Below, piece by piece: positions 1-64,000 of a stretch of DNA of 64,000 nucleotides. How positions within the stretch are numbered: the first letter of the stretch is position 1; the number at the start of each line of letters is the position of its first letter. The notes below the pieces were generated by a model. It searched no databases, was not told where the DNA came from, and saw only the letters and a program-made list of their open reading frames with translations. The position numbers and the translations under genes are program-made. Origin of the DNA: Gammaproteobacteria bacterium (lineage in GTDB: Bacteria; Pseudomonadota; Gammaproteobacteria; Arenicellales; Poriferihabitantaceae); contig VYFG01000145.1 of the NCBI GenBank assembly GCA_009842505.1, positions 7,151-71,150 of the forward strand. Reading direction: 5' to 3'.

Positions 1-1356
1 GACGGCCAGCTGATGCCCTTCATCATCGCGTTTTGCCTGATTCTGGGTCTGGGCTTGCTGTTCTGGTTCCCGTTGCGACGTGACCCCAGGGAGTTGCGGT
101 TTCGCGAAGGGTTTCTCATCGTGGTGCTGTTCTGGACCGTGTTGTCCAGTCTCGGAGCGGTGCCGCTGTTGCTGCTGGAATCTCCGTCACTGGGTGTGAT
201 CGACGCGTTGTTCGAGTCCATGTCCGGGCTCAGCACAACCGGCGCCTCCGTACTCACCAGCATCGACGGGCTCCCGCCATCCATTCTCTACTACCGGCAG
301 CAGCTTCAGTGGCTCGGCGGCATGGGGATCATCGTGCTGGCGGTGGCGGTCATGCCCATGCTGGGGATCGGGGGCATGCAGCTCTACCGTGCAGAGACGC
401 CGGGCCCGATGAAGCAGAACCGGCTGGCGCCGAGAATCGCGGAAACGGCCAAGAAGCTCTGGTACGTCTACGTGACGCTGACCCTCGCCTGCATGCTCGG
501 CTACCGGATGGCAGGCATGAGTTGGTTCGACGCACTCTGCCATGCGTACTCCACCGTCGCCATCGGCGGATTCTCCACCCATGACGACAGCCTGGCCTGG
601 TTCGATAGCAACGCCGTCAATCTCGTTGCGGGCGTGTTCATGCTGCTGTCCGGGTTCAATTTCGCGCTGCACTACACCGCGTTCTACTCCAGGCGCGTAC
701 GGACCTATCTGGAGGATCCCGAAGCCCGCACCTACCTGTTGATTGTGGCCGGCATTTCGCTGCTCAGTGTCTTCGTATTGCACCGGTACGAGCACTTTTC
801 CGACCTGCAGGAAACGGTCGTCGACGGCGCCGTGCAGGTCATTTCCGTGGTGACCACCACCGGGTTCATCACATCGGAATTCCATCTTTGGCCTTCGTTC
901 CTCCCCGTGCTGCTGATCCTCATGAGCACCATCGGCGGATGCGCCGGCTCCACGGCCGGAGGCATCAAGGTGATCCGGCTCCTTCTGCTGTTCAAGCAGG
1001 GTTCCCGGGAAACCACCCGGCTGGTGCATCCGAACGCGGTCATACCCATCAAGATCGGCGGAAAGCTGGTGCAGGAAAACGTCATCAATGCGGTATGGGG
1101 TTTTTTCGCGCTCTACGTCCTGAGCTACGTCATCCTGCTGGTGGCACTGATCGGAACAGGCAGCGACCACGTCACGGCATTCTCGGCGGTTACCGCCTGC
1201 CTGAACAACCTGGGACCGGGGCTGGCCGGTGTATCGCAGAACTACGCGGATGTCGCGGATGGGGGAAAGGTCATCCTGATCGCGGCCATGCTGCTGGGCC
1301 GGCTCGAGCTGTTTACACTGCTCGTGCTGTTCAGTCCGGTGTTCTGGAAGAATTGA
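1..1356 (+). CDS. trkH: Trk-type potassium uptake protein TrkH (5' end cut by window edge)
   Basis: Frame is open from base 1. Polytopic membrane protein with REGFLIVVLFWTVLSSLGAVPLL and SGLSTTGAS selectivity-filter-like segments typical of TrkH. About 35 N-terminal residues appear to be missing compared with E. coli TrkH. Confidence 0.9.
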   Translation, partial: DGQLMPFIIAFCLILGLGLLFWFPLRRDPRELRFREGFLIVVLFWTVLSSLGAVPLLLLESPSLGVIDALFESMSGLSTTGASVLTSIDGLPPSILYYRQQLQWLGGMGIIVLAVAVMPMLGIGGMQLYRAETPGPMKQNRLAPRIAETAKKLWYVYVTLTLACMLGYRMAGMSWFDALCHAYSTVAIGGFSTHDDSLAWFDSNAVNLVAGVFMLLSGFNFALHYTAFYSRRVRTYLEDPEARTYLLIVAGISLLSVFVLHRYEHFSDLQETVVDGAVQVISVVTTTGFITSEFHLWPSFLPVLLILMSTIGGCAGSTAGGIKVIRLLLLFKQGSRETTRLVHPNAVIPIKIGGKLVQENVINAVWGFFALYVLSYVILLVALIGTGSDHVTAFSAVTACLNNLGPGLAGVSQNYADVADGGKVILIAAMLLGRLELFTLLVLFSPVFWKN

Positions 1357-1543
1357 CGCCATCCTTCATCGGCGGCGGAACGTGCGGCCGCGGGCGCTGT
1401 CGGCATGACCGGCAGTGACGGGATACGGGTGATGCGCCGGGCGCGGAGGCGGTCGCCGGGAGCCAAGAAGCGCAACTGGCCGGGTGATGGGCCATCCCTG
1501 CCTGCGGATTGCCCTGCGCCGGGTTGCCCCCGGTCCGTCTGAT

Positions 1544-2929
1544 CTACCCGAGCGGCTTGATGAAAGGGAAGTGCCTTAAGATTTCCTCGTCCCGGTAGGC
1601 GGTGTTCCGGTCGCTGAGCCAGCCGTTGATGAATCGGATGTCCTCGTCACCCAGGTCACCGGTGGCCTTTTCCAGGCGCAGGAGCGAAAGGATGTAGTTG
1701 TACCGGGCCCGAAGGTAGTTCGTGCGGGACAAGGACAGGTCCCGCTGGGCGTCGAGCACGTCCAGGTTTGTGGTCAGGCCGGCGCTGAAGCCTTCCTCCT
1801 TGGCCTTGAGTGCACTTTCACCGGCCACGATGGCTTCCGCCAGCGCGATTACCTGGCTGATGCCGTTGGTGATCGCGAGAAAGGCGGTGGTGGTGGATGA
1901 CGTCGCGCTGCGGCGGGACGCTTCGAGAACCTGTTCCGCCTCGTTCTGGCGCAGACCCGCCTGCCGGGTTCTCAGGTCCACGGAACCGCCCAGGTACAGC
2001 GGCAGATTCAGGGTCACCCCGAGGCTGGTGCTGTTGGTCGCGCCGCCCCCGACACCGCTGCCGTTGTCGGCCCAGCGCTGGCTGGCCTCGAAAGCCACCG
2101 TGGGGCTTCGTCTCGCCCGTTGCCGGTCCACCTCGTGGCCGGCCAGCAGAAGGTTCAGTTCCTCCGACTTGACCTGGAGGTTGTTGGTTCGCGCAAGGTT
2201 TACCCAGTGATCGATATCGTCGGGCTCCGGCGGGTCCAGGGGGGAATCCTCCGACAGTTCGGAGATGGTCCGCGGGGTGATGTTGATGATCTCGATCAGC
2301 GCCTGGCGTGCATTGCTGATCTCGATGTCGGATGCGATCAGGTCGGCGTCCGCCTGCTGGAAACGCGCCCGGGCATCAAACAGGTCGGTACGGGTTCCAA
2401 GACCGACCTCGAGCCTTTCCTCCGCCAGGTCCATCTGCCGCTTGATGGCGATCTTCTGCAGCCGGGCCACCTCCTTGGCGTCCCGGGCGGCCAGGAGGTT
2501 GAAGTAACGCTCCGCCACCCGCAGGGTCAGGTCGTCCCTTGCGTTGTCGAACTGCAGGAGTGCCCGTTGCACCTCCAGTTCAGCCTGGCTGATCTGGATC
2601 CGTGTCGTCCGGTTCAGCAGCGGGAGGTTGAGGTTGACGCTGATCTCGTTATTGTCGCCGGTGGTTGTCGGGCCCCTGAAATCGCTGCGCTGTTTACCGA
2701 GTGTTCCCTTGCCGTTGACGGTGGGCTTGAATCCGGTCCGGGCCAGGGGAAGATTGAGCCGGGCGGCCTCGTAGCTTTCCTTGGCGGCGAGATAGATGGC
2801 GTCGCTTTCAAGCGCCAGCTGGTAGACGTCCCAGAGGTCTTCGCCGTTTGCAGTGTAACTGCCTGTCAGCATCATCGACAGCAGAATCCCCCGAAGAGTC
2901 GCAGGCACCGCGCCAGGTATTCTTTTCAT
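1544..2929 (-). CDS. tolC: TolC-family outer membrane channel
   Basis: 461 aa with a signal peptide. N-terminus DLWDVYQLALESDAIYLAAKESYEAARLNL and a repeated coiled-coil/beta architecture characteristic of TolC/type I secretion outer membrane proteins. Confidence 0.85.
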   Translation of the reverse strand: MKRIPGAVPATLRGILLSMMLTGSYTANGEDLWDVYQLALESDAIYLAAKESYEAARLNLPLARTGFKPTVNGKGTLGKQRSDFRGPTTTGDNNEISVNLNLPLLNRTTRIQISQAELEVQRALLQFDNARDDLTLRVAERYFNLLAARDAKEVARLQKIAIKRQMDLAEERLEVGLGTRTDLFDARARFQQADADLIASDIEISNARQALIEIINITPRTISELSEDSPLDPPEPDDIDHWVNLARTNNLQVKSEELNLLLAGHEVDRQRARRSPTVAFEASQRWADNGSGVGGGATNSTSLGVTLNLPLYLGGSVDLRTRQAGLRQNEAEQVLEASRRSATSSTTTAFLAITNGISQVIALAEAIVAGESALKAKEEGFSAGLTTNLDVLDAQRDLSLSRTNYLRARYNYILSLLRLEKATGDLGDEDIRFINGWLSDRNTAYRDEEILRHFPFIKPLG

Positions 2930-2978
2930 GACAGTAACCCGGATGAAATGTACATGGAAAAATCCCGAATTCGGAAAG

Positions 2979-3629
2979 TTAAAATTCGAATTCCGGGGGA
3001 TCTTCAGCGTTTTTCAGGCGCGGGGCCTCGGTCTCGAACAGGCTGCGGTGCGTCATGCCCCCGTCGGTACGCTGATAAAGCACAACCCGCATGGCAGGAG
3101 AATGGCCCTCGATTCCCACGAGACGTCCATCCTTTGCGAGTCCGGCGATCAGCCCGTCCGAAATCCGGGCCATGGAACCGTTCACCACGATGGCGTCGTA
3201 GGCGCCTTCGGTTCCCCAGCCGTCATGGGCATCCCCCTGTTCCAGGGCAACGTTCTCAAGGCCGGCCATGCCGAGATTCCGCCGCGCCTGCTCCAACAGT
3301 GCCGGGTTGATTTCCACGCTGGTTACATGGGCACAAACCTGGCTGAGCACTGCGGTGAGGTAGCCCGTCCCGGTGCCGACTTCCAGCACCCGGTCGTTCG
3401 TGGAGAGCTGCAGTGACTCCATCATCCGTGCGCTGACCTTGGGTTCCAGCATCACTTCGCCGTCCCCCAGGGGAATCTTCACATCCGCGAACGCCAGATT
3501 CCGGTAGTCCTCGGGTACGAAGTCCTCGCGTCTTACCGATTCCAGGGCGTTCAGCGTCTGCAGGCCCAGCACGTTCCAGGGCCGGATCTGCTGATCGATC
3601 ATGTTGGCACGTGCTGCTTCGAAATCCAT
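2979..3629 (-). CDS. Protein-L-isoaspartate O-methyltransferase-like SAM methyltransferase (Pcm paralogue commonly found next to tolC)
   Basis: SAM motif I VLEVGTGTGYLTAVL. N-terminus MDFEAARANMIDQQIRPW resembles the tolC-linked pcm-like family. The ORF track starts at a TTG at 3674; I prefer the ATG at 3629. Confidence 0.75.
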   Translation of the reverse strand: MDFEAARANMIDQQIRPWNVLGLQTLNALESVRREDFVPEDYRNLAFADVKIPLGDGEVMLEPKVSARMMESLQLSTNDRVLEVGTGTGYLTAVLSQVCAHVTSVEINPALLEQARRNLGMAGLENVALEQGDAHDGWGTEGAYDAIVVNGSMARISDGLIAGLAKDGRLVGIEGHSPAMRVVLYQRTDGGMTHRSLFETEAPRLKNAEDPPEFEF

Positions 3630-3777
3630 GTTCGAATTCAGGAAGGTTGTGAAGTAGGGCAAACATTCTAACAAACTTTATCCGCAGCCGCTCTAGACGG
3701 GTGTCGCCGGACCGCATGCGCGTGGCCCTCCGGCCGGAGGCTGATGGGGTAGTTTGTTCCGGGGTTCGTGACGGCCC

Positions 3778-6078
3778 TCAAGCAATGACGGGTACGGGAT
3801 TCAGGTCGGACTCCTGGAGCGGGTGCCCGGTCCAGCCCAATGCCACCGGCACCTCGTAAAGGCGTCCCGGAGCGAACCGTTCCCAGAAATGGCGCAGGCC
3901 GGGCACGATCACGCGCACCACCGGCATGCCAATGTCGGGGCGGGTCTGGTCGAGTACCAGAAACTCCATCCCCCTGGCCTCAACCAGCCCCCGGCACCAT
4001 TCCACGTCCTGTCTCAGATCCTCCGTTTCCGGAGGCGCGTAATCCGAACCGCGACGCAGCCTGGCATTGGGCAGGGGTGCCAGGTGGGGGTTGTCCGCCA
4101 GTTTCCCGTTCTTCCACCACCAAAGGCACATCGGGTCGTCGACCCCGTAGCGGGTGTAGCCAGTGCCCGGGCGGGGAACCCAGGTCAGGCACTGGTTCAG
4201 CTCGCAAACGGCCCTGAGGGCCGCAATTTGCGGATCGGAGTGTGCGCCGGCACCGTAGATGATGTCTTCCGTTTCACTGTCGGTTCTGCGGGACAGTGCA
4301 ACGAAGGCAGGAATCTCCAGGTCACCGGTCAGGTCCAGCACCCACATGTCACGATGATATTCACGGTAGTAACCGGGCGCGGATGCCAGGTATTCGTCGC
4401 CAAAGCTTTCGAGGTCCACGCCGGGTCGTTGCAGTCGGTTGTACCACCAGATTGCAAAGGCATCGCGTTCGACCAGTTCATAGAATCCCTGCAATACGGC
4501 TTCCTCGAGGGTGTTGCCGGCGGCGCATCCATTGGAATCGGCCCAGAGCCCTGTGGTGCCGCGCTGTTCCGGGGTCATTCCGTAGAGCATGGCTGTCGGC
4601 AGATAGCGCTGCCGGTCCCGGGTGAGCGACCACACGGGAGACCAGTCCAGTTCCCTGTCCGGATCGAACCGGGGCGGAACGACATTGTAGGGGTGGCCGC
4701 GTGCGTTGATCTTTTCCGCATGGTCCAGTTGCCAAGCGCTGAACAACTGGACTTCGTTCGGGTGTATCGCCGGCCCGTCGCCGTTGCCGGGAAAATCCGC
4801 CAGACGTCTGCGGCAGCGGATTTCGTCGCCATGGAAGGCCCCGGAATAGCGTTCGATCGCCTCGCACAGGGCGCTCACCCTGGATTGCTCCGCAGTGCTT
4901 CCCTTGCCGGCGCTCTTGCTTCGCAGGCTGCGGCGCAGTGAACTCAGGTTCTTGATTCTCAATGCGAGATTGCTGCCGGCCCAGTGTACATGCAGCCAGG
5001 AATCCGTCCTCGGCGTCGTGCGCGCGACCCATGTGACGACACCGCTCACCGGGCTGATCAGGTGCTCATACTTTTCCAGTGTCCGTGCAGGTGACATGGC
5101 ACGCAAACCGCCACTATTACGAAGCTCCTTCGGGCTGGCCTGCAGCCGTACCGGCGTTGCCGGCCGGTCGGTGCTGTAGTATGCCTCGTTGCCGCAAGCC
5201 GGGCATTGCGGCCGGCGGACGACCGGATGATGCTCGCTGTTCATGCCGGCAGTATCCAGTGTGATCGCCTTGTCGTGCAGCGGTGCCGCTTTGCCGAGAA
5301 CCAGCCACTTGGCAATCTCGACGGCGACCATTCCGCAGACGACGTCCAGTACCGCAGGTTCGGCTGCAGTGGGTCGGAAGGCCGCCGCCTTGCCGGAGTG
5401 GTTGCGCAAGAAGGAATGGACTTCCTGGTTGTTCCGTAACCGGTAGGAGAGGCACGCCCAGCAGGGACTGCCCTCCGCGGGCCGGAAGACGGGACCGAAG
5501 AGGGGCTGCATGCCCCTCGGCCGGATCAGAATCCAGGGCGTGCCGGATTCCAGGTGATGCCGGTTGATCCCGTCATTTTCGTCATCGAGATAGTCGGAGG
5601 CAACATAGACGGACAGGGCGGGGCTGTCGGAACCGGGTGCAACACCCAGGGTTTCAAGCCGTTCCGCGAGACGGCCGTCGTCGCCATGAATCGCCACCCC
5701 CGCGGCACCCAGCCGCTCCTCGGCCCGGCGGGGGGACGCGCCGAGAGAGGACCAGAACGCCGCCTTGCCCCGGTCCATGCCGTGATCGCCCGAAACGACG
5801 TAGCCCTTGGCGGCCAGGAAGGCCAGGGCCTTGCGCACGTCCGCCGCCGGATGCATCCCGTCAAGGGCCCCGACGATGCTTTCCCGTGGGCGGCTGCCGT
5901 CCAGCAGCGGCAGGAGGTCCCCGTAAACCTTTCCGTGCAGCAGCGTGTTGAAGGTCTCGGAAACCAGGAGCACCTGCCCGTCGCCGATCGGGCGGTATTC
6001 GAGATGCGGTGTAAGCGCCGGCCGTTCTATCTCACTGCGGTCTGCGGCAGTAGCCTTCAGCCGTCCGCGTTCATCCAT
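3778..6078 (-). CDS. Fused TOMM-type cyclodehydratase: N-terminal E1-like/leader-docking domain plus C-terminal YcaO (SagD-type) domain
   Basis: 766 aa. The C-terminal half has YcaO hallmarks (SRVSALCEAIERYSG, NGCAAGNTLEEAVLQGFYELVERDA, IIYGAGAHSDPQIAALRAVCELNQ). The N-terminal ~330 aa resembles the docking/E1-like half of fused azoline-forming cyclodehydratases. The C-terminus is Pro-rich (NPVPVIA). Confidence 0.85.
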   Translation of the reverse strand: MDERGRLKATAADRSEIERPALTPHLEYRPIGDGQVLLVSETFNTLLHGKVYGDLLPLLDGSRPRESIVGALDGMHPAADVRKALAFLAAKGYVVSGDHGMDRGKAAFWSSLGASPRRAEERLGAAGVAIHGDDGRLAERLETLGVAPGSDSPALSVYVASDYLDDENDGINRHHLESGTPWILIRPRGMQPLFGPVFRPAEGSPCWACLSYRLRNNQEVHSFLRNHSGKAAAFRPTAAEPAVLDVVCGMVAVEIAKWLVLGKAAPLHDKAITLDTAGMNSEHHPVVRRPQCPACGNEAYYSTDRPATPVRLQASPKELRNSGGLRAMSPARTLEKYEHLISPVSGVVTWVARTTPRTDSWLHVHWAGSNLALRIKNLSSLRRSLRSKSAGKGSTAEQSRVSALCEAIERYSGAFHGDEIRCRRRLADFPGNGDGPAIHPNEVQLFSAWQLDHAEKINARGHPYNVVPPRFDPDRELDWSPVWSLTRDRQRYLPTAMLYGMTPEQRGTTGLWADSNGCAAGNTLEEAVLQGFYELVERDAFAIWWYNRLQRPGVDLESFGDEYLASAPGYYREYHRDMWVLDLTGDLEIPAFVALSRRTDSETEDIIYGAGAHSDPQIAALRAVCELNQCLTWVPRPGTGYTRYGVDDPMCLWWWKNGKLADNPHLAPLPNARLRRGSDYAPPETEDLRQDVEWCRGLVEARGMEFLVLDQTRPDIGMPVVRVIVPGLRHFWERFAPGRLYEVPVALGWTGHPLQESDLNPVPVIA

Positions 6079-6208
6079 GACTGCGCATGGTTTCTTTCAG
6101 GTTTCCGGCGTAACAGCCGCCGCGGCACATCCCGCACCCGCAGGCGAAACCCGGGGCGGTCATGGCCTGCACCGATCCAGTTGTGCTGTGCCCTGCATGG
6201 TGCTGCAC
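6071..6208 (-). CDS. Candidate small Cys/Gly-rich peptide ORF (possible YcaO substrate), absent from the ORF track because it is shorter than 60 aa
   Basis: Fills the 142-bp gap between the AlkB-fusion stop and the YcaO start. The GTG start at 6208 gives (M)QHHAGHSTTGSVQAMTAPGFACGCGMCRGGCYAGNLKETMRSHG; the ATG at 6163 gives a 30-aa version. Its stop overlaps the YcaO start (ATGGATGA). Third-position GC is about 73% by hand count, which is coding-like. Shine-Dalgarno sequences are weak. Confidence 0.3.
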   Translation of the reverse strand: MQHHAGHSTTGSVQAMTAPGFACGCGMCRGGCYAGNLKETMRSHG

Positions 6209-6220
6209 CTGGCGGTTCCG

Positions 6221-8620
6221 TCAGCTGCCCCGGGCGATGATGGCGGCCAGTCCGCTCTCGGTGGCGGAGGTGGCTTCCCGGACCGCTTCGGTCAACTCGT
6301 CGAAATCGGCCTGGTCGCAGGACCGGGCAAAGGTCATCCTGACCTTGTCTGGCATGGATTCGACCGGCGAGTCATTCTCCATGACCAGCTGCCGGATGCC
6401 GTACAGGTTCCGCCACATGCGGGCAGCCCCGGAAAGTTGCTCCGCAACTTCACGGGGAATCACTTCAAGCGCCTTGCCCGCCTGGAAAACGGAAGCAGCG
6501 TTGCTGGTAATCAGGCTTCCCGGCATCTCCGGCAGGTGGGTCAGCTGCAGCAGGCGTGCGGCGCGCTCGACATCACGGAGCCCCTGTTGCATGCTGGAGA
6601 TCAGCGATTGTTCGGTCCTGGTTTCATTGCCTGCCCCGTTGCGCAGCTCCCGGAGCAGCGCATCCCGTGTCGGGTCATCGGCCAGCAGGGAATATCGGGC
6701 ATCATCGAAACGTTGCCCGATACCGGGGTCTCCATGGGTAAAGATCCACCGTGCCCGGGTCAGGTCCAGCAGTTCGCTTGCCGAAGCGGTCCGGTGGTGT
6801 TCCACGAATTCGTCAAGCGCATAGACGCCGCGATCGCGGGCTTTCCCCGATGTCGGCTCGAACAGCAGGCTGGCCCGGGTCAGTATGCGAAGTGCCCCAT
6901 GAAACAGGCGGTACAGGGCCGCATGGCGATCAGCGGATCCGCCCTCGAAAACGAACATGATCTCGAGTGCGGCACGGGGCGCGACTTCCCGGCTGGCCAG
7001 ATCGCCGAAGATGACGGCGGCTATCCCGCCTTCGTCCGGGCGGGGATCACGGTCGGCAACATCTTCCACGACGGCCTGAAGAACTGCGTCGATCGAGGAT
7101 TCGGCGACATTGGCCAGTGCGATCCCGGCCTCGGTCGGCGTCAGGTTGCCGCGCAACGTATGCATGCCGATCTGGAACACCTTGTTGTTCGACCAGTCCC
7201 GAACCATCTCCGCGGCGTCGGCGGCATCCTTTACCGGTATTTCGGCGATCTGTTCCTTCATTTCCACGACACCGAACTCGTGGGTCCAGTAGACGCGCAC
7301 AAGTCCGCTGCGGGCAATCCTCTCAAATTCCGGGTCCGGTCCGAATCCTTCGGGCATCTCCAGATCGGTGAACTCCCTGTCCTTCAGGCTATCGAGCAGT
7401 TCCGGGTCCCTCTCGATTACCCTGACCAGGCGGGGAGCGGCGCCGTAAATCTCCATGATCGCGTCGAGTGCCTCCGGGCGTGCCTCGGAAACCGGGCTGT
7501 CGTAGGCGCTCCAGTCCTCGATTTCTGGGTAGAAGTGGGCCCGCCATTGATCCACCAGAGGGTCCATCGTCTCGAAGAAGCGCTTCGGGCGCAGGGCCAG
7601 GCCGAACATCGTGCCGTAGGTTCCCGGCAGCAGTGGAGATTCGTCTTCGCCGTGGTGCTGCAGCAGCGGGTAGCGCCTGCCCGCCGAGACATGGTGGTCG
7701 GGATGGCGTTGCATGTTGAAGAACATCCAGTTGCTGAACTTGTAGTCGGCGCCCCATGAATGCCGCAGGCTGACCCTTTCGAACCGGCCATTGGGCAGGC
7801 GTATCCGGCGCAGGCCGTAATGCTGGACGTAGTTGCTTATTTTCATCGAGAACACGATCCCGAGACACAGGAACATGAAGATCAGAACAGACCACCATCC
7901 CCCCAACGCATAGACGAACGCGTACCAGGCGGCGGTTTCAAGGCCGTACCGCCAAAACGGATTGCTGAAATGCCAGGTCGGCAACTGCCGATGCGCCATC
8001 CGTCCGCGTTCAACCTTCCAGGCCCCAAGGATGTTGCTTGCCAACTCGCGGGGGAAATACGTCCAGAAACTCTGTCCCTTGGGCGCGGAGCCCACGTCTT
8101 TCGGTGTGCCGACATAGGCATGATGGATATAGAAATGTTCCGTGGCGTAGTGCGGGTACGAAACGGAGGCAAGCAGGAATTCCCCGACGTACCGCTCCCA
8201 CGTCGTGCGCCGGTGAATCAGTTCGTGCCCGACGATGAACACTCCCTGACCTTCCACGCCCAGCACAATCGCCAGCAGCGCACCTTCCCAGGGAGCCAGG
8301 TGTCCGACCATGAAGATCTGCCATAGCGTGAACACGAATGCCGTCGGCCAGAGCAATGCCCAAAGCCATGCCGACAGGTTGTACCAGACCAGCCGGTGTT
8401 CCGGTGTCGCCCTGGGGTTCATGTTCCGCCCGTCCAGGCCGAAGGCAAGGTCCAGCGGGCCCGCGATCATGAAAAAGACGAACGGCCCGGCGATCCACCA
8501 GCCGCCGTACAGAGCGGCGGTGAAAATCAGGGGAAAGACCGCGAGGGGCAGGAAATGCGGAATGGCGTTCCGTAGTGATGGCTCAATCGCCCGATCTGTG
8601 GAAACTGCTACTGCAACCAT
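6221..8620 (-). CDS. Fusion protein: N-terminal AlkB-type membrane di-iron alkane 1-monooxygenase/desaturase domain plus C-terminal GlnE-like (adenylyltransferase-family) domain
   Basis: The N-terminal ~400 aa carry histidine boxes HELIHR, EHFYIHH, the NYVQHYGL signature and RHPDHH. The C-terminal ~400 aa resemble a GlnE repeat (LLFEPTSGKARDRG..., LDLTRARWIFTHGD, GLRDVERAARLLQLTH), but the nucleotidyltransferase G-S/DxD positions look degenerate (GDLASREV...LEIMFVF). SD GGAG lies 8 nt upstream of the ATG. Confidence 0.75.
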   Translation of the reverse strand: MVAVAVSTDRAIEPSLRNAIPHFLPLAVFPLIFTAALYGGWWIAGPFVFFMIAGPLDLAFGLDGRNMNPRATPEHRLVWYNLSAWLWALLWPTAFVFTLWQIFMVGHLAPWEGALLAIVLGVEGQGVFIVGHELIHRRTTWERYVGEFLLASVSYPHYATEHFYIHHAYVGTPKDVGSAPKGQSFWTYFPRELASNILGAWKVERGRMAHRQLPTWHFSNPFWRYGLETAAWYAFVYALGGWWSVLIFMFLCLGIVFSMKISNYVQHYGLRRIRLPNGRFERVSLRHSWGADYKFSNWMFFNMQRHPDHHVSAGRRYPLLQHHGEDESPLLPGTYGTMFGLALRPKRFFETMDPLVDQWRAHFYPEIEDWSAYDSPVSEARPEALDAIMEIYGAAPRLVRVIERDPELLDSLKDREFTDLEMPEGFGPDPEFERIARSGLVRVYWTHEFGVVEMKEQIAEIPVKDAADAAEMVRDWSNNKVFQIGMHTLRGNLTPTEAGIALANVAESSIDAVLQAVVEDVADRDPRPDEGGIAAVIFGDLASREVAPRAALEIMFVFEGGSADRHAALYRLFHGALRILTRASLLFEPTSGKARDRGVYALDEFVEHHRTASASELLDLTRARWIFTHGDPGIGQRFDDARYSLLADDPTRDALLRELRNGAGNETRTEQSLISSMQQGLRDVERAARLLQLTHLPEMPGSLITSNAASVFQAGKALEVIPREVAEQLSGAARMWRNLYGIRQLVMENDSPVESMPDKVRMTFARSCDQADFDELTEAVREATSATESGLAAIIARGS

Positions 8621-8761
8621 AATGGATCTCCGAAATACTCAACAGCGGCTTAAAACCCCTGTATCGGAAAGTTATTGTGTGCCCGGCAGCATTATTCCTT
8701 TCCCGAAACTGTCTGGTCAAGGGCCGCGTACCGAAACCCCGGAATTCTGGCCTTAACAAAT

Positions 8762-8791
8762 ATGACTGGTCATGGATACTGGTCATATGAC
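8762..8791. promoter_or_regulatory. Clustered ATGAC/GTCAT half-sites (likely antitoxin operator) overlapping the antitoxin start
   Basis: ATGAC 8762-8766, GTCAT 8769-8773, GTCAT 8782-8786 and ATGAC 8787-8791. ACTGGTCAT occurs twice, 13 bp apart. GTCATATGAC is a perfect 10-bp palindrome. Confidence 0.35.
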
Positions 8792-9026
8792 AACCATCAA
8801 TGCATCCGACTTCAAGGCCCGCTGCCTTGCCATCCTTGACCGCGTCCATGAGACGGGGGAACGGGTGGTCATTCTGAAGCGCGGGAAACCCGTTGCGGTG
8901 TTGGTTCGTCCAACCGGGGAAGACAAGGCGTTTCCCCAGGCCGAGCTGGCCGGGACGGTCGAGTTGGTCGGAGATGTTGTGGGGCCGGTGTTGCCGGAAG
9001 AATACTGGGACGTCCTGAAACCGTGA
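8787..9026 (+). CDS. Phd/YefM-family type II antitoxin
   Basis: MTTINASDFKARCLAILDRVHETGERVVILKRGKPVAVLV is a typical Phd/YefM N-terminus. It overlaps the downstream PIN toxin by 4 nt (GTGA). An alternative ATG lies at 8772. Confidence 0.8.
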   Translation: MTTINASDFKARCLAILDRVHETGERVVILKRGKPVAVLVRPTGEDKAFPQAELAGTVELVGDVVGPVLPEEYWDVLKP

Positions 9027-9421
9027 AGGCCCTGCTCGATACACACATTCTGCTCTGGCGGCATGAAGACCGGGGCCGGCTGTCCCGTGACCAGCAGGAA
9101 GTGATTGCAGCCGCCGATGCGGATTCGCCGTTGCTGATCTCCGATATCTCCCTGTGGGAAGTGGCCATGCTGCACAGCCTTGGCCGGATTCGCCTCACGA
9201 CTCCCCTGCGGGAGTGGCTGGGGAAGTTGGCGTCACCTCCACTGGTGCGGCGAAATGGAATGTCACCGGCGATCGCGGCCGAGTTGGCCTCGTTGCCCGA
9301 TTCCTTCCATCGTGACCCGGCAGACCGCATCCTGGTTGCCACGGCCCGGGTGCTCGGCGCGACGCTGCTGACCCGGGACCGCAGGATTACGGAAGCGCGA
9401 CTGGTGGACACCCTGGCCTGA
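9023..9421 (+). CDS. vapC: VapC-type PIN-domain toxin
   Basis: 132 aa. LLDTHILLW near the N-terminus (first acidic PIN residue) and DPADRILVATA near the C-terminus. GTG start is coupled to the antitoxin stop. Confidence 0.85.
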   Translation: MKALLDTHILLWRHEDRGRLSRDQQEVIAAADADSPLLISDISLWEVAMLHSLGRIRLTTPLREWLGKLASPPLVRRNGMSPAIAAELASLPDSFHRDPADRILVATARVLGATLLTRDRRITEARLVDTLA

Positions 9422-9477
9422 TTCCGGGGCAGGCGCTGTTGCAGGGGAATCCCGGCTGAACGGTTCCGGGGGTGGGG

Positions 9478-10752
9478 CTAGCAGCCAAGACCCCGGGACA
9501 TCTGGTCATAGCTGGTGAGGGGGACTGCGCACATCCGGTTCCAGTCCGCCTCGCCGATTTCCGGCTGGCGCATCAGTTCGAACATGCCGTCGAACTTGCT
9601 GAGTGCATCGCAGTCCACGGACTCGGGAGCCGCCGCCTTGCGGTGCCGTGGCCAGACGTGGTCACGGGCATGGCGCCAGAACCCGCTGTCGTATTTTGAG
9701 CCAAGGCAGTAGTGCCAGCCGACGAACAGGCCGTAACAGAGCATGTTGTTGACGAGGAACCGGTTGACAATCGGTGCGTCGCGTTCAATATGCTCGATTG
9801 GGCGGTTGAGACGCGTTTGGAGGACCATCCCGATCTGCAACTGGGCGGACACGATGGCCGTTGCCTCGAGGGGTTCCATGAAGGCCGCCGCGTTGCCGAT
9901 GCGGGCCACTGCGCCGTCGTACATATGCCGATGGACGAAATTGGGGAACTGGATGACGGCGCGCTGTTCGAACTCCGGTACGCCATCGGTTGCAAGGAAC
10001 GCATCGAAGTCCGACTCGACTTCGTCAAGGCCGGATACATCGCGGTTGAAGATGTACCCGTAGGATGTGTGTACTTGAAGCGGAATGACGAAAATCCAGC
10101 CGTGCGGGCGCGCAACCGCGCGGGTATAGGTGTGTTGCAGGACCGGTCCGTCCCGATCTTCCCCGAAGATTGCCGGGCAGCGGCGGATGACGGCCGTATT
10201 GGTGGGAATGAATGAAATGTCGATGTGCCGTTCGGGCTGGAGTTCCCTGGGAAATCCGCGGGCATCGAAGACCAGGTCGTAGCGTTCCGGCGCCAGGCCC
10301 TCGAATTCCACTTCCGCGCCGCCGTCCACTCTGGTGATCCCGAGCACTTTCGCGTCGATGTGGCGCGCGCGCGTGCTTTCGTACAGCAGGTCCCCCATCA
10401 GGTCGGCGGACAGGTGATAGGCGTAGGACTCCTTTACCGGCATGAAGTAGTGGGTGAAATCCTGGTCTCTCACCCCCCATCCCTCGAATGCGACCCCGTA
10501 CTTGCGGGTTCCTTTCAGGCGCTGCTGGACGGTATCGTGGGGCAGGTCCGTCAGGTGCTGCAACTGTTGGACCAGGCTCGGCCAGCTGCCTTCACCCACT
10601 CCGATTACCGGGATGCGCGAGTCATAGATGTGGTGCAGTTCGTAGTCCCGGCCGGAGAGAAGGCGAGTTATGCTGGCGGCCGCCAGGGACCCCGCGGTTC
10701 CGCGTCCCACAACCGCGATCTTCTGCAAGGATTTGCTGCCCGGATGGATCAC
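9478..10752 (-). CDS. Flavin-dependent (tryptophan-type) halogenase-like protein
   Basis: FAD fold VVGRGTAGS. IGVGEGSWPSL matches the GVGEATIP region. RKYGVAFEGW keeps the lysine that aligns with the catalytic Lys of PrnA/RebH-type enzymes. GWIFVIPL stands in place of WxWxIP (second Trp is Phe). FMEPLEATA stands in place of FxEPLESTG. GTG start. Confidence 0.7.
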   Translation of the reverse strand: MIHPGSKSLQKIAVVGRGTAGSLAAASITRLLSGRDYELHHIYDSRIPVIGVGEGSWPSLVQQLQHLTDLPHDTVQQRLKGTRKYGVAFEGWGVRDQDFTHYFMPVKESYAYHLSADLMGDLLYESTRARHIDAKVLGITRVDGGAEVEFEGLAPERYDLVFDARGFPRELQPERHIDISFIPTNTAVIRRCPAIFGEDRDGPVLQHTYTRAVARPHGWIFVIPLQVHTSYGYIFNRDVSGLDEVESDFDAFLATDGVPEFEQRAVIQFPNFVHRHMYDGAVARIGNAAAFMEPLEATAIVSAQLQIGMVLQTRLNRPIEHIERDAPIVNRFLVNNMLCYGLFVGWHYCLGSKYDSGFWRHARDHVWPRHRKAAAPESVDCDALSKFDGMFELMRQPEIGEADWNRMCAVPLTSYDQMSRGLGC

Positions 10753-10979
10753 CCTGATTGACTTCCGCAGATGCCGGTCAATTACGCCAGAATGGAAACC
10801 TGGATGTGCCGAATGCCCGGCAACCTGTTGTCATCTTAGCACTATCGCTGAATTTAATCATGGGTCCCAGGCCTGCAATCCGCCGGAAGACTTGTTCGGG
10901 AGGGATTGTAATTTGTTGATTCGGCAGATGAAATCGGCTCATGGGGGGCGACGCCGGACTCCCCCGCCACGGAACGCCA

Positions 10980-11087
10980 TCAGAAACTGTATGTGAATCC
11001 CACACCCAGGAAACTGTCGCGTCGTCCGTCGTAGGTCAGGTCCGTCCGGGAAGGCCGGCGATTGCGGATACCATCGTGTCTGCAGGC
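10980..11087 (-). pseudogene. Possible remnant of an outer-membrane beta-barrel C-terminus
   Basis: Short open frame ending ...DLTYDGRRDSFLGVGFTYSF-stop, with alternating hydrophobic residues and a terminal Phe as in OMP C-terminal strands. No intact upstream ORF; the neighbouring frame carries ...GDLSLQTRWYP.... Confidence 0.2.
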
Positions 11088-11175
11088 TCAGGTCGCCCGA
11101 AACATCAAGCGCCCCGGCATCGGCACCGGCGGCGGCCATGTGGCAGGAGGGCCGCATTTGCGTTTCCGGGCCGCG

Positions 11176-11976
11176 TCAGCGCACGCGTCGCAGTGCCGGT
11201 TTGGTGAATTCGCTTACATCAAGCCCGGTGCGAAACTGGAAATCGGCCCATTGCAGCACCGTGCTCGCACCGGTCAGGTGGTTCACCATCGTTTGTTCTC
11301 CCGCCCGCCAGTACTGGTCCAGGTATTGCCGGTAGTTCTCGAACGTGAGCGTTTTCAGATGCGAGTCCTTTCGGTCGTAAAGCTCCATCTTCCAAGTCCG
11401 AAGCTCGCCGGTATCCTGCCAGACGATCTTGCGGCTGTATCCGGACTTCCTGTCCAGGGGTACCTGCTCAATCACCGTGCATGTGAGCGCCCCGCATGGC
11501 TCGTCGCGAAGATACCTGTAGGCATATTCTTCCACCTCCGAAGAGGTCATGTCCTCGTAGGAAAACTCGCTCCCCATGAATGACCCTGAACGTGACGAGG
11601 CGTTGATGCGCTTTACCCTTTTCAGGGCCGGCAGGTACAGCCACTGGTCGTCCTGTGTGTTGATGTGGGCGTGCGTCAGGAGGGCGGTTCCCTGCACGTC
11701 CCGTGGCTGGTCGAACACGAACAGGCTCCGGTCGCCATCTCCCTGCATCTCCAGCACCTTGAAGCGCATCTGGCGGACACTCTCCCGGCCCTGCCGGTCG
11801 CGCAGTAGCATCCGCATACCGGCGGTGTAATCCCCGAAGCCGTCGTTGCGGACGCTTGATTCACGCGCAATCCGAAGACCCTTGTCCTCCGGAGTTTCCT
11901 CTTCGGCAAGGGCATGTGTACCCGGCAGGCACAAGCATGACAGCGCCAGGGACAGGACGATGACCACGGAATTCAA
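11176..11976 (-). CDS. LolA-like outer membrane lipoprotein-sorting family protein (periplasmic partner typical of COG1033 RND exporters)
   Basis: Signal peptide NSVVIVLSLALSCLCLPGTHA, then LFVFDQPRDVQGTALL, WLYLPALKRVKRI and GSFMGSEFSYEDM, typical of the LolA-like family. The 482-aa track ORF runs antisense across the precursor gene, so I place the start at the TTG at 11976 (uncertain, within about 10 nt). Confidence 0.7.
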   Translation of the reverse strand: MNSVVIVLSLALSCLCLPGTHALAEEETPEDKGLRIARESSVRNDGFGDYTAGMRMLLRDRQGRESVRQMRFKVLEMQGDGDRSLFVFDQPRDVQGTALLTHAHINTQDDQWLYLPALKRVKRINASSRSGSFMGSEFSYEDMTSSEVEEYAYRYLRDEPCGALTCTVIEQVPLDRKSGYSRKIVWQDTGELRTWKMELYDRKDSHLKTLTFENYRQYLDQYWRAGEQTMVNHLTGASTVLQWADFQFRTGLDVSEFTKPALRRVR

Positions 11977-12266
11977 CGGGGCGCCCCGGTGGTGTGGGTA
12001 ACCCTGGATCCTGCTTTGGCAGACATACCTGCTTGCGTTGGTTTCGCGGTCAGGGAGCATCCGCACAGACTCCGTGGTGGACATGAAACATTGTACATTG
12101 GTACCCCGGAAAAGGTGAAGTTGCGGCCTTGCAGGAAATTCCAGACATGATACATTCCCTCTCGGATTCACGGCACTTTGCAGGTCATCCCCGGCACCGG
12201 AAGGGACACGCCACGGGAAATCGATTGCCGGCGCCGATGCACACAAGCCAAGCTTTTTCAGTGTTT

Positions 12267-12306
12267 TGTAAAGTTCTCGTAAATGGTGTGTAAAGGGTTT
12301 GTAAAG
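12267..12306 (+). repeat. Four direct repeats of YGTAAAK phased exactly 11 bp apart, upstream of the precursor promoter
   Basis: TGTAAAG at 12267, CGTAAAT at 12278, TGTAAAG at 12289 and TGTAAAG at 12300. Located in a low-GC intergenic stretch about 25 bp upstream of a TTGACC -35 element. Confidence 0.6.
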
Positions 12307-12330
12307 GATACTTTCAGGCGTCCGGATTTC

Positions 12331-12359
12331 TTGACCATGCCATATCGTCATGTTACGTT
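12331..12359 (+). promoter_or_regulatory. Putative sigma70-type promoter of the NHLP precursor gene
   Basis: TTGACC (12331-12336), a 17-bp spacer, then TACGTT (12354-12359). SD AAAGGGG at 12398-12404 lies 7 nt before the ATG at 12412. Confidence 0.4.
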
Positions 12360-12411
12360 CAGCCGCTATTGTGTCATATATTGTTCGTAACCAAATCAAA
12401 GGGGTACTGCC

Positions 12412-12663
12412 ATGAGAAGTGGTGATGAAATGCTCAAGCAGATTGTTGAGAAGTCCGCCCTCGACACGGATTTCAGACAACAGTTGCGAGAAGATCCGAA
12501 GACTACGATCAGCAACGAACTGGGAATCACGATTCCCGATTCGATGAACATCATAATCCATGAGAGCGACATGCAGACGGTGCATCTCGCCCTGCCACCG
12601 GATCCGAACATTACCGAGGAGCAACTCGAGGCCATCTCAGCTGGTCTTTGCTGCTGCTGGTAA
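12412..12663 (+). CDS. NHLP (nitrile hydratase leader peptide) family RiPP precursor with a 5-residue core LCCCW
   Basis: 83 aa. The leader LKQIVEKSALDTDFRQQLREDPKTTISNELGITIPDSMNIIIHESDMQTVHLALPPDPNITEEQLEAISAG fits the NHLP pattern (...DxxFrxxLxxDPkxxl...G(i/v)x(l/i)P...hLvlPP...eeLEa(v/i)aGG). Only L-C-C-C-W (12646-12660) follows the A-G motif. It has a good SD and its own promoter and terminator. Confidence 0.85.
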   Translation: MRSGDEMLKQIVEKSALDTDFRQQLREDPKTTISNELGITIPDSMNIIIHESDMQTVHLALPPDPNITEEQLEAISAGLCCCW

Positions 12664-12738
12664 GCAAAGCCGCCGGCGTTTAGCCGGCACTCTGCGGAAC
12701 AACCCGGGTCCGCATACGCAAGGATTGTTTGAACCGAC

Positions 12739-12778
12739 CCCCGCCTCCGGCCGGACGCGGGGATTCGTTTGCCTGTTT
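12739..12778. terminator. GC-rich hairpin plus T-rich tail between convergent genes (likely bidirectional terminator)
   Basis: CCCCGCCTCC-GGCC-GGACGCGGGG is a near-perfect palindrome (12739-12762) followed by ATTCGTTTGCCTGTTTG. A second small hairpin, GCCGGC-gttta-GCCGGC, lies at about 12671-12687. Confidence 0.45.
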
Positions 12779-12788
12779 GAGGCTGGAC

Positions 12789-13907
12789 TTAATTGGTGAC
12801 GGCCCCGGATAGCACCATAAAGACGTAGGCCTTGGCTTTTCCAAGCCGGTTTCCGGTGATCACCAGCTTGATGTGGTGAATGCCGCGCAACAGCACAAAA
12901 CGTCCGGACTTCGCAAACAGCATCGTCGGTTTCGAGACCCAGTCCGCAAGCGCCGTCAGCTTCTCCGGAACCACAAGGTCCTCATGGCCCAGGGCATCCA
13001 GGAACGGATCCCAGTCGGTCAGGCCGTCGAGCCAGTAGCGGGAATCCTTTGTGTATCTCTGCTTGACAATGAGGGTAAGGCCGAGCGTCGGGCCGACGCC
13101 CTCTTCCTGCACGTCAATATTCAACCCGGTCCGGACGATATTCACCCGTTCGCGGAAGCGTGCAATCACGGAATCGACCACCGAGATATCCCCCGGCCAA
13201 CCCGTGTTTTCAAGATAGCCGCATGTTTCCCGCGGCGTCTTGAATCCCATGACCGCCAGGCGGATGGCCCGTGAACGGGACGGGAAAACTCCAAACGAAT
13301 CCATGCGCGTATCCCCCGGCTGCGCCAGGTAAGCCTGTTCAACGTGCTTGCGCTGGTCATCACTCATCTCCCAGCCCAGGCAGGAAACGAGCGCGTCAGC
13401 CACCATGCCGACCTCATCCGCCTGGCCGCCGGCGCCGACAATCGGGCGCTCGCCGGGCCTCAGGAACATTCCCGGAAGCGAACATGCACTGTCCTGCGCC
13501 GAACCGATGTCATATTCAAGCATCAGCTTGCGGCCGACGACTTCACGCAGTGGAGAGTGCTCGGATTCCATCTGTCTGAACAGCTGCGAGACCGCCCTGG
13601 CGATCTCGTCCGTCCTGTCGGTCCGGGCACGTTCATGGAAAAAATCCGCCGTTCGGGTCCCGCTCGCCAGGGATACTCCGAAATCCGCTTGCGGGCTTCG
13701 CAGATGAAGCGGCAGTTCAAAGCCGAAGGGAAGGGCACCCATCGTGATGGGAAGCTTCCCGGCGCATACGAGGATGCGCTCCCATTCGGGGTCTCCGATC
13801 AGAATCGGCGAGACCCGGTTCCGGAACTGCCCGAGCAGTTCACCCATGCTGCCGCCTTCTTCGGCAAGACGGTCCTGGGTAAGTATGATTGCCTCGTCAA
13901 TATCCAT
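12789..13907 (-). CDS. Uncharacterised 372-aa protein of the NHLP locus (five beta-hairpin repeats; possible ABBA/PT-barrel-like fold)
   Basis: Coding-like codon usage. Strong SD GAGG 7 nt upstream of the ATG at 13907 (MDIDEAI...); the track's start at 13976 lacks an SD. I recognise no family motif. It has five segments of paired amphipathic strands separated by helical stretches. Confidence 0.7.
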   Translation of the reverse strand: MDIDEAIILTQDRLAEEGGSMGELLGQFRNRVSPILIGDPEWERILVCAGKLPITMGALPFGFELPLHLRSPQADFGVSLASGTRTADFFHERARTDRTDEIARAVSQLFRQMESEHSPLREVVGRKLMLEYDIGSAQDSACSLPGMFLRPGERPIVGAGGQADEVGMVADALVSCLGWEMSDDQRKHVEQAYLAQPGDTRMDSFGVFPSRSRAIRLAVMGFKTPRETCGYLENTGWPGDISVVDSVIARFRERVNIVRTGLNIDVQEEGVGPTLGLTLIVKQRYTKDSRYWLDGLTDWDPFLDALGHEDLVVPEKLTALADWVSKPTMLFAKSGRFVLLRGIHHIKLVITGNRLGKAKAYVFMVLSGAVTN

Positions 13908-14142
13908 ATTTATGCCTCGGGACTGCAGGCGCGGAACCAGGGCTGGCTGCAGGGAACGGGAGCCCGGACAGCCCATGCCGATGGGCGCCGGACCTTCCGG
14001 GAACGGCGCATGGCCGGGATGATCACCCGCGCCCCAGGCATGCCGGCGCAGTGCCGGGTCCGGTCCTGCGCCCGGGGCTCCATGCCCCCGGCATCGGTGG
14101 TCGTGCGGTCATTTCCCGTTTTTGCTTGCGTGTCCAAGTCCT

Positions 14143-15444
14143 TCAGGCTTCCAGGGCCTCGACGAGACGCTCCAGGGCCTCGATGCAAAATGCGGTGGTC
14201 ACGGATTCAGAGCCGTGCCCGATCTGTCCGAACGCGCCCCATCTCAGCGATTGGTCGCCAAACGCGAGCAGTTCCGGCCAGCTGCCGTCTTCACGCTGGG
14301 AACCGATGATCCTTTCCACCTGACGTTTCACGTCGATACTTTCAAGGCGATCAATATTATAGAGTGCCGAGACCGCCTGTGCGGTCTGGAGGAGGTTGCC
14401 GAATTCCCCTTTCCCGCCGCCCAGGTCAAGGATTCGATCCGCAAGTATCGGCCGTAGACTGTCGAGAGCGGGTTCGGCGCACATCATGGCACGGGTTGTT
14501 GCATAGTAGATCGTGACCGTGTCGGGATACCATTTGGACGAGTCCTTGAGCCGGTCTTCAATGATCAGGGCCTCCAGCCATCGTTGGGCGTCCCTGGTTT
14601 CGGGGTGGTCGCCGAGGTAGGCGATGACATTCGCATTGACCACAGGATCGGCTTCGATACGGAAGCTGGACACGACATCGGGTTCGTCTTCCTCCAACAT
14701 CCAGGTCTTGAAACAGCCGTTGTCGTCGCGGTTCGCCAGTATTCGCGGGACATTCCTTCCCAGAAAGACCCAGGGGTGGGACCCGATGACAAGCGAACAG
14801 ACGGTGGTGCTGTCTAGATCCTGGGGAAGGTGGCGGTAGTAGCGCCACAATCCGGGATACTCGATGGTGCTGACGAGATACTTCCTGGTGGCGTCGCACA
14901 GGGCCCTGGCCCGGGCCTCATCGCTGCTTTCCAGGGCAAGCACGCAAAGGGCCGAAATGAACGGAGGCTTTTCGAAATGTCGCGGAATGTCCGGATCGGC
15001 GATATTGAACCTGATGCAGTGCCAGGCCCCGGATTCGTCGACCACGGATTCCAGGAAGGCCAGGCCACGGAGGATGCTTTCCCTGCCCTTTTTGGCAAGT
15101 GCTTTCGGGGTGGCGGCGTGCTTGCGGGCGCGCACCCGTTCGGGAGCGGGCGGGCGCATGGGCGGTGCCGGGTCGTGGAGTGTCCTGCGAAGAAACTCCA
15201 GTGACGTTGCGCCGGCTTTCGCCTCCTTCCGCTCGGCCTCGCTGTATTTGCTGTGCGGCGGGATCACCAAGTGCGTGGCGGAATAGGTTTCTTCGTGCAC
15301 GTGTATCTCATGGTCTTCGTCCAGGGTAACCCCGAAATCCCTTGCGATCGTTTCCTTTGGATTCATGACAAGGCGTGCGCGAAAGTCGCTGTCCTCGGCG
15401 GCTCTTGAAGCAATGCGATCGGTTGCGTCAGCAGGTTTCTTCAT
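14143..15444 (-). CDS. NHLP-type leader (aa 1-78, ending KEAKAG) fused to a ~355-aa prenyltransferase/squalene-cyclase-repeat (alpha/alpha-toroid) domain
   Basis: Residues 1-78 align without gaps to the 78-aa leader of the 12412 precursor, with 24/78 identities by hand count (DxDFR, L, PK, TI, G.T, HE, HL..PP, terminal AG). The downstream domain has QW-type repeats: ERIIGSQREDGSW (canonical), FLESVVDESGAW, ILANRDDNGCF and ILDLGGGKGEF. Confidence 0.8.
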   Translation of the reverse strand: MKKPADATDRIASRAAEDSDFRARLVMNPKETIARDFGVTLDEDHEIHVHEETYSATHLVIPPHSKYSEAERKEAKAGATSLEFLRRTLHDPAPPMRPPAPERVRARKHAATPKALAKKGRESILRGLAFLESVVDESGAWHCIRFNIADPDIPRHFEKPPFISALCVLALESSDEARARALCDATRKYLVSTIEYPGLWRYYRHLPQDLDSTTVCSLVIGSHPWVFLGRNVPRILANRDDNGCFKTWMLEEDEPDVVSSFRIEADPVVNANVIAYLGDHPETRDAQRWLEALIIEDRLKDSSKWYPDTVTIYYATTRAMMCAEPALDSLRPILADRILDLGGGKGEFGNLLQTAQAVSALYNIDRLESIDVKRQVERIIGSQREDGSWPELLAFGDQSLRWGAFGQIGHGSESVTTAFCIEALERLVEALEA

Positions 15445-15537
15445 GGATGGTTTCCATTTGCGCGAGACGTGGTCGGGTGTGGGTCCCCGGCTGCCGGATG
15501 ATGGAACAGGGCCAACCTTCCGACCCGCAATTCCGGG

Positions 15538-18483
15538 TCAGGCGACCTGTCTCTTGACCAGTTCTTTGAATACCCCGTCGACCTCCATGAGTTCGTCGAA
15601 GGAGCCGCTCTGTACGACTCTTCCGGCCTGCAGCACGTAGATGCGATCGGCCTGTTCCAGCGTGGACAGACGGTGGGCGATGACGATCCGGGTGGCAGTC
15701 AGGGTCGTGAGGTTCCGCATTACCTTGGCCTGGTTTTCGTTGTCCAGCCAGTTGGTTGCCTCGTCGAACAGCATGATTCGGGGGTTGCCGATCACCGATC
15801 GGGCGATTGTGACGCGCTGGCTCTCGCCGCCCGACAGGACAGAACCGCTGGCGCCGACCATGGTCATCATGCCCATGGGCATGCCCCTGATCTCGTCCTC
15901 GACTTCGGCGACCCGGGTGGCGGTCCATACTTCCTCGTTCTCCACTCCATCGTGGTGACTGACCAGGTTGTCCCAGAGGTCCTGGGGATGGAGCCCCACC
16001 GATTGTGGCACTGTGCCGATTTTCCGACGCACCTGTCTCAGATTCAGGTGCCTGAGGTCACGCCCGTCGTAATACACCGCACCGGCGGTTGGCCGGTCAA
16101 TTCCAAGTGCAAGCCGGAACAGGGTGCTCTTGCCGGCACCTGATTCGCCGGCAATTGCGATGAATTCACCGGGGCGGGCGCGGATCGTGACCCCGTCGAG
16201 AATCAGCGGTCCGTCGGGATCGTAGCGGAAGGAAATGTGGTCGAACAGGATGTCGCCGCCCAGATATTCAACCGGTTCTCCTTCGATCTCGGCCTCGGGA
16301 ACCGCGGTGAGCAGCGGGCGCATCTGGTCGAACGCCGGCAGCATGGCGGCAACGGTGCCCAAGGACTCGCCGAGCCGGGCGATGGCGGTCTGGAATACGA
16401 TGAAGACCGTGTAGACTACAAGAAAATCGCCGACCGGGACGTTCCGGTCGCCCACCGACATCACCGCAAAAAGCAGTACTCCGGCGGCGAGAAAGGGGAG
16501 CGCGGCGCCAAATGCCCGGGAATGCCCCTCGAGTGCGCCCAGTTCGAGTTCCGCGCGTTTCTGCTCGCGGTAGCCCCGGGCCCAGATGGCGAAAGCCGAC
16601 CCTTCCGCATTTTCCACGCGCAGTTTGGTGATCCCGCCCACGATCTGGAACAGCTGGCCGGCTACGCGGCGTGTCGCACTGATCATCCGCCCATACGGTG
16701 AGATCTGGCTCCATCCGATGACCGCGGTGATCAGCAGAGAAGCCAGGCTGAAGGCGAGGGCGATGCTCCCGAGGGTGGCATCGTAGAAGAAGATGATACC
16801 AAAGGACGGGAGCAGGAAAATGATCGACAGGAAGCTGTCGGCGACGACCCCCTGCAGACCGTCGCGAAGATTCTGGAAGGTCATTCCCGACATGGCCAGG
16901 TCGCCTGCCGGTTGGCGGTGCAGGATGCTCGGAGGAAGACGCATGAGGCGGTCCCAGAAGGCGGCCTCGACCCGTGACGCCGCGCGCCCCTCGAGCCGCA
17001 TCATTGCAGTGCCCTGAAGCAGATGCAGCAGGGCGCCGAGCACGCCGAGACCCGCCAGCGCCACGGCCATGGCATAGAGCGCCTCGACGTTTCCGCCCGC
17101 AGTGGCTTCATGCGCAACAAAGCCGAGCGCAAGTGCCGGCAGGAGCTTGATCAGGCCGCCCGGAAGCCCGGCAATCACAAGCCGTAGCAGATCCGCGGCC
17201 GATCCATGCAGGGCGATTTTCAGCAGGTCTGCCGGTTTCACGTTCCCCGACGGTAATGGCCGGTAGAACATCCAGGCTTCCTCCCCAAGCGCGCTGGCGC
17301 GATCCGCTGAGATCCGCGCGCTGCGCTTGGTGGCCGGGTCGTATTCCCGATAGCGCCCGAACATTCCCGGCAGCAACGCCACCGGCCGCCCGTCTTCCGG
17401 GCGGAATACCAGCATCGCGTTGCTGTCCCCACGCCACCAGGTTCCCTCGGCCTTGAAACGCACGCGTCGGGCGCGTACGCCCGAGGCATCGAGAACGTCC
17501 ACGAGGCCGATCGGAATATCGGCAGGTCCCGTGCGCGCCGGGATCCGGAAATCGATTCCTTCATGGCGGCCGATGATCCGCAGAGCATCTTCCAGGGCCG
17601 TGTCCTCGACACTGGCTTCCCGGTCAATGGGCTGATCATAGATATTGAAAAGCCGTTGCCTGGCAACCCTCTCGGCCGTGCGGCGGCTGGTTGTCCGCGC
17701 GCGCTCGAGATTCACGTCATCGACCACGGCCAGGCGGCGGTTTAGGCGTTCCAGGGTAAAGGCGACCGCGTGGAAGGTGGCGAGCGCCGGCAGCAGCGTG
17801 CCTTGCTGCGCCAATGTTTCGGTAGACTGGCCCGTCAGTGTCGTCTCTTCGAACAGGGTGATCCAGTTGGTCCGTGTCAGCGGGAGCATGGTTTCGCCTG
17901 CACCGCCGGCCTCGGCAAGTTCCGCCTGGTCGACGATATCCATGAACAGGACTGCGCCGTGCGACGGTTTGCTGACCCATACCACGCGGTGCCGTGTGGA
18001 CAGCGTGCAGGAGGGAGAAAGGGTTTGCGCCAGACCGGGTTCGGCCAGGGCTGTCGGACGCGGAAGGGGGCTCGCAAAGCGCGACAACGTGCCGGTGATG
18101 GCGTTCAGCCAAGTGTCGGCCTGCTCCGCCAGTTCCGCCGGATCGGCCTGGGACAGCAGGGACGCCGGCAGCCGTTTCAGCATTGTGCCCGGCATTCCCT
18201 TGGCCATCAGGCTGAGCGTAGTGTCCTGGCCATCGTCCCGTACGTCCGGGGCAACGCCAGGAAGCAACCAGCCCGAATCGCGGCGCAGCAGATGCTGTGG
18301 TGCCGCCTGTTCCACCCCGTCCTTGAATTCGATCAGGAACAGGTTGACGGCACCCTGATCGATGAACCAGACGCTGTCGGGATCGTCGAGCCTGACCGGC
18401 AGATTGCCGGCACAGGGCACGGCTGTGCCGGAGCGTGCGGCGAGCTCTGCGATGGATATGTATTGCGGCCCGGTGTCCTTCAT
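15538..18483 (-). CDS. NHLM-type bacteriocin ABC transporter, ATP-binding/permease protein with a long N-terminal cNMP-binding-like extension
   Basis: 981 aa. Walker A GESGAGKST, signature LSGGESQRV, Walker B IMLFDEATNWLD, six-TM ABC exporter core. The N-terminal ~330 aa have no peptidase Cys motif. Its start overlaps the upstream PCAT stop by 1 nt. Confidence 0.85.
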   Translation of the reverse strand: MKDTGPQYISIAELAARSGTAVPCAGNLPVRLDDPDSVWFIDQGAVNLFLIEFKDGVEQAAPQHLLRRDSGWLLPGVAPDVRDDGQDTTLSLMAKGMPGTMLKRLPASLLSQADPAELAEQADTWLNAITGTLSRFASPLPRPTALAEPGLAQTLSPSCTLSTRHRVVWVSKPSHGAVLFMDIVDQAELAEAGGAGETMLPLTRTNWITLFEETTLTGQSTETLAQQGTLLPALATFHAVAFTLERLNRRLAVVDDVNLERARTTSRRTAERVARQRLFNIYDQPIDREASVEDTALEDALRIIGRHEGIDFRIPARTGPADIPIGLVDVLDASGVRARRVRFKAEGTWWRGDSNAMLVFRPEDGRPVALLPGMFGRYREYDPATKRSARISADRASALGEEAWMFYRPLPSGNVKPADLLKIALHGSAADLLRLVIAGLPGGLIKLLPALALGFVAHEATAGGNVEALYAMAVALAGLGVLGALLHLLQGTAMMRLEGRAASRVEAAFWDRLMRLPPSILHRQPAGDLAMSGMTFQNLRDGLQGVVADSFLSIIFLLPSFGIIFFYDATLGSIALAFSLASLLITAVIGWSQISPYGRMISATRRVAGQLFQIVGGITKLRVENAEGSAFAIWARGYREQKRAELELGALEGHSRAFGAALPFLAAGVLLFAVMSVGDRNVPVGDFLVVYTVFIVFQTAIARLGESLGTVAAMLPAFDQMRPLLTAVPEAEIEGEPVEYLGGDILFDHISFRYDPDGPLILDGVTIRARPGEFIAIAGESGAGKSTLFRLALGIDRPTAGAVYYDGRDLRHLNLRQVRRKIGTVPQSVGLHPQDLWDNLVSHHDGVENEEVWTATRVAEVEDEIRGMPMGMMTMVGASGSVLSGGESQRVTIARSVIGNPRIMLFDEATNWLDNENQAKVMRNLTTLTATRIVIAHRLSTLEQADRIYVLQAGRVVQSGSFDELMEVDGVFKELVKRQVA

Positions 18484-20687
18484 CAGCCCGACTTGACCAG
18501 CTTGTAGTACGTGCCTTCCCGGTCCGCAATCAGCTCGGCATGCGTGCCGCGCTGCACCGTGACGCCCTTATGGAGTACGATGATTTCATCGCAATCCCGC
18601 ACGGTGCTCAGCCGGTGAGCCACGATCAGGCAGGTGACGCCGCGCCGCCGAAGGGCATCATCAACGAATTCCTCGGTTGCGGCATCGAGGGCGCTGGTCG
18701 CCTCGTCCAGGATGAGCACCGTCGGATGGCCCACCAGCGCGCGGGCGATTTCCAGCCGTTGCCGCTGGCCGCCGCTGAAATTCGCCCCGCCCTCTTCGAC
18801 CAGGGTCGCATATCCTTGCGGCCGGATCAGGATTTCGTCATGGATCTGGGCATCCCGCGTCGCGGTGAAAATGGCTTCATCCGGAATGGCCGGGTTCCAC
18901 AGGGTGATATTGTCGCGTACTGACGCGGAAAAGAGCACGACCTCCTGATCCACCATGGAAATGGACTGCCGCAGCACTTCCTCGGGAATCTCATCCCGCA
19001 GATGGCCATCAAACAGGATTTCCCCCGACCAGGGTTGATAGACACCCGATACCAGGCGCGCCAGAGTCGACTTGCCGGAGCCGCTGGAACCGACCACGGC
19101 AACCCGCTGTCCCGGCCTGATCACGAGGCTGAAGTCCTTGATCAGGGGTGGGCGGCTCTTGTTGAAACCGAAGGTGACATTGCGTAGTTCGAGCTGGCCT
19201 GCCAGCTGGAGCCGGCCGTTGAACGTGGGAATTGAGTCCGATTCCGGACTCCGGCGATTGAAAACCGGGTCTTCGGCGGCCTTGGAGATGTCATCGACCC
19301 GCTGCAGGTCGGTTTCGAGCGCCTGGCGCTTGTCGGCGAATTCCAGAAAGTGCCCGATGGGCGTCAGGAACAGTTCTGCCAGGATATAGAAGCCCACCAG
19401 CGTTCCCAGGGTCATTTGCCCGGTCATGACCATGCCGCCCCCGATGCCGAGGATCGCCGCGCTGCGAAGTACGGCAATCAGGCCCGGGAGCGCGGTGTTG
19501 ACGGAGCCCAGTTCGGAATAGGCCTGGCGAGCCTGCAGTTCGCGCGCCTGCTGGCCACTCCAGCGCGAAAAAAACCGGTCATCCGCTCCCGTCATGCGCA
19601 GGTTGTCCGCATGGTTCAGCATCTGCATGCCGAGACCGATCAGCAATCCCTGTTCGCGCCTCATCGTCTGGCTTCGGACCGCCCGGTGGGCGTTAAGAAA
19701 GTGGGCCAGGATGCCGTGCAAAAGCGCCAGCAGCAGCACAATCAGCGTCAGCAGGATATCGTACGCAAGCATCGCGATGAGCAACACCACACTCATGGCC
19801 ATGTCGATCATGAGCACCAGGAACTGGTCCGTCAGATTCTTCGCGATTCTGTCAATGGACGAGACCCGGTCGGTCAGGTCGCCGGCCAGCCTGTGCTCGA
19901 AAAACTCCACCGGCAACCGCAACAGGCGCGACAGGCCACGGTTGTGGCCGGTCACCGAAATCCGGATTGCTAGACGCTTCAGGAACCGGTGCTTGAGCAG
20001 GGACAGGATGTATACCAGAACACCGCCGCACAGCAGGGCTGCCACCAGTCCGCCCCAGGGCCCATGGTTTTGCAGGACATCGTCCACGAAAACACTGAGG
20101 GATGCGGGGACGAGGAGTGCCAGCAACGTCAACATGAGCCCGCAGGCGATCACTCCGGCAAGCACATTCCATGATCCGCCGAGCAGGGTGCCCAGTTGAC
20201 TGAACAGGCCGGGTTGCTCGCCGCCGGGCTTGAAATCGGCGCTGAGCTTGAACCGTAGTGCAATGCCGCTGTAGCCCTTGTTGAACTCTTCAACGGAAAG
20301 CCTGCGTCGTCCCGTGGACGGGTCATTGAGATGGTAGTTACGACCGTCGAATCCCTCAAGGACGACGAAATGGCTGAATTGCCAGAACAGTATCAGGGGC
20401 AGTTCCAGCTTTTGCAGTTGCTCGGCACGCACGCTGAGTCCATTGCATTCGAGGCCATAGTGTCTCGAGGCGCGCAGGATGCTTGCGGCACTGCTACCGT
20501 CCCGGCTCACCTCGCATTTTTCGCGCAATTCGGTAAGCGGCACCCAGCGCCCGAAGTAGGCCAGTATGATGCCCAGGCAGGCTGCGCCACATTCCGACGC
20601 GTGCATCTGTAACAGGACCGGGGTGACTACCCTCCGTTTCCGGGAGTCTGTGGCGGCCTTGCCAGCAGCCCCTTTTGAGGCGACCAT
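18483..20687 (-). CDS. Peptidase C39-containing ABC transporter (PCAT) of an NHLP/NHLM system
   Basis: 734 aa. The N-terminal C39 domain has an intact catalytic set (QMHASECGAACLG Cys, SHFVVLEG His, LNDP Asp). Walker A GSSGSGKST, signature FSGGQRQRL, Walker B LILDEATSALD. Confidence 0.9.
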   Translation of the reverse strand: MVASKGAAGKAATDSRKRRVVTPVLLQMHASECGAACLGIILAYFGRWVPLTELREKCEVSRDGSSAASILRASRHYGLECNGLSVRAEQLQKLELPLILFWQFSHFVVLEGFDGRNYHLNDPSTGRRRLSVEEFNKGYSGIALRFKLSADFKPGGEQPGLFSQLGTLLGGSWNVLAGVIACGLMLTLLALLVPASLSVFVDDVLQNHGPWGGLVAALLCGGVLVYILSLLKHRFLKRLAIRISVTGHNRGLSRLLRLPVEFFEHRLAGDLTDRVSSIDRIAKNLTDQFLVLMIDMAMSVVLLIAMLAYDILLTLIVLLLALLHGILAHFLNAHRAVRSQTMRREQGLLIGLGMQMLNHADNLRMTGADDRFFSRWSGQQARELQARQAYSELGSVNTALPGLIAVLRSAAILGIGGGMVMTGQMTLGTLVGFYILAELFLTPIGHFLEFADKRQALETDLQRVDDISKAAEDPVFNRRSPESDSIPTFNGRLQLAGQLELRNVTFGFNKSRPPLIKDFSLVIRPGQRVAVVGSSGSGKSTLARLVSGVYQPWSGEILFDGHLRDEIPEEVLRQSISMVDQEVVLFSASVRDNITLWNPAIPDEAIFTATRDAQIHDEILIRPQGYATLVEEGGANFSGGQRQRLEIARALVGHPTVLILDEATSALDAATEEFVDDALRRRGVTCLIVAHRLSTVRDCDEIIVLHKGVTVQRGTHAELIADREGTYYKLVKSG

Positions 20688-20688
20688 C

Positions 20689-21252
20689 TTACGATTGCTT
20701 CATTCGGAACAATGCAATCGGTGATTGCCTGCCAAGTTCGAGGAAGATCCGGCACTCCCTGTCCGCAAGGGAAGTCAGGTCGTGGCTTTCATCGAGCGTG
20801 ACGACGATGCGGTGGACGGACACCGGCACCGCGGTCTCAAGCGCCGCCAGCCTCCCGTGCAGGGGCACGGCGGTAATGTCCGCGACCTCTCCGTCAAGCG
20901 TGTCTGCCTCTCCGTCCGCCATATCCAGCTCTATCACCGCCGGTATCCCGGCCTTGATTTGCGGCGCGATGTCGCTCTTGATCCAGACGAGGGCCTGCAA
21001 GGACCGGTTTCCCTCGGGCAGGCTTTCGCCGGGCTCGACCAGCACGCCGTCCAGCGCAAGGCTGCGGGGCACGTTGCCATAGAAGAACCAGGTCCCGAGG
21101 ATGAGCAGCGTCACGGCGATCGCGGCGACCAGCAGACGCTCCCGGGGCGTGGAGATTGTCAGCAGCCGGTCGAGTTGTTCACGTTCCTCCTTTGCCTCGG
21201 CAACCGTATTGTGAAATGAATCAAATGGATTATTGAACACGACTGCGGGCAA
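20689..21252 (-). CDS. Short HlyD-family-like periplasmic adaptor (secretion protein of the NHLP exporter)
   Basis: 187 aa. Cytoplasmic N-terminus, one TM helix (LLVAAIAVTLLILGTWFFY), then a barrel-sandwich-like segment (GVLVEPG...IKAGIPAVIELD...GEVADI). No long coiled-coil hairpin. There is a 1-nt gap to the PCAT start. The start codon is uncertain: TTG at 21252 directly abuts the SD GAGGAGG, and a GTG lies 12 nt downstream. Confidence 0.6.
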   Translation of the reverse strand: MPAVVFNNPFDSFHNTVAEAKEEREQLDRLLTISTPRERLLVAAIAVTLLILGTWFFYGNVPRSLALDGVLVEPGESLPEGNRSLQALVWIKSDIAPQIKAGIPAVIELDMADGEADTLDGEVADITAVPLHGRLAALETAVPVSVHRIVVTLDESHDLTSLADRECRIFLELGRQSPIALFRMKQS

Positions 21253-21316
21253 CCTCCTCGTAGAGATCCAGCAAGGACAAAGTAAATCTCATTCGGCCTG
21301 AGTGAAGATGTAGGAG

Positions 21317-21345
21317 ATTATATGCAATCTCGACCAGGAAAGAGC
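21317..21345 (-). promoter_or_regulatory. Putative promoter of the exporter/maturation operon
   Basis: Perfect TATAAT on the minus strand (21317-21322) in a lower-GC stretch about 60 nt upstream of the HlyD-like start. TTGCTC lies about 19 bp upstream as a weak -35. Confidence 0.3.
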
Positions 21346-21596
21346 AAATTCCAGGGGTTGGGAAATCCGGTTAGATCTGCGTCGGCTGAAAGCCTGGAGG
21401 GGTCTATTTCCGGTCCCATGATTCTGATCGGGGCCGCATTTCGCCCCCCGCCGATTCGGGCTGTCGCCGGCACCGTGTTGCACATCCCCTGCCGGGGAGG
21501 TGCCCGTCCTGAAGCTTCCGGCAGGGACGGATGGTACTGCATCACCGGGAAGGGCCGGACGGCTCCACTTCCCGCAATCCATCCCAGGAGGGCAGA

Positions 21597-23936
21597 TCAG
21601 GATGCCGGCCCGTCCCGCCTGGTTGGGCCCCGGTCCACCACCGTCAGCAGCGCCGGCAGGAGCGTCAGGTCGGCAATGAACGCAAAGGCAATGATCATCG
21701 CGGTCAGCACTCCAACCTGCGCGGTGGGAACGAACGGGGAAAACACGAAGATCAAGAAGCCGGCCACCAGCACCACCGTCGTTGTGAAAAGGGCCCGGCC
21801 GGCCGTGTCAAAGGCGTAATGCACCGCTGCCTCGGTATCCTGGCCGAATTCGCGCCGCGCACGGCGGTACTTGCTGAGAAAGTGCACCGTATCGTCCACG
21901 ACGATGCCCACGGTCATGGCAACCACCACGGATAACGAGAGGCCCACCTGTCCCACCGTCAACCCCCAGACGCCGAAGCCCAGCGCAGCGGGAACCAGAT
22001 TGGGGATGATGCTGATCAGGCCCAGCCGCAGTGACCGCAGGGCGAACAGGAGAATGGCGGAAATGGCCAGGAGCACGACCAGAGTCCCGACCAGCATGGC
22101 GCGGATGTTGCGCTGTCCGATGTAGGCGAACAGTGCTGCGGGACCGGTGCTGTTGACGTCGGCGACATGGGCCGCGTTGTCCTTCAGCCAGGCCTCGGCA
22201 CGCGCGTTCAGTTCAAGCACCTCCTGTGTATCCAGCGTTTCCGCCGAAATCGACACGCGCGTGGCCGATCTGGACCTGTCGATCTGGTTGTTCAGGTTCA
22301 GGCCCTGGGGAAGCGAAAGTTCGTACAACAGAAGGTATTGTGCCGCCAGGTCCTTGCTTTCCGGAATCCGGTAGGCGGTTGGGTCGTCACCGTGCATGCT
22401 CTTGTTGAGTTGGCGAAAGGTATCGGTGATGACCGCCACGTGGCGTACGGGGGGCTGTTCACGGTACCAGTCGGCGAATTTCGAGACGTCGGCAAGGAAC
22501 AGGGGGTCGGTGACACCGCCCTCGGCAGTTGCTTCCAGCGAGTATTCGAGCAGGGTGTTGCCGCTCAGGTGTTCGTCCATGAAATCCGTATCCTGCCGGA
22601 ACTCGACGCTCTCATCGAAGAAATGAACCAGGACGTCATTCAGCTCGTTGCGCGGAATGGCCAGAATCACGAGGGGTACGATCAGAATCCATCCCCACAG
22701 GATCGCCTTTCTGTAGCGCAGCACGGAATCTGCCAGGCGAACCATGGCGGTTCCGCCGAATCGGCGTTCCTCCGTGGCACGAATCGGGAGAAGCGAAAGC
22801 AGGGCCGGAAGAAAGGTGACGGAGAGGATGAAGGAGGTGGCGATGCCGAAAGCGACGAAATTACCGAGATGGCGATAGGGCGGCACCTCGGAGAAGTTCA
22901 TGCTCAGGAATCCAAGCGTCGTCGTGAGGCTCGCCAAGAATACCGGGTACAGATTCAGGCTGACGGATTCAACGATGGCATCGTGTCTGTTATACCCGGC
23001 ACGCAGACACTGCTGCAGGGCCACCAGCAGGTGCACGCAGTTCGCCACGACAATCATCAGCACGATGGTGGGTGCCGGCGAGATGGGCGGGGAAAAGGGC
23101 AGCCCGGCCCACATGCCAAGGCCCAGTGACGCGAGAATGGAAAAGACGATGACCATTCCGGTTGCCGCCACCCCCGCCCAACCCCTGGTGAGGACGCCGA
23201 GGATCAGAGCCATGAGCAGCAGGCTTGCGGGCAAGAAGATCTTCTGACTGTCGATCGATGCTTCCAGGAAGGTCTGGTTGATCATGACCGTGCCGACGAT
23301 ACGGAGGTCTACGCCGGGAAACCGTTCTTCCGCCTCCGCGGCGACGGACCTGGCGAACCCGGCAATTTCGGCCACGGCTTCCAGCAGGCCCTCCTCCGGC
23401 AGTTCGACAGTGACGCTTACAACGCTGACATCCCCGTTCAGGGAGAGCATGCTGCCGGCGATACGGGGGTCGGACGAAGCGACATCGCGGATTCGGGACC
23501 GCGCCTCAGGTTGGGCCAGTTCCTGCGGATCAACAAGATCCCGCACATACAGATCGTCACCGTCTGCGGTTGTGTATTGAAAATTGGCGAGCGAGTCGAC
23601 GCGTCTCGAGTAGGGTGTATGCCAGGCGGATTCCGTGAGCCAGGCGGCGGCCGACAGTGCGCTTTGCGATGTGGCGTCACCATCGTCCGGAATCACCAGG
23701 AAAACGATGTTTTCGTTCTTCCCGTAGGTGTTCTCCAGCGCTTCCAGCGCCAGAAGTTGCGGGTTGTCATCGTCGAAGAAGATGCGGTAGTTGGCGGAGA
23801 ATTCGAGCCGGGCAATACCGCTTGATGCGACCGCTACCAGGAACAGCGTGGCAAGGATGACCCGCCAGCGGGCCGCGAGCACCCTTTCGGCAAACCGTTT
23901 TGCGAATGGCTCTTTTGTTATGCCGTTTTTTTCCAC
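21597..23936 (-). CDS. RND-superfamily exporter, MMPL/COG1033 (HpnN-like) type
   Basis: 779 aa with two 6-TM bundles separated by large periplasmic loops. N-terminus RWRVILATLFLVAVASSGIARLEFSANYRIFFDDDNPQL is typical of COG1033 exporters. Confidence 0.85.
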   Translation of the reverse strand: MEKNGITKEPFAKRFAERVLAARWRVILATLFLVAVASSGIARLEFSANYRIFFDDDNPQLLALEALENTYGKNENIVFLVIPDDGDATSQSALSAAAWLTESAWHTPYSRRVDSLANFQYTTADGDDLYVRDLVDPQELAQPEARSRIRDVASSDPRIAGSMLSLNGDVSVVSVTVELPEEGLLEAVAEIAGFARSVAAEAEERFPGVDLRIVGTVMINQTFLEASIDSQKIFLPASLLLMALILGVLTRGWAGVAATGMVIVFSILASLGLGMWAGLPFSPPISPAPTIVLMIVVANCVHLLVALQQCLRAGYNRHDAIVESVSLNLYPVFLASLTTTLGFLSMNFSEVPPYRHLGNFVAFGIATSFILSVTFLPALLSLLPIRATEERRFGGTAMVRLADSVLRYRKAILWGWILIVPLVILAIPRNELNDVLVHFFDESVEFRQDTDFMDEHLSGNTLLEYSLEATAEGGVTDPLFLADVSKFADWYREQPPVRHVAVITDTFRQLNKSMHGDDPTAYRIPESKDLAAQYLLLYELSLPQGLNLNNQIDRSRSATRVSISAETLDTQEVLELNARAEAWLKDNAAHVADVNSTGPAALFAYIGQRNIRAMLVGTLVVLLAISAILLFALRSLRLGLISIIPNLVPAALGFGVWGLTVGQVGLSLSVVVAMTVGIVVDDTVHFLSKYRRARREFGQDTEAAVHYAFDTAGRALFTTTVVLVAGFLIFVFSPFVPTAQVGVLTAMIIAFAFIADLTLLPALLTVVDRGPTRRDGPAS

Positions 23937-24306
23937 AGGACTGGACGGGACTGGTTGTGAACGCCTTCGCGGGTAAGCGGTGCGCCGGGCATCATCGCAA
24001 CCGGAAATTCATGGCAAGGCGGCAAGCATGCCGGTCCGGCCGGGGCAGGCTACGATGCAGGCAGCCCGGCCTGGGCCGCGTGCTTCGAATCCACTGGGCT
24101 CGTATCGGGGCCGGGCATGACATTCACCGCCCGCAGCAACGTGGACTGAAGGTTGGTGCAGAGAAAGATATAGCCCGCCGGGACGCCATGTCAACATCTG
24201 CAGTGCCCATGCAAAGCGGTCCGGGCCCTTCGATCTGGATGGGCATGTACCAATGGATCCGGGCAGCATCCACGATCCGGTGTCAGCGGAACCGGACCGG
24301 GTGCCG

Positions 24307-24924
24307 CTACCGTTCATACGGGTTGTCCAGCATTGCCTCGAACCTGTCCAGCGCGTACCGCAGCGATGAGATCGCCTCCCTGCGCTCTTCCCGCAGCCAC
24401 GGAATTGTCTCCGCCAGCAACTCGTAGATATCCGCCCTCGTGGCCCTGCGCTGCTCCGTCGTCAAGTCCGCGTTGTCGAGTTGCCATTCCAGTTCGTCTA
24501 TCGCCGCCTCGGCCTCGGCAATCTGTTCATCGAGGTTGCCGACGGTTCTTCGCCAGCCTGCCGCCTCGACTTCGGCCGCATGCACCCGGCGGCCCACGGA
24601 ATAGGCGTCGAGAAACCCCGGCTCCAGATCCTCGGGACACACGCCGCCGTAGAGACGCCCGCTGCGTCCCGTCCGGTATCCCCTTGCCGGACGGCAGTAG
24701 ACCGCCAGACCTTCGTCGAGCCCGTGCAGATAGGCGTCGAGATCGGGAACAACCCCGGCCTTGGCGCAGGCCTGACGGTAATCCGAAATCCGCTGTATTC
24801 CCCGGGCTCCGTCCTCGTATCCGACTGTACGCCAGTCCGCGGACCGGCATTCCTCTTCGGACATCGCCACGCAGCCGGAGATGGCCACCGCGGCCGACAT
24901 GCAAATCACCAACCGTATCTTCAT
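24307..24924 (-). CDS. DUF2799-like lipoprotein
   Basis: Lipobox AISGC after a signal peptide. Repeated C..DW...G..DG..G motif (CRSADWRTVGYEDGARG) and a C-terminal coiled-coil. Confidence 0.6.
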   Translation of the reverse strand: MKIRLVICMSAAVAISGCVAMSEEECRSADWRTVGYEDGARGIQRISDYRQACAKAGVVPDLDAYLHGLDEGLAVYCRPARGYRTGRSGRLYGGVCPEDLEPGFLDAYSVGRRVHAAEVEAAGWRRTVGNLDEQIAEAEAAIDELEWQLDNADLTTEQRRATRADIYELLAETIPWLREERREAISSLRYALDRFEAMLDNPYER

Positions 24925-25104
24925 CGTATCTTCATGTCTTCATCGCGTCATCCTTCGGCCTGCACCTGCCCGGCCGTCTGATTTCCTCTTCACTCGGGAA
25001 ACCTCGCGCCTGCGTTTTCTGTACTTCAAAATGGGGATTATAATCTCCGCCTTTCCGCGAATCGCTACCGTCAGCAGAGCCCCCAGGATTGCAATGACAT
25101 TTCC

Positions 25105-26643
25105 ATGACAACCAAGTCCCCCCATACCTACCTGACCGACATCCTCAATGCCCGGGTGTACGATGTTGCCCGCGAAACGGCGCTCGATCATGCGCGGCTT
25201 TTATCGGACCGCCTGGACAATCACGTCCTGCTGAAGCGGGAAGATCAACAGCCCGTGTTTTGCTACAAGATACGGGGCGCCTACAACAAGATGGCATCCC
25301 TGCCGAAAGCCCAGCTCCGCCGCGGCGTTGTGGCGGCATCCGCCGGCAACCATGCCATTGGTGTGGCGATGAGCGCCCATCAGCTGGGCTGCCGTGCCAT
25401 CGTGGTGATGCCCCAGACCGCACCCGCGGTGAAGGTCGAGGCCGTGGAACGCTGGGGTGCGGAGGTGCGGCTGGTCGGTGACAGTTTCGACGGTGCGTCA
25501 GAATACGCAACAAACCTGTCGCGCAGGGAGAACAGGCTGCTGATTTCACCGTTCGACGACCCCGCCATCATCGCGGGCCAGGGAACCGTGGGCATGGAAA
25601 TCCTCAAGCAGAGCCTTAACCCCGTCGACGCAATCTTCCTGCCGGTGGGCGGCGGTGGACTGACCGCGGGGGTGGCGGTCTATGTCAAGCAGGTCCAGCC
25701 CGGCGTGCGCATCATCGGCGTAGAGCCGGAGGATTCCGATGCCATGTACAGGTCAGTGAAGGCGGGCAGGCGGCTGAAGCTGAAACAGGTGGGTATCTTC
25801 GCCGATGGCGTTGCCGTCAAGCAGGTGGGCAAGGAGACGTTCCGGCTCTGCCGGGACATGGTGGACGAGTTCATTCGGGTCAGCACGGACGAAATCTGTG
25901 CCGCGGTCAAGGACATTTTCGAGGATACCCGGACCCTGGTGGAACCGTCGGGCGCACTCGGGATCGCTGGCGTCAAGCGATGGCTCAAGGAGCAGGAAGA
26001 CAGGGGCAGGACAGTCCGGGGCAAGAACCTGGTGGCGGTGTGTTCCGGCGCCAACATCAATTTCGACCGCCTGCGCCACATCTCGGAACGTGCCGAAATC
26101 GGCGAGCGCCGCGAGGCCATCCTGGCTGTGACCATACCCGAAAGGCCGGGCTCGTTCCGGCGCTTCTGCAGCTTCATCGGCAACCGGCAGGTGTCGGAAT
26201 TCAACTATCGCTATGCGACCGACGAGTGTGCGCATATCTTTGTCGGCGTCCAGATCAAGGAAAGGGACGAGATCGAGAAACTTGTCACCAAGCTTGAATC
26301 GGTAGGCTTCCCCACGCTGGACCTGACCGACAACGAGGTCGCCAAGGTGCATGCGCGGCACATGGTGGGCGGCCGCGCGCCGGGACTCGAACACGAACGC
26401 ATTTTCAGTTTCGAGATTCCCGAACGTGTCGGGGCGTTGCGGGAATTCCTTGACCAACTGGGTTCGAATTTCAATATCACGCTGTTCCACTACCGCCACC
26501 ACGGCGCCGACTTCGGACGGGTCCTGTGCGGAATCGCGGTGCCTCCCGAAGGCCGGACGGCATTCAAGGGCTTTTTGCGCAACCTCGGGTATTCCTACCG
26601 CGAGGAAACCGGCAACCCGGTGTATCGGTTGTTCCTGTCCTGA
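25105..26643 (+). CDS. ilvA: Biosynthetic threonine ammonia-lyase (threonine dehydratase)
   Basis: 512 aa. PLP lysine motif FCYKIRGAYNKM and GNHAIGVA, plus two C-terminal ACT-like regulatory repeats. Confidence 0.92.
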   Translation: MTTKSPHTYLTDILNARVYDVARETALDHARLLSDRLDNHVLLKREDQQPVFCYKIRGAYNKMASLPKAQLRRGVVAASAGNHAIGVAMSAHQLGCRAIVVMPQTAPAVKVEAVERWGAEVRLVGDSFDGASEYATNLSRRENRLLISPFDDPAIIAGQGTVGMEILKQSLNPVDAIFLPVGGGGLTAGVAVYVKQVQPGVRIIGVEPEDSDAMYRSVKAGRRLKLKQVGIFADGVAVKQVGKETFRLCRDMVDEFIRVSTDEICAAVKDIFEDTRTLVEPSGALGIAGVKRWLKEQEDRGRTVRGKNLVAVCSGANINFDRLRHISERAEIGERREAILAVTIPERPGSFRRFCSFIGNRQVSEFNYRYATDECAHIFVGVQIKERDEIEKLVTKLESVGFPTLDLTDNEVAKVHARHMVGGRAPGLEHERIFSFEIPERVGALREFLDQLGSNFNITLFHYRHHGADFGRVLCGIAVPPEGRTAFKGFLRNLGYSYREETGNPVYRLFLS

Positions 26644-26653
26644 GCGCGGATAC

Positions 26654-26878
26654 ATGAGCAGACGCAAACAAGGCGAGAAATCCCGGCTGGTCGGCATCTT
26701 CAGCATGCCGGGCGAGGGGCTGGTCGTGGAACTCGGGCTGGACAGCGGTACGGCGCTGTTCGACCGCCAGGGGCTGCAGTACCGCATATTGCAGAGAAAG
26801 GGCCAGGGACTCGACACCAGCACGGAGGAAAACGCCCTGACGCAGATGAACAGCTATTCACCGGCCTTTGATGTCTAG
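26654..26878 (+). CDS. Hypothetical small protein (74 aa)
   Basis: MSRRKQGEKSRLVGIFSMPGEGLVVELGLDSGTALFDRQGLQYRIL.... Its stop overlaps the PPTase ATG by 8 nt, suggesting translational coupling. No family recognised and the SD is weak. Confidence 0.35.
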   Translation: MSRRKQGEKSRLVGIFSMPGEGLVVELGLDSGTALFDRQGLQYRILQRKGQGLDTSTEENALTQMNSYSPAFDV

Positions 26879-27677
26879 CGAGCCGGCGCTGAGCGACCAT
26901 GTCGGCATGCTCTCCCTGGATTGGAGGCCTGCTGTTCCCCGGCCCCGCGCCGCCGCGCCGCTGCAGGGTGACATCCACCTGTGGGCCGTTGACCTTGCTT
27001 CCCTCGGCGGCACCCTTTCTGCCTGTCTTACGCCATCCGACATCAGCCGTGGAGAGCGGATCGTCGATGCCGGGAAACGCCGGCTGTATCTCGGCGGCCG
27101 GGCGGGCGCCCGATACCTGCTGTCGGCGTATACCGGCATTCCCGCGAACGACATCCGCTTCGGTTATGGTGCCCGCGGCAAGCCGGAACTGCTTGACGGC
27201 GCCGGCGGCCGGCTCAGGTTCAACTACAGTCTTTCGGGGGACAGGGTCCTGTACGCCCTGGCGGACGACCGGGAACTCGGCGTGGACATCGAAGTGCTGC
27301 CGCGGCGTACCAGCGCGGACTGCCTGGCCGCGAGAAAACTGACCGCCGCGGAACGCACTGCCTGGAATGCCGTGCCGAAGAGACTGCGCAATGACGCCAT
27401 GCTGTGCTGCTGGACACGCAAGGAAGCCTACGGCAAGGCCCTGGGTGTCGGCATCCGCTACAACCTGGGGCAGGTGGCGCTGTTCGACATGCCCGGTTCC
27501 TGCTGGTTCGATACGCCGCGGGCCGGACTTTTTTCCGGCACGGACACCAGCGGCATGCCCGCCTCGTTTGCGGGGGTGCAGGTCAAAATGCCTTTCCCGG
27601 CAGTTGCCGCCCTGGTGTATCCGGGTGACGGACGGGACCGTCCGCCCATCAGGTCATGGCAACTGGACATCCGCTGA
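26871..27677 (+). CDS. Sfp-type 4'-phosphopantetheinyl transferase
   Basis: Motifs GARGKPEL, FNYSLSGD, LGVDIE and WTRKEAYGKALG. Confidence 0.8.
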   Translation: MSSEPALSDHVGMLSLDWRPAVPRPRAAAPLQGDIHLWAVDLASLGGTLSACLTPSDISRGERIVDAGKRRLYLGGRAGARYLLSAYTGIPANDIRFGYGARGKPELLDGAGGRLRFNYSLSGDRVLYALADDRELGVDIEVLPRRTSADCLAARKLTAAERTAWNAVPKRLRNDAMLCCWTRKEAYGKALGVGIRYNLGQVALFDMPGSCWFDTPRAGLFSGTDTSGMPASFAGVQVKMPFPAVAALVYPGDGRDRPPIRSWQLDIR

Positions 27678-27716
27678 ACCAGGGGAGCACATGCACAATC
27701 CGTCAGGTATCCGGAC

Positions 27717-28829
27717 ATGAAATTCGTGGATCTCGATGCGCAGTTCCGGCGCCTCGAAACCGACATCCGTGGCGCGATCGATGCCGTATTTGCACACGGT
27801 CAGTACATCATGGGGCCGGAGGTCTATGCCCTGGAGGATGAACTCGCCGAGTATTGCGGTGCGGGGCACGTGGTCAGCGCCGCAAGCGGCTTCGATGCCC
27901 TGCTGATGTCCCTGATGAGTTACGGTGTCGGCCCCGGCGACGCGGTGATCGTGCCGTCGTTCACGTTTGTGGCCACCGCTGAAGTGATCCAGCTGCTGGG
28001 CGCCACGGTGGTTTTTGTCGACGTGGAGGCCGCCACGTTCAACATCGACGTGAACCGGCTAGAGGAAACCGTCGGGCGGATCAGGCGGCAGGGCAGGATC
28101 AACCTCAGGGGCATCATACCGGTGGACCTTTTCGGCCTGCCCGCAGACTACGGGGCGATCAGCGAGATCGCCGCACGGCATGACCTGTTCGTGCTGGCTG
28201 ACTCCGCCCAGAGCTTCGGGGGCGGCAGGGAAGGCCGCAGGGTCGGCACGTTCGGTGATCTCGCCGCCACCAGTTTCTTCCCGGCGAAGCCGTTCGGCTG
28301 CTACGGGGATGGCGGCGCGGTCTTCACCGATGACGGGGAGCGGGCCGAAGTGCTCAGGTCCATACGCTTTCATGGCATGGGCACCAGCCAGTACGACAAC
28401 GTCCGCACCGGCATCACCGGCCGGCTGGATACCATTCAGGCAGCGGTACTGCGCTGCAAGCTCAAGGTGCTGGATGATGAAATCGCCGCCAGGCAGAAGG
28501 TGGCGGAGCGATATACCCGCAGGCTTGCCGACCTGGTGGCGACGCCGGTCATTCCCGCGAACTGCACCACGACCTGGGCGCAGTACACGCTCCGCTCCAC
28601 CGAGAGGGACCGAATCCGCAAGGTCCTGGATGACGGTGGCATCCCCTCGGCAGTCTACTATCCCTGCCCCCTGCACCGTCAGCCCGCGTACAGCGGAGCG
28701 GTAGGAGCCGGCGTCAGCCTGCCGGTTTCCGATCTCCTGGCAAACGAGGTGTTCAGCCTGCCCATGCATCCGTACCTCGAACCATCGGACCAGGACAGGA
28801 TCATCGACACGATTCGGCGCGCATTCTGA
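27717..28829 (+). CDS. DegT/DnrJ/EryC1/StrS-family PLP-dependent sugar aminotransferase
   Basis: 370 aa. N-terminus FVDLDAQFRRLETDIRGAIDAVFAHGQYIMGPEV, plus VPSFTFVATAEVI and a PLP-lysine region FFPAKPFGCYGDGG. Confidence 0.85.
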   Translation: MKFVDLDAQFRRLETDIRGAIDAVFAHGQYIMGPEVYALEDELAEYCGAGHVVSAASGFDALLMSLMSYGVGPGDAVIVPSFTFVATAEVIQLLGATVVFVDVEAATFNIDVNRLEETVGRIRRQGRINLRGIIPVDLFGLPADYGAISEIAARHDLFVLADSAQSFGGGREGRRVGTFGDLAATSFFPAKPFGCYGDGGAVFTDDGERAEVLRSIRFHGMGTSQYDNVRTGITGRLDTIQAAVLRCKLKVLDDEIAARQKVAERYTRRLADLVATPVIPANCTTTWAQYTLRSTERDRIRKVLDDGGIPSAVYYPCPLHRQPAYSGAVGAGVSLPVSDLLANEVFSLPMHPYLEPSDQDRIIDTIRRAF

Positions 28830-29009
28830 CCCGGGCAGGGAAGCGGGCGTGGTATTGCGCGCCGCACGTCCGGTGAGCCGGCGTGACCCGCTGCCGGATG
28901 ACGGCATTCCGGAATATAACCGAATGCCCACCGCCGTCGGGGCTACTGCCGGATGGGTTCCGCCCGGAGCCCTTCAGGGGAGCGTTGTTGTCCGCTTTCC
29001 GCCCGGTTT

Positions 29010-31412
29010 CTATTTGGCCGCCCTGGTAGAGGCCGCTTTCTTCTTCCCGGATTTCTTCTTCCCGGTTTTTTTCTTCGCGACCTTGCGCGCGGCCGCTTTC
29101 TTCCTGGCGGCCTTCTTCCTGCCCCGGGCGGGCTTGCCTTCCTTCAGAAGCTCTTCACAGTCCTCCAGGGTCAGGGTCTTTGGTTCCACCACATCCTTGG
29201 GTACCCTGGCGTTGACGCTCCCGTTGGTGATGTAGGGTCCGTAGCGGCCGTTCAGCACCTGGACCCCGGCTTCCTCGAAGTTGAGGATGATGCGATTCGC
29301 ATCCGCTTGCTTTTTTTCCGACACCAGTTGCAGCACGGTTTCCCGGTCCACGGTGAGCGGGTCATGGTCCTTGCCGAGGGATACGAACTTGTCGCCATAG
29401 CGGACATAGGGGCCAAACCGGCCGATGGCCACGGTCAGCGGTTCGCCCTCGGGTGTTTCACCCATGCCCCGTGGCAGCCGGAACAGGTCCAGTGCCTCCT
29501 GAAGGGAAATCACGTCCAGCTTCTGTTCCGGCCTCAGGCTGGCGAAACTGGGCTTTTCATCGTCCTCGCGGGTGCCGATCTGGGCATAAGGCCCATACCG
29601 GCCGAGGCGCACGGATACCGGCTTCCCAGTCTTCGGGTCCTCTCCGAGAACGCGGGCCTGGATCGCATCCTGCCGACTGACGGTCTCCGTCTTCTCCTCG
29701 ATCTGTTTCTCGAAGGCGCCCCAGAAGTCCCGCATCAGCGGCACCCATTGCTTCTCGCCGCGGGATATTTCGTCCAGGGCATCCTCCATACGTGCCGTGA
29801 ACTCGTAGTCAACGTACTGCGTGAAGTGCCGGGAAAGAAAGTGGTTGACGATCTTGCCGAGGTCAGTGGCTTCGAAACGCCGTTTCTCCAGCGTGACGTA
29901 TTCCTGCTTGAGCAGGGTGCCGATGATGCTGGTCCAGGTGGAAGGTCGGCCGATGCCGTATTCTTCCAGGGTTTTGACCAGGGAAGCCTCGTTGTAGCGG
30001 GGAGGCGGCTCGGTGAAGTGCTGCTCCGGCCTTACCTGCTTCAGAGCCACGGCGTCCCCTTCCCGCATTGGGGGCAGAACGATGTCCTTGTCGGTCTTGT
30101 CCTTCCTGTCATCCCGCCCTTCCTTGTACACGGACATGTATCCCGGCACCCGGACGGTGCGTCCCGTGGCGCGGAAAACGCCAGCGTCCCCTGCCGAGAG
30201 ATCCACCGTCACCGTGTCGATGATGGCAGGAATCATCTGGCAGGCCATGGTCCGTTTCCAGATCAGGTCGTACAGACGGTATTGGTCGTCGGAGAGCGCG
30301 CCCCGGAGGCTTTCCGGAATCCGTTCCACAGACGTGGGACGGATCGCTTCGTGGGCCTCCTGGGCATTCTTGGACCTGTTCCTGAAGGTATTGGGCCCGG
30401 CCGGCACCATGTTCGCGCCGAAACGTTTCGCGATCAGCCCCCGGATTTCCGCCACCGCCACGTTGGCCAGCACCACCGAGTCGGTTCGCATGTAGGTGAT
30501 GAGTCCGGCTGAACCGGAACCGGTGTCGATCCCTTCGTACAACTGCTGGGCCGTTTGCATCGTCCGCCGGGTGCTGAACCCGAGCTTTCGCGAAGCCTCC
30601 TGCTGCAGCGTGGAGGTGGTGAACGGCGGCTTGGGGGAGTCCCTGGTTTCCCTTCTGGCAACCGATTCGACCCGCAGGCGTCCGTCCGCCGCCTCGGTCA
30701 GGCGGCGTTCGACCTCCGCCGCCCTGGTACTGTCGGTGATGGAAAACTTGGCCAGCTTCTCGCCTTCGAACCGGCGCAGTTTGCTGACGAACTCCGCGCC
30801 TTCGGCGACGCAGTCAGCCTCGATGGTCCAGTATTCCTGCGGAACGAAGCGTGCAATCTCCTCGTCCCGCTCGCAGATCAGCCGCAGGGCCGGGCTTTGC
30901 ACCCGGCCCGCGGAAAGACCGGCCCGGATCTTCTTCCACAACAGCGGCGACAGGTTGAATCCCACCAGGCGATCCAGTGCGCGGCGGGCCTGGTAGGCGT
31001 CGATCAGGTTGTGTGACAGGGCGCGCGGGTTCTGTACCGCATGGCGGATCGCCTCCCGGGTAATCTCGTGAAACTCGACCCGGTATACGGGCTTGTCCTC
31101 AATCAGGTTGCGCTCCTTGAGAAGTTCATACAGGTGCCAGGAGATCGCCTCTCCCTCACGGTCCGGGTCGGTGGCCAGATACAGGGCATCGGCCTTTTTC
31201 ATCGCCCGGGCTATGGAGTCGACATGTTTCCTGCTGCCCTCGATGACCTCATATCTCATCTCGAAGTCCTGCTCCGGATCCACGGCATTTTCCTTGCGCG
31301 GGAGATCCCGCACGTGGCCGTAGGACGCCAGCGCGACAAAATCGTTGCCGAGATAGCGCGACATTGAGCGCGCCTTAGCCGGCGATTCGACGATAATTAA
31401 CGGCTTGCCCAT
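29010..31412 (-). CDS. topA: DNA topoisomerase I, zinc-finger-less C-terminal repeat type with a Lys-rich tail
   Basis: Toprim domain IIVESPAKA...YGHVRDLP. The C-terminal region has three GR(Y/F)GPY repeats and no Cys4 motifs. The tail is KPARGRKKAARKKAAARKVAKKKTGKKKSGKKK. Confidence 0.95.
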   Translation of the reverse strand: MGKPLIIVESPAKARSMSRYLGNDFVALASYGHVRDLPRKENAVDPEQDFEMRYEVIEGSRKHVDSIARAMKKADALYLATDPDREGEAISWHLYELLKERNLIEDKPVYRVEFHEITREAIRHAVQNPRALSHNLIDAYQARRALDRLVGFNLSPLLWKKIRAGLSAGRVQSPALRLICERDEEIARFVPQEYWTIEADCVAEGAEFVSKLRRFEGEKLAKFSITDSTRAAEVERRLTEAADGRLRVESVARRETRDSPKPPFTTSTLQQEASRKLGFSTRRTMQTAQQLYEGIDTGSGSAGLITYMRTDSVVLANVAVAEIRGLIAKRFGANMVPAGPNTFRNRSKNAQEAHEAIRPTSVERIPESLRGALSDDQYRLYDLIWKRTMACQMIPAIIDTVTVDLSAGDAGVFRATGRTVRVPGYMSVYKEGRDDRKDKTDKDIVLPPMREGDAVALKQVRPEQHFTEPPPRYNEASLVKTLEEYGIGRPSTWTSIIGTLLKQEYVTLEKRRFEATDLGKIVNHFLSRHFTQYVDYEFTARMEDALDEISRGEKQWVPLMRDFWGAFEKQIEEKTETVSRQDAIQARVLGEDPKTGKPVSVRLGRYGPYAQIGTREDDEKPSFASLRPEQKLDVISLQEALDLFRLPRGMGETPEGEPLTVAIGRFGPYVRYGDKFVSLGKDHDPLTVDRETVLQLVSEKKQADANRIILNFEEAGVQVLNGRYGPYITNGSVNARVPKDVVEPKTLTLEDCEELLKEGKPARGRKKAARKKAAARKVAKKKTGKKKSGKKKAASTRAAK

Positions 31413-31445
31413 CGGGACAACGGAGCAGACAGATAACGCGGAATG

Positions 31446-31934
31446 TCAGTGGATGCAGGCGTGCAGGCCGTCGAGCACCAGGGTTTCCGTCAGTTCGCTG
31501 ATCCCTTCGCCGCCGGTGTAGTTGCTGAGCACCATGAGGATCACCCACTTGATATGGTCCAGCTCCACCTGCTCCACGCCGAGGGCCATCAGCTGGTCGA
31601 TCACCATCTCCCGGGTAGTCCCGTTCAGCACGCCGCATTGCTCCAGGCTGAGCAGGAGCCCCCGGGCTTCCAGGTTGAGATGCTCGCATTCCTCGGGCGT
31701 GTAGTGGCGGACGGCGCCGGCAGGACCGATCGAATTCTCTTCCGGGTTCTGTTCGCACAGCCGGGCCAGGTTCTCGAGCCAGTCAAATGCCTGGTCGATC
31801 ATTGCATGTTCGAATCCTGCCTGGCTCAGTTCCAGCGCTAGGGTTTCCTGGTCCGGCTCGTAGCCGTCGTCATCAAACATATAGTTTTCAAACAGATAGA
31901 TCAGGACATCGAGCAGGCTTTCTTTCATCGACAC
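31446..31934 (-). CDS. smg: Smg (DUF494) protein
   Basis: LLDVLIYLFENYMFDDDGYEPDQETLALELSQAGF is the conserved Smg N-terminus. Sits in the canonical position upstream of topA. Confidence 0.85.
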   Translation of the reverse strand: MSMKESLLDVLIYLFENYMFDDDGYEPDQETLALELSQAGFEHAMIDQAFDWLENLARLCEQNPEENSIGPAGAVRHYTPEECEHLNLEARGLLLSLEQCGVLNGTTREMVIDQLMALGVEQVELDHIKWVILMVLSNYTGGEGISELTETLVLDGLHACIH

Positions 31935-32522
31935 GGAAAATTTCGGTTGATCGGGGGCTCTCCCGCTGACAGGCGTTGGTGTCCCTGGGTGAATCGGAAG
32001 CCGTTCCCTGCAATACCTCCTATACTAGAATGGAGGAAACTTGGCCCGCCGTCAATCCGTTGGGTTCAATTATTTTTTCAGGTGTGATCCGGGCGGAAAC
32101 GGACCGGGCTGCCGTATGGGCAGGCGGGGAGGCGCCGCCAGGGGCCTTTGTGTGCGTGGCCGGCGGGCCGGACTCCCGGGACACAGGCCTGTCCTTCCGG
32201 CGCGGGACTAAGGACCCGTTGTCAGTCCCTGGTTTCCACGGGACTGAAAACGTCACGGTTTCCTACAAATGGCTGTCGTTTGCGGGTAGAATAGATCGTC
32301 CCAAGCGAGTGGATACCGCCCTTACGCCTTCCCGATTTCTGTGAAAGTGCATCCCCGTTCCAGGGTGACTTTCGCCTGCGGCATCACCCCGGAACGGTCG
32401 TCGCGTCTCCGGATACCCGTGCCTTTCGAAAGATACCCGTCAACTCACCCAGTTCACCTTCGATAGACGACCTGCAGTGTTTGACCCCCGGTTGCGCAAG
32501 GATACCCGCCAGCACCTCCGTC

Positions 32523-33113
32523 ATGACTGAACGAACCGCAGAAATATCCCGCAATACTGCGGAAACCCGCATTACCGTGAGGCTCAACCTGGACGGTTCC
32601 GGAAAGGGCAGCTTCAAGACAGGCGTACCCTTTCTCGAGCACATGCTGGACCAGGTGGCAAGGCACGGCGTGGTGGACCTGTCCGTGGACGCGGAGGGGG
32701 ACCTGCATATCGACGACCACCACACGGTGGAGGATATCGGCATCACCATCGGCCAGGCGGTTGCGGCGGCCCTGGGGGACAAGGCGGGAATCCGCCGCTA
32801 TGGCCATGCTTATGTCCCCCTTGATGAAGCCCTGAGCAGGGTGGTCATCGATTTCTCCGGTCGGCCGTTGCTGGTCCAGCACGTCTCCTGGCCCGATGCC
32901 ATGGTCGGCCGTTTCGCCACCACCCTGGTGCACGAGTTCTTTCAGGGATTCTGCAACCATGCCCATGCGACCCTGCATGTGGACAACCTCCGGGGCGCCA
33001 ATTCCCACCACATTGCCGAAACCATGTTCAAGGCGTTCGGGCGGGCCCTCAGAATGGCCGCCGAGATCGATCCGCGCATGTGCGGCGTGCCATCCACGAA
33101 GGGACAGCTATAG
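32523..33113 (+). CDS. hisB: Imidazoleglycerol-phosphate dehydratase
   Basis: [32 protein letters not shown] and HHTVEDIGI. Start placed at MTERTAEI (ATG at 32523). Confidence 0.9.
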
Positions 33114-33137
33114 CCCCGGCCCAGAGGGAACAGGCAA

Positions 33138-33800
33138 ATGCCCGCCGTGGTCATCGTCAATCTGGGTACCGGCAACCTGTATTCCGTATACAAGGCCCTC
33201 GTGCATGTGGGCGCCGGTGATGTCAGGATCAGCTCGAATCCTTCGGAGATCCGCAACGCCGGCCATCTGGTGCTGCCGGGACAGGGCGCGATCGGCACCT
33301 GGATGCGCCAGCTTGGGAAACAGCCGGAACTGGCAGCGGCAGTCAGGGCCCGTCTGGACGATGGTCCGGTGCTCGGCATCTGTCTCGGGCTGCAGGCCCT
33401 GTACGCATACAGCGAGGAAAACGGCGGGGTGGCATGCCTCGGCCTCCTCGATGGCGAGGTGCGTCATTTCGCCGCATCCCGCGGACAGGCGGATGCGGCA
33501 GCGCACCGGGGAGACGGCCGCCGGAAAATTCCGCATATGGGATGGAACCAGGTGCAGCAGACGTCCGGCCATCCCCTCTGGCGGGGAATAGACGACCAGC
33601 GGCGGTTCTATTTCGTGCACAGCTACTACGTGGAAGCCAACAACGAGCACGAGGTAGCGGGCACCTGCACGTACGGCAACCGTTTCACCGCCGCGGCAAC
33701 CCGCGACAATCTTTTCGCCACGCAGTTTCATCCGGAAAAAAGCCAGAGGGACGGTTTGCGCCTGTTGCAAAACTTCATTCATTGGAAAGGGGTTCACTGA
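33138..33800 (+). CDS. hisH: Imidazole glycerol phosphate synthase, glutamine amidotransferase subunit
   Basis: [12 protein letters not shown], catalytic Cys in [19 protein letters not shown]. Confidence 0.9.
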
Positions 33801-33801
33801 C

Positions 33802-34557
33802 ATGCTCTTGATACCTGCAATTGATCTCAAAGACGGCAAATGCGTACGCCTGCGGCAGGGCGACATGCAGGATGTCACGGTGTTTTCGGACCGGCCCGTG
33901 GAAGTGGCCAGGCGCTGGGTGGAGGCAGGGGCCCGAAGGCTTCATATCGTGGATCTTGACGGCGCGTTCCGGGGCGAGCCGGTCAATGCCGACGTCATCC
34001 ATGATATTGCCGAGGAATATCCGGATATGCCCATACAGGTTGGGGGGGGTATCCGCAACGAATCCACCGTGGACGTATATATCCAGGCCGGTGTCCGCTA
34101 CATCATCATCGGCACCCAGGCGGTCAACGAACCCCACCTCATCAGCGACCTGTGCGCGGAATTCCCCACCCACATCATCATCGGCCTGGATGCGAAGGAG
34201 GGCCGTGTGGCGACCGACGGATGGTCCAAGCTGTCCAAGCATGACGCCATCGACATGGCCCGGCATTTCGAGGAGGACGGCGTCGAGGCCATCATTTACA
34301 CCGACATCGCCCGGGACGGCATGATGCAGGGCGTCAACATAGAAGCCACGGTCAAGCTGGCCGAAGCCATCAACATTCCGGTCATTGCCTCCGGAGGCAT
34401 CCACAATATCGAGAACGTCAGGAAACTCGCCAGGGTGTCGGACTCGGGGATCATCGGAGCGATCACCGGGAGGGCCATCTATGAAGGCACTCTGGATTTC
34501 GCCGAGGGCCAGAAAACCGCCGACGAAATCGCCGGACAAAGCGTGTTCGGCCTCTAG
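33802..34557 (+). CDS. hisA: ProFAR isomerase
   Basis: [20 protein letters not shown] and the C-terminal [11 protein letters not shown] motif. Confidence 0.9.
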
Positions 34558-34583
34558 GCCGGCCAGCGCAGCGATCAGGATTC

Positions 34584-35360
34584 ATGGGTCTCGCCCGCCG
34601 CATTATTCCCTGCCTGGATGTGGACGCTGGCCGGGTGGTGAAAGGCGTACGGTTCGTCGACATCCGGGACGCGGGAGATCCGGTGGAAGTTGCACGCGGC
34701 TACGACCGCCAGGGCGCGGATGAAATAACGTTCCTCGACATCACCGCCAGTTCCGACCGGCGGGACACGATTGTCCACGTGGTGGAGGCGGTGGCCGGGG
34801 AAGTGTTCATTCCCCTGACCGTGGGCGGGGGGGTCCGTTGCCTGGATGATATCCATCGCCTGCTGGATGCCGGCGCCGACAAGATTTCCATCAACACCTC
34901 GGCGGTGCGGAACCCGGATTTCATCCGGGACGCCAGCGGGCATTTCGGCAACCAGTGCATCGTCGTGGCCATTGACGCCAAACGTGCCCCGGACGAGGGC
35001 GATGGCCGGCGGACGTGGGAGGTGTTCACCCACGGCGGGCGCAACCCCACCGGTATCGATGCAGTGGATTGGGCGCGGAGGATGGAGGATCTGGGCGCCG
35101 GGGAGCTCTTGGTGACCAGTATGGACCGTGACGGTACCCGCAATGGATTCGACCTCGAACTGGTCCGGGAAATGACCTCGGCGGTCAACCTTCCGGTGAT
35201 CGCTTCCGGCGGTGTGGGAAATCTCGATCACCTCTCCGAAGGGGTGATCCAGGGGGGCGCGGATGCCGTGCTTGCAGCCAGCATTTTTCATTTCGGGGAG
35301 CACACCGTCGGAGAGGCCAAGCGGCATATGGCGGCCCGTGGCATCGAGGTCAGGTTGTGA
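34584..35360 (+). CDS. hisF: Imidazole glycerol phosphate synthase, cyclase subunit
   Basis: [37 protein letters not shown]. Confidence 0.92.
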
Positions 35361-35421
35361 TTCCGCCAAAGGACCGCAAAATAGTATTCCGGAAAGAACG
35401 AACGGGACAAACCGCAGGAAC

Positions 35422-35817
35422 ATGAACGACGCGCAAATACTGGATGCCATCCGGTGGAACGGGGATGGGCTGGTGGCCGCCATCGCCCAGGAACATGATA
35501 CCGGCAGGGTGCTGATGATGGCCTGGATGAACCGTGAGGCGCTGGCCCTCACCCTCAAGGAGGGCCGTGCCGTCTACTGGTCCCGCTCGCGGGGCAAGCT
35601 GTGGCGCAAGGGGGAGGAGTCCGGACACGTGCAGAAGCTGAAGGAGATCCGCATCGATTGTGATGCCGACGCGGTCCTGATGCAGGTGGAACAGGTGGGC
35701 GGCATCGCTTGTCATACCGGGCGGCACAGCTGTTTCTATCTCAGACAGGAGGAGGGGCAATGGGTGGCGGTGGACCCGGTGCTGAAGGACGCCGGAGAGA
35801 TCTATGGCAAACCCTGA
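35422..35817 (+). CDS. hisI: Phosphoribosyl-AMP cyclohydrolase
   Basis: [26 protein letters not shown] and [12 protein letters not shown]. Start at the internal ATG at 35422 (MNDAQ). Confidence 0.88.
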
Positions 35818-36160
35818 CCATGGCGCCACTGGCGGATCGGTCCTGGCGCAGCTGGAGTCCGTGATCGCCCGCCGCAGGGGCCTTGATCCGGAGGAGTCCT
35901 ACGTGGCCAGCCTGTTGGACGGAGACGAGGACCGGCTCCTGAAGAAGATCGGCGAAGAGGCGACGGAGGTCATGCTGGCCGCAAAATCGGGTAACCGGGA
36001 GGAAATTGCCGAGGAGTCGGCCGACCTCCTGTTCCACCTCATGGTCGTGCTGGCGCGGTACGATCTCGGACTGGCGGAGGTGCGGGCGGTGCTGGAATCC
36101 CGTTCGGGCCGGTCCGGGCTGGCGGAAAAAAATTCTCGCACTCAGCCAGATTCCAGCTAG
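35804..36160 (+). CDS. hisE: Phosphoribosyl-ATP pyrophosphatase
   Basis: [20 protein letters not shown] and [14 protein letters not shown]. Overlaps the hisI end. Confidence 0.85.
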
Positions 36161-36270
36161 AATGTACGGTTTCAATCAATCCTCCGGCGCCTCGGCCCGC
36201 CGGCGGTGGTGGTGGGGCGGCAGTCCCTGTCCGCGGACAACTTCACTCTCAACGCTATTGGAGAAAGAAC

Positions 36271-36525
36271 ATGGGTTTTGGCGGTATTAGTCCATTCCAG
36301 TTACTGATCATCCTGGTCATCGTGCTGCTGATCTTCGGCACCAAGAAACTGCGCGGCCTCGGCGGTGACCTCGGCGGAGCAATCAAGGGCTTCAAGAAGG
36401 CGATGAAGGAGGACGACTCCCAGGAAAAGCCGGAAGACCAGGAGCAGCTGGATGAAGCGCAAGACGGGGTCGCCGAGAAAGTCGCCGACACCGCGGAGGA
36501 CAAGACGGACGGAGAGAAATCCTGA
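36271..36525 (+). CDS. tatA: Twin-arginine translocase subunit TatA
   Basis: [31 protein letters not shown] followed by an amphipathic helix. Confidence 0.9.
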
Positions 36526-36554
36526 AAAGAGCATTGGGCTGACGCCTGACGGAC

Positions 36555-37061
36555 ATGTTTGATGTTGGCTTCTGGGAACTGACGATTATCGGCGTCGTGG
36601 CACTGATCATCGTCGGACCGGAGCGCCTGCCGGGACTTGCGCGGACGGCAGGCCTGTGGATCGGCAAGGCCCGCCGCATGGTCACCGACGTGAAGCGCGA
36701 CATCGACCGCGAACTCAAGGCCAGCGAGCTTTCGGGGCTCAAGGAAGGCCTCGACACTGCCCACAAGGAGGTGAACAAGGCGGCCGACACCATCAAGAAA
36801 GCCAGCGACGCCGAAGAACTCCGGTCCTCCGTCAAGGATGTCGAGGAGGAGGCCGCACCGCTGAAAGAAGAAATCCAGTCCGACATCGACGAGATCGACG
36901 AGATCGCCAAGCAGATGGAAAGTGAAATCGATGGCGCCGATGGCGGTTCCGGTGCCGGGCCGGACAAGGCGGACGGAACGGACGCCGGAAGTGAGCCGGC
37001 CGCGGCCGGAGAAACCGCTGCCGGGGAGAAGTCCCCGGAGGCGAAAACCCCGGTGGAGTAG
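36555..37061 (+). CDS. tatB: Twin-arginine translocase subunit TatB
   Basis: MFDVGFWELTIIGVVALIIVGPERLP with an acidic C-terminal tail. Confidence 0.88.
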   Translation: MFDVGFWELTIIGVVALIIVGPERLPGLARTAGLWIGKARRMVTDVKRDIDRELKASELSGLKEGLDTAHKEVNKAADTIKKASDAEELRSSVKDVEEEAAPLKEEIQSDIDEIDEIAKQMESEIDGADGGSGAGPDKADGTDAGSEPAAAGETAAGEKSPEAKTPVE

Positions 37062-37070
37062 GCCACTCCG

Positions 37071-37862
37071 GTGCGCAGGGACATTCCAACGGGCGAAGGC
37101 ACCCTGATCTCCCACCTGCTGGAGCTCAGGGACCGCCTGCTGCGCGCCATCCTGGCGGTGGTGGTCATCTTTGTCTGCCTGGTGCCCTTCGCCAACGATC
37201 TCTACGAGATCCTGGCGAAGCCGCTCATGTCGGCGCTGCCGGAAGGCAACAGCATGATCTCCACGGAGCCGCACGGGCCGTTCTTTGTGCCGTTCAAGTT
37301 CGCATTCGCCTGCGCATTCGCCATCGCGGTGCCCTATGTGCTGTACCAGATGTGGGCCTTTGTCGCCCCCGGGCTGTACCAGCACGAGAAGCGGATGGTG
37401 CTGCCGATCATCGTCTCCAGCAGCCTGCTGTTCTACCTCGGGATCGTGTTCGCCTACTTCGTGGTGTTCCCCATCATTTTCGCCTTCTTCGCCGGCAGTG
37501 CGCCGGAGGGGGTCCAGGTGATGACGGACATCAATGCCTACTTCAGTTTCGTGGTCAAGCTGTTCTTCGCATTCGGGGTGGCGTTCGAGGTGCCTGTGGC
37601 AACCATCATTTTCGTCAAACTGGGCATCACGACACCGGAAGACCTGGAGACGAAGCGTCCCTACATCATCATCATCGCGTTCGTGGTGGGGATGCTGATG
37701 ACGCCGCCGGACATCTTCTCCCAGACGCTGCTCGCGGTGCCCGTATGGCTGTTGTTTGAACTCGGCCTGTTCACCTCGCGATACATCGCGAGGAAGGATG
37801 CGGAAAAGGCAGCCAGGGAGGAGGCGGAACTGGCGGAGGAAGAGGAATTGCCGGATCCCTGA
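37071..37862 (+). CDS. tatC: Twin-arginine translocase subunit TatC
   Basis: LISHLLELRDRLLRAILAVV and six TM helices. GTG start. Confidence 0.9.
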   Translation: MRRDIPTGEGTLISHLLELRDRLLRAILAVVVIFVCLVPFANDLYEILAKPLMSALPEGNSMISTEPHGPFFVPFKFAFACAFAIAVPYVLYQMWAFVAPGLYQHEKRMVLPIIVSSSLLFYLGIVFAYFVVFPIIFAFFAGSAPEGVQVMTDINAYFSFVVKLFFAFGVAFEVPVATIIFVKLGITTPEDLETKRPYIIIIAFVVGMLMTPPDIFSQTLLAVPVWLLFELGLFTSRYIARKDAEKAAREEAELAEEEELPDP

Positions 37863-37962
37863 CCCGGACGCTTTCCGGGCGGCGGCACCCTGACCGGTAC
37901 CACACACCAGTCGCCCTTCCCGTGCGTTCGGCATGACCGCCCCGGTGCACGGTCGGGAGGAC

Positions 37963-38532
37963 TCAGTGCAGTGTGAGCCGGCGCTGCAGCATGGACAGGG
38001 CCACGCCATAGGCGGGCAGGAAGAAGAGGATGGATACCACGATCTTGAAGACCAGGTCCACGGTGGCCACCTCGGGCCAGTTCGTCGCCATGAACGGGTC
38101 CCGGGACTGGACGAATGCGGCGGAGTAGAACACGTAGGTGTCGATGATATTGGCGAAGAACGTCGAAATGGCCGGTGCTACCCACCAGGCCCTGGAGCGC
38201 TCCCGGACTTTCTGGAACACCGTGATGTCCACCAGTTGCCCGACCAGGTACGCGGTGCCGCTTGCAAGCCCGATACGCCAGTCGGCCAGCCAGGCGCTGA
38301 TGAGGATGGCGGGAACGTAGGCATATCCGACAATGCGGCGGGCCAGGTGCTGGTTTGACAGCCTGACCGTCAGGTCCGTGGCCAGGATGACCACGGGGAA
38401 CACGAACATCGCCCAGGTGAAATGGTAGCCGAGAAAGGTGCCGGTGAACTGGACCGTGTAATTGGCAAGCGCGATGATCGCGACGTGAAACAGCGCCAGT
38501 CTGACGGCAAGGGTGTTGCTGGTTCGTTCCAA
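37963..38532 (-). CDS. yhhQ: YhhQ/VUT-family queuosine precursor transporter
   Basis: ANYTVQF...LGYHFTWAMFVFPVVILATDLTVR, RAWWVAPAISTFFANIIDT and FFLPAYG align by eye with E. coli YhhQ. The start is uncertain: I use the TTG at 38532, while the track's start at 38850 adds an implausible 100-aa extension. Confidence 0.75.
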   Translation of the reverse strand: MERTSNTLAVRLALFHVAIIALANYTVQFTGTFLGYHFTWAMFVFPVVILATDLTVRLSNQHLARRIVGYAYVPAILISAWLADWRIGLASGTAYLVGQLVDITVFQKVRERSRAWWVAPAISTFFANIIDTYVFYSAAFVQSRDPFMATNWPEVATVDLVFKIVVSILFFLPAYGVALSMLQRRLTLH

Positions 38533-38865
38533 GGTTCCAGGTCGGGTTTGGCGGGCGCGGATTGTATCCCCCGTGCAGACCGGGGTCCAGCGAAAGGGGC
38601 GCCGGCCGGATGCCGTGCACCGCGATTCCCGGTCGCTGCCGGTCGGGCCGAAGTGTTGTGACGGGTTGAAAAACGGCGTATCGGCAGGCATGTTAATGAA
38701 ACCCGACCGCAGGAGGAACTTGTTCATGGACGCACTCATTGATCCAGAATTTGTCGCACGCAGGCCGTTTTTCGCGATGCGGGATTGCATAGAATAGGCG
38801 ACTGCTGCGGCTTGCCGGACTGCCCGGTGTACCGTTGTACTGATCAACACACATCCACCCCGCCA

Positions 38866-39567
38866 ATGTCAGAAGAAACCTACGAAGACGATATCGATCT
38901 TGCCAGCCTTCCGGATGACGAACTGGTAGAGCAGATGCACGACGACCTCTACGACGGTCTGCGGGAGGAGATCATCGAAGGCACGAACATCCTGCTGGAA
39001 CGCGGCTGGGCGGCCACCAGGGTCCTGGACGAGGCACTGGTGGAGGGCATGCGTATCGTCGGCATTGATTTCCGGGACGGAATCCTGTTCGTGCCGGAAG
39101 TGCTGATGTCGGCCAACGCCATGAAAGGAGGGATGGAGGTGCTGCGGCCGTTGCTCGCGGAGACCGGCGCCAAGCCGATCGGCAAGATGGTGGTTGGCAC
39201 CGTGAAAGGCGATATCCATGACATCGGCAAGAACCTGGTGGCGATGATGATGGAAGGGGCGGGCTTCGAAGTCATTGATCTTGGCATAGACAACCCGGTG
39301 GAGAACTACCTGGAAGCGATCGAGAAACATCAACCGGATATTCTCGGCATGTCCGCACTGCTGACCACCACCATGCCCTACATGAAGGTGGTGATTGACA
39401 CGCTGGTCGAAAAGGGTATTCGGGATGACTACATCGTGCTGGTCGGCGGCGCGCCCCTGAACGAGGAATTCGGCAAGGCCGTGGGTGCGGATGCGTATTG
39501 CCGGGATGCCGCCGTGGCGGTTGAAACCGCACAGGCGCTGGTGGCCCAGCGCCGTGCCGCGGCCTGA
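38866..39567 (+). CDS. Cobalamin-binding corrinoid protein (methyltransferase cognate)
   Basis: B12-binding DxHxxG motif (GDIHDIGKN), SALLTTT and GGAP, with an N-terminal helical cap domain. Start at the ATG at 38866 (MSEETYED). Confidence 0.85.
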   Translation: MSEETYEDDIDLASLPDDELVEQMHDDLYDGLREEIIEGTNILLERGWAATRVLDEALVEGMRIVGIDFRDGILFVPEVLMSANAMKGGMEVLRPLLAETGAKPIGKMVVGTVKGDIHDIGKNLVAMMMEGAGFEVIDLGIDNPVENYLEAIEKHQPDILGMSALLTTTMPYMKVVIDTLVEKGIRDDYIVLVGGAPLNEEFGKAVGADAYCRDAAVAVETAQALVAQRRAAA

Positions 39568-39595
39568 TTGACGGCCGCAGGAGACTGATGGCGAC

Positions 39596-40201
39596 GTGGA
39601 GAGGGTTCTCGTCATTGCATGCGGCGCACTTGCGCATGATCTGGTCAGGATCCGGGACGCAAGCGGTTGGGAGCACATGGATTTCCAGTGCCTGCCCGCC
39701 GAACTGCACAATCGCCCGGAACGGATCACGCAGGCGGTAAGGGAGAAGATCCGCGAGGCGCGGGCGCAGTACCGGGAAATTTTCGTGGCCTATTCCGACT
39801 GCGGTACCGGGGGCGAACTGGACCGGATGCTTGCGGAAGAGGATATTGAACGTTTGCCGGGCGCCCACTGCTACGAGATGTTCGCCGGCAGCCGGATCTT
39901 CGGTGAACTGCAGGAAGCGGAACTGGGGACGTTCTACCTGACGGATTTCCTGGCGCGCCACTTCGAGCGCGTGATGGTCAGGGGATTGGGGCTGGACAGG
40001 CACCCGGAGCTGAAGGACGTCTATTTCGGCAATTACCGCAAGCTGGTGCTCCTGGCCCAGCTGGATGATCCAGATATCGAGAAACGTGCCCGGGACGCCG
40101 CGGAATATCTCGGCCTGGCCTTTGAAAGGGTCATGACCGGAGACAGTGGGCTTGGCAGTGCGCTGCGGGTGCGGGTCGCAATGGCGGGACAGTCCGCCTG
40201 A
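39596..40201 (+). CDS. DUF1638-domain protein (accessory protein of corrinoid methyltransferase clusters)
   Basis: VLVIACGALAHDL...FVAYSDCGTGGELD...PGAHCYEMF resembles DUF1638. GTG start. Confidence 0.6.
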   Translation: MERVLVIACGALAHDLVRIRDASGWEHMDFQCLPAELHNRPERITQAVREKIREARAQYREIFVAYSDCGTGGELDRMLAEEDIERLPGAHCYEMFAGSRIFGELQEAELGTFYLTDFLARHFERVMVRGLGLDRHPELKDVYFGNYRKLVLLAQLDDPDIEKRARDAAEYLGLAFERVMTGDSGLGSALRVRVAMAGQSA

Positions 40202-40266
40202 TTCCCGGATCCATAGCCGACCGACCCGGAAAACATTTCTGGCGGCCTTGTTGCAGGAGCTGTTCG

Positions 40267-40569
40267 ATGGCAAATCTGATTACGGTGTACTGGCGCGATA
40301 TTCCCGCCCAGGTGATGGCGAGGGAACGGCGCACGAGCGCCAAGGTGGAACTGAGCGGTCGCTTTTCCGAGGCGATCGACCATGCCGCCATGCGGGCGGG
40401 CATGGTGGGCACGGACGCCTACCTGGAGCAGTGGAGGCGCGTCAGCGAACCCTGCGGCGATGATCTCGAGACCATTGCCCGGGAAGCGGCTCAACATCTG
40501 GAAGCGGAATACGACAGGGACCGCCTCCTGGCGCTGATCCGAAACGAGGGCAGGGAGCCGGCCGCCTGA
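40267..40569 (+). CDS. Small conserved protein of corrinoid methyltransferase clusters (virulence-factor-family-like, 100 aa)
   Basis: ITVYWRDIPAQVMA...VELSGRFSEAIDHAAM. Assignment rests on context plus recalled family resemblance only. Confidence 0.4.
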   Translation: MANLITVYWRDIPAQVMARERRTSAKVELSGRFSEAIDHAAMRAGMVGTDAYLEQWRRVSEPCGDDLETIAREAAQHLEAEYDRDRLLALIRNEGREPAA

Positions 40570-40613
40570 CTGGAGCCGACCCGGGCCGAACAAATGCAAC
40601 CATACAGTTATCC

Positions 40614-41519
40614 ATGACAGAGACCGTTATCAGTTCAGCCACCAGCGAGGTCAAGATCGGTTTTGACCGGCCCTTCGTGATCATCGGTGAGAGGATCAAT
40701 CCCACGGGCCGCAAGATCCTGGCCGAGGAAATGAAGAACGGGGACTACAGCAGGGTGGAGACGGATGCCCTCTCCCAGGTGGCCGCAGGGGCCTCCGTGC
40801 TGGATGTGAACGCCGGCATTCCCCTGGCGGATGAACCGAGAATTCTTGCGGAAGCGATCCAGCTGGTGCAGTCCATTACCGCGGTACCCCTGTCCATCGA
40901 TTCTTCCATCGTCGCCGCCCTGGAAGCCGGGCTCGAGGTATACCAGGGCAAGCCCCTCCTCAATTCGGTGACCGGCGAAGACGATCGGCTGGAGGCCGTC
41001 CTGCCCCTGGTCAGGAAATACGGCTGCGCCGTGGTGGCCATATCCAACGATGAAGCCGGCATTTCAGAGAACCCGGATGAGCGCTTTGACGTGGCGAAGA
41101 AGATCGTCGAGCGCGCGGCGGACCATGGCATTCACTACAGTGACATCGTGGTCGATCCGCTGGTCATGCCCGTGGGTGCGGTCAACAGCGCCGGCAGGCA
41201 GGTTGTTCACCTGGTCAAGCGGCTGCGGGAGGAACTCCGGGTGAATACCACCTGCGGCGCGTCCAATTTCAGTTTCGGCATTCCGAACCGCAAGGGCATG
41301 GACGCGCATTTTCTCAGCATGGCCATCGGCGCGGGCATGACCTCGGCGATCACCAATCCACTGCATGAAGAGGTCATGCAGGGCATCATGGCGGCCAACG
41401 TGGTCATGGGTCACGACAACAACTGCTCCAGGTGGCTGAAAAGATTCCGCCAGCCTGTTCCGGAGGGGGATTCGCCTGCGGAAGGCCGTGGTGGCCGGCG
41501 GCGGAGACGCCGCGCCTGA
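40614..41519 (+). CDS. Methyltetrahydrofolate:corrinoid methyltransferase (pterin-binding domain protein)
   Basis: FVIIGERINPTGRKILAEEMKNGDY, LDVNAG, LNSV and a TIM-barrel pterin-binding pattern similar to the MetH/AcsE/MtrH family. Confidence 0.8.
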   Translation: MTETVISSATSEVKIGFDRPFVIIGERINPTGRKILAEEMKNGDYSRVETDALSQVAAGASVLDVNAGIPLADEPRILAEAIQLVQSITAVPLSIDSSIVAALEAGLEVYQGKPLLNSVTGEDDRLEAVLPLVRKYGCAVVAISNDEAGISENPDERFDVAKKIVERAADHGIHYSDIVVDPLVMPVGAVNSAGRQVVHLVKRLREELRVNTTCGASNFSFGIPNRKGMDAHFLSMAIGAGMTSAITNPLHEEVMQGIMAANVVMGHDNNCSRWLKRFRQPVPEGDSPAEGRGGRRRRRRA

Positions 41520-41868
41520 GGGTGGCGGCACGCTGACCGGGACGGGCCTGCACGGCGGTGTGCACTGCCGCGGTCGCGATCCATGCCGCGTCACCTGCGA
41601 CCAATGCGGCCGCCCGGCAGGGTACCGGGCTTCTGAACAGTGATGCGCTGATCTGGTACGATTCCCCGTTGGTGACCAGGCGGTGGTTCGTCAGCCGTTG
41701 GGGCTGGATCCATTTCCGGCGGGGCCGGTAACGGCGCACGATCAGCACGATGGCGGACAGACTGAACGAACATGCGGGCTTCGCCGTCGTCGGGAACGCT
41801 TTTTCGGGGATCCGGGCGCCTGCCGCACCGTGCCCGCGTCCACATGCTGACTCCGGGGAATCCAGAGG

Positions 41869-43887
41869 ATGAACGACAGCCAGTCCGTACAGGTCGTGTT
41901 TACCCCTTCCGGCAAGCGGGGCAAGATTCCCCGTGGAAAGTCGGTGCTGGATGCGGCAAGAATGCTGGGCGTCGACCTCGATACGGTCTGTGGCGGCCGC
42001 GGAATCTGCGACCGTTGCCAGATCGACCTGAGTATCGGTGAGTTCGCCAAGTTCGGCATCCATTCCCTCGCCGAGCACCTTAGCCCCCACTCCTCCAGTG
42101 AACTGGAGTTCTTCAAGTCCGGAACCCCGCCGACCCGGCGCCTCGGCTGCCAGGCCCTGCTTAAGGGCGATGTCGTGGTCGATGTGCCCCCGGAGAGCCA
42201 GGCCCACCGCCAGGTGGTGCGCAAACGCGCCGAAGTGCACAGCATCAACCTGAATCCGGCGGTCAAGCTCCACTATGTCGAAGTGCCCGAGCCGAACATG
42301 CACGAACCCAGTGGCGACCTGCAGAGGCTTGAGGACGCACTGGAGTTCGAATGGGGACTGACGGGACTCACCTGTGACGCCCAGATACTCGGGAAACTGC
42401 AGGTGACCCTGAGGGAAGGCGCGTGGTGTGTCACTGCAGCGGTACACCACGGCAACCGGATTGTCGGCCTGTGGCCCGGACTGAAGGACCGCATATTCGG
42501 CATTGCCGTGGACGTCGGATCCACCACCATCGCCGCCCATCTGTGCGATCTCACCACGGGGCAGGTCACGGCCTCGGCGGGCCGGATGAATCCCCAGATC
42601 CGCTTCGGCGAGGATCTCATGAGCCGGGTGTCCTACGCCATGATGAATCCGGGCGGAGAAAGGGACATGACCCGGGCAGTCCGCGAGGCGCTCCAGGAAC
42701 TGGTGGAGGAGCTGGCCGGGCAAGAGGGGGTGGAGATGCCCGATATCGTGGACATGACCCTGGTGGGCAACCCGGTGATGCATCACCTGCTGCTCGGCAT
42801 CAGTCCGGTGGAACTGGGCGGTGCGCCCTTTGCCCTGGCCACGGACCAGGCCCTGGATGCCCGCGCCTCGGAGATTGATCTCGACATCAACCCGAGTGCC
42901 CGCGTCTACGTGCTGCCCTGCATCGCCGGGCATGTCGGCGCCGATGCGGCCGCGGTCGTCCTTTCGGAGGCGCCGTACGAGCGCAGCGAAATGACCCTGG
43001 TGGTGGATGTGGGTACCAATGCCGAGATCGTTCTCGGCAATCACCGCCGCATGGTGGCGGCATCCAGTCCGACCGGCCCGGCGTTCGAGGGCGCCCAGAT
43101 CAGCGGCGGGCAACGCGCTGCGCCCGGCGCCATTGAGCGGGTACGTATCGACCGGAACACCCTGGAGCCGAGGTTCCGGGTCATCGGCTCGGAAGCCTGG
43201 TCCGACGAGCCGGGTTTCGCCGATGCCGTCGGGAGCGGGGGTGTCACGGGTATCTGCGGCTCCGGCATCATCGAGGTGATCGCGGAAATGTACCTGGCCG
43301 GGATCATCCGCCCGGATGGCATTATCCGCGGGGAGCTGGCACGGCAGAGCCGGCGCATCGTGCCCCAGGAAAAGACGTTCAGCTACGTGCTGCATGACCA
43401 GGGCGACCTGCGGATCGTGATCACCCAGAACGATGTCCGCGCCATCCAGCTCGCCAAGGCGGCGCTCCACGCGGGCTGTGCATTGCTGATGGACAAGCTT
43501 GGCACTGGACAGATCGAACGCATCCGGCTGGCCGGCGCCTTCGGTTCGCATATCGATACGAAGTACGCCATGGTGCTCGGGATGATTCCCGACTGCCCCT
43601 TGGAACATGTCAGTTCCGCAGGCAATGCCGCGGGAACGGGTGCCACCATCGCATTGCTCGATATCGACGCCAGAACCGAGATCGAGGATGTGGTGCGACG
43701 GATCCAGAAAGTGGAAACCGCCGTGGAGCCGAAATTCCAGGAGCACTTCATCGACGCTTTGGCCATCCCGCACAAGACGGCCCCGTTCCACAACCTGGCG
43801 CTGGCGGTGGAAATGCCGTCACCGGAAACCGCGGGAACCGAAGGCGGCGGACTGTCAAGGAAGCGCCGGCGCCGGCGCAACGCCTGA
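41869..43887 (+). CDS. Corrinoid reductive activase (RACE-type: N-terminal 2Fe-2S ferredoxin plus ASKHA ATPase domain)
   Basis: N-terminal CGGRGICDRCQI...LGCQA ferredoxin motif, followed by DVGSTTIAAHL and DVGTNAEIV ASKHA phosphate-binding motifs. Confidence 0.8.
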   Translation: MNDSQSVQVVFTPSGKRGKIPRGKSVLDAARMLGVDLDTVCGGRGICDRCQIDLSIGEFAKFGIHSLAEHLSPHSSSELEFFKSGTPPTRRLGCQALLKGDVVVDVPPESQAHRQVVRKRAEVHSINLNPAVKLHYVEVPEPNMHEPSGDLQRLEDALEFEWGLTGLTCDAQILGKLQVTLREGAWCVTAAVHHGNRIVGLWPGLKDRIFGIAVDVGSTTIAAHLCDLTTGQVTASAGRMNPQIRFGEDLMSRVSYAMMNPGGERDMTRAVREALQELVEELAGQEGVEMPDIVDMTLVGNPVMHHLLLGISPVELGGAPFALATDQALDARASEIDLDINPSARVYVLPCIAGHVGADAAAVVLSEAPYERSEMTLVVDVGTNAEIVLGNHRRMVAASSPTGPAFEGAQISGGQRAAPGAIERVRIDRNTLEPRFRVIGSEAWSDEPGFADAVGSGGVTGICGSGIIEVIAEMYLAGIIRPDGIIRGELARQSRRIVPQEKTFSYVLHDQGDLRIVITQNDVRAIQLAKAALHAGCALLMDKLGTGQIERIRLAGAFGSHIDTKYAMVLGMIPDCPLEHVSSAGNAAGTGATIALLDIDARTEIEDVVRRIQKVETAVEPKFQEHFIDALAIPHKTAPFHNLALAVEMPSPETAGTEGGGLSRKRRRRRNA

Positions 43888-43945
43888 CCGCGAAGCGGAA
43901 CTCCCGACAGCTTCGGGCGCCGGATGGCGCGGGTGACCCGGTCCT

Positions 43946-44938
43946 TCAGGAGGCAGTCGCCATCTGCTTGTGGGCTCTTCGCTCCTCCCGTGGCGGAATG
44001 CCGAAGAACTCCCGGTAGCACTTGCTGAAGTGCGGTGTGGACACAAAGCCGCTGGCATAGGCGATGTCCACGATGGGCATGCTGGTCTGCAGCAGGAGCT
44101 GGCGCGCGTGCATCAGCCTGAGGCGCATGTAGTAGCGGGTGGGCACGCAATGGAGGTACTTCTGGAACAGCCGCTCAAGCTGGCGTCTTGACAGCCCCAC
44201 ATGGAAAGCGATTTCGTCCAGGCTGATCAGCTCCTCCAGGTTGGCCTCCATGAAGGCCACGGCGTCCGCCAGCTTCGGCTGGCTGGCGCCCAGCTGCAGT
44301 CTCAACGGAAGACGCTGGCGATCGTTTTGTCCACGGATGCGCTCCACGAGGAATTCCTCCGCGATCTGGGTCGCCAGGTCCCAGCCATGTTTCTGTGCGA
44401 CCAGATACACCATCATGTCCATCGCGGCACTGCCACCGGCGCAGGTGTAGCGGTCGTTGTCGACCTCGAAGAGATCGGGGCTGATGATCAGTTGGGGGAA
44501 CTCTTCCCGCAGCCCTGCCATGTTCTCCCAGTGAATGGTGCACCGGTAACCGTCCAGTAACCCGGCATGGGCAACCAGGTAGGTGCCGGTGCAGATCGCG
44601 CCGATGGCGACCTTACGTGCGGCCTGTTCACGCAGCCAGGTATTGCGGTTGCGGTTGGTTTTCTGTTCGATGTGAACGCCGCCGCAAACGAATACCGCAT
44701 CAAGCCTGCCGGCATCGCTGATGGCGGCGGTTTCCATGGCGAGGTGATTGCTGGCAGTGACAGTGCCTCCCTCATCCCCCAGTATCACCCATTCATACAA
44801 CGGCTTCCCGGTAAGGCGGTTGGCCATTCGCAATTGGTCGATGGCGGCGGCGAAAGCCATCATCGAATATTCCGGAATGACGAGGAAGCCGTAGCGGGTC
44901 GTATGGTATGTGCCGGTGATTTGGACCGTTTCCGCCAA
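43946..44938 (-). CDS. GlxA-family (DJ-1/PfpI amidase-like domain plus AraC HTH) transcriptional regulator, GbdR/CdhR-like
   Basis: N-terminal AICTGTYLVAHAGLLDG (DJ-1-like). C-terminal AraC-type HTH (FHVGLSRRQLERLF...YASGFVSTPHFSKCYREFFG). Confidence 0.8.
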   Translation of the reverse strand: MAETVQITGTYHTTRYGFLVIPEYSMMAFAAAIDQLRMANRLTGKPLYEWVILGDEGGTVTASNHLAMETAAISDAGRLDAVFVCGGVHIEQKTNRNRNTWLREQAARKVAIGAICTGTYLVAHAGLLDGYRCTIHWENMAGLREEFPQLIISPDLFEVDNDRYTCAGGSAAMDMMVYLVAQKHGWDLATQIAEEFLVERIRGQNDRQRLPLRLQLGASQPKLADAVAFMEANLEELISLDEIAFHVGLSRRQLERLFQKYLHCVPTRYYMRLRLMHARQLLLQTSMPIVDIAYASGFVSTPHFSKCYREFFGIPPREERRAHKQMATAS

Positions 44939-45086
44939 TGCAGGACGCCATCTTGCCTAACCCGGCGATTATCCAATAGCAGCCGGGGTGGCGCAATCGG
45001 TTATAAGCGGGTCGTGCTGTGCTCTGGCGCGAGTTCCGGCCTGGGCCCATACTTGATAGGATTTCCCGACAATCCCCAGTGTCCTG

Positions 45087-46619
45087 ATGTCCGAACCCCC
45101 CCGCAAGCGTGGCGGTCGACGTGCCCGCGGCATCGCCGCCGGCAACGCCGCCCCCGTCATCGGTCCCTATATTTCGAGGAAAATCCCGGTTTATGAACTG
45201 ATCGGCGAGGAAGGCCTTGAGATCATCGAGCGCAATGCCGACACCATCCTGCAGGAGATCGGCATCGACTTCCGCTATGAGCCGGCGCTGAGGCTGTTTC
45301 GCGAGGCCGGGGCGGATGTCCAGGGGGAAAGGGTACGCTTCCCGGCGGGCATGTGCCGCGGGATCATCCGGGACTCGGCCCCTTCGGAGTTCGAGCAAAA
45401 GGCGCGAAATCCGGCGCGCAATGTCGTCATCGGCGGAAACAACACCGTGTTCGCGCCGGTGTACGGGCCACCTTTCGTACGGGACCTTGACCACGGCAGA
45501 CGCTACGCGGTCATCGAGGATTTCCGGAACTTGGTCAAGCTCACCTACATGCTGCCATCCCTGCACCACTCCGGCGGCACCGTCTGCGAACCCACCGACC
45601 TGCCCGTGAACAAGCGCCATTTCGACATGGTGTACTCACACATACGCTACAGCGACAAGCCGTTCATGGGATCCGTGACCCAGCCGGAGCGGGCGCAGGA
45701 CAGCGTGGACATGTGCAAGATCGTGTTCGGTGAGGACTACGTCGACCGGAACACGGTGCTGGTCAACCTGATCAATGCCAATTCGCCCATGGTGTTCGAT
45801 GACACCATGCTCGGCGCCTGCGAGGTCTACGCCCGCAACAACCAGGCCAGCGTGGTGTCCCCCTTCATTCTGGCCGGCGCCATGTCGCCGGTCACCGCGG
45901 CCGGAACGCTCACGCAGATTCTTGCCGAAGCCATGGCTGGCATGGCGTTCACGCAACTGGTGCGTCCGGGCTCGCCGGTCATCTTCGGCACGTTCGCCAG
46001 TTCCATGTCCATGCAGTCGGGGGCGCCAACGTTCGGCACCCCGGAACCCGCCATCGTGCTCAATGGGGCCGCGGCCCTGGCCCGGCGACTGGGCGTACCC
46101 TTTCGCAGCGGCGGCTCGTTGTGCGGCTCCAAGGTGCCGGATGCCCAGGCGGCCCATGAAAGCGCGCAGACCCTGCTCCCCACGGTGCATGCGGGCGTCA
46201 ACTTTGTCCTTCACGCCGCGGGATGGCTGGAGGGCGGCCTCGTGTCCAGCTACGAAAAGCTGGTCATGGACGCGGACCAGCTCGGCATGATGCAAGTGTA
46301 TGCGAACGGGATCGACCTGTCCGAGAACGGCCAGGCCATGGGGGCCGTGCGCGAGGTGGGTCCCGGTGCCCATTTCCTCGGCTGCGCACACACCCAGGAG
46401 AATTTCATGACCGCGTTCTACCGTTCCAGTGTGGCCGACAACAACAGCTTCGAGCAGTGGGAATCGGAGGGTTCGAAGGATGCCGCCATGCGGGCCAACG
46501 GCCTGTGGAAAAAGCTGCTGGCGGACTACGAGGCACCCCCGCTGGACCCCGCCGTCGACGAGGCGCTCTTGGCATTCATCAGCCGCCGGAAGAGCGAGTT
46601 CGAGGACATGAACTACTGA
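45087..46619 (+). CDS. MttB-superfamily (trimethylamine methyltransferase-like) quaternary amine:corrinoid methyltransferase with no in-frame stop (non-pyrrolysine type)
   Basis: 510 aa. LEIIERNADTILQEIGIDFR..ALRLFREAGADV, NSPMVFD and GANRxxHAAGWLEGGL-like segments typical of MttB/MtgB homologues. The reading frame is uninterrupted. Confidence 0.8.
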   Translation: MSEPPRKRGGRRARGIAAGNAAPVIGPYISRKIPVYELIGEEGLEIIERNADTILQEIGIDFRYEPALRLFREAGADVQGERVRFPAGMCRGIIRDSAPSEFEQKARNPARNVVIGGNNTVFAPVYGPPFVRDLDHGRRYAVIEDFRNLVKLTYMLPSLHHSGGTVCEPTDLPVNKRHFDMVYSHIRYSDKPFMGSVTQPERAQDSVDMCKIVFGEDYVDRNTVLVNLINANSPMVFDDTMLGACEVYARNNQASVVSPFILAGAMSPVTAAGTLTQILAEAMAGMAFTQLVRPGSPVIFGTFASSMSMQSGAPTFGTPEPAIVLNGAAALARRLGVPFRSGGSLCGSKVPDAQAAHESAQTLLPTVHAGVNFVLHAAGWLEGGLVSSYEKLVMDADQLGMMQVYANGIDLSENGQAMGAVREVGPGAHFLGCAHTQENFMTAFYRSSVADNNSFEQWESEGSKDAAMRANGLWKKLLADYEAPPLDPAVDEALLAFISRRKSEFEDMNY

Positions 46620-46823
46620 TGTCCTCGCTGCATGCAAACCTGCGGAAGCACCACGGGACGACGGAGTCCGGAACCCGGCCCGGAATACTCCCGGCAGCGG
46701 CACCGTCCCCCCGATAGTACCGATTCGCCGCCTTGGAGATGCGGCTCCGGCGGCGGCCCAGACATTGGCGGTTCACTGCAGCGTGGGTTGACAGGGAACC
46801 TCCGCGGGGCAAATCATATCGGC

Positions 46824-47858
46824 TTGAAGCATTCGACCGACATACTCCGGCGCATCGAACTTGGCTGGCATCAACCGCGCATCGTCAACCGGTTGCTGCT
46901 GCCCCTGTCTTGGTTGTACTGTGCCCTGGCGGTACTGGTCCGCCTGTCCTGGCGGATCGGGCTGCGCCGTCCGGAACGCGTTGGCGTGCCGGTGCTCGTG
47001 GTCGGCAACCTGACGGTTGGAGGGACCGGCAAGACGCCCCTTGTCATCGCGCTGGCTGCCCATTTCCGTTCGAGCGGCTGCCGGCCCGGTATCGTCAGCC
47101 GGGGATACGGAGGCAGGACTTCGGCCGTACCCCACGGGGTCACCGGTTCCGATACCTCCTCCGCCGTGGGCGACGAGGCCCTGCTGCTGCAGCGGCACAG
47201 CGGGGTTCCCGTGGCGGTTTGTGCCGACAGGGTGGCCGCCGCGAGGCATCTGGTGGACAACGATGGCTGCAACCTCATCATCAGCGATGACGGCCTGCAG
47301 CATCACCGGCTCCACCGCGACCTGGATATCGTGGTGGTCGACACCATGCGCGGCTTCGGCAATGGCTGGTGCCTGCCGGCGGGACCCCTGCGGGAGCCGA
47401 AATCCGTGCTGCGGCATGCGGACATCAAGGTGTTCAACGGTGCCGGGGCGGTGGGCAAGGACCGGGAGTTCGGCATGATCATGGAGGGAGCCGAGGCGCA
47501 CTCGTTGCGGGACCGGGTCCGCAAACTGCCCTTGGCGGGTTTTGCGGGAGACCCCGTCCACGCCGTGGCGGGGATCGGCAATCCGGAGCGGTTCTTTCGG
47601 CACCTCGAGGGCGCGGGCCTGGCCGTGGTGCGGCATGCATTTCCGGATCACCATACCTACACGGAAAGCGATTTTGGCTTTGCCGGTGACGACAGCGTGA
47701 TCCTGATGACCGAAAAGGATGCGGTCAAGTGCGATCACCTGGATATAGCCGGGGGTGTTTTCTGTGTGCCGGTGTCAGCACGAATCTCCCCGGGGTTCTT
47801 CGCCGCCGTGCAACGTCACCTGGACATTAGGTCCGCGCCCCGGAACCCGGAACCATGA
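46824..47858 (+). CDS. lpxK: Tetraacyldisaccharide 4'-kinase
   Basis: LLLPLSWLY and P-loop VVGNLTVGGTGKTP. Start placed at the TTG at 46824; the track's start at 46632 adds a non-homologous 64 aa. Confidence 0.85.
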   Translation: MKHSTDILRRIELGWHQPRIVNRLLLPLSWLYCALAVLVRLSWRIGLRRPERVGVPVLVVGNLTVGGTGKTPLVIALAAHFRSSGCRPGIVSRGYGGRTSAVPHGVTGSDTSSAVGDEALLLQRHSGVPVAVCADRVAAARHLVDNDGCNLIISDDGLQHHRLHRDLDIVVVDTMRGFGNGWCLPAGPLREPKSVLRHADIKVFNGAGAVGKDREFGMIMEGAEAHSLRDRVRKLPLAGFAGDPVHAVAGIGNPERFFRHLEGAGLAVVRHAFPDHHTYTESDFGFAGDDSVILMTEKDAVKCDHLDIAGGVFCVPVSARISPGFFAAVQRHLDIRSAPRNPEP

Positions 47859-48628
47859 ACACGCGCTTTCACGTCGTCATCCCTGCCCGTTATGCTTCCA
47901 CGCGCCTGCCGGGGAAACCATTGCTGGACATCGCCGGCAAGCCCATGATCCAGCATGTCTACGAGGCCGCCCTCGCCAGTGGTGCAGCGAGTGTGACCGT
48001 GGCCACCGACGACCGGCGCATCGAGTCCGCCGTGCAGCATGCCGGAGGGGTCGCCGTCATGACCGGGAAGGATCACGCTTCCGGCAGCGATCGTATCGCC
48101 GAGGCCTGTAGCGTGCTTGGGCTGGCGGACGACGAGGTGGTGGTGAATGTACAGGGGGACGAGCCGCAGATGCCCCCGTCCCTGATTCGCCAGGTCGCCG
48201 AATTGCTGGTGGTGCGGGAAGACGCGGCCATGGCGACATTGTGCACCCCATTCATCGGTGCCGGTGAATTTGCCGATTCCTCCGCCGTGAAGGTGGTGCT
48301 GGGAGATGCTGACAGGGCCGTCTATTTCAGCCGGGCGCCGGTGCCCTGGCACTGCTCCCGGGATTCCTCCGACCTTTCGGGGGAAGCCTGGCAGCATGCC
48401 TTCAGGCACCTGGGCATCTATGCGTACCGCTCTGGCTATCTGCGCACATTCTCCGGCCGCGGGCCCTGTCCGCTGGAACGCAGGGAGCGCCTGGAGCAAT
48501 TACGTGTTCTCTGGCATGGGGAGTGCATTGCCTGTGCATTGGCCGTCGAGGCGCCTCCTGCCGGTGTGGACACCGCCGAAGACCTGGCAGGCGTCAGGCT
48601 CCGGCTGGAGGGGAACCCGGAGAGCTGA
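47855..48628 (+). CDS. kdsB: 3-deoxy-manno-octulosonate cytidylyltransferase
   Basis: VVIPARYASTRLPGKPL and NVQGDEP. Overlaps the lpxK stop by 4 nt. Confidence 0.92.
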   Translation: MNTRFHVVIPARYASTRLPGKPLLDIAGKPMIQHVYEAALASGAASVTVATDDRRIESAVQHAGGVAVMTGKDHASGSDRIAEACSVLGLADDEVVVNVQGDEPQMPPSLIRQVAELLVVREDAAMATLCTPFIGAGEFADSSAVKVVLGDADRAVYFSRAPVPWHCSRDSSDLSGEAWQHAFRHLGIYAYRSGYLRTFSGRGPCPLERRERLEQLRVLWHGECIACALAVEAPPAGVDTAEDLAGVRLRLEGNPES

Positions 48629-48969
48629 AATGACGGACAGCCCGTTGCCGAAAACGCCGTCCCTGTCCACTATCGTCAAGAAATTCCTATGGCATCAGGG
48701 ATCCGGCCATCAGGTTCCAGTTATGGTTGTTGATGGCGGAAGGGGCCGTGGCGGTATAAGATGACCCCCAAGATTTTGACGGTCATTCCAACATATCCGG
48801 GCATTCTCCTTAACGGCTGAGATGAAGAGCGATACCATGCGGAATATTCTCCACGGCCCACTTGGGCGTCGTGGCCTCAGCATGCGCGGGGCTTCCCCGG
48901 TCGCTGGCCGTAATCCCGGCCGCATGTGCCGGTTCCCGAGCGTGAAATGCCAGGGGCGCTGACAGCGAG

Positions 48970-50124
48970 ATGACCGAAATCACCCTGGGCATAGAAGAGG
49001 AGCTGATGATCGTGGACCCGGGATCACGGGACGTGGTTCCCGAGCCCGACGGGCAGGTCCTGGTCCAGGCGAGTGAACAGGCAGGCGAGAACAAGGTGGT
49101 CAGCGAATTCCTGCGATCGCAGGTCGAGACCAATTCCAGGGTATGCGCCTCAATCGCCGAGGTCGAGCAGAGTCTGCGGGAGACGCGGCGTTGCGTGATC
49201 GACGCCGCACGGGCGTACGGTGCGCGGATTATCGCGTCCTCCACTCATCCCTGGGCCCGTTGGCAGGACCAGAAGGTGACGGAGAAGGACCGCTACCGGC
49301 GCGCAGAAATCTTGATGCAGGACAGCGTACGCCAGTTCTTCATCGGCGGGATGCACATCCATGCCGGTTTCGGCGACGACGACCGCAGGATCGAGGTGAT
49401 GCACGCCCTGCGCGGCTATCTGGCGGTGTTTCTGGTGCTCTCCTGTTCTTCGCCCTTCCACGGGGGACGTCTGACCGGACTCAAGTCATACCGGCAGATG
49501 GCGATTACCGCGCTGCCGCGCACCGGAACCCCTCCCGCAATGCGCACGCGCAACGATTACGATACCGTGCTGGAACGCTACCTCGCGATCGAGGCGATTG
49601 AGGATGGCAGCGAGCTGCGGTGGGATATCCGGCCGTCCGCCAGCTATCCGACCATAGAGCTCAGGATCTGCGATATCTGCCCCCGGATCGAGGACGCCGT
49701 GTCAATCGCGGCACTGTACGCGTGCCTCATCCGCCATCTGGACGCAAGGCTCGAATCCGGCGAACGCCTTGAGTCGATTCCTCCGGAATCGATAGAGGAG
49801 GGGCGTTGGCTGGCGCAGCGCTATGGTACATTTGCATTCTTGCCGCACTGGAAGGGAGCCGGTGGCCGGATCGATGTCGAGGACCTGGTGATCGAACTGG
49901 TCGACATGCTCCGTGACGATGCGGACGCACTCGGGTGCGAGACGGCGCTTGCGCGGATCCCGAGCATCATCTCGGAAGGCAACAGTGCTGACCGGCAGGA
50001 GGACGTTTACCGGCAGGCCATTCTCGATGGGGCCAACAACCGTGAAGCGTTGCAGAAGGTAGTCGATCTTGTCATCGCCGAAACCGAGCCGGGACCGGCT
50101 GCCAGTGCTGGACAAGACATCTGA
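48970..50124 (+). CDS. ybdK: Carboxylate-amine ligase, YbdK/GCS2 family
   Basis: LGIEEELMIVDP, GMHIHAG and the ELRICD motif (IELRICDICP). Confidence 0.85.
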   Translation: MTEITLGIEEELMIVDPGSRDVVPEPDGQVLVQASEQAGENKVVSEFLRSQVETNSRVCASIAEVEQSLRETRRCVIDAARAYGARIIASSTHPWARWQDQKVTEKDRYRRAEILMQDSVRQFFIGGMHIHAGFGDDDRRIEVMHALRGYLAVFLVLSCSSPFHGGRLTGLKSYRQMAITALPRTGTPPAMRTRNDYDTVLERYLAIEAIEDGSELRWDIRPSASYPTIELRICDICPRIEDAVSIAALYACLIRHLDARLESGERLESIPPESIEEGRWLAQRYGTFAFLPHWKGAGGRIDVEDLVIELVDMLRDDADALGCETALARIPSIISEGNSADRQEDVYRQAILDGANNREALQKVVDLVIAETEPGPAASAGQDI

Positions 50125-50163
50125 AAACCCGGGATGTACCCAGGCACCCTGGAGGAACCTGCG

Positions 50164-50718
50164 ATGAACAAAATCCTGCGAACCACCGTCCTCATGGCGG
50201 CCCTGTTTCTCAATCCCGCCTGGTCGGATCAGAATGCCCCCGCCCTTGACGGCCTGTTCGATCGTCTGTTGTCCCCGGAGACATCGCAGGCGGAGGCCCG
50301 CGCAGTCACCGCGCGGATCTGGAATCACTGGCTTGCCAGCGACAATCCCAGGGCCCGGCGGCTGATGGCGCTGGGAATCCGAAGCATGAACCAGTTCGCC
50401 CTGGACGAAGCTGCCCAAATTTTCACGGACCTCATCGACATCGCGCCGGACTTTGCCGAAGCATGGAACAAGCGTGCCACGGTCCTTTACATGATGGGCA
50501 AGTACGATCAGTCCACCGCCGATGTCCGGGAAACCCTGCGCCTTGAGCCGCGCCATTTCGGGGCGCTGTCGGGGCAGGGTCTGATCTACATGGAGACCGG
50601 CAAACAGGCCGAGGCCCTGCACTGGTTTCGCCGTGCCCTGGAGGTAAACCCGTTCATGGAGGGCGTCCAGCAGAACGTGAAGCTGCTTGAGGATGCGCTT
50701 GAGGGCAGGGTGATCTGA
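50164..50718 (+). CDS. Secreted TPR-repeat protein
   Basis: Signal peptide MNKILRTTVLMAALFLNPAWS, then TPR-like repeats (AEAWNKRATVLYMMGKYDQS..., ALHWFRRALEVNP). SD GGAGG lies upstream of the ATG at 50164. Confidence 0.7.
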   Translation: MNKILRTTVLMAALFLNPAWSDQNAPALDGLFDRLLSPETSQAEARAVTARIWNHWLASDNPRARRLMALGIRSMNQFALDEAAQIFTDLIDIAPDFAEAWNKRATVLYMMGKYDQSTADVRETLRLEPRHFGALSGQGLIYMETGKQAEALHWFRRALEVNPFMEGVQQNVKLLEDALEGRVI

Positions 50719-51023
50719 ACCGGCCCTGCCTTGGCCTTAAATTCCACTAGGGGATGGAAAAGGCTGCTATTCATGGCATAACGGCCGTGTAATCAGTCGG
50801 CCAGGCCAACCAGAGAACATTTAGAAAAACAATACTGTTTTCCTGAAAAACGCAACGTTTGATAATGCCGCAAGGTATTGAAAAAAAGTAATTTCGAAAA
50901 TATATGGGCGCGGCAGGGTCGGGGACTTCACAACTGGCGCGTGACAATGATCTGGCCGATGTCGCAGCAGGCATGCCGTTCCTGGATCACGCCTGGCCGG
51001 TGAGGTTGAACTCTATCCCCTGA

Positions 51024-51977
51024 TCAGCGGCGACGGCTGACAGCGTCCGCCACCACGCAGAGGATTTCGAACATCATGGTGGCGCCCACCAGGGCGGTGT
51101 TGCCGGAAGGGTCGAACGGCGGCGCAACCTCCACCACGTCGCCACCCACCAGGTTGAGTTCCGACAGCCCGCGGATCATGATCTGTGCCTCGAGGGTGGA
51201 ATAGCCCCCCACCTCCGGCGTGCCCGTTCCGGGGGCATAGACCGGGTCCAGGGCATCCACATCGAAGCTGATGTAGGTAGGGCCGTCACCCACGATCCGC
51301 TTGGCTTCTTCGATTACCGCTTTCGGTCCCATCTCGAAGTATTCCTCGATGTAGATCACCCGCATCCCCGCATCATGGCTGAATTTCCACACATCAGGAT
51401 CATTAAGGGAGCCCCTGATGCCGATCTGAATGGTGCGTTTCGGGTCAAGCAGGCCCTCCTCCACCGCCCTCGAGAACGGCGCACCGTGGTGGAAGCGGGA
51501 GCCCAGGTAGTCATCCCCGGTGTCGCAATGGGCATCGAAATGGACCATGCCCACCGGCTCCTTGGCGGCAAGCGCCCGAAAAATGGGCAGGGTGATGGAA
51601 TGATCGCCGCCGGCGGATACCGGTACGATGCCCGCCGCCGTCACCCGGTGATAGAAATCCTCGATTTCCCGGTGACTGCCTTCGAGGGTGAACGGCTTCT
51701 GCACCCACGCATCCCCGATGTCCGCCACCCGGCAAAGATCATGGGGCGAGACGCCGGTTGCCTGGTTCATGCGCCGGATGAGGCTCGACTGGTTGCGGAT
51801 TTCCCGGGGGCCGTGCCGGGCGCCGGTACGGTTGGTGACGCCGCCATCGAACGGGACTCCCACAAGACCGACATCGACATCGCGCATGTCCTCCCGGTAG
51901 GGCGCACGCAGGAAGGTTGGCAAGCCGGTATAGCGGGGCCGTACAATGGGATCCAGGAACTCGGGGTAGTCAGTCAT
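51024..51977 (-). CDS. speB: Agmatinase/guanidino-acid hydrolase (ureohydrolase family)
   Basis: Mn-binding motifs GGDHSIT, HFDAHCDT and SFDVDALDP. Start at the internal ATG at 51977 (MTDYPEF). Substrate specificity is not determinable from sequence alone. Confidence 0.85.
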   Translation of the reverse strand: MTDYPEFLDPIVRPRYTGLPTFLRAPYREDMRDVDVGLVGVPFDGGVTNRTGARHGPREIRNQSSLIRRMNQATGVSPHDLCRVADIGDAWVQKPFTLEGSHREIEDFYHRVTAAGIVPVSAGGDHSITLPIFRALAAKEPVGMVHFDAHCDTGDDYLGSRFHHGAPFSRAVEEGLLDPKRTIQIGIRGSLNDPDVWKFSHDAGMRVIYIEEYFEMGPKAVIEEAKRIVGDGPTYISFDVDALDPVYAPGTGTPEVGGYSTLEAQIMIRGLSELNLVGGDVVEVAPPFDPSGNTALVGATMMFEILCVVADAVSRRR

Positions 51978-52123
51978 GCTCTCAGCCGCGGGAGGGTTGC
52001 GGGCAGTATACGCAATATTTGCCCGGCGATGAGATGTCAACGGACTTGCAAGCCGCCGCACGGTTCGGGCAGAGTCCCGGTGTTGCAGTCACCGTCATCA
52101 TGTCCACAGGCTAGGCACATCCC

Positions 52124-53488
52124 ATGCAACGAGAGACCGGAGGTTTGTCCAGCGGCAGTGGCCGCAGCGTGAAAAGGCGGCATCGTTACCTGCGGGACCT
52201 GCAAAACGGCCTGACGCCCGAGGAGCGTCTGAACAAGGTGGTGACGGACGCCATGTGCATCGGCTGCGGACTGTGCCAGAGCATCGCCGGCCGGGAGCGG
52301 GTGCAGATGCGACTGGTGGAAAACCTGACCGAACGGCCCGTGATCACCGGGGAACTGGATGCCGGGACCGTGGACAGGATCTACCGTGTCTGTCCCGCAA
52401 CGCGTATCGAAGGGCTGCCGGAGACACTGATCGACTCCGCCAGCAGGTCCGACAAGGTCTGGGGTGTCTGGCGCCGGCTGGTGCTGGCCTGGGCTGCCGA
52501 GCCGGACATCCGTCATCTTGGCTCCACCGGGGGATTCCTCACTGCCCTGGCGCTTTACCTGCTGGAACGGGGGGAAGTGGACTTCATTGTCCATGCCCGG
52601 GCCTCGCGGAGATATCCCGCGTTCGGGGAGCGCGCCATCAGCCGCAGCCGGGAGGACATCATCGCTGCGGCGGGATCCCGCTATGGCCCCACGGCCACCC
52701 TGGTGGACATGCTGGAGGTCCTGGACCGGGCGGAGGCCGCAGACGAACGCTTCGCGTTCATCGGTACGCCCTGCGACGTGACCGGGCTGAGAAACCTGGC
52801 TACGGAGGATTCCAGGGTGGACAGGCTGTGCCGCTACCAGCTCACCATGGTCTGTGGCGGTTTCATGGCGCCCACCGCCCTGCGGCGGTACCTGCGGGAA
52901 CTGGACGTGGAATGGGACGATCTGCATGCCTTGCGCTACCGGGGCCACGGCTGTCCGGGACCCACCCGGGTGGAAGCAGCCGATGGCAGGGCAATCGAGA
53001 GGAATTATCTCGATTTCTGGGGGGAGGATGAATCCTCCTGGCAATTGCCGTTCCGCTGCAAGGTCTGCGCCGACGGCATCGGTGACGCCGCGGATATTGC
53101 GGCGGCCGATACCTGGGACGGGGGCTCACCTCCCTGGGAGGGCCAGGAGAAGGACCCGGGCAGCAACGCGGTGATCGCCAGGAGCCGCCGGGGCGAAGAG
53201 CTGCTTGCGCGGGCGGAGGCTGCGGGTTATGTCGCCACGGGGGAAGGCCTGACTCCGCGGGACCTGGACCGACTGCAGCCGCACCAGGTGACCAAGAAGC
53301 TCGCGGTCTGGTCCCGGTTCGTCGGCATGCGCAGCGCGGGCCGCATCGTGCCGGACGTGGCCAGGCTGCGCCTCAAGTCGCTGGCCAGGACCAACACGCT
53401 GGCGGAGAACCTGGACCAGGCCCGGGGAACCAGGAATCGATGCCTGGACGGCAGCAACAGCGAGCCTCTTCCGGAACCGGTGGAATAG
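52124..53488 (+). CDS. Coenzyme F420 hydrogenase/dehydrogenase beta-subunit (FrhB/FdhB)-like Fe-S flavoprotein
   Basis: N-terminal ferredoxin-like CIGCGLC, GSTGGFLTAL and C-terminal CKVCADGIGDAADI segments similar to the FrhB family. Confidence 0.6.
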   Translation: MQRETGGLSSGSGRSVKRRHRYLRDLQNGLTPEERLNKVVTDAMCIGCGLCQSIAGRERVQMRLVENLTERPVITGELDAGTVDRIYRVCPATRIEGLPETLIDSASRSDKVWGVWRRLVLAWAAEPDIRHLGSTGGFLTALALYLLERGEVDFIVHARASRRYPAFGERAISRSREDIIAAAGSRYGPTATLVDMLEVLDRAEAADERFAFIGTPCDVTGLRNLATEDSRVDRLCRYQLTMVCGGFMAPTALRRYLRELDVEWDDLHALRYRGHGCPGPTRVEAADGRAIERNYLDFWGEDESSWQLPFRCKVCADGIGDAADIAAADTWDGGSPPWEGQEKDPGSNAVIARSRRGEELLARAEAAGYVATGEGLTPRDLDRLQPHQVTKKLAVWSRFVGMRSAGRIVPDVARLRLKSLARTNTLAENLDQARGTRNRCLDGSNSEPLPEPVE

Positions 53489-53513
53489 CCCCGGGAACAA
53501 TGCCGCGCACCCG

Positions 53514-54032
53514 TCATGCGCCAGCACGCTTCAACAGGTCAAGGTACGATTCCTCGATCAGTCCGGCTTCGTCTATGGCCAGGGCATCCATGATCCCGAG
53601 GGCGGTACGCTTCCCGTCCTGGACGGTGTCGTCTTCATCCAGTACGACTTCGAGTTCGACAAATTCTCCCAGCCCTTCGACGCTGTCCAGATGAATCCTG
53701 GTGCTGCCCACGAGAAACAGCAGGCGTTTCTTCCTGACGAATCCCCGCACTCCGTTTGACCGCGCGAGTGACTCCTCCAGGGGCCCGGGATGATGAACCG
53801 GGGTGATGATATAGTTGCTTTCCCTGGGCCCGTTCAGGTTCGGCCGATCGTAATAGATCAATTGTCCGGTGCCGTCCGGGAATTTTCTCAGCTTCAGGCG
53901 TCCGTTGCCGCATTCGAAGAAAACGTCCTCCTGCCAGATGGTTTCCACCTCGGTGTCGGATATCGCAAGCACACTGGACCGCATCTCTTCCGGATTGTCC
54001 ACCCGCGCCTTGATTTCGATGTTTCTTGCCAT
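53514..54032 (-). CDS. CYTH-domain protein (class IV adenylate cyclase CyaB-like)
   Basis: N-terminal IEIKARV (ExExK motif), 172 aa, with a beta-barrel CYTH pattern. Confidence 0.75.
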   Translation of the reverse strand: MARNIEIKARVDNPEEMRSSVLAISDTEVETIWQEDVFFECGNGRLKLRKFPDGTGQLIYYDRPNLNGPRESNYIITPVHHPGPLEESLARSNGVRGFVRKKRLLFLVGSTRIHLDSVEGLGEFVELEVVLDEDDTVQDGKRTALGIMDALAIDEAGLIEESYLDLLKRAGA

Positions 54033-54193
54033 TGCGGTTCAGTTGTGTACCTGCTGGAGGGTTTGTATATCATGCCGGTGAAGCCTTTGCGCACTCGGTC
54101 GGGCGTGGGCCAATGTTCGCTGCCGGGGCCGGGTCCGGCAACAGTCACGAATCTTGACCCGTCATGGCTAAGTCATTTTCGGGATTACCCGGA

Positions 54194-55108
54194 TCACGTT
54201 TCCCGGTCAGACGAATCAGTAGGCGGCGTATTGCGTCCCGGCCCATTCACGCTCCGGGCATTGGCTGCAGCCGGCAACAGAAAGTCCGCGAGCGCTCCTA
54301 CGACGCCGTCAAGGGACCCGGGGTCGGCATTCAGATTCTGCTTGAAGCTTTCCCACTGCCGCTGCCTGACGGGATTTTTCGCGAACACCTGCGACAATCC
54401 GTCCGGAACTCCATCCGGAATCGTTGTGCCCCGCCGTGCAAAGGTTGCAGATATTGCCTGTGAGAGACGTGATCGCTCGATCTCGAAGGTCTGGCTGATG
54501 ACCCACAGGTCGTAGTAGTCCTTCATTCGGCTGTTGGCCATGCCCAGGGTCACGATGGCCTGAAATTTCTCTGCAACCACGGTCTCCCGGGCATATCCAC
54601 GCAGTCGTGGCGCCGGCATGTCGAGCAAGACCGGATAGTCGAGCCACTCGGCGGGAGGATCGGTCGCATCTCCAAAACCGACATCGACATTGATGGCGAT
54701 GCGTGCACCGTCAATATCAGCTGTCGTCCGAAAACGGAGTCCTCCATATTCGTTCGCCTGTCGAATATCAGTGACCTGCACTGCGCCGGTGTCGAACACA
54801 ACCCCGTCCGGCTGTTCCAGTCCGAGAACTTCCCTGATGACAGCCAGCACTGCTTCCGGTGTCGGATCGCCGTAACCCAGAAGATCGAGATCGCGCGTAC
54901 CGCGAAACGGCTCATTGAACCACGTCATCAGCAACATGGCTCCCTTCAGAACGAAACGGTCGGCGTATCGGGATTGAGCCAGTCGGTAGAGCAGGCGCTC
55001 GATCGCATAGTGGGTCAGGACCAGATCGAAGTTCTGACCCTTCTCCTTGCTGATCGCAAGGAGGCGGGCCCGAACCGAGGCGCCGATGTTCTTGGCTGAC
55101 CTAGGCAT
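54194..55108 (-). CDS. AbiEii/AbiGii nucleotidyltransferase toxin (type IV TA)
   Basis: FVLKGAMLLMTWF...RGTRDLDLLGYG is the DUF1814 nucleotidyltransferase motif. Overlaps the upstream antitoxin gene by 8 nt. Confidence 0.85.
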   Translation of the reverse strand: MPRSAKNIGASVRARLLAISKEKGQNFDLVLTHYAIERLLYRLAQSRYADRFVLKGAMLLMTWFNEPFRGTRDLDLLGYGDPTPEAVLAVIREVLGLEQPDGVVFDTGAVQVTDIRQANEYGGLRFRTTADIDGARIAINVDVGFGDATDPPAEWLDYPVLLDMPAPRLRGYARETVVAEKFQAIVTLGMANSRMKDYYDLWVISQTFEIERSRLSQAISATFARRGTTIPDGVPDGLSQVFAKNPVRQRQWESFKQNLNADPGSLDGVVGALADFLLPAAANARSVNGPGRNTPPTDSSDRET

Positions 55109-55718
55109 TGACGGTGAACGCCTCGAGATACGGGCGGATTACCGTTGCCACGCGGCCACGCTCCGCGTGCCGTGCGATTTCGGCTGGGCTCGCCTTTCGT
55201 TGCCGGAGCGCCTCTTGCAGTCCCTCCAGTGCTACCGTTTGCCCGACAGACCGGCGATGCCGGAAACAGTCGGCAATCGTCTTGGCGACTCCGAAGATTT
55301 TCACGGGGACATTTTCGATGTGTACGGTGAGGACATCATCGGTGAGAAGCGCGTCCGTGAACCGCACGATCCGCATATCCGGACTTCCCTGCCTCGGCAG
55401 CCAGTCCCTTGCGCCGATCGCCATCCAGACCGCGCGTGGAAGTTGATCGGTCAGTTCGTGATAGGCCAGCGCCGATACCAGGCAGACGACCCCTCTGGGA
55501 ATGCGTTTGGCGGCTTCAGCCAGGCTGTGGTGTGCTTCGAGCGGCGCGTCAGGAAGTTGATAGAGGCCGCGCCCGAGGCGGTTCACGTCACCGGCGCGGA
55601 CCATTCTACCGATCGTAGCCGCGGTAATCCCGGCATCCTTGAATTCGGACAGGCGTGCAATTCCCTTCATCTGAAGCAGATCAATCGCCTGGTCGCGCTG
55701 AGTGCCAGTTTTTATCAT
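55101..55718 (-). CDS. AbiEi-family antitoxin/transcriptional regulator
   Basis: N-terminal winged-HTH-like segment (ARLSEFKDAGITAATIGRMVRAGDVNRLGRGLY) plus VVCLVSALAYHELT, typical of AbiEi. Confidence 0.8.
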   Translation of the reverse strand: MIKTGTQRDQAIDLLQMKGIARLSEFKDAGITAATIGRMVRAGDVNRLGRGLYQLPDAPLEAHHSLAEAAKRIPRGVVCLVSALAYHELTDQLPRAVWMAIGARDWLPRQGSPDMRIVRFTDALLTDDVLTVHIENVPVKIFGVAKTIADCFRHRRSVGQTVALEGLQEALRQRKASPAEIARHAERGRVATVIRPYLEAFTVNA

Positions 55719-55730
55719 TGATATTTAATC

Positions 55731-55768
55731 ATGATATATTAGATTTATAATTAAATGTTTTATATCAT
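55731..55768. promoter_or_regulatory. Inverted repeat in the AT-rich abiE promoter region (likely AbiEi operator)
   Basis: ATGATATA (55731-55738) and TATATCAT (55761-55768) with a 22-bp spacer. The region is markedly AT-rich compared with its surroundings and lies 13 bp upstream of the abiEi ATG. Confidence 0.4.
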
Positions 55769-55994
55769 ATTGCAGACCTTGCGTAAAGCATTGGGTTAGC
55801 TGTGTGGACGCAAACAAGCCGTGCAAGGAGCCATAGCCGCGTCCGGACTGAAGGGTCCATCTCATGACGCCTCCAAACAATGCCCGTGAAACCAGACAGA
55901 TCACGTGCTACCGGACCGGACAGTTTATTCGCTCGCTGCACCCTGTTCTGATGCGTGACAGGTCTGGAATGATTATTTTATGTAGAATCCGGGC

Positions 55995-56747
55995 ATGGAA
56001 GCGCAGGCGGAGCATGTCACCACTGGGGATGAGGCCTCCGTACACGTCAGGGTCTGGCGTGGGGATTCCGGAGGGGGTCAGTGGCACATCTACCGGGTCC
56101 CGGTCCGCAGGAACCAGACCGTGCTTGACGTGGTGACATGGATCCAGCAGAACCCGGCGCCGGATCTTGCCTATCGCTTCGCCTGCCGGGTGGGTGTATG
56201 CGGTTCCTGCGCGATGACGGTGAACGGCGAACCCCGATGGACCTGCCGGACCCATGTCAACCGTGTCCTCAGGGACGGCCAGCTGTCCATTGCCCCGCTG
56301 CGCAACCTGCCCGTGGTGCGCGACCTGGTGTGCGACATGACCCCTTTCTTCGACCGCTGGAGCGAAGCCGGGGGGGGATTCGTGCCCGGCATCGACCGGC
56401 ACCGGCCCCTGCCGGCGATTGCCCCGGATACGCTGGCCAGGCGCGCCGCCGATGCGGCCATCGAATGCATCAACTGCGCCGTCTGTTACGCCGCCTGTGA
56501 TGTGGTTGCCTGGAAACGGGATTTCCTCGGACCGGCAGCCCTGAACCGGGCCTGGTCGCTGGTGAACGACGAACGCGACCGGGGCAACCGGGAACGCCTG
56601 CGGGCGGTGTCGGGAGACGCCGGCTGCCACAACTGCCATTCCCAGCAGAACTGCACGCAATACTGCCCCAACCTGCTGGACCCGGCAGGATCCATTGCCG
56701 GGCTGAAACGGACAGTCATGCGTGCCGTGCTGAAGGGGGAGTTCTGA
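55995..56747 (+). CDS. Succinate dehydrogenase/fumarate reductase-type iron-sulfur subunit
   Basis: Cluster motifs CRVGVCGSCAM (2Fe-2S), CINCAVCYAAC (4Fe-4S) and CHNCHSQQNCTQYCP. Confidence 0.85.
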   Translation: MEAQAEHVTTGDEASVHVRVWRGDSGGGQWHIYRVPVRRNQTVLDVVTWIQQNPAPDLAYRFACRVGVCGSCAMTVNGEPRWTCRTHVNRVLRDGQLSIAPLRNLPVVRDLVCDMTPFFDRWSEAGGGFVPGIDRHRPLPAIAPDTLARRAADAAIECINCAVCYAACDVVAWKRDFLGPAALNRAWSLVNDERDRGNRERLRAVSGDAGCHNCHSQQNCTQYCPNLLDPAGSIAGLKRTVMRAVLKGEF

Positions 56748-57076
56748 TGCCGCTCGGGCTGTATCTCCTGCAAAGGCTGAGCGCCCTGGTCATGGCGCCG
56801 CTGGTACTGGTCCATCTCGGCGTCATCATCTACGCCGTCCGCAGCGGACTCGACGCCGAGTCGCTGCTGGGCCGCACCCGCGGAAGCGTCGCCTGGGGAC
56901 TGGTCTACGGCAGTTTCGTTCTCGCGGTCTCCATCCACGCCGCCATTGGCATCCGCACCGTGCTGCATGAGTGGCTCAGGCTCAAGGGGCCGGCTCTGGA
57001 AGCGTTGACCTGGGCACTGGGCCTCGGCCTGCTGGTTCTCGGGTTCCGGGCCGTGTTCGCGGTGACCCTGGCATGA
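56747..57076 (+). CDS. Small hydrophobic anchor subunit (SdhD/FrdD-like)
   Basis: 109 aa, three predicted TM helices, coupled to both flanking genes by overlapping stop/start codons. Confidence 0.6.
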   Translation: MPLGLYLLQRLSALVMAPLVLVHLGVIIYAVRSGLDAESLLGRTRGSVAWGLVYGSFVLAVSIHAAIGIRTVLHEWLRLKGPALEALTWALGLGLLVLGFRAVFAVTLA

Positions 57077-57423
57077 TCGCGCCGCACAGACGCCATGGAC
57101 TCTGGCTGGCCTTTATCGTGCACCGGCTGTCGGGCATTGCCCTGGCCCTTTTCCTGCCGGTGCATTTCTGGGTGCTGTCGCTGGCCCTGACGGATCCGGC
57201 GGCGCTTGACGGGTTCCTGCAGTGGACCCACCGGCCCCTGGTGCGGATCGCGGAAATGGGCCTCGTCTTCCTGCTGTCGGTGCACCTGTTCGGCGGTCTG
57301 CGTCTCATGGCCCTGGAGTGGCTGCCTTGGAGCGCCAGGCAGAAGACCATGGCAGCCCTGGCGACCGCCGGCTCGGTCTTCATGGCGCTCTGGTTCCTGT
57401 TGTCCGGGTACCGGATGGCCTGA
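57073..57423 (+). CDS. Cytochrome b-type anchor subunit (SdhC-like)
   Basis: 116 aa. HRLSGIALALFLPVH motif and three TM helices. ATGA overlap with the upstream gene. Confidence 0.6.
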   Translation: MIAPHRRHGLWLAFIVHRLSGIALALFLPVHFWVLSLALTDPAALDGFLQWTHRPLVRIAEMGLVFLLSVHLFGGLRLMALEWLPWSARQKTMAALATAGSVFMALWFLLSGYRMA

Positions 57424-57426
57424 GAC

Positions 57427-59184
57427 GTGACGGAAGTATCCACCCTTGAAACCGATATCCTGGTGATCGGCGCCGGCGGCGCCGGGTTGTTTGCCGCGCT
57501 GCATGCCCACCAGGCGGACCCGGACCTTAGGATCGCCGTTGCCGTGAAGGGACTGCTCGGCAAGTGCGGCTGTACCCGGATGGTCCAGGGAGGCTATAAC
57601 GTCGCGCTGGGCCCGGGAGACTCGGTGGAGCGGCACTTCATGGACACCATCATCGGCGGCAAGTGGCTGCCGCACCAGGGCCTGGCCTGGAAGCTGGTGG
57701 AGACCGCCGTCGTCCGGGTCAGGGAGCTGGAGAATGAACTGGGCTGTTTTTTCGACCGCAACCCCGACGGCAGCCTGCATCACAAGGCCTTTGCGGGACA
57801 GACGTTCGACCGCACGGTGCACAAGGGCGACCTGACGGGCATCGAGATCATCAACCGCCTGATGGAACGGGTCAGGGCGCTGCCGCTGGCCGGGCTCGAG
57901 GAGCACCGTGTCCTTGGCCTGATTCCCGACCGGGCCGGCGAACGGATCGCCGGCGCACTGATGGTGGACATGCGCAGCGGGGAATTTCGCCTGGTCCATG
58001 CCCGGGCGGTACTCCTGGCCACCGGCGGAGGGCCCACCATGTACCGTTATCACACGCCCTCCGGGGACAAGTCCATGGACGGTCTTGCCATGGCGCTCAG
58101 GCTCGGCCTGCCGCTGCGGGACATGGAGATGGTGCAGTTTCACCCTACCGGGCTGCTGGCGGGCCGGGATACCCGCATGACCGGGACGGTCCTGGAAGAG
58201 GGGCTCCGCGGCGCCGGCGGGTATTTGCTGAACGGCACCGGGGACCGGTTCATGCTCCACCACGACCCGGCCGGTGAACGGGCCACCCGGGATATCGTCA
58301 GCCGGGCGATCTACGACGAGATGCGCCGGGGCCGGACCAGTCCGCTGGGCGGTGTCTACATCGCCATGTCCCATCTAGGCCCCGACACGGTGGCGGCGAG
58401 GTTTCCGGGCATGGTGCGCCGCTGTGCCGACTGCGGATTCGATCTGGCCGCCGGGCGGGTGGAGGTGGTACCGACGGCGCACTACTTCATGGGCGGGCTG
58501 GTATGCGATACCGAAACCCGCACCGGGATACGGGGACTCCACGTGGCGGGAGAGGATGCTGCCGGGATGCACGGCGCCAACCGGCTCGGCGGCAACGGCG
58601 TGGCCAACTCCACGGTGTTCGGCGGGATCGCCGGGGAAGTGATGGCGGCGGACCTGGGCGCGGAGGGGCGGGGAAGGGCGCTGCCCGAACCCGACCGGGA
58701 TGCCGTGGACCGGGAACTGGCCAGGGCAACGCGTCCCCTCGGCCGCCACGGCGGCAACATCCATGGGATTCGGGAGCGCCTGATGGACCTGATGTGGACG
58801 GATGTCGGCATCATCCGTTCCCGGGCGGGCCTGGAGCGCGGAATTGCGGGGATTGCCGGGCTCAGGTCCGAACTCGATGCCACCGGTATCGGCACCCGGG
58901 ACCTGCGTTTCAACCTGTCATGGCATGACTGGCTCAATCTGGAAAACCTGCTGGATGTTTCGGAGGGCATCTGCCGGGCGGCACTTTCGCGGGAAAATTC
59001 CCGCGGTGCCCACTACCGCGAGGATTTCACCGGGACCGGCGATCTGGCATCCTCCACGTTTACCGTGGTACAAAGGGCCGATGACCGTTTGTCCGTAACC
59101 CAGTCCCCGGTGGCGTTCACCATCGTGCGCCCCGGGGAAAGTCTGCTGGAGGAGCAGCCGAGCCTGCCCGGAGCCACAGTATGA
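57427..59184 (+). CDS. Succinate dehydrogenase/fumarate reductase-type flavoprotein subunit
   Basis: 585 aa. FAD fold ILVIGAGGAGLFAAL, FHPTG and RLGGNGVANS. Cys replaces the His used for covalent FAD attachment in SdhA/FrdA (GCTRMVQGG versus SHTVxAQGG, hand alignment). GTG start. Confidence 0.8.
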   Translation: MTEVSTLETDILVIGAGGAGLFAALHAHQADPDLRIAVAVKGLLGKCGCTRMVQGGYNVALGPGDSVERHFMDTIIGGKWLPHQGLAWKLVETAVVRVRELENELGCFFDRNPDGSLHHKAFAGQTFDRTVHKGDLTGIEIINRLMERVRALPLAGLEEHRVLGLIPDRAGERIAGALMVDMRSGEFRLVHARAVLLATGGGPTMYRYHTPSGDKSMDGLAMALRLGLPLRDMEMVQFHPTGLLAGRDTRMTGTVLEEGLRGAGGYLLNGTGDRFMLHHDPAGERATRDIVSRAIYDEMRRGRTSPLGGVYIAMSHLGPDTVAARFPGMVRRCADCGFDLAAGRVEVVPTAHYFMGGLVCDTETRTGIRGLHVAGEDAAGMHGANRLGGNGVANSTVFGGIAGEVMAADLGAEGRGRALPEPDRDAVDRELARATRPLGRHGGNIHGIRERLMDLMWTDVGIIRSRAGLERGIAGIAGLRSELDATGIGTRDLRFNLSWHDWLNLENLLDVSEGICRAALSRENSRGAHYREDFTGTGDLASSTFTVVQRADDRLSVTQSPVAFTIVRPGESLLEEQPSLPGATV

Positions 59185-60146
59185 TTGCACCTGACGACAT
59201 CGAAGAAGCCGCCTGCCGCATCATGGCCAATGCCGCCATCGACATTCCCGCGGACTACCGAAGGAGTATCCAGCGCATGGCGGACGGCGAGTCTGGGGAT
59301 CTTTCCTGTTTCGTACTGCGGACCATGCTGGAGAACTGGGAAACTGCCACCGCCGACCGGCGGCCCATGTGCGCGGACACCGGGCTGCCGAGGTTCTATG
59401 TGAAGCTCGGGGACCATGCCCGGTTCGCCGGCGGATTCACCGGGTTCGAGCGGGCCCTGAGAAGCGCCACCGCCAGGGCGACCCATGACATCCCGCTGAG
59501 GCCCAACCGGGTGCACCCCCTGTGGCGGACCGACCACAACAACAACGTCGGTATCAACGCCCCGGAAATCGAGTGGAGTTTCGAGCCGGACGTAGACTGG
59601 ATCGAAATCACCACTGTGCACAAGGGCGGGCTGTTCGGTACCGATTACCGCATGCTGTTTCCCGGTGACGGCATTGACGGCATCAAGCGGTTCTTTCTGG
59701 ACACCCTGGTGGCCTTCGGCAAGCGGGGCCTGGCCTGCCAGCCCGCCATCGTCGGCGTCGGCCTCGGCGGCTCCAAGGATACCTGCATGGTCCTCGGCAA
59801 GCAGGCGGCCTGCCTGCGGGTGGTCGGTGACCGCAATCCGGATCCAGAAATCGCCGCGCTGGAAGAGGAATTGCAGGAACTGGGCAACTCGATCGGCATG
59901 GGCGCCATGGGGTTCGTGGGGAAATCCATGGTGGCGGACTGCCATATCGAGGTGGGCTATACCCACACCGGCGGCATGCCGATGAGCATGCACACGTTCT
60001 GCCTGTCTTCGCGCCGGGCCACGGTGCGGATACGGGCGGACAGTTCGACGGAATACCGTACCGACCCCAAGTGGTTCACCCCCTACATGCGACGGGAGAC
60101 AGTGGAATGGCAGACCCCGCACCCGGTTTCAAGACAGTCCGGCTGA
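59181..60146 (+). CDS. Fe-S type hydro-lyase alpha subunit (class I fumarate hydratase/tartrate dehydratase family)
   Basis: PMCADTGLP Cys-ligand motif and fumarase class I N-terminal domain pattern. Overlaps the flavoprotein stop by 4 nt. Confidence 0.8.
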   Translation: MIAPDDIEEAACRIMANAAIDIPADYRRSIQRMADGESGDLSCFVLRTMLENWETATADRRPMCADTGLPRFYVKLGDHARFAGGFTGFERALRSATARATHDIPLRPNRVHPLWRTDHNNNVGINAPEIEWSFEPDVDWIEITTVHKGGLFGTDYRMLFPGDGIDGIKRFFLDTLVAFGKRGLACQPAIVGVGLGGSKDTCMVLGKQAACLRVVGDRNPDPEIAALEEELQELGNSIGMGAMGFVGKSMVADCHIEVGYTHTGGMPMSMHTFCLSSRRATVRIRADSSTEYRTDPKWFTPYMRRETVEWQTPHPVSRQSG

Positions 60147-60787
60147 AGGTGCCGGTCAGCGGCGAGGACCTCGCGGACCTTGCCATCGGCACCATCGTTT
60201 ACCTCGATGGCGTGATCTACACCGGCCGCGAGGGCGTATACCAGCGCGTCCTCGGGGAAGGGAATCCCCTGCCCCTGGATCTGCCCGCGGTCAGCAACGT
60301 CAACTTTCACTGCTCCCCCGCCGCGGCGGTGGAGCCGGACGGGCGGTACAAGGTGGGCGGCGTCACCGCCACCGCCAGCTTCCGTTTTGCGAAGTGGATG
60401 GCCGACTGGTTTCGGGTTTCCGGTGCCCGTGTCATTATCGGCAAGGGCGGCATGACGGGACAGGATTACCGCGATCTGTTCCTGCCGGCCGGGGCCGTGT
60501 ACCTGACCACCGTGGGATACGGCACCGGCGCCCTGCTCGGCCGCGGCATCCGGCGTGTGCGCGAAGTGCACTGGCTCGGGGAACTCGGCAATGCCCAAGC
60601 CCTGTGGGTGTTCGAGGTGGAGAATTTCGGCCCGTTCATCGTCGACAGCGATCTTCAGGGAAACAGCCTGTTCGAGCAGCAGGCCGAGCTGGTGAACCGG
60701 AACCTGGAAGAACTGTATGCCGGGCTGCGGCCGCCCGCGCTCAGCCGCTACGGGGAAACCGACGACCGCAAGGATGAACTGATATGA
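60107..60787 (+). CDS. Fe-S type hydro-lyase beta subunit (class I fumarate hydratase/tartrate dehydratase family)
   Basis: GTIVYLDGVIYTGREG, IIGKGGM and HWLGELG..ALWVFEVENFGP match the fumarase class I C-terminal domain. Start at the ATG at 60107 (uncertain). Confidence 0.75.
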   Translation: MADPAPGFKTVRLKVPVSGEDLADLAIGTIVYLDGVIYTGREGVYQRVLGEGNPLPLDLPAVSNVNFHCSPAAAVEPDGRYKVGGVTATASFRFAKWMADWFRVSGARVIIGKGGMTGQDYRDLFLPAGAVYLTTVGYGTGALLGRGIRRVREVHWLGELGNAQALWVFEVENFGPFIVDSDLQGNSLFEQQAELVNRNLEELYAGLRPPALSRYGETDDRKDELI

Positions 60788-60848
60788 ACGCCCGGGATGG
60801 CCGCGCAGGTGAATACTGCGGCCCGGGGCATCCGGATATAATCGCGCC

Positions 60849-61475
60849 ATGAACAGATCACCCAATACATTCTGGCACCAGGCCACCATCAGCCGCGACG
60901 ACAGGGAAAAACAGAACGGCCACGCCGGCGCCATCGTCTGGTTCACCGGACTGTCCGGCAGCGGCAAGTCCACCCTTGCCCACGCCGTGGAACTGGAGCT
61001 CCACGAGATGGGATGCCGCACCCTGGTGCTCGATGGCGACAACGTCCGCCATGCACTGTGCGGCGACCTTGGCTTCAGCGAGCAGGACCGCACGGAAAAC
61101 ATCCGCCGGATCGGGCAGGTGGCGAGGCTGTTCGTGGATGCCGGAGTGATCGTGCTCACCGCGTTTATCTCGCCCTTTCGGGTCGACCGCCAGCGGGTGC
61201 GCATGATGGTGGAAAGGGAGAACGACTTCGTCGAGGTGTACTGTGACTGCCCGCTGAAAGTCTGCGAACAGCGCGATATCAAGGGACTGTACCAGCGCGC
61301 GCGCAAGGGCGAGATCGAGGAATTTACCGGGATATCTTCCCCCTACGAGACGCCGCAGAATGCGGACCTGATCGTGCGTACCGCAGACCGGGGCGTGGAG
61401 GAATGCGTCCAGGAGGTGATGGAATTTCTCGCGCGTCGCGGTCTCATTTCATTGCCGGGGCGCAACGGCGATTGA
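60849..61475 (+). CDS. cysC: Adenylyl-sulfate (APS) kinase
   Basis: WFTGLSGSGKSTLA, LDGDNVRHAL, AFISPF. Confidence 0.92.
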   Translation: MNRSPNTFWHQATISRDDREKQNGHAGAIVWFTGLSGSGKSTLAHAVELELHEMGCRTLVLDGDNVRHALCGDLGFSEQDRTENIRRIGQVARLFVDAGVIVLTAFISPFRVDRQRVRMMVERENDFVEVYCDCPLKVCEQRDIKGLYQRARKGEIEEFTGISSPYETPQNADLIVRTADRGVEECVQEVMEFLARRGLISLPGRNGD

Positions 61476-61652
61476 TCCTTGCACAAGGAATGTCCTTCTC
61501 AGACGTACAGGAAGGGGACTACGGGACAAAGGGTTTGAGCAGACCGGCACGGCGTTGAATCGACCTGACATGGACACGGGTACCTGGGGTCCTGTTCATT
61601 GATCGCGATATTTAATCTTGTTTTATTGAATTGATAGTTCAATATTACAAGG

Positions 61653-61829
61653 ATGATTTCACGGGAAGCACAATATCTTCTACAAACCCGCCTGATGCAA
61701 TTCGACAGCGTGGCGGAACGGAAGATTCTGGTGCACAGGGGCAGGGAATCGTTCTCCATGCTCCATGGCGTGGAGGCCATGCGGCTGCTGGAGGCAATGA
61801 GCGCGGTCAGCGTGGCGGTGAATGCCTGA
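61653..61829 (+). CDS. Hypothetical small protein (58 aa), below the ORF-track threshold
   Basis: MISREAQYLLQTRLMQFDSVAERKILVHRGRESFSMLHGVEAMRLLEAMSAVSVAVNA. Preceded by an AT-rich stretch with inverted repeat ATTGAA-n7-TTCAAT and followed by the palindrome ACCTTCCGGGAAGGT. SD spacing is poor and no family is recognised. Confidence 0.3.
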   Translation: MISREAQYLLQTRLMQFDSVAERKILVHRGRESFSMLHGVEAMRLLEAMSAVSVAVNA

Positions 61830-61937
61830 ATTCCCGAAGTGGGTACCTTCCGGGAAGGTTGTCTTGGGCTGACCAGGCTGGGGAGACTATTATGATCTCC
61901 GGCGGAGATCCTCCATGCATGATTGGCACGACAATCC

Positions 61938-62684
61938 CTAACGTGCGCTGTATCCCGCGTCCACGTCAACCAGCGCACCGGTCATGTAACTCGCGTCCTC
62001 GGATGCGAGGAACAGCACCACCCGTGCGATTTCCCCGGGTTCGGCCAGTCGACCCAGGGGAACGGTGCCGGCAATGTCCTCGAGCATTTCCGCGGTCACC
62101 GGCCCGGACCGTTCGGATCGCAGCATGGGCGTGTCGACTTCCCCGGGACAGACGGCATTGATGCGGACGCCGTCCCGGACGCATTCCAGGGCCATGGCCC
62201 TGGTGATCTGGTGTACCGCGCCCTTGGAGGCGCAATAGGCGATGACGCCCGGGGCCCCGGAACCACCCCAGATGGAACCGAAATTGACGATGGCGCCCGA
62301 ACGCTGCTCCTTCATCACCCGCAGCGCCGCCCGGCTCATGTAGAACACGCCGTCCACGTTGACCCGCATCACCCGCTGCCAGTCCTCGTCGCTGGTGGAC
62401 AGGGTATCCCTGCGGGCGATGACGCCAGCGGCGTTGACCAGGACATCGACGCGGCCGGTGCGTCCGGCAACGTCGGCGATCACGTGATCGCAGAATCCCG
62501 AGTCGCTGACATCGCCGATCAGGCAGTCCGGGGCATTGCACTTCTTCGCCGTTCCGGCAGCCGCCGCTTCATCCCGGTCCACGATGGCGACCCGGGCGCC
62601 CGCTTGGGCAAACAGCTCCGCGGTTGCCGCGCCCATGCCGGATCCGCCGCCGGTGACGATGACGGTTTTGTCCGTGAAATTCAT
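61938..62684 (-). CDS. Short-chain dehydrogenase/reductase (SDR)
   Basis: TGGGSGMGAA cofactor motif, NAAG, and catalytic YCASKGAV (YxxxK). Start at the internal ATG at 62684 (MNFTDK); the track's upstream extension is non-homologous. Confidence 0.88.
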   Translation of the reverse strand: MNFTDKTVIVTGGGSGMGAATAELFAQAGARVAIVDRDEAAAAGTAKKCNAPDCLIGDVSDSGFCDHVIADVAGRTGRVDVLVNAAGVIARRDTLSTSDEDWQRVMRVNVDGVFYMSRAALRVMKEQRSGAIVNFGSIWGGSGAPGVIAYCASKGAVHQITRAMALECVRDGVRINAVCPGEVDTPMLRSERSGPVTAEMLEDIAGTVPLGRLAEPGEIARVVLFLASEDASYMTGALVDVDAGYSAR

Positions 62685-63430
62685 CGCCCGGCGCCGCAGG
62701 CGGGGCAGTTGGGATTCTTCGGCAGCACCATTTTCTGCCAATCCATGAACTGGGCGTCGAACAGCCATACTGTGCCGTGGAGCTGGCCGCGGCCCAGCAG
62801 GATGTTCACCGCCTCCAGGGCCTGCATGGTGCCGATCACGCCGACCAGCGGCGAGATCACGCCCTCCGCCGCACAGGTGGCGGCCTCCACGCTCCGGTCG
62901 GGATACAGGCATTGGTAGCAGGGGCTGTCGGGCATGCGGGGGTCGAACGCGGTGACCTGGCCCTCCCAGCGGATGGCGGCACCGGAGACCAGCGGGGTGC
63001 CGGTGGCGAGAGAGGCGTCGTTGAGCTGGAACCGGGTGGGAAAATTGTCGGTGCAATCCATGAGCAGGTGGTGGTCCGCGGCCAGATCGACGAACTCCTC
63101 CGCCTCCAGGGTGTAGTCCAGGCAGGTCATGGCAATGTCCGGATTGATGGCGCGCAGGCGCCTGGCGGCGGACTGTGTTTTCAGCAAGCCGATATCGTCA
63201 TGTGCATGGACGATCTGGCGCTGGAGGTTGGACAGGTCCACGACGTCGAAATCCGCAATGGTAAGACGGCCTACGCCCGCGGCGGCCAGGTACATGGCAA
63301 CCGGCGATCCCAGTCCGCCCATGCCCACGATCAGCACCGCCGCATCACGAATCGCGCGCTGCCCCTTCTCTTCCACCAACGGCAGTCGGATCTGGCGGCT
63401 GTAGCGGTCGGCAAAGACATCATCTTGCAT
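62681..63430 (-). CDS. moeB: MoeB/ThiF-family adenylyltransferase (molybdopterin-synthase adenylyltransferase-like)
   Basis: RYSRQIRL, VGMGGLGSPVAMYLAAAGVG, and Zn motifs CYQC...CPAC. Start at the ATG at 63430 (MQDDVF). Confidence 0.85.
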   Translation of the reverse strand: MQDDVFADRYSRQIRLPLVEEKGQRAIRDAAVLIVGMGGLGSPVAMYLAAAGVGRLTIADFDVVDLSNLQRQIVHAHDDIGLLKTQSAARRLRAINPDIAMTCLDYTLEAEEFVDLAADHHLLMDCTDNFPTRFQLNDASLATGTPLVSGAAIRWEGQVTAFDPRMPDSPCYQCLYPDRSVEAATCAAEGVISPLVGVIGTMQALEAVNILLGRGQLHGTVWLFDAQFMDWQKMVLPKNPNCPACGAGR

Positions 63431-63621
63431 GGTTCGTGTCCCGGTGTCGGCCTGACGCCCGATCTTCCCACAATTCCCGGTATCTCCGTCAATGCATCCC
63501 CGGTGCCATGGGGGCGTACGGGCCCTGTCCGGTCGGGAGCGCGGCCTGGACGAGCCTTGCATGTTTGGCTGCCCGGGGGTACATACTGGAAATTCCTGGG
63601 GCCTGCACCATCATCATCCGG

Positions 63622-64000
63622 ATGAATTCGAGACGCCGAACGGGTGCCGTGCGCGTGGGTGGCGAATACCTGCTGCCCGCACCGAGACCGGTCGTCTGGC
63701 GCAGGCTGAACGATCCCGGGGTCCTGAAATACTGTATCCGTGGCTGCGAGATGGTGGTGCGGGATGCGGACGGCGAATACCGGGCGGTATTCCGATTCGG
63801 CGTGGGGCCGGTGAAAAAACGGCTGGACGCGCGATTGCTGGTGGAGGAGACCGATCCACCGGTGGAATACCTGCTCCATGCCGAAACCACCCTGCCGGCC
63901 CTTGGCCATGCGACGGGCAGGGCCCGGGTCCTGCTGGAATGCCGGGATGCCGAAACCCTGCTGGCCTACCGGGCGGATATCACCGTGTCCGGCTGGTTCG
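63622..64000 (+). CDS. CoxG-like SRPBCC-family protein (3' end cut by window edge)
   Basis: Translated by hand: MNSRRRTGAVRVGGEYLLPAPRPVVWRRLNDPGVLKYCIRGCE...GPVKKRLDARLLV..., which resembles carbon monoxide dehydrogenase subunit G-family proteins. The frame stays open to the window end. Confidence 0.6.
   Translation, partial: MNSRRRTGAVRVGGEYLLPAPRPVVWRRLNDPGVLKYCIRGCEMVVRDADGEYRAVFRFGVGPVKKRLDARLLVEETDPPVEYLLHAETTLPALGHATGRARVLLECRDAETLLAYRADITVSGWF

Follow-up and report, generated by a model that had tools for sequence, protein, structure and literature searches.

Can a peptide with a core of only five residues be a genuine natural product precursor, and what would the genes around it make of it? 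This question is raised by a small open reading frame in the window, by which we mean the whole 64,000-nucleotide stretch of contig VYFG01000145.1 (assembly GCA_009842505.1) that was analysed. The frame is srpE, and it lies within an intact full-length srp cluster of a gammaproteobacterium that is probably a sponge symbiont. The features of the locus on which the following analysis is based are collected in Table 1.

Table 1. Features of the srp locus in the window, with the evidence for each assignment.
Feature	Position	Strand	Basis
Fused cyclodehydratase (wHTH/RRE + E1-like + YcaO), presumed SrpC orthologue, Cys80-82 to thiazolines	3778-6078	-	TIGR03604, TIGR03882, Pfam
799-aa fusion of AlkB-type membrane di-iron hydroxylase and GlnE-like C-terminal half	6221-8620	-	PDB, Pfam
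SrpI orthologue, Trp-halogenase-family flavoenzyme, C-terminal Trp brominase by orthology	9478-10752	-	SrpI identity, Pfam
LolA-like periplasmic lipid/lipoprotein carrier (start 12084 or 12060)	11176-12084	-	Pfam LolA_like E 1e-58
srpE, 83-aa NHLP/proteusin precursor	12412-12663	+	Translation, TIGR03793, SrpE identity, locus conservation
372-aa conserved protein, predicted ABBA (PT-barrel) fold, candidate prenyltransferase	12789-13907	-	AF2, Foldseek
433-aa fusion of NHLP-like N-terminal part (~1-70) and class II terpene-cyclase homologue (~100-433)	14143-15444	-	TIGR03793, family profile
Second NHLP-system ABC permease/ATPase subunit	15538-18483	-	TIGR03797 662.5 bits
NHLP-type peptidase/permease/ATPase ABC exporter (C39)	18483-20687	-	TIGR03796, Pfam, motif
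Short HlyD-like secretion adaptor, 187 aa	20689-21252	-	Weak TIGR03794 match, E 1e-5
MMPL/RND-type transporter, sterol-sensing-like domain	21597-23936	-	Pfam MMPL E 7.5e-34, Sterol-sensing E 2e-12

The precursor and its five-residue core

Translation of 12412-12663(+) gives MRSGDEMLKQIVEKSALDTDFRQQLREDPKTTISNELGITIPDSMNIIIHESDMQTVHLALPPDPNITEEQLEAISAGLCCCW* (83 aa). Residues 1-78 (12412-12645) form the leader, which ends in EAISAG, and the remaining codons, CTT TGC TGC TGC TGG TAA, encode the core LCCCW (12646-12660) and the stop (12661-12663). The sequence AAAGGGG, about 8 nt upstream of the start, is a plausible ribosome-binding site, and a scan for promoters and terminators around srpE gave nothing above shuffle expectation. 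Against the NCBIfam model TIGR03793 (NHLP leader peptide family RiPP precursor) the peptide scores 64.5 bits, above the cutoff of 50.9, with model positions 4-77 of 77 aligned to residues 6-78. Because the model ends at the Gly of SAG, five residues are left over. The leader contains an I(X)4L motif, ITEEQL, and meets the core at an AG boundary of the double-glycine type. The locus also encodes an ABC exporter with a C39 peptidase domain, and cleavage at this boundary is predicted. The NHLP leader, the AG boundary, the five-residue core and the terminal codons had all been described in a first-pass annotation of this DNA, and all of them are borne out by the sequence and by the TIGR03793 alignment.

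Described proteusin and TOMM cores mostly run to tens of residues, a premise from which the first-pass annotation also started, and the frame could accordingly be a truncated or frameshifted NHLP precursor, i.e. the pseudogene of a proteusin with a longer core. A protein search with the window SrpE returned 695 homologues. Of the best 120, all but one have a length of exactly 83 aa, and the ending SAGLCCCW is likewise found in 119; the single homologue of 90 aa has the same ending, and the lone deviant reads SVGHCCFW. SrpE relatives are encoded at 308 loci in species-representative genomes, and at all of the 80 loci retrieved, which come from many phyla, the frame stops right after Trp83 (LCCCW-stop, 80/80). 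The codons of the core vary synonymously among these loci (CTT, CTC, CTG or TTG for Leu, TGC or TGT for Cys), and three stop codons are in use (TAA in 30, TAG in 47 and TGA in 3). Moreover, srpE transcription in sponges is very high, and sponge metatranscriptomes show srpE as the most highly transcribed gene of such clusters (bioRxiv 10.1101/2023.06.09.544420). The conserved stop, the variety of stop codons and the synonymous changes exclude a truncation or frameshift, to which we assign a negligible probability. The srpE frame with its five-residue LCCCW core is thus confirmed as real, far above chance. Across phyla, leader and core of the SrpE homologues are conserved equally strongly; for the leader of a RiPP this is unusual. 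At position -12, the first residue of the I/L(X)4L motif that spans positions -12 to -7, Ile is the majority form (116 of 119 homologues).

Relation to published SrpE and to the Mpr system

The srp cluster was reportedly introduced as a sponge-derived RiPP proteusin cluster, with SrpE as its precursor, by Nguyen et al. (J Am Chem Soc 2021, 143:10221); our assignment of the window to srp draws on follow-up papers from these authors and from others. The window peptide and published SrpE are 81% identical and equal in length (83 aa, 252 bp), and they have an identical core, given as LCCCW in the literature (PMC10286304; bioRxiv 10.1101/2023.06.09.544420). The published motif reads LTEEQL and that of the window ITEEQL, a variant already noted by Waterworth et al. 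(bioRxiv 10.1101/2023.06.09.544420), and otherwise the window copy has no distinguishing trait. The likeness extends to the cluster, with which the window shares the 83-aa/252-bp precursor, the LCCCW core, the AG boundary, an SrpI-like halogenase, a YcaO protein and NHLP-type exporters. The closest srpE loci (95-98% protein identity) belong to MAGs designated Gammaproteobacteria bacterium or Candidatus Poriferihabitaceae, order Arenicellales, and the MAG names of relatives (Candidatus Poriferihabitaceae, Boseongicola sp. SB0662_bin_57) suggest that they came from sponges. In high-microbial-abundance sponges the srp cluster is reported to be found everywhere and to be strongly transcribed (bioRxiv 10.1101/2023.06.09.544420).

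The first-pass annotation had regarded the LCCCW core as unusual. It is not new, however: SrpE with an LCCCW core has been in print since 2021; the precursor is already known, and the window holds another copy of it. The LCCCW finding itself adds nothing new, as both key modifications have also been reconstituted already, and SrpE has since been employed as a biocatalysis substrate. What is useful is that the window can now be recognised as an srp cluster, intact and full-length, of a gammaproteobacterium that probably lives in a sponge. No mature srp product from nature is reported in the srp follow-up literature, and a 2025 sponge-peptide review makes no mention of srp.

The best match of the window SrpE in the PDB is an NMR structure from the Mpr system (PDB-code: 8TB1, E 2e-8). 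In the MprE/MprC/MprD proteusin azol(in)e system of Methylovulum psychrotolerans (ACS Chem Biol 2022) the NHLP leader is of the same fold class as that of SrpE, azolines are installed by a YcaO protein, and the precursors have an L(X)4L motif and a boundary of the GG type. Unlike srp, however, it has longer cores, carried by ten precursors, and MprD as an azoline dehydrogenase of its own, and MprC refuses the SrpE leader. No match to a dehydrogenase family was found among the scanned srp cluster proteins.

Conserved genes around srpE

Neighbouring genes were counted over the 55 srpE loci with full flanks. The srp gene set surrounds srpE in 53 of them, spanning Gamma-, Alpha- and Deltaproteobacteria, Gemmatimonadota, Chloroflexota, Acidobacteriota and Binatia, with protein identities of 60-85% and a shuffled gene order. 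Present in these 55 loci are the genes for the second ABC subunit (49), the NHLP-fused cyclase homologue (48), the fused cyclodehydratase (43), the ABBA-fold protein (43), the AlkB/GlnE-like protein (38), the HlyD-like adaptor, conserved beside the ABC genes (30), and the LolA-like protein (22). The MMPL protein travels with the cluster and is found at 78-85% identity in 24 of the 55, in other phyla. A Cys/Gly-rich 45-aa frame at 6071-6208(-) was considered as a second TOMM-like precursor and rejected: it is present only in two near-identical loci, where it shows 80-87% amino acid identity vs. 97-98% for the flanking genes, and in other loci the gap at this position is too short. Likewise discarded as extra genes were frames in the 858-bp gap 8621-9477, which have no Pfam match and are conserved in the closest relatives only.

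The cyclodehydratase scores above the curated cutoffs of TIGR03604 (264.9 bits, cutoff 219.25) and TIGR03882 (149.9 bits), and Pfam identifies a YcaO domain (E 1e-96) and an N-terminal wHTH domain (PF21084). Judging by family scores and synteny, we presume that it is the orthologue of SrpC, a YcaO protein that cyclodehydrates the three Cys of SrpE to three thiazolines (PMC10858898, PMC10286304, PMC12615548). With a cyclodehydratase and a Cys3 core, the window contains what characterizes a TOMM or linear azol(in)e cluster. TOMM clusters often also encode a SagB-type FMN dehydrogenase that makes azoles. The scanned conserved cluster proteins gave no match to a nitroreductase/SagB-type family, in agreement with the published finding of thiazolines (PMC10858898).

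The window halogenase shares 79% identity with published SrpI (sequence from the supplement of PMC10286304) over the full length of 424 aa; the GTRKYG stretch with the catalytic Lys84 is identical in the two, and Pfam Trp_halogenase is matched with E 3e-42. SrpI is absent from the PDB, where the best matches are halogenases of free Trp (E 2e-26). SrpI has been characterized as a flavin halogenase of the C-terminal Trp, an obligate brominase that depends on the leader (PMC10858898, PMC10286304, PMC12615548). Its activity reportedly requires the two Leu of the L(X)4L motif, and we assume that binding of the SrpI type also takes place with Ile at position -12, as in ITEEQL. The 2021 JACS paper reportedly gives C6 as the position of bromination. 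The published masses of 569.15 and 647.06 agree with the values calculated for heterocyclised and brominated LCCCW. Because a halogenase lies within 10 kb of srpE in only 25 of the 55 loci, bromination may not be universal. The first-pass annotation had placed a fused YcaO protein and a Trp halogenase near the precursor, which the matches to TIGR03604, TIGR03882 and Pfam corroborate. [quoted passage not shown]

The 372-aa protein, whose start was set at 13907 because its homologues are 372 aa long, has no match in Pfam or NCBIfam, and its family profile finds nothing among PDB sequences, even at E up to 10. Its AF2 model (pLDDT 85.6, pTM 0.85) consists of exactly ten strands, arranged as five hairpins flanked by helices and hence as five alpha-alpha-beta-beta units. 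In a Foldseek comparison with the PDB the best 50 matches are all ABBA prenyltransferases (E ~1e-5, probability 1.00), with target-normalised TM-scores of 0.44-0.58. The predicted fold is therefore like the barrel of CloQ, NphB, EpzP, AmbP1/3, DMATS, IptA, CymD and PriB, but the protein differs from ABBA prenyltransferases in having only ~10% sequence identity to its structural matches and no Pfam family. Because there is no detectable membership at the sequence level, we call it a predicted ABBA-fold protein and candidate prenyltransferase, not a member of that family.

For the 433-aa fusion the AF2 model was poor (pLDDT 54.6; Foldseek TM ~0.3) and was therefore replaced by a distant-homologue search and a comparison of profiles with the PDB. 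Residues 6-66 match TIGR03793 with 44.4 bits. The family profile of the C-terminal domain finds drimenol synthase (PDB-code: 9MHS, E 4e-30), squalene-hopene cyclase (E 1e-25), AstC and MstE, and 13 of the 41 members of this family match SQHop_cyclase_C. The domain is a class II terpene-cyclase homologue and a putative cyclase. Over ~290 positions it aligns with the class II domain of drimenol synthase, the catalytic D-L-D-T-T of which coincides with D209-L-D-S-T-T. Within the family the consensus reads DLDDTA, and neither of the flanking Asp varies; in comparison to the canonical DxDD of class II cyclases, the third Asp is a Ser in the window protein, which also carries the QW motif Q383xxDGSW. 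We know of no characterised class II cyclase with an NHLP fusion at its N-terminus.

The first-pass annotation had noted two putative proteins with a prenyltransferase fold in the locus and a CaaX-like peptide ending, and had named S- or Trp-prenylation as a candidate chemistry. The fold assignment stands, with good confidence, for the predicted ABBA barrel, on the AF2 and Foldseek results, and falls for the 433-aa fusion, whose C-terminal domain is a class II cyclase homologue and not of the CaaX type. S-prenylation finds no support, since heterocyclisation of the Cys, as published for this pathway, uses up their thiols (PMC10858898). CaaX-type chemistry, which calls for an alpha/beta heterodimeric protein prenyltransferase with a Zn site and a free Cys thiol, does not fit the proteins either: the toroid protein is nearer to class II cyclases (E 4e-30 to 1e-25) than to the beta subunit of GGTase-II (E ~0.2, one repeat only); the protein prenyltransferase alpha-subunit family had no match among the scanned proteins.

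Residues 39-358 of the 799-aa fusion match the AlkB structure 8F6T with E 8e-50, the protein matches the GlnE structure 3K7D with E 4e-4, and Pfam reports FA_desaturase and GlnE. The exporter scores 855.6 bits against TIGR03796 (cutoff 853.3) and contains a Peptidase_C39 domain (E 4e-34) and an ECGAAC catalytic-Cys motif. It is presumed to cleave the leader after Ala77-Gly78 and then to export the product.

Proposed pathway and nature of the product

Taken as a whole, the srp pathway is very probably the best explanation of the window locus. It would begin with the ribosomal synthesis of the 83-aa peptide, in which the 78-residue leader would provide a folded recognition domain and a disordered tail with the I/L(X)4L motif. 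With ATP, the SrpC orthologue would then turn Cys80, Cys81 and Cys82 into a contiguous row of three thiazolines, and the SrpI orthologue would dock on I/L(X)4L and brominate the indole of Trp83 regiospecifically; both of these steps have been shown experimentally for the orthologues in the literature. Next, the C39 domain would cleave after Ala77-Gly78, and the pentapeptide-derived product would be exported, a step that we infer from family membership and from in-vitro cleavage by the related protease LahT150, which frees the intact modified pentapeptide from SrpE (PMC10286304 supplement). Finally, judging by fold and homology, the remaining conserved genes (those for the ABBA-fold protein, the NHLP-fused cyclase homologue, the AlkB-like hydroxylase and the MMPL/LolA-like pair) probably tailor and traffic the product further, and they plausibly do so by adding an isoprenoid group and modifying it.

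Could the product be something other than an exported, modified pentapeptide? SrpE might act as a scaffold peptide, with its C-terminal residues built into a small molecule and then excised, as modelled on the pearlin pathways, PQQ and mycofactocin; the result would be a bromo-indole/thiazoline alkaloid or a terpenoid-indole. Pearlin pathways yield 3-thiaglutamate and ammosamide. The tiny core ending in Trp, the leader conserved as strongly as the core across phyla, and the small-molecule-type enzymes of the cluster (ABBA-fold protein, class II cyclase homologue, AlkB-like hydroxylase) would all suit such a scheme. Nevertheless, we consider it very improbable: the C39 peptidase/ABC exporter pair, which the cluster always carries, is of a kind whose known job is double-glycine cleavage and export of the whole core, LahT150 releases the modified pentapeptide intact in vitro, and an aminoacyl-tRNA-dependent ligase, a LanB-like enzyme and a C-terminal excision protease are unmatched in the scanned proteins.

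Also unlikely, if somewhat less so, is a secreted metallophore, with the three contiguous thiazolines and the free termini as chelators and with metal acquisition or detoxification as the purpose of the cluster, rather than antibiosis or membrane function; the first-pass annotation had raised metal chelation as an idea. Contiguous thiazolines are indeed metal ligands in siderophores such as yersiniabactin and pyochelin, and a cluster that is ubiquitous and highly expressed across symbiont phyla would fit a 'public good'. On the other hand, the proteins scanned within ~10 kb gave no match to a TonB-dependent receptor, a periplasmic binding protein or a reductase, the transporters that go with the cluster (MMPL, LolA-like) belong to exporter and lipid-carrier types, and bromination together with a putative prenyltransferase suggests that the product would be hydrophobic and not soluble.

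Within the srp pathway, the conserved accessory genes suggest that the end product is modified by an isoprenoid. As a tentative extension, which we regard as possible and by no means as probable, the mature product may be a peptide-isoprenoid hybrid built by the genes of the last step. Here the ABBA-fold protein would prenylate the modified core, most plausibly at the Trp indole, the NHLP-fused cyclase homologue would protonate and cyclise the prenyl chain, the AlkB-like enzyme would hydroxylate it, and the MMPL/LolA-like pair would carry the lipopeptide across the envelope. To our knowledge there is no precedent for a class II terpene cyclase that acts in a RiPP pathway, nor for one with a leader-like NHLP domain as its fusion partner. 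The Pal system of Paenibacillus alvei (PalX/PalQ, PMC10853753) and the Mpp system of Moorena producens (MppE/MppC/MppI, PMC11791876, PMC12715784) likewise have long structured leaders, NHLP or Nif11-like, and their cores of 7-8 residues contain Trp. PalQ prenylates a C-terminal Trp (PMC10853753), and the mpp cluster combines an SrpI-like brominase with a Trp prenyltransferase and a terpene synthase (PMC11791876, PMC12715784); both are precedents for the proposed isoprenoid tailoring of the srp product. However, the fold of PalQ is that of an isoprenoid synthase and not ABBA, the mpp product is a lanthipeptide, and neither system has a tri-thiazoline or an NHLP-fused class II cyclase. If true, a hybrid product would explain why searches for the mass of the unadorned peptide missed it, although the cluster ranks among the most widespread and most transcribed of sponge symbionts. 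The remaining interest of the locus lies in the genes next to srpE, which provide a concrete hypothesis and, with it, prenylated brominated masses as a search target.

A five-residue core identical to that of SrpE

Translation of the precursor ORF confirms what the first-pass annotation had read there, namely an NHLP leader followed by a core of only five residues, LCCCW. The product scores 64.5 bits against TIGR03793 (NCBIfam, NHLP leader peptide family RiPP precursor; curated cutoff 50.9), and because the last position of this model falls on Gly-78, five residues remain as core. Among solved structures, the MprE7 proteusin leader determined by NMR (PDB-code: 8TB1, E 2e-8) matches best, followed by nitrile hydratase alpha subunits.

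The names of the homologue records lead to sponge-symbiont MAGs (Candidatus Poriferihabitaceae, Boseongicola sp. SB0662_bin_57, Gemmatimonadota, Binatia, Chloroflexota and Acidobacteriota), and therefore the srp cluster was recognised as a candidate identity. The srp cluster takes its name from sponge-derived RiPP proteusins and was reported by Nguyen et al. (J Am Chem Soc 2021, 143:10221). The window peptide is 81% identical to the published precursor SrpE, with an identical core, and the window halogenase is 79% identical over its full length to the Trp brominase SrpI, with which it shares an identical GTRKYG stretch around the catalytic Lys-84. Later papers give LCCCW as the SrpE core, among them PMC10286304, where both the leader of SrpE and the sequence of SrpI appear in the supplement. 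Given these identities, the window precursor is, as judged from sequence, SrpE and thus already known. Waterworth et al. described “a single 252 bp gene”, transcribed out of proportion in sponge symbionts of many phyla, with the core LCCCW and the consensus ITEEQL replacing LTEEQL (bioRxiv 10.1101/2023.06.09.544420); the window gene shares both the length of 252 bp and ITEEQL. The first-pass interpretation was largely right on the chemistry, but wrong in treating the precursor as new, since the SrpE/srp system had already been published.

Features of the srp cluster in the window, with the number of loci holding a counterpart (tblastn; 55 loci with full 10-kb flanks; counts are lower bounds owing to the 10-kb limit)
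Feature	Coordinates	Strand	Loci (of 55)	Remarks
YcaO	3778-6078	-	43	presumed SrpC counterpart
45-aa ORF	6071-6208	-		GTG start
AlkB-like fusion	6221-8620	-	38	799 aa
Intergenic stretch	8621-9477			858 bp
Halogenase	9478-10752	-	25	SrpI counterpart
LolA-like	11176-12084	-	22	carrier
srpE precursor ORF	12412-12663	+		83 residues, C-terminus ...NITEEQLEAISAG-LCCCW, then TAA
372-aa protein	12789-13907	-	43	
NHLP-fusion protein	14143-15444	-	48	433 aa
ABC2	15538-18483	-	49	permease/ATPase
ABC1	18483-20687	-	46	exporter with C39 peptidase
HlyD-like	20689-21252	-	30	
MMPL	21597-23936	-	24	MMPL/RND transporter

Conservation of the ending and spread of the cluster

A protein search with the window precursor returned 695 homologues, and length and ending were read on 120 of them. 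All but one are 83 aa long, the sole 90-aa homologue also ending in SAGLCCCW, as do 119 of the 120. The only deviant ending, SVGHCCFW, belongs to a 93% identical homologue (P0006) and keeps two Cys and the C-terminal Trp.

Could the short core result from truncation or decay of a longer-core precursor? A locus scan with one genome per species gave 308 loci with an srpE relative. In each of the 80 retrieved, LCCCW is directly followed by a stop codon (TAA 30, TAG 47, TGA 3), and the 78 distinct nucleotide sequences among them vary synonymously in the Leu and Cys codons, which refutes a pseudogene or truncation. Neither a longer orthologous core nor loss of the pentapeptide, both of which the first-pass annotation had named as counting against its reading, was found at any of them. 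Leader identity between phyla is also unusually high, at 82-100%. The G+C content of srpE is 51% vs. 59-64% in the surrounding cluster and genome, and this marked difference from host DNA fits a near-invariant srpE sequence across phyla.

When every window gene was compared with the 80 loci by tblastn, srpE was seen to be surrounded by about 11 genes that form a mobile set. The cluster proteins are 60-85% identical between loci, the order of genes varies between phyla, and the housekeeping flanks of the window (TrkH, TolC, PCMT) are matched at L001 and L002 alone, two near-identical loci. This shuffled order, the range of identities and the unshared flanks agree with horizontal spread of the srp cassette, as proposed earlier in the literature. 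One MAG contig (CBDBZU010000004.1) carries three srpE copies: at one (L006) cluster genes adjoin srpE, the exporter peptidase and halogenase not being found within the 10-kb flanks, and the other two (L051 and L068) are orphan copies, their 10-kb surroundings holding no cluster gene.

Modification and release of the core

Thiazoline formation by the YcaO protein and Trp halogenation, both put forward in the first-pass annotation, have been demonstrated for the orthologues. SrpC converts the three Cys to thiazolines, and SrpI is an obligate brominase that accepts Trp only at the C-terminus and requires the L(X)4L motif that spans leader positions -12 to -7, the folded N-terminal nucleus being dispensable (PMC10858898, PMC10286304, PMC12615548). 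The window YcaO protein is a fused wHTH/RRE, E1-like and YcaO cyclodehydratase (TIGR03604 and TIGR03882 both above cutoff). No SagB-type dehydrogenase family matched among the conserved cluster proteins scanned, which agrees with thiazolines rather than thiazoles. Both exporter subunits (15538-20687) match ABC models specific to NHLP systems, and the C39 peptidase domain of ABC1 bears an ECGAAC active-site motif; the leader would be removed after Ala-77-Gly-78. In published work the modified pentapeptide was freed by the protease LahT150 (PMC10286304). Calculated masses of LCCCW less three waters and four hydrogens (569.146; 647.056 with bromine) agree with the published table values for a chimera treated with MprC/MprD of the Methylovulum psychrotolerans azol(in)e system. 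For the native tri-thiazoline we calculate an [M+H]+ of 573.177, and 651.088/653.086 when brominated.

Instead, SrpE might be a scaffold peptide on which a small molecule is built, as in the pearlin and PQQ pathways. This is possible but unlikely, because the C39/ABC exporter is ever-present and no excision or ligase enzyme matched among the scanned proteins. A metallophore role of the product is improbable, as uptake-system families were likewise unmatched among these proteins.

Conserved genes possibly pointing to isoprenoids

The first-pass annotation had seen two putative prenyltransferase-fold proteins in the locus, and this view finds support for one of them. The ORF at 12789-13976 encodes, judging from 120 homologues listed, a true product of 372 aa starting at 13907, which matched no Pfam or NCBIfam family. 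Its AlphaFold2 model (30-sequence alignment; pLDDT 85.6, pTM 0.85) has ten strands in five hairpins with helix pairs between, and the best 50 Foldseek PDB matches are all ABBA aromatic prenyltransferases (E about 1e-5, TM 0.44-0.58), including EpzP, CloQ, NphB, AmbP1/3, IptA, 5- and 6-DMATS, PriB, CymD and TleC. An ABBA barrel is thus confidently predicted on good fold evidence, without sequence-level membership, as the family profile matched nothing in the PDB. No homologue listed is less than 76% identical, and the family therefore appears restricted to srp clusters.

The N-terminal domain of the 433-aa protein is NHLP-like (TIGR03793 44.4 bits; also matching nitrile hydratase alpha subunits and 8TB1) and lacks the L(X)4L motif. 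Because the AF2 model of the protein was poor, a distant-homologue search was used, in which the C-terminal 334 residues gave 816 matches among 1.8 billion representative proteins, mostly stand-alone, of about 320 aa and without an NHLP domain. An alignment of 41 of these shows the consensus LPPDLDDTA and an invariant Q..DG.W, and 13 of the 41 match Pfam SQHop_cyclase_C. The family profile covers the whole class II domain of drimenol synthase (PDB-code: 9MHS, E 4e-30) and also matches squalene-hopene cyclase (E 1e-25), AstC (5e-21), other prenyl cyclases and MstE. The cyclase part of the window protein has a QW motif and, where the general acid is expected, D209-L-D-S-T-T, which aligns with D-L-D-T-T of drimenol synthase. 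By homology the protein is a class II terpene cyclase relative; a CaaX-type identity was rejected on these profile matches.

In the AlkB-like fusion, a homologue of the membrane di-iron alkane hydroxylase AlkB (8F6T, E 8e-50) is followed by a C-terminal half that resembles GlnE and is related to adenylyltransferases. The MMPL/RND transporter, with a sterol-sensing-like domain (78-85% identity across phyla), and the LolA-like carrier (67-80%) travel with the cluster and hint at a lipidic cargo. Collectively, the conserved extra genes, to which one 2025 paper gives no function, suggest that one branch of the srp pathway handles lipids or isoprenoids. Trp prenylation is plausible by analogy, since PalQ attaches a prenyl group to the C-terminal Trp of its NHLP substrate (PMC10853753) and, in the Moorena mpp cluster, an SrpI-like brominase occurs together with a terpene synthase and an enzyme that geranylates Trp (PMC11791876, PMC12715784). 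No paper among those searched links srp to prenylation or terpene cyclisation, although the 2021 founding paper may annotate these genes. The mature product could be a brominated tri-thiazoline peptide that is also prenylated and possibly cyclised, but this is a tentative and rather doubtful proposal.

The stretch between the AlkB-like and halogenase genes holds no convincing ORF or Pfam match; its nucleotide conservation is 93%, confined to L001 and L002. The 45-aa ORF between the AlkB-like and YcaO genes overlaps the YcaO start and contains a Cys/Gly-rich stretch, GFACGCGMCRGGCYAG. Present only in the same two loci, at 80-87% amino acid identity vs. 97-98% for the flanking genes, it is probably non-coding.

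Follow-up and report, generated by a model that had tools for sequence, protein, structure and literature searches.

A probable terpene-cyclising enzyme carrying a copy of its substrate's leader domain in a sponge srp proteusin cluster

Proteusin clusters of the srp type have been described from sponge bacteria (Nguyen et al., JACS 2021; PMC10858898, PMC10286304, bioRxiv 10.1101/2023.06.09.544420), and the texts that could be read cover the formation of thiazolines together with bromination and no other chemistry. As late as 2025, 'several genes of unknown function' in srp clusters were on the list of a survey (PMC11832590), and srp precursor genes ranked among the most highly transcribed RiPP genes in one metatranscriptome study. 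Roles for the 433-aa and 372-aa proteins considered here were not found in the srp literature that could be read, and a full-text search returned no paper tying proteusin, sponge or LCCCW to a terpene cyclase or to geranylgeranyl. RiPP maturases that combine a prenyltransferase with a cyclase, NctPC and ChrPC, were reported by Hubrich et al. (Chem 2024, as summarised in the review PMC13290415). According to that summary, NctPC combines an ABBA prenyltransferase and an MstE-like cyclase in one protein, which geranylgeranylates a Trp of the RiPP and then cyclises the chain (PMC13290415). The C-terminal Trp of an NHLP precursor is prenylated by PalQ. Engineered fusions of a leader to LctM or LynD yield leader-independent enzymes.

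The window, by which is meant the whole stretch of 64,000 nucleotides that was analysed, contains the known sponge srp proteusin cluster, recognisable by the LCCCW precursor SrpE, the YcaO enzyme SrpC and the brominase SrpI. SrpE (83 aa; 12412..12663, + strand) consists of an NHLP leader and the core LCCCW of the published srp precursor, and scored 64.5 bits against TIGR03793, above the cut-off. The SrpC-type fused E1-like/YcaO cyclodehydratase occupies 3778..6078 (-; Pfam YcaO E 1e-96; TIGR03882, TIGR03604), and the SrpI-type flavin-dependent tryptophan halogenase (brominase) occupies 9478..10752 (-), assigned from Pfam Trp_halogenase (E 3e-42) and the literature. A 799-aa membrane fatty-acid-desaturase-like/GlnE-like fusion protein (6221..8620, -; Pfam) is conserved in the operon. 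The NHLP-type exporter (15538..21252, -) comprises ABC2 (15538-18483), a C39 PCAT (18483-20687) and an HlyD-like protein (20689-21252); among the exporter models TIGR03796 scored 855.6 bits, above its cut-off, TIGR03797 scored 662, below 709, and TIGR03794 matched weakly. Also encoded are an MMPL/RND transporter with a sterol-sensing-type region (21597..23936, -; Pfam MMPL and Sterol-sensing on the identical gene in locus L001), a LolA-like outer-membrane lipoprotein-sorting-type protein (11176..12060, -; Pfam LolA_like E 8.5e-59) and, at the cluster edge, a TolC-type outer-membrane efflux protein (1544..2929, -; Pfam OEP E 4e-61).

The gene at 14143..15444 including the stop codon (-; ORF list and family alignments) encodes an NHLP-domain/class II terpene-cyclase-like fusion protein of 433 aa, an identical copy of which is present in public MAGs (P0001). 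A first-pass annotation of the sequence had placed this gene directly downstream of the C39 PCAT; the gene immediately upstream is in fact the peptidase-less ABC2, with the PCAT one gene further up. The same annotation had aligned residues 1-78 without gaps to the precursor leader and counted 24 identities by hand, a count that BLASTP of the 433-aa protein against the 83-aa precursor reproduced exactly (24/78 identical, 42/78 positives, 0 gaps, E 3e-14). TIGR03793, the NHLP leader model, matched residues 6-66 (model positions 4-63 of 77; E 1.1e-11), though its 44.4 bits lie under the curated cut-off of 50.9 bits; a relative, P0340, clears that cut-off with 54.1 bits. The model matched 37/37 fused family members tested (E <= 1e-3) and 0/44 leaderless relatives. 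Residues 18-71 additionally matched Pfam NHase_alpha (PF02979; nitrile hydratase alpha-subunit homology) with 28.5 bits, enough to pass the gathering score (27.2), and some RefSeq records misname the fusion proteins 'nitrile hydratase subunit alpha', which is a database error. From TIGR03793, NHase_alpha and the predicted structure, residues 1-66 (15247..15444, -) represent an NHLP-type structured leader domain of three helices (predicted at 7-17, 19-27 and 29-37) and a beta-hairpin (strands 48-51 and 57-60). On sequence grounds, the N-terminal ~95 residues are a true NHLP leader homologue in which the folded nucleus is kept and the L(X)4L/cleavage-region motif is lost. No short modifiable core follows the leader domain, its place being taken by 355 aa of linker and enzyme domain.

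Residues 116-433 (14146..15099, -) are predicted to form a single-domain alpha/alpha barrel resembling class II terpene cyclases (TC-beta). In the AlphaFold2 model of the 433-aa protein (mean pLDDT 83, pTM 0.79) the barrel, taken as residues ~116-433, returned class II terpene cyclases without exception at Foldseek ranks 1-30. The best PDB match was the TC-beta domain of the drimenol synthase AsDMS (E 3e-11, TMq 0.58), other top matches being 8pak/8paj, 6ij1, MstE, SsDMS, SHC and OSC, and a PDB profile search gave the same set of cyclases. The sequence D209-L-D211-S-T-T (14803..14820, -), a candidate general-acid motif of the form DxD[S/D]T, aligns to DLDTT of AsDMS, for which D331, D333 and Y427 are the catalytic residues (PMC12365925). 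D211 was invariant in 81 sequences (37 fused and 44 leaderless); the motif reads DLDS[T/S] in 37/37 fused proteins, and position 212 is Asp in 33/44 leaderless ones, mostly as D[LV]DDT[A/S]. Tyr306 (14527..14529, -), which may partner the catalytic Asp, falls opposite the Tyr of RYYP in the alignment to AsDMS and was also invariant in the 81 sequences; its counterpart is AsDMS Y427 under an index offset of 10 inferred from the position of DLD. Aromatic pocket residues were invariant across fused and unfused relatives as well. The stretch that best resembles the QW repeats of SHC is the canonical motif IIGSQREDGSW (residues 379-389; 14278..14310, -), in which Q383, G387 and W389 are invariant. 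Of four QW/PFTB-type repeats claimed earlier, this one stands and the other three are degenerate, so that 'four' was generous. The overall architecture that had been proposed, an NHLP leader followed by a terpene-cyclase/prenyltransferase-type toroid, was borne out by the leader-model match and the barrel fold, the toroid being specifically class II terpene-cyclase-like. The 433-aa protein is probably an enzyme that cyclises terpenes and bears, at its N-terminus, a copy of the leader domain of its peptide substrate.

Several other assignments were considered. A protein prenyltransferase beta subunit (CaaX FTase/GGTase) was rejected: RabGGTase beta appeared at Foldseek rank 43 (E 3e-3, TMq 0.25), Pfam gave no PF00432 match for the window protein, and the cluster contains no alpha-subunit gene. 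A LanC-type lanthionine cyclase was rejected, LanC occurring neither in the Pfam/NCBIfam matches nor among the 50 best Foldseek matches listed. The reading of CCCW as a CaaX-like S-prenylation signal was rejected because the barrel resembles a cyclase and the Cys residues are known to be modified by YcaO. It had also been suggested that the protein serves as a prenyl- or lipid-binding carrier or immunity protein, a role taken here as non-catalytic. Alpha/alpha barrels can function as binding modules, and the TED and cobalamin-binding families give weak Pfam matches in relatives; nevertheless this role is highly improbable, because the DxD acid motif, Tyr306 and the aromatic pocket are invariant whether or not a leader is present, and relatives are fused to a transferase-fold domain.

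Between the leader-like domain and the barrel lie a junction segment, residues 61-97 (15154..15264, -), and a variable Pro/Ala/Arg-rich linker of low pLDDT, residues 98-115 (15100..15153, -). An alignment of 160 sequences, consisting of full-length homologues of about 420-460 aa from 159 protein clusters, gave the junction consensus LPPRSK[LF]SEAEREEAR[TA]G-A[AT]SLEFLRKT[LM]HDPAPPxR. This is the best-conserved stretch of the protein, with a mean column entropy of 0.65 (residues 61-95) where the barrel has 0.70 and the linker (residues 96-115) has 2.05, and E71, R72, S81, L85, P92 and A93 are invariant. The pair G78-A79 (15208..15213, -) is the counterpart of the SrpE leader/core junction (A-G, then L) in the gapless alignment, and G78, within a (T/A)-G-A dipeptide site, was kept in 159/160 sequences. 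The extreme conservation of G78-A79 and its flanks is also compatible with a processing site. The sequence leading up to G78 reads [LFY]-S-E-A-E-R-x-x-A-x-[TA]-G, giving Ala at -4, the invariant Arg72 at -7 and L/F/Y at -12, where SrpE has I(-4), L(-7) and I(-12). C39 domains use hydrophobic residues at -4 and -7, and both they and SrpI bind the two Leu residues of L(X)4L. The cleavage-region motif (TIGR03793 positions 64-77; L(X)4L and a Gly-Gly type site) is unmatched in the 433-aa protein, and SrpE matches the model through position 77. Compared with double-glycine substrates of C39/PCAT, which have a GG/GA/AG site with hydrophobic residues at -4, -7 and -12, the protein offers the [TA]-G site but has Ala at -4 and Arg at -7.

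These features bear on two ways in which the leader copy might be cut. The first-pass annotation had put forward a protein-sized export cargo. On this reading the NHLP domain would be a true secretion leader cleaved by C39 after Gly78, and the barrel would work, or would bind lipid, once it had reached the periplasm or the cell exterior. In favour of it, the conserved A/T-G-A site is co-linear with the SrpE junction, and cyclisation by AsDMS TC-beta is Mg2+-free (PMC12365925), so extracellular work would be possible in principle. Against this, the NHLP cleavage region is unmatched, with Arg and Ala standing where C39 domains use hydrophobic residues, and a prenyl-diphosphate-dependent step on a leader-bearing substrate would be cytoplasmic. 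Alternatively, the leader copy could be a pro-domain removed inside the cell by C39 or another protease, switching the cyclase on or off without export. G78 and the following ASLEFLRKTLHDPAPP segment are near-invariant, and the junction segment, being of low pLDDT, appears flexible; however, the motif arguments against export hold here too, and conservation on both sides of G78 would equally fit a binding epitope. We know of no precedent for such a pro-domain, and we regard this reading as very unlikely.

Whole-protein matches were found in 80 species-representative genomes, and the fusion is kept at no less than 68% identity across at least eight phylum-level lineages. A gene-call artefact or lost stop codon was rejected, since 159 protein clusters and these 80 genomes share the ~433-aa architecture. 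In 52 loci with full flanks, the genes found within 10 kb of the fusion gene were those for the 372-aa protein hereafter called P372 (51/52), YcaO (50/52), SrpE (47/52), the desaturase-like protein (44/52) and PCAT (38/52). A recurrent order is fusion gene, desaturase, YcaO and P372, the desaturase usually coming directly after the fusion gene. Among the 61 loci with a SrpE copy, the last core residue is W without exception and the core is LCCCW in 59. The fusion gene lies near P372 and YcaO more often than near PCAT. Leaderless orthologues of 310-340 aa, 40-45% identical and without a signal sequence, lie beside P372 paralogues in other NHLP/PCAT clusters. At one locus, L012, the fusion protein adjoins PCAT/ABC2 with no small precursor, P372 or YcaO within 10 kb; its surroundings include a CrtI/HpnE-like flavin oxidase, an MMPL protein and a CMAS-type methyltransferase.

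For export, the abutting ABC2/PCAT genes in the window, the nearby PCAT at most full-flank loci and the fusion with exporter but no small precursor at L012 would all be in keeping. On the other hand, 14/52 loci have no PCAT within 10 kb although P372 and YcaO are nearly always there, linkage to the maturases is tighter, and sister NHLP clusters encode leaderless orthologues that lack any type of signal. To our knowledge, moreover, a folded 355-aa barrel is far larger than any known PCAT cargo. Export of the protein as cargo is therefore unlikely, because of the leaderless orthologues, the missing cleavage motif with its Arg at -7, the looser linkage to PCAT than to the maturases, and the size of the barrel.

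P372 (12789..13907, -), annotated as 'hypothetical', had no sequence match in Pfam or NCBIfam. Its AF2 model (pLDDT 82.7) resembles ABBA aromatic prenyltransferases, which made up 50/50 of the top Foldseek matches, at moderate TM-scores (0.45-0.56). A PDB sequence-profile search with the P372 family yielded nothing even at E 10, so that the fold comparison alone was informative. The P372 family alignment is shallow, every sequence being at least 76% identical. The barrel family includes proteins of 650-700 aa whose N-terminal half is transferase-like and is followed by the barrel as the other half. One of these is P0224, in which the half before the barrel aligns with P372 from end to end; P0237 and P0219 likewise join a P372-like domain and a barrel in one polypeptide. 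A further fusion, P0177, has a Trp_DMAT-like N-terminal half with no BLASTP similarity to P372 and, judged from its sequence, uses another transferase subtype. Two features of prenyltransferase-cyclase systems were found here, namely a pairing of the cyclase-like protein with a putative peptide prenyltransferase, in that P372 adjoins the fusion gene and fused relatives exist, and a precursor offering a Trp acceptor, the LCCCW core of SrpE in the same cluster.

Taken together, we favour the 433-aa protein being a maturase of the srp pathway, supplying the cyclase (C) half of a prenyltransferase-cyclase pair that is split between it and P372, at a probability of roughly 0.6. As the cyclase half of a split pair, the protein is better explained as a maturase with a leader-like domain than as export cargo, and of the three roles suggested by the first-pass annotation this one fits best, given the conserved catalytic Asp and Tyr, the ABBA-like neighbour and the fused relatives. 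Several points run against the split-pair reading: locus L012 lacks the precursor, P372 and YcaO within 10 kb, the cluster shows no gene for a polyprenyl-diphosphate synthase, the TM-scores of P372 are moderate and its alignment is shallow, and the extreme conservation around G78-A79 would suit a processing site too.

It may instead be supposed that the substrate of the cyclase is not a peptide but a free isoprenoid lipid, the leader domain targeting it to the exporter/MMPL machinery and P372 having a different role. The oxidase, MMPL and methyltransferase genes at L012, the sterol-sensing MMPL and LolA-like proteins in the window, and the action of the structurally nearest AsDMS and SsDMS on FPP itself would be consistent with this. 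The tight co-occurrence with SrpE, YcaO and P372 argues against it, as do the P372-barrel fusions, the action on peptides of the published PC maturases as reviewed, and the location of leaderless orthologues inside NHLP precursor clusters; a free-lipid substrate is accordingly judged unlikely.

Under the favoured split-pair maturase reading, SrpE, with its leader and LCCCW core, would first be cyclodehydrated by the YcaO enzyme and its Trp brominated, a step that is published. Prenylation by P372 would follow, the C-terminal Trp of SrpE being the most plausible site for the polyprenyl chain. With help from Tyr306, Asp211 of the barrel would next protonate the terminal double bond, and the barrel would cyclise the chain in the manner of MstE or the C domain of NctPC, as the fold, motif and context suggest. 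Finally, the C39 PCAT, ABC2, HlyD-like and TolC proteins would cut the leader after A-G and carry the lipidated product out, the MMPL and LolA-like proteins perhaps assisting. In this scheme the donor of the prenyl group, the acceptor atom and even the role of the peptide as acceptor are putative. The leader copy, on this view, would not be an export signal but would stay attached permanently, uncleaved, as a module for docking or activation. By binding where P372, the YcaO enzyme or the exporter recognises leaders, for example, it might keep the cyclase within a maturation complex; another option is that it is supplied to the cyclase as a 'leader in cis'. Only tentatively do we put forward a natural 'leader in cis' role for the NHLP domain, as a maturase-borne copy that either holds the cyclase in complex or switches it on without the substrate leader. 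Its target might be a site on the cyclase, the prenyltransferase, YcaO or exporter partners, or the nucleus of the SrpE leader with which it would pair.

Pairing two conserved 'hypotheticals' as prenyltransferase-like and terpene-cyclase-like proteins predicts the missing srp chemistry and suggests that a cluster common to many phyla of sponge bacteria makes a peptide-terpenoid hybrid. Were the 'leader in cis' proposal true, it would be the first natural counterpart of engineered leader-enzyme fusions, and the sponge-symbiont srp product would be a brominated thiazoline peptide bearing a cyclised terpenoid. A maturase with a degenerate copy of the substrate leader would represent an unusual route of enzyme-substrate encounter in RiPP biosynthesis, of possible use in engineering leader-independent peptide lipidation and cyclisation.

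The earlier statement that no characterised example was known needs qualifying for the setting, since the srp cluster and the NctPC/ChrPC maturases of 2024 are published. Of the leader-domain fusion itself, no description was found in the srp literature that could be read or in the review of the prenyltransferase-cyclase maturases. The locus shares with published srp clusters the 83-aa NHLP precursor, the LCCCW core, SrpC, SrpI, the NHLP-type transporters and an occurrence in many sponge-symbiont phyla. With NctPC and ChrPC, compared by their description in the review, it has in common an MstE-like single-domain cyclase paired with a prenyltransferase (ABBA in NctPC) and a Trp-containing RiPP precursor, including proteusin/NHLP types; it differs from them in that separate genes encode P and C, and an NHLP leader-like domain forms the N-terminus of the cyclase. 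MstE (PDB 6SBB) and the TC-beta of AsDMS (PDB 9M7D/9MHS) likewise have one alpha/alpha barrel, the DxD(T/D/S)T acid motif and a Tyr partner, for which Tyr306 is the candidate counterpart, with Mg-independent protonation chemistry in AsDMS. However, sequence identity to these is 16-19%, and neither has a leader-like domain or a RiPP cluster, AsDMS being fused to a HAD phosphatase and MstE standing alone. The N-terminal domain is like NHLP leaders (TIGR03793; Haft et al. 2010, PMC2887384) in its homologous folded nucleus and in the transporter trio that co-occurs with it, and unlike them in bearing a 355-aa enzyme in place of a short core, in leaving motif 2 (the cleavage region) unmatched and in scoring under the cut-off. 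As in the engineered LctM and LynD fusions a leader is covalently joined to a maturase, but where those are artificial the present fusion is natural, ancient and conserved, with activation by the leader being putative.

The 433-aa fusion protein is encoded by an ORF on the minus strand (14143-15444). Its neighbourhood contains an NHLP precursor of 83 aa with LCCCW at its C-terminus (SrpE; 12412-12663, plus strand), a fused E1-like/YcaO cyclodehydratase, a flavin Trp halogenase and NHLP-type transporters. This is the published 'sponge-derived RiPP proteusin' (srp) cluster, in which the three Cys are converted to thiazolines by the YcaO protein SrpC and the C-terminal Trp is brominated by SrpI (PMC10858898, PMC10286304, bioRxiv 10.1101/2023.06.09.544420); 'several genes of unknown function' were still reported for LCCC clusters by a 2025 survey. 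The fusion protein was also found in sponge-symbiont MAGs, including GCA_009837765.1. The minus-strand gene order is HlyD-like, C39 PCAT, ABC2, fusion gene and a 372-aa hypothetical protein (P372; 12789-13907). The fusion gene had been placed directly downstream of the PCAT by the first-pass annotation; its immediate upstream neighbour is the peptidase-less exporter subunit ABC2 (15538-18483, minus strand). Residues 1-294 of ABC2 had no Pfam match, TIGR03797 spanning residues 295-980 only, and this N-terminal extension of 294 residues could be a leader-binding module.

Inside the cluster, the desaturase and halogenase genes are separated by a PhdYeFM/VapC (PIN) toxin-antitoxin pair (8772-9421, plus strand); three other loci (L001-L003) have the pair too. 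In L002 a DDE transposase (13464-14979) separates the precursor from a LolA-like gene and the MMPL gene is fragmented, the cluster copy being otherwise near-identical. Immediately beyond the threonine dehydratase gene flanking the cluster lie genes for a 4'-phosphopantetheinyl transferase and a DegT-type aminotransferase (26868-28829, plus strand).

The leader identity previously counted by hand was reproduced exactly by BLASTP against the SrpE ORF (24/78 identical, no gaps, E 3e-14), and the first-pass observation as a whole was confirmed. TIGR03793 matched residues 6-66 (E 1.1e-11), although at 44.4 bits it fell below the curated cut-off of 50.9, while SrpE scored 64.5 bits over the whole model length; the rest of the fusion protein yielded only sub-threshold squalene-cyclase repeat matches. 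Pfam NHase_alpha matched residues 18-71 slightly above its gathering score. Two database relatives of 429-433 aa, the fusion proteins P0073 and P0087, carry the RefSeq/UniRef name 'nitrile hydratase subunit alpha', probably a mis-annotation caused by the NHLP domain.

An AlphaFold2 model of the fusion protein (81 homologues, mean pLDDT 83, pTM 0.79) comprised an N-terminal three-helix unit and an ill-defined junction; from approximately residue 113 onwards it formed an alpha/alpha barrel predicted with confidence. Ranks 1-30 of a Foldseek search against the PDB were exclusively class II terpene cyclases. Matches included the TC-beta domain of the drimenol synthase AsDMS (E 3e-11), the myxobacterial small cyclases 8PAK/8PAJ, 6IJ1, single-domain MstE, SsDMS and SHC, with OSC lower down, and the same structures were recovered when PDB sequences were searched with a family profile. 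RabGGTase beta ranked no higher than 43 (TMq 0.25) and LanC was absent among the 50 best matches listed. In the profile alignment D209-L-D211-S-T-T aligned to the DLDTT motif of AsDMS and the invariant Y306 to the Tyr of its RYYP motif. The catalytic residues of AsDMS are D331, D333 and Y427 (PMC12365925), and Y427 falls exactly on the aligned Tyr once the chain numbering is shifted by the amount that the DLD motif requires. Several aromatic residues, along with D211 and Y306, were invariant in 81/81 sequences. All 37 fused proteins possess DLDS[T/S], and 33 of 44 leaderless relatives have Asp at position 212, mostly in a squalene-hopene-cyclase-like D[LV]DDT[A/S]. Conservation of the acid motif, Y306 and the aromatic residues points to a functional protonation-type cyclase and not a binding module. 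Of the enzyme classes originally proposed, terpene cyclase was upheld by fold and motif evidence and protein prenyltransferase was not.

TIGR03793 matched all 37 fused members of the family and none of the 44 unfused, and on this basis the leader-like domain is judged genuinely homologous to the leader nucleus. The match on fused proteins always ended at model position 63 of 77, indicating that the cleavage-region motif is missing. In an alignment of 160 fused sequences (the window protein and 159 homologues), residues 61-95, LPPRSK[LF]SEAEREEAR[TA]GA[AT]SLEFLRKT[LM]HDPAPP, were the most conserved part of the protein: their entropy was 0.65, that of the barrel 0.70 and that of the linker after this segment 2.05. 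Gly78 is near-invariant and co-linear with the A-G|L junction of SrpE. Extreme conservation around Gly78 makes a processing role possible; however, besides the missing cleavage-region motif, the fusion protein has an invariant Arg at -7 and Ala at -4 where SrpE has Leu and Ile. SrpI binds both Leu of the L(X)4L motif, which C39 domains also recognise. The favoured reading is therefore that the leader-like domain serves permanently in docking or activation. Precursors from sister clusters resemble the fused domain more (42-47% identity for the YY precursor) than its own SrpE does (31%), suggesting that a precursor gene was joined long ago to the cyclase gene and then re-purposed.

More than 1,100 database proteins matched the fusion protein; the best 120, named as Gammaproteobacteria, 'Deltaproteobacteria' and Gemmatimonadota, were mostly 72-100% identical over full length. 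A scan of one genome per species yielded 80 loci (68-96% identity), all from records titled as metagenome-assembled genomes with sponge-type bin names and encompassing Gamma- and Alphaproteobacteria, Binatia, Desulfobacterota-type taxa, Gemmatimonadota, Acidobacteriota, Nitrospirota and Nitrospinota. Window proteins were searched against these loci and partners counted within 10 kb for the 52 loci with full 10-kb flanks. P372 was present in 51 and YcaO in 50, followed by SrpE (47), the desaturase-GlnE protein (44), the halogenase (42), PCAT, ABC2 and HlyD-like (38 each) and MMPL (23). The LCCCW core was retained in 59/61 precursor copies. A common operon order was fusion gene, desaturase, YcaO, P372; together with the partner counts this identifies the fusion gene as a core biosynthetic component, linked to the maturases more closely than to the exporter. 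The desaturase gene, which immediately follows the fusion gene at most srp loci, encodes a 799-aa protein (6221-8620, minus strand) with a membrane fatty-acid-desaturase-like domain fused to a GlnE-like (adenylyltransferase-type) region. Contig CBDBZU010000004.1 carries two fusion-gene copies approximately 2 Mb apart (L043 and L044). Both are accompanied by separate desaturase, YcaO, P372 and SrpE genes; an exporter lies near one copy only.

Alternatively, the barrel may be export cargo, or the cyclase may act on a free lipid. Locus L012 (10001-21308) provides the best evidence for both: its 51%-identical fusion protein scores above the NHLP cut-off, and next to it come a CrtI/HpnE-like flavin oxidase, HlyD-like, PCAT, ABC2, MMPL and a CMAS-type methyltransferase, with no small NHLP ORF, P372 or YcaO within 10 kb of the fusion gene. 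The first-pass interpretation was partly supported. Among the roles first put forward, maturase is retained, whereas cargo is disfavoured by the closer linkage to maturases and the missing cleavage motif.

An exhaustive HMMER search with residues 95-433 returned 815 representative proteins, many stand-alone (300-340 aa, 30-45% identity) and some of 580-790 aa in which the barrel makes up one half, in most cases the C-terminal one. Stand-alone barrels occur, alongside one or two P372 paralogues, in other NHLP precursor/PCAT/ABC2/HlyD-like clusters with cores of SSWNCSCRTC or just YY. The YY precursor of L011 (5910-6179, minus strand; core following ...SASGA) shares its cluster with two P372 paralogues and a leaderless barrel protein, as well as two cytochrome P450s and a PCAT/ABC2 pair. 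The SSWNCSCRTC precursor of L009 (9599-9889, minus strand) adjoins a leaderless barrel protein, a P372 paralogue and a conserved 339-aa unknown protein shared with L010.

P372 had no match in Pfam, NCBIfam or PDB sequences. Its AlphaFold2 model (pLDDT 82.7) matched ABBA-type aromatic prenyltransferases in 50/50 best Foldseek matches (E ~1e-5, TM 0.45-0.56), including EpzP, AmbP3, CloQ, NphB, TleC, DMATS enzymes and PatF. Identity was 76-100% in the 120 best matches, from sponge-symbiont MAGs named Gammaproteobacteria and Rhodospirillaceae. The N-terminal half of the database protein P0224 aligned end-to-end with P372 (E 3e-12), and alignment was weaker to P0237 and P0219; in each of these three proteins the C-terminal half is a member of the barrel family. 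The presence of both halves in single proteins constitutes a gene-fusion link between the two families.

Both the cluster and the enzyme class are already known. No paper tying srp to a prenyltransferase and cyclase pair was found in the searchable literature, the two most relevant primary papers being outside its reach; within that coverage, the natural leader-domain fusion, an unusual enzyme architecture, and the assignment of the pair to srp appear new. The C-terminal Trp of an NHLP precursor is prenylated by PalQ (PMC10853753). According to a 2026 review (PMC13290415, citing Hubrich et al., Chem 2024), the bifunctional NctPC, an ABBA-barrel prenyltransferase domain joined to an MstE-like cyclase domain, attaches a geranylgeranyl chain to a Trp before cyclising it; its analogue ChrPC has a transferase of another fold. 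By analogy, the srp product is predicted to bear a cyclised isoprenoid on top of thiazolines and bromine, which offers a testable proposal for the product of srp clusters. Whereas NctPC unites both activities in one protein, P372 and the fusion protein are encoded by separate genes, so that the srp pair appears to be such a system divided in two.
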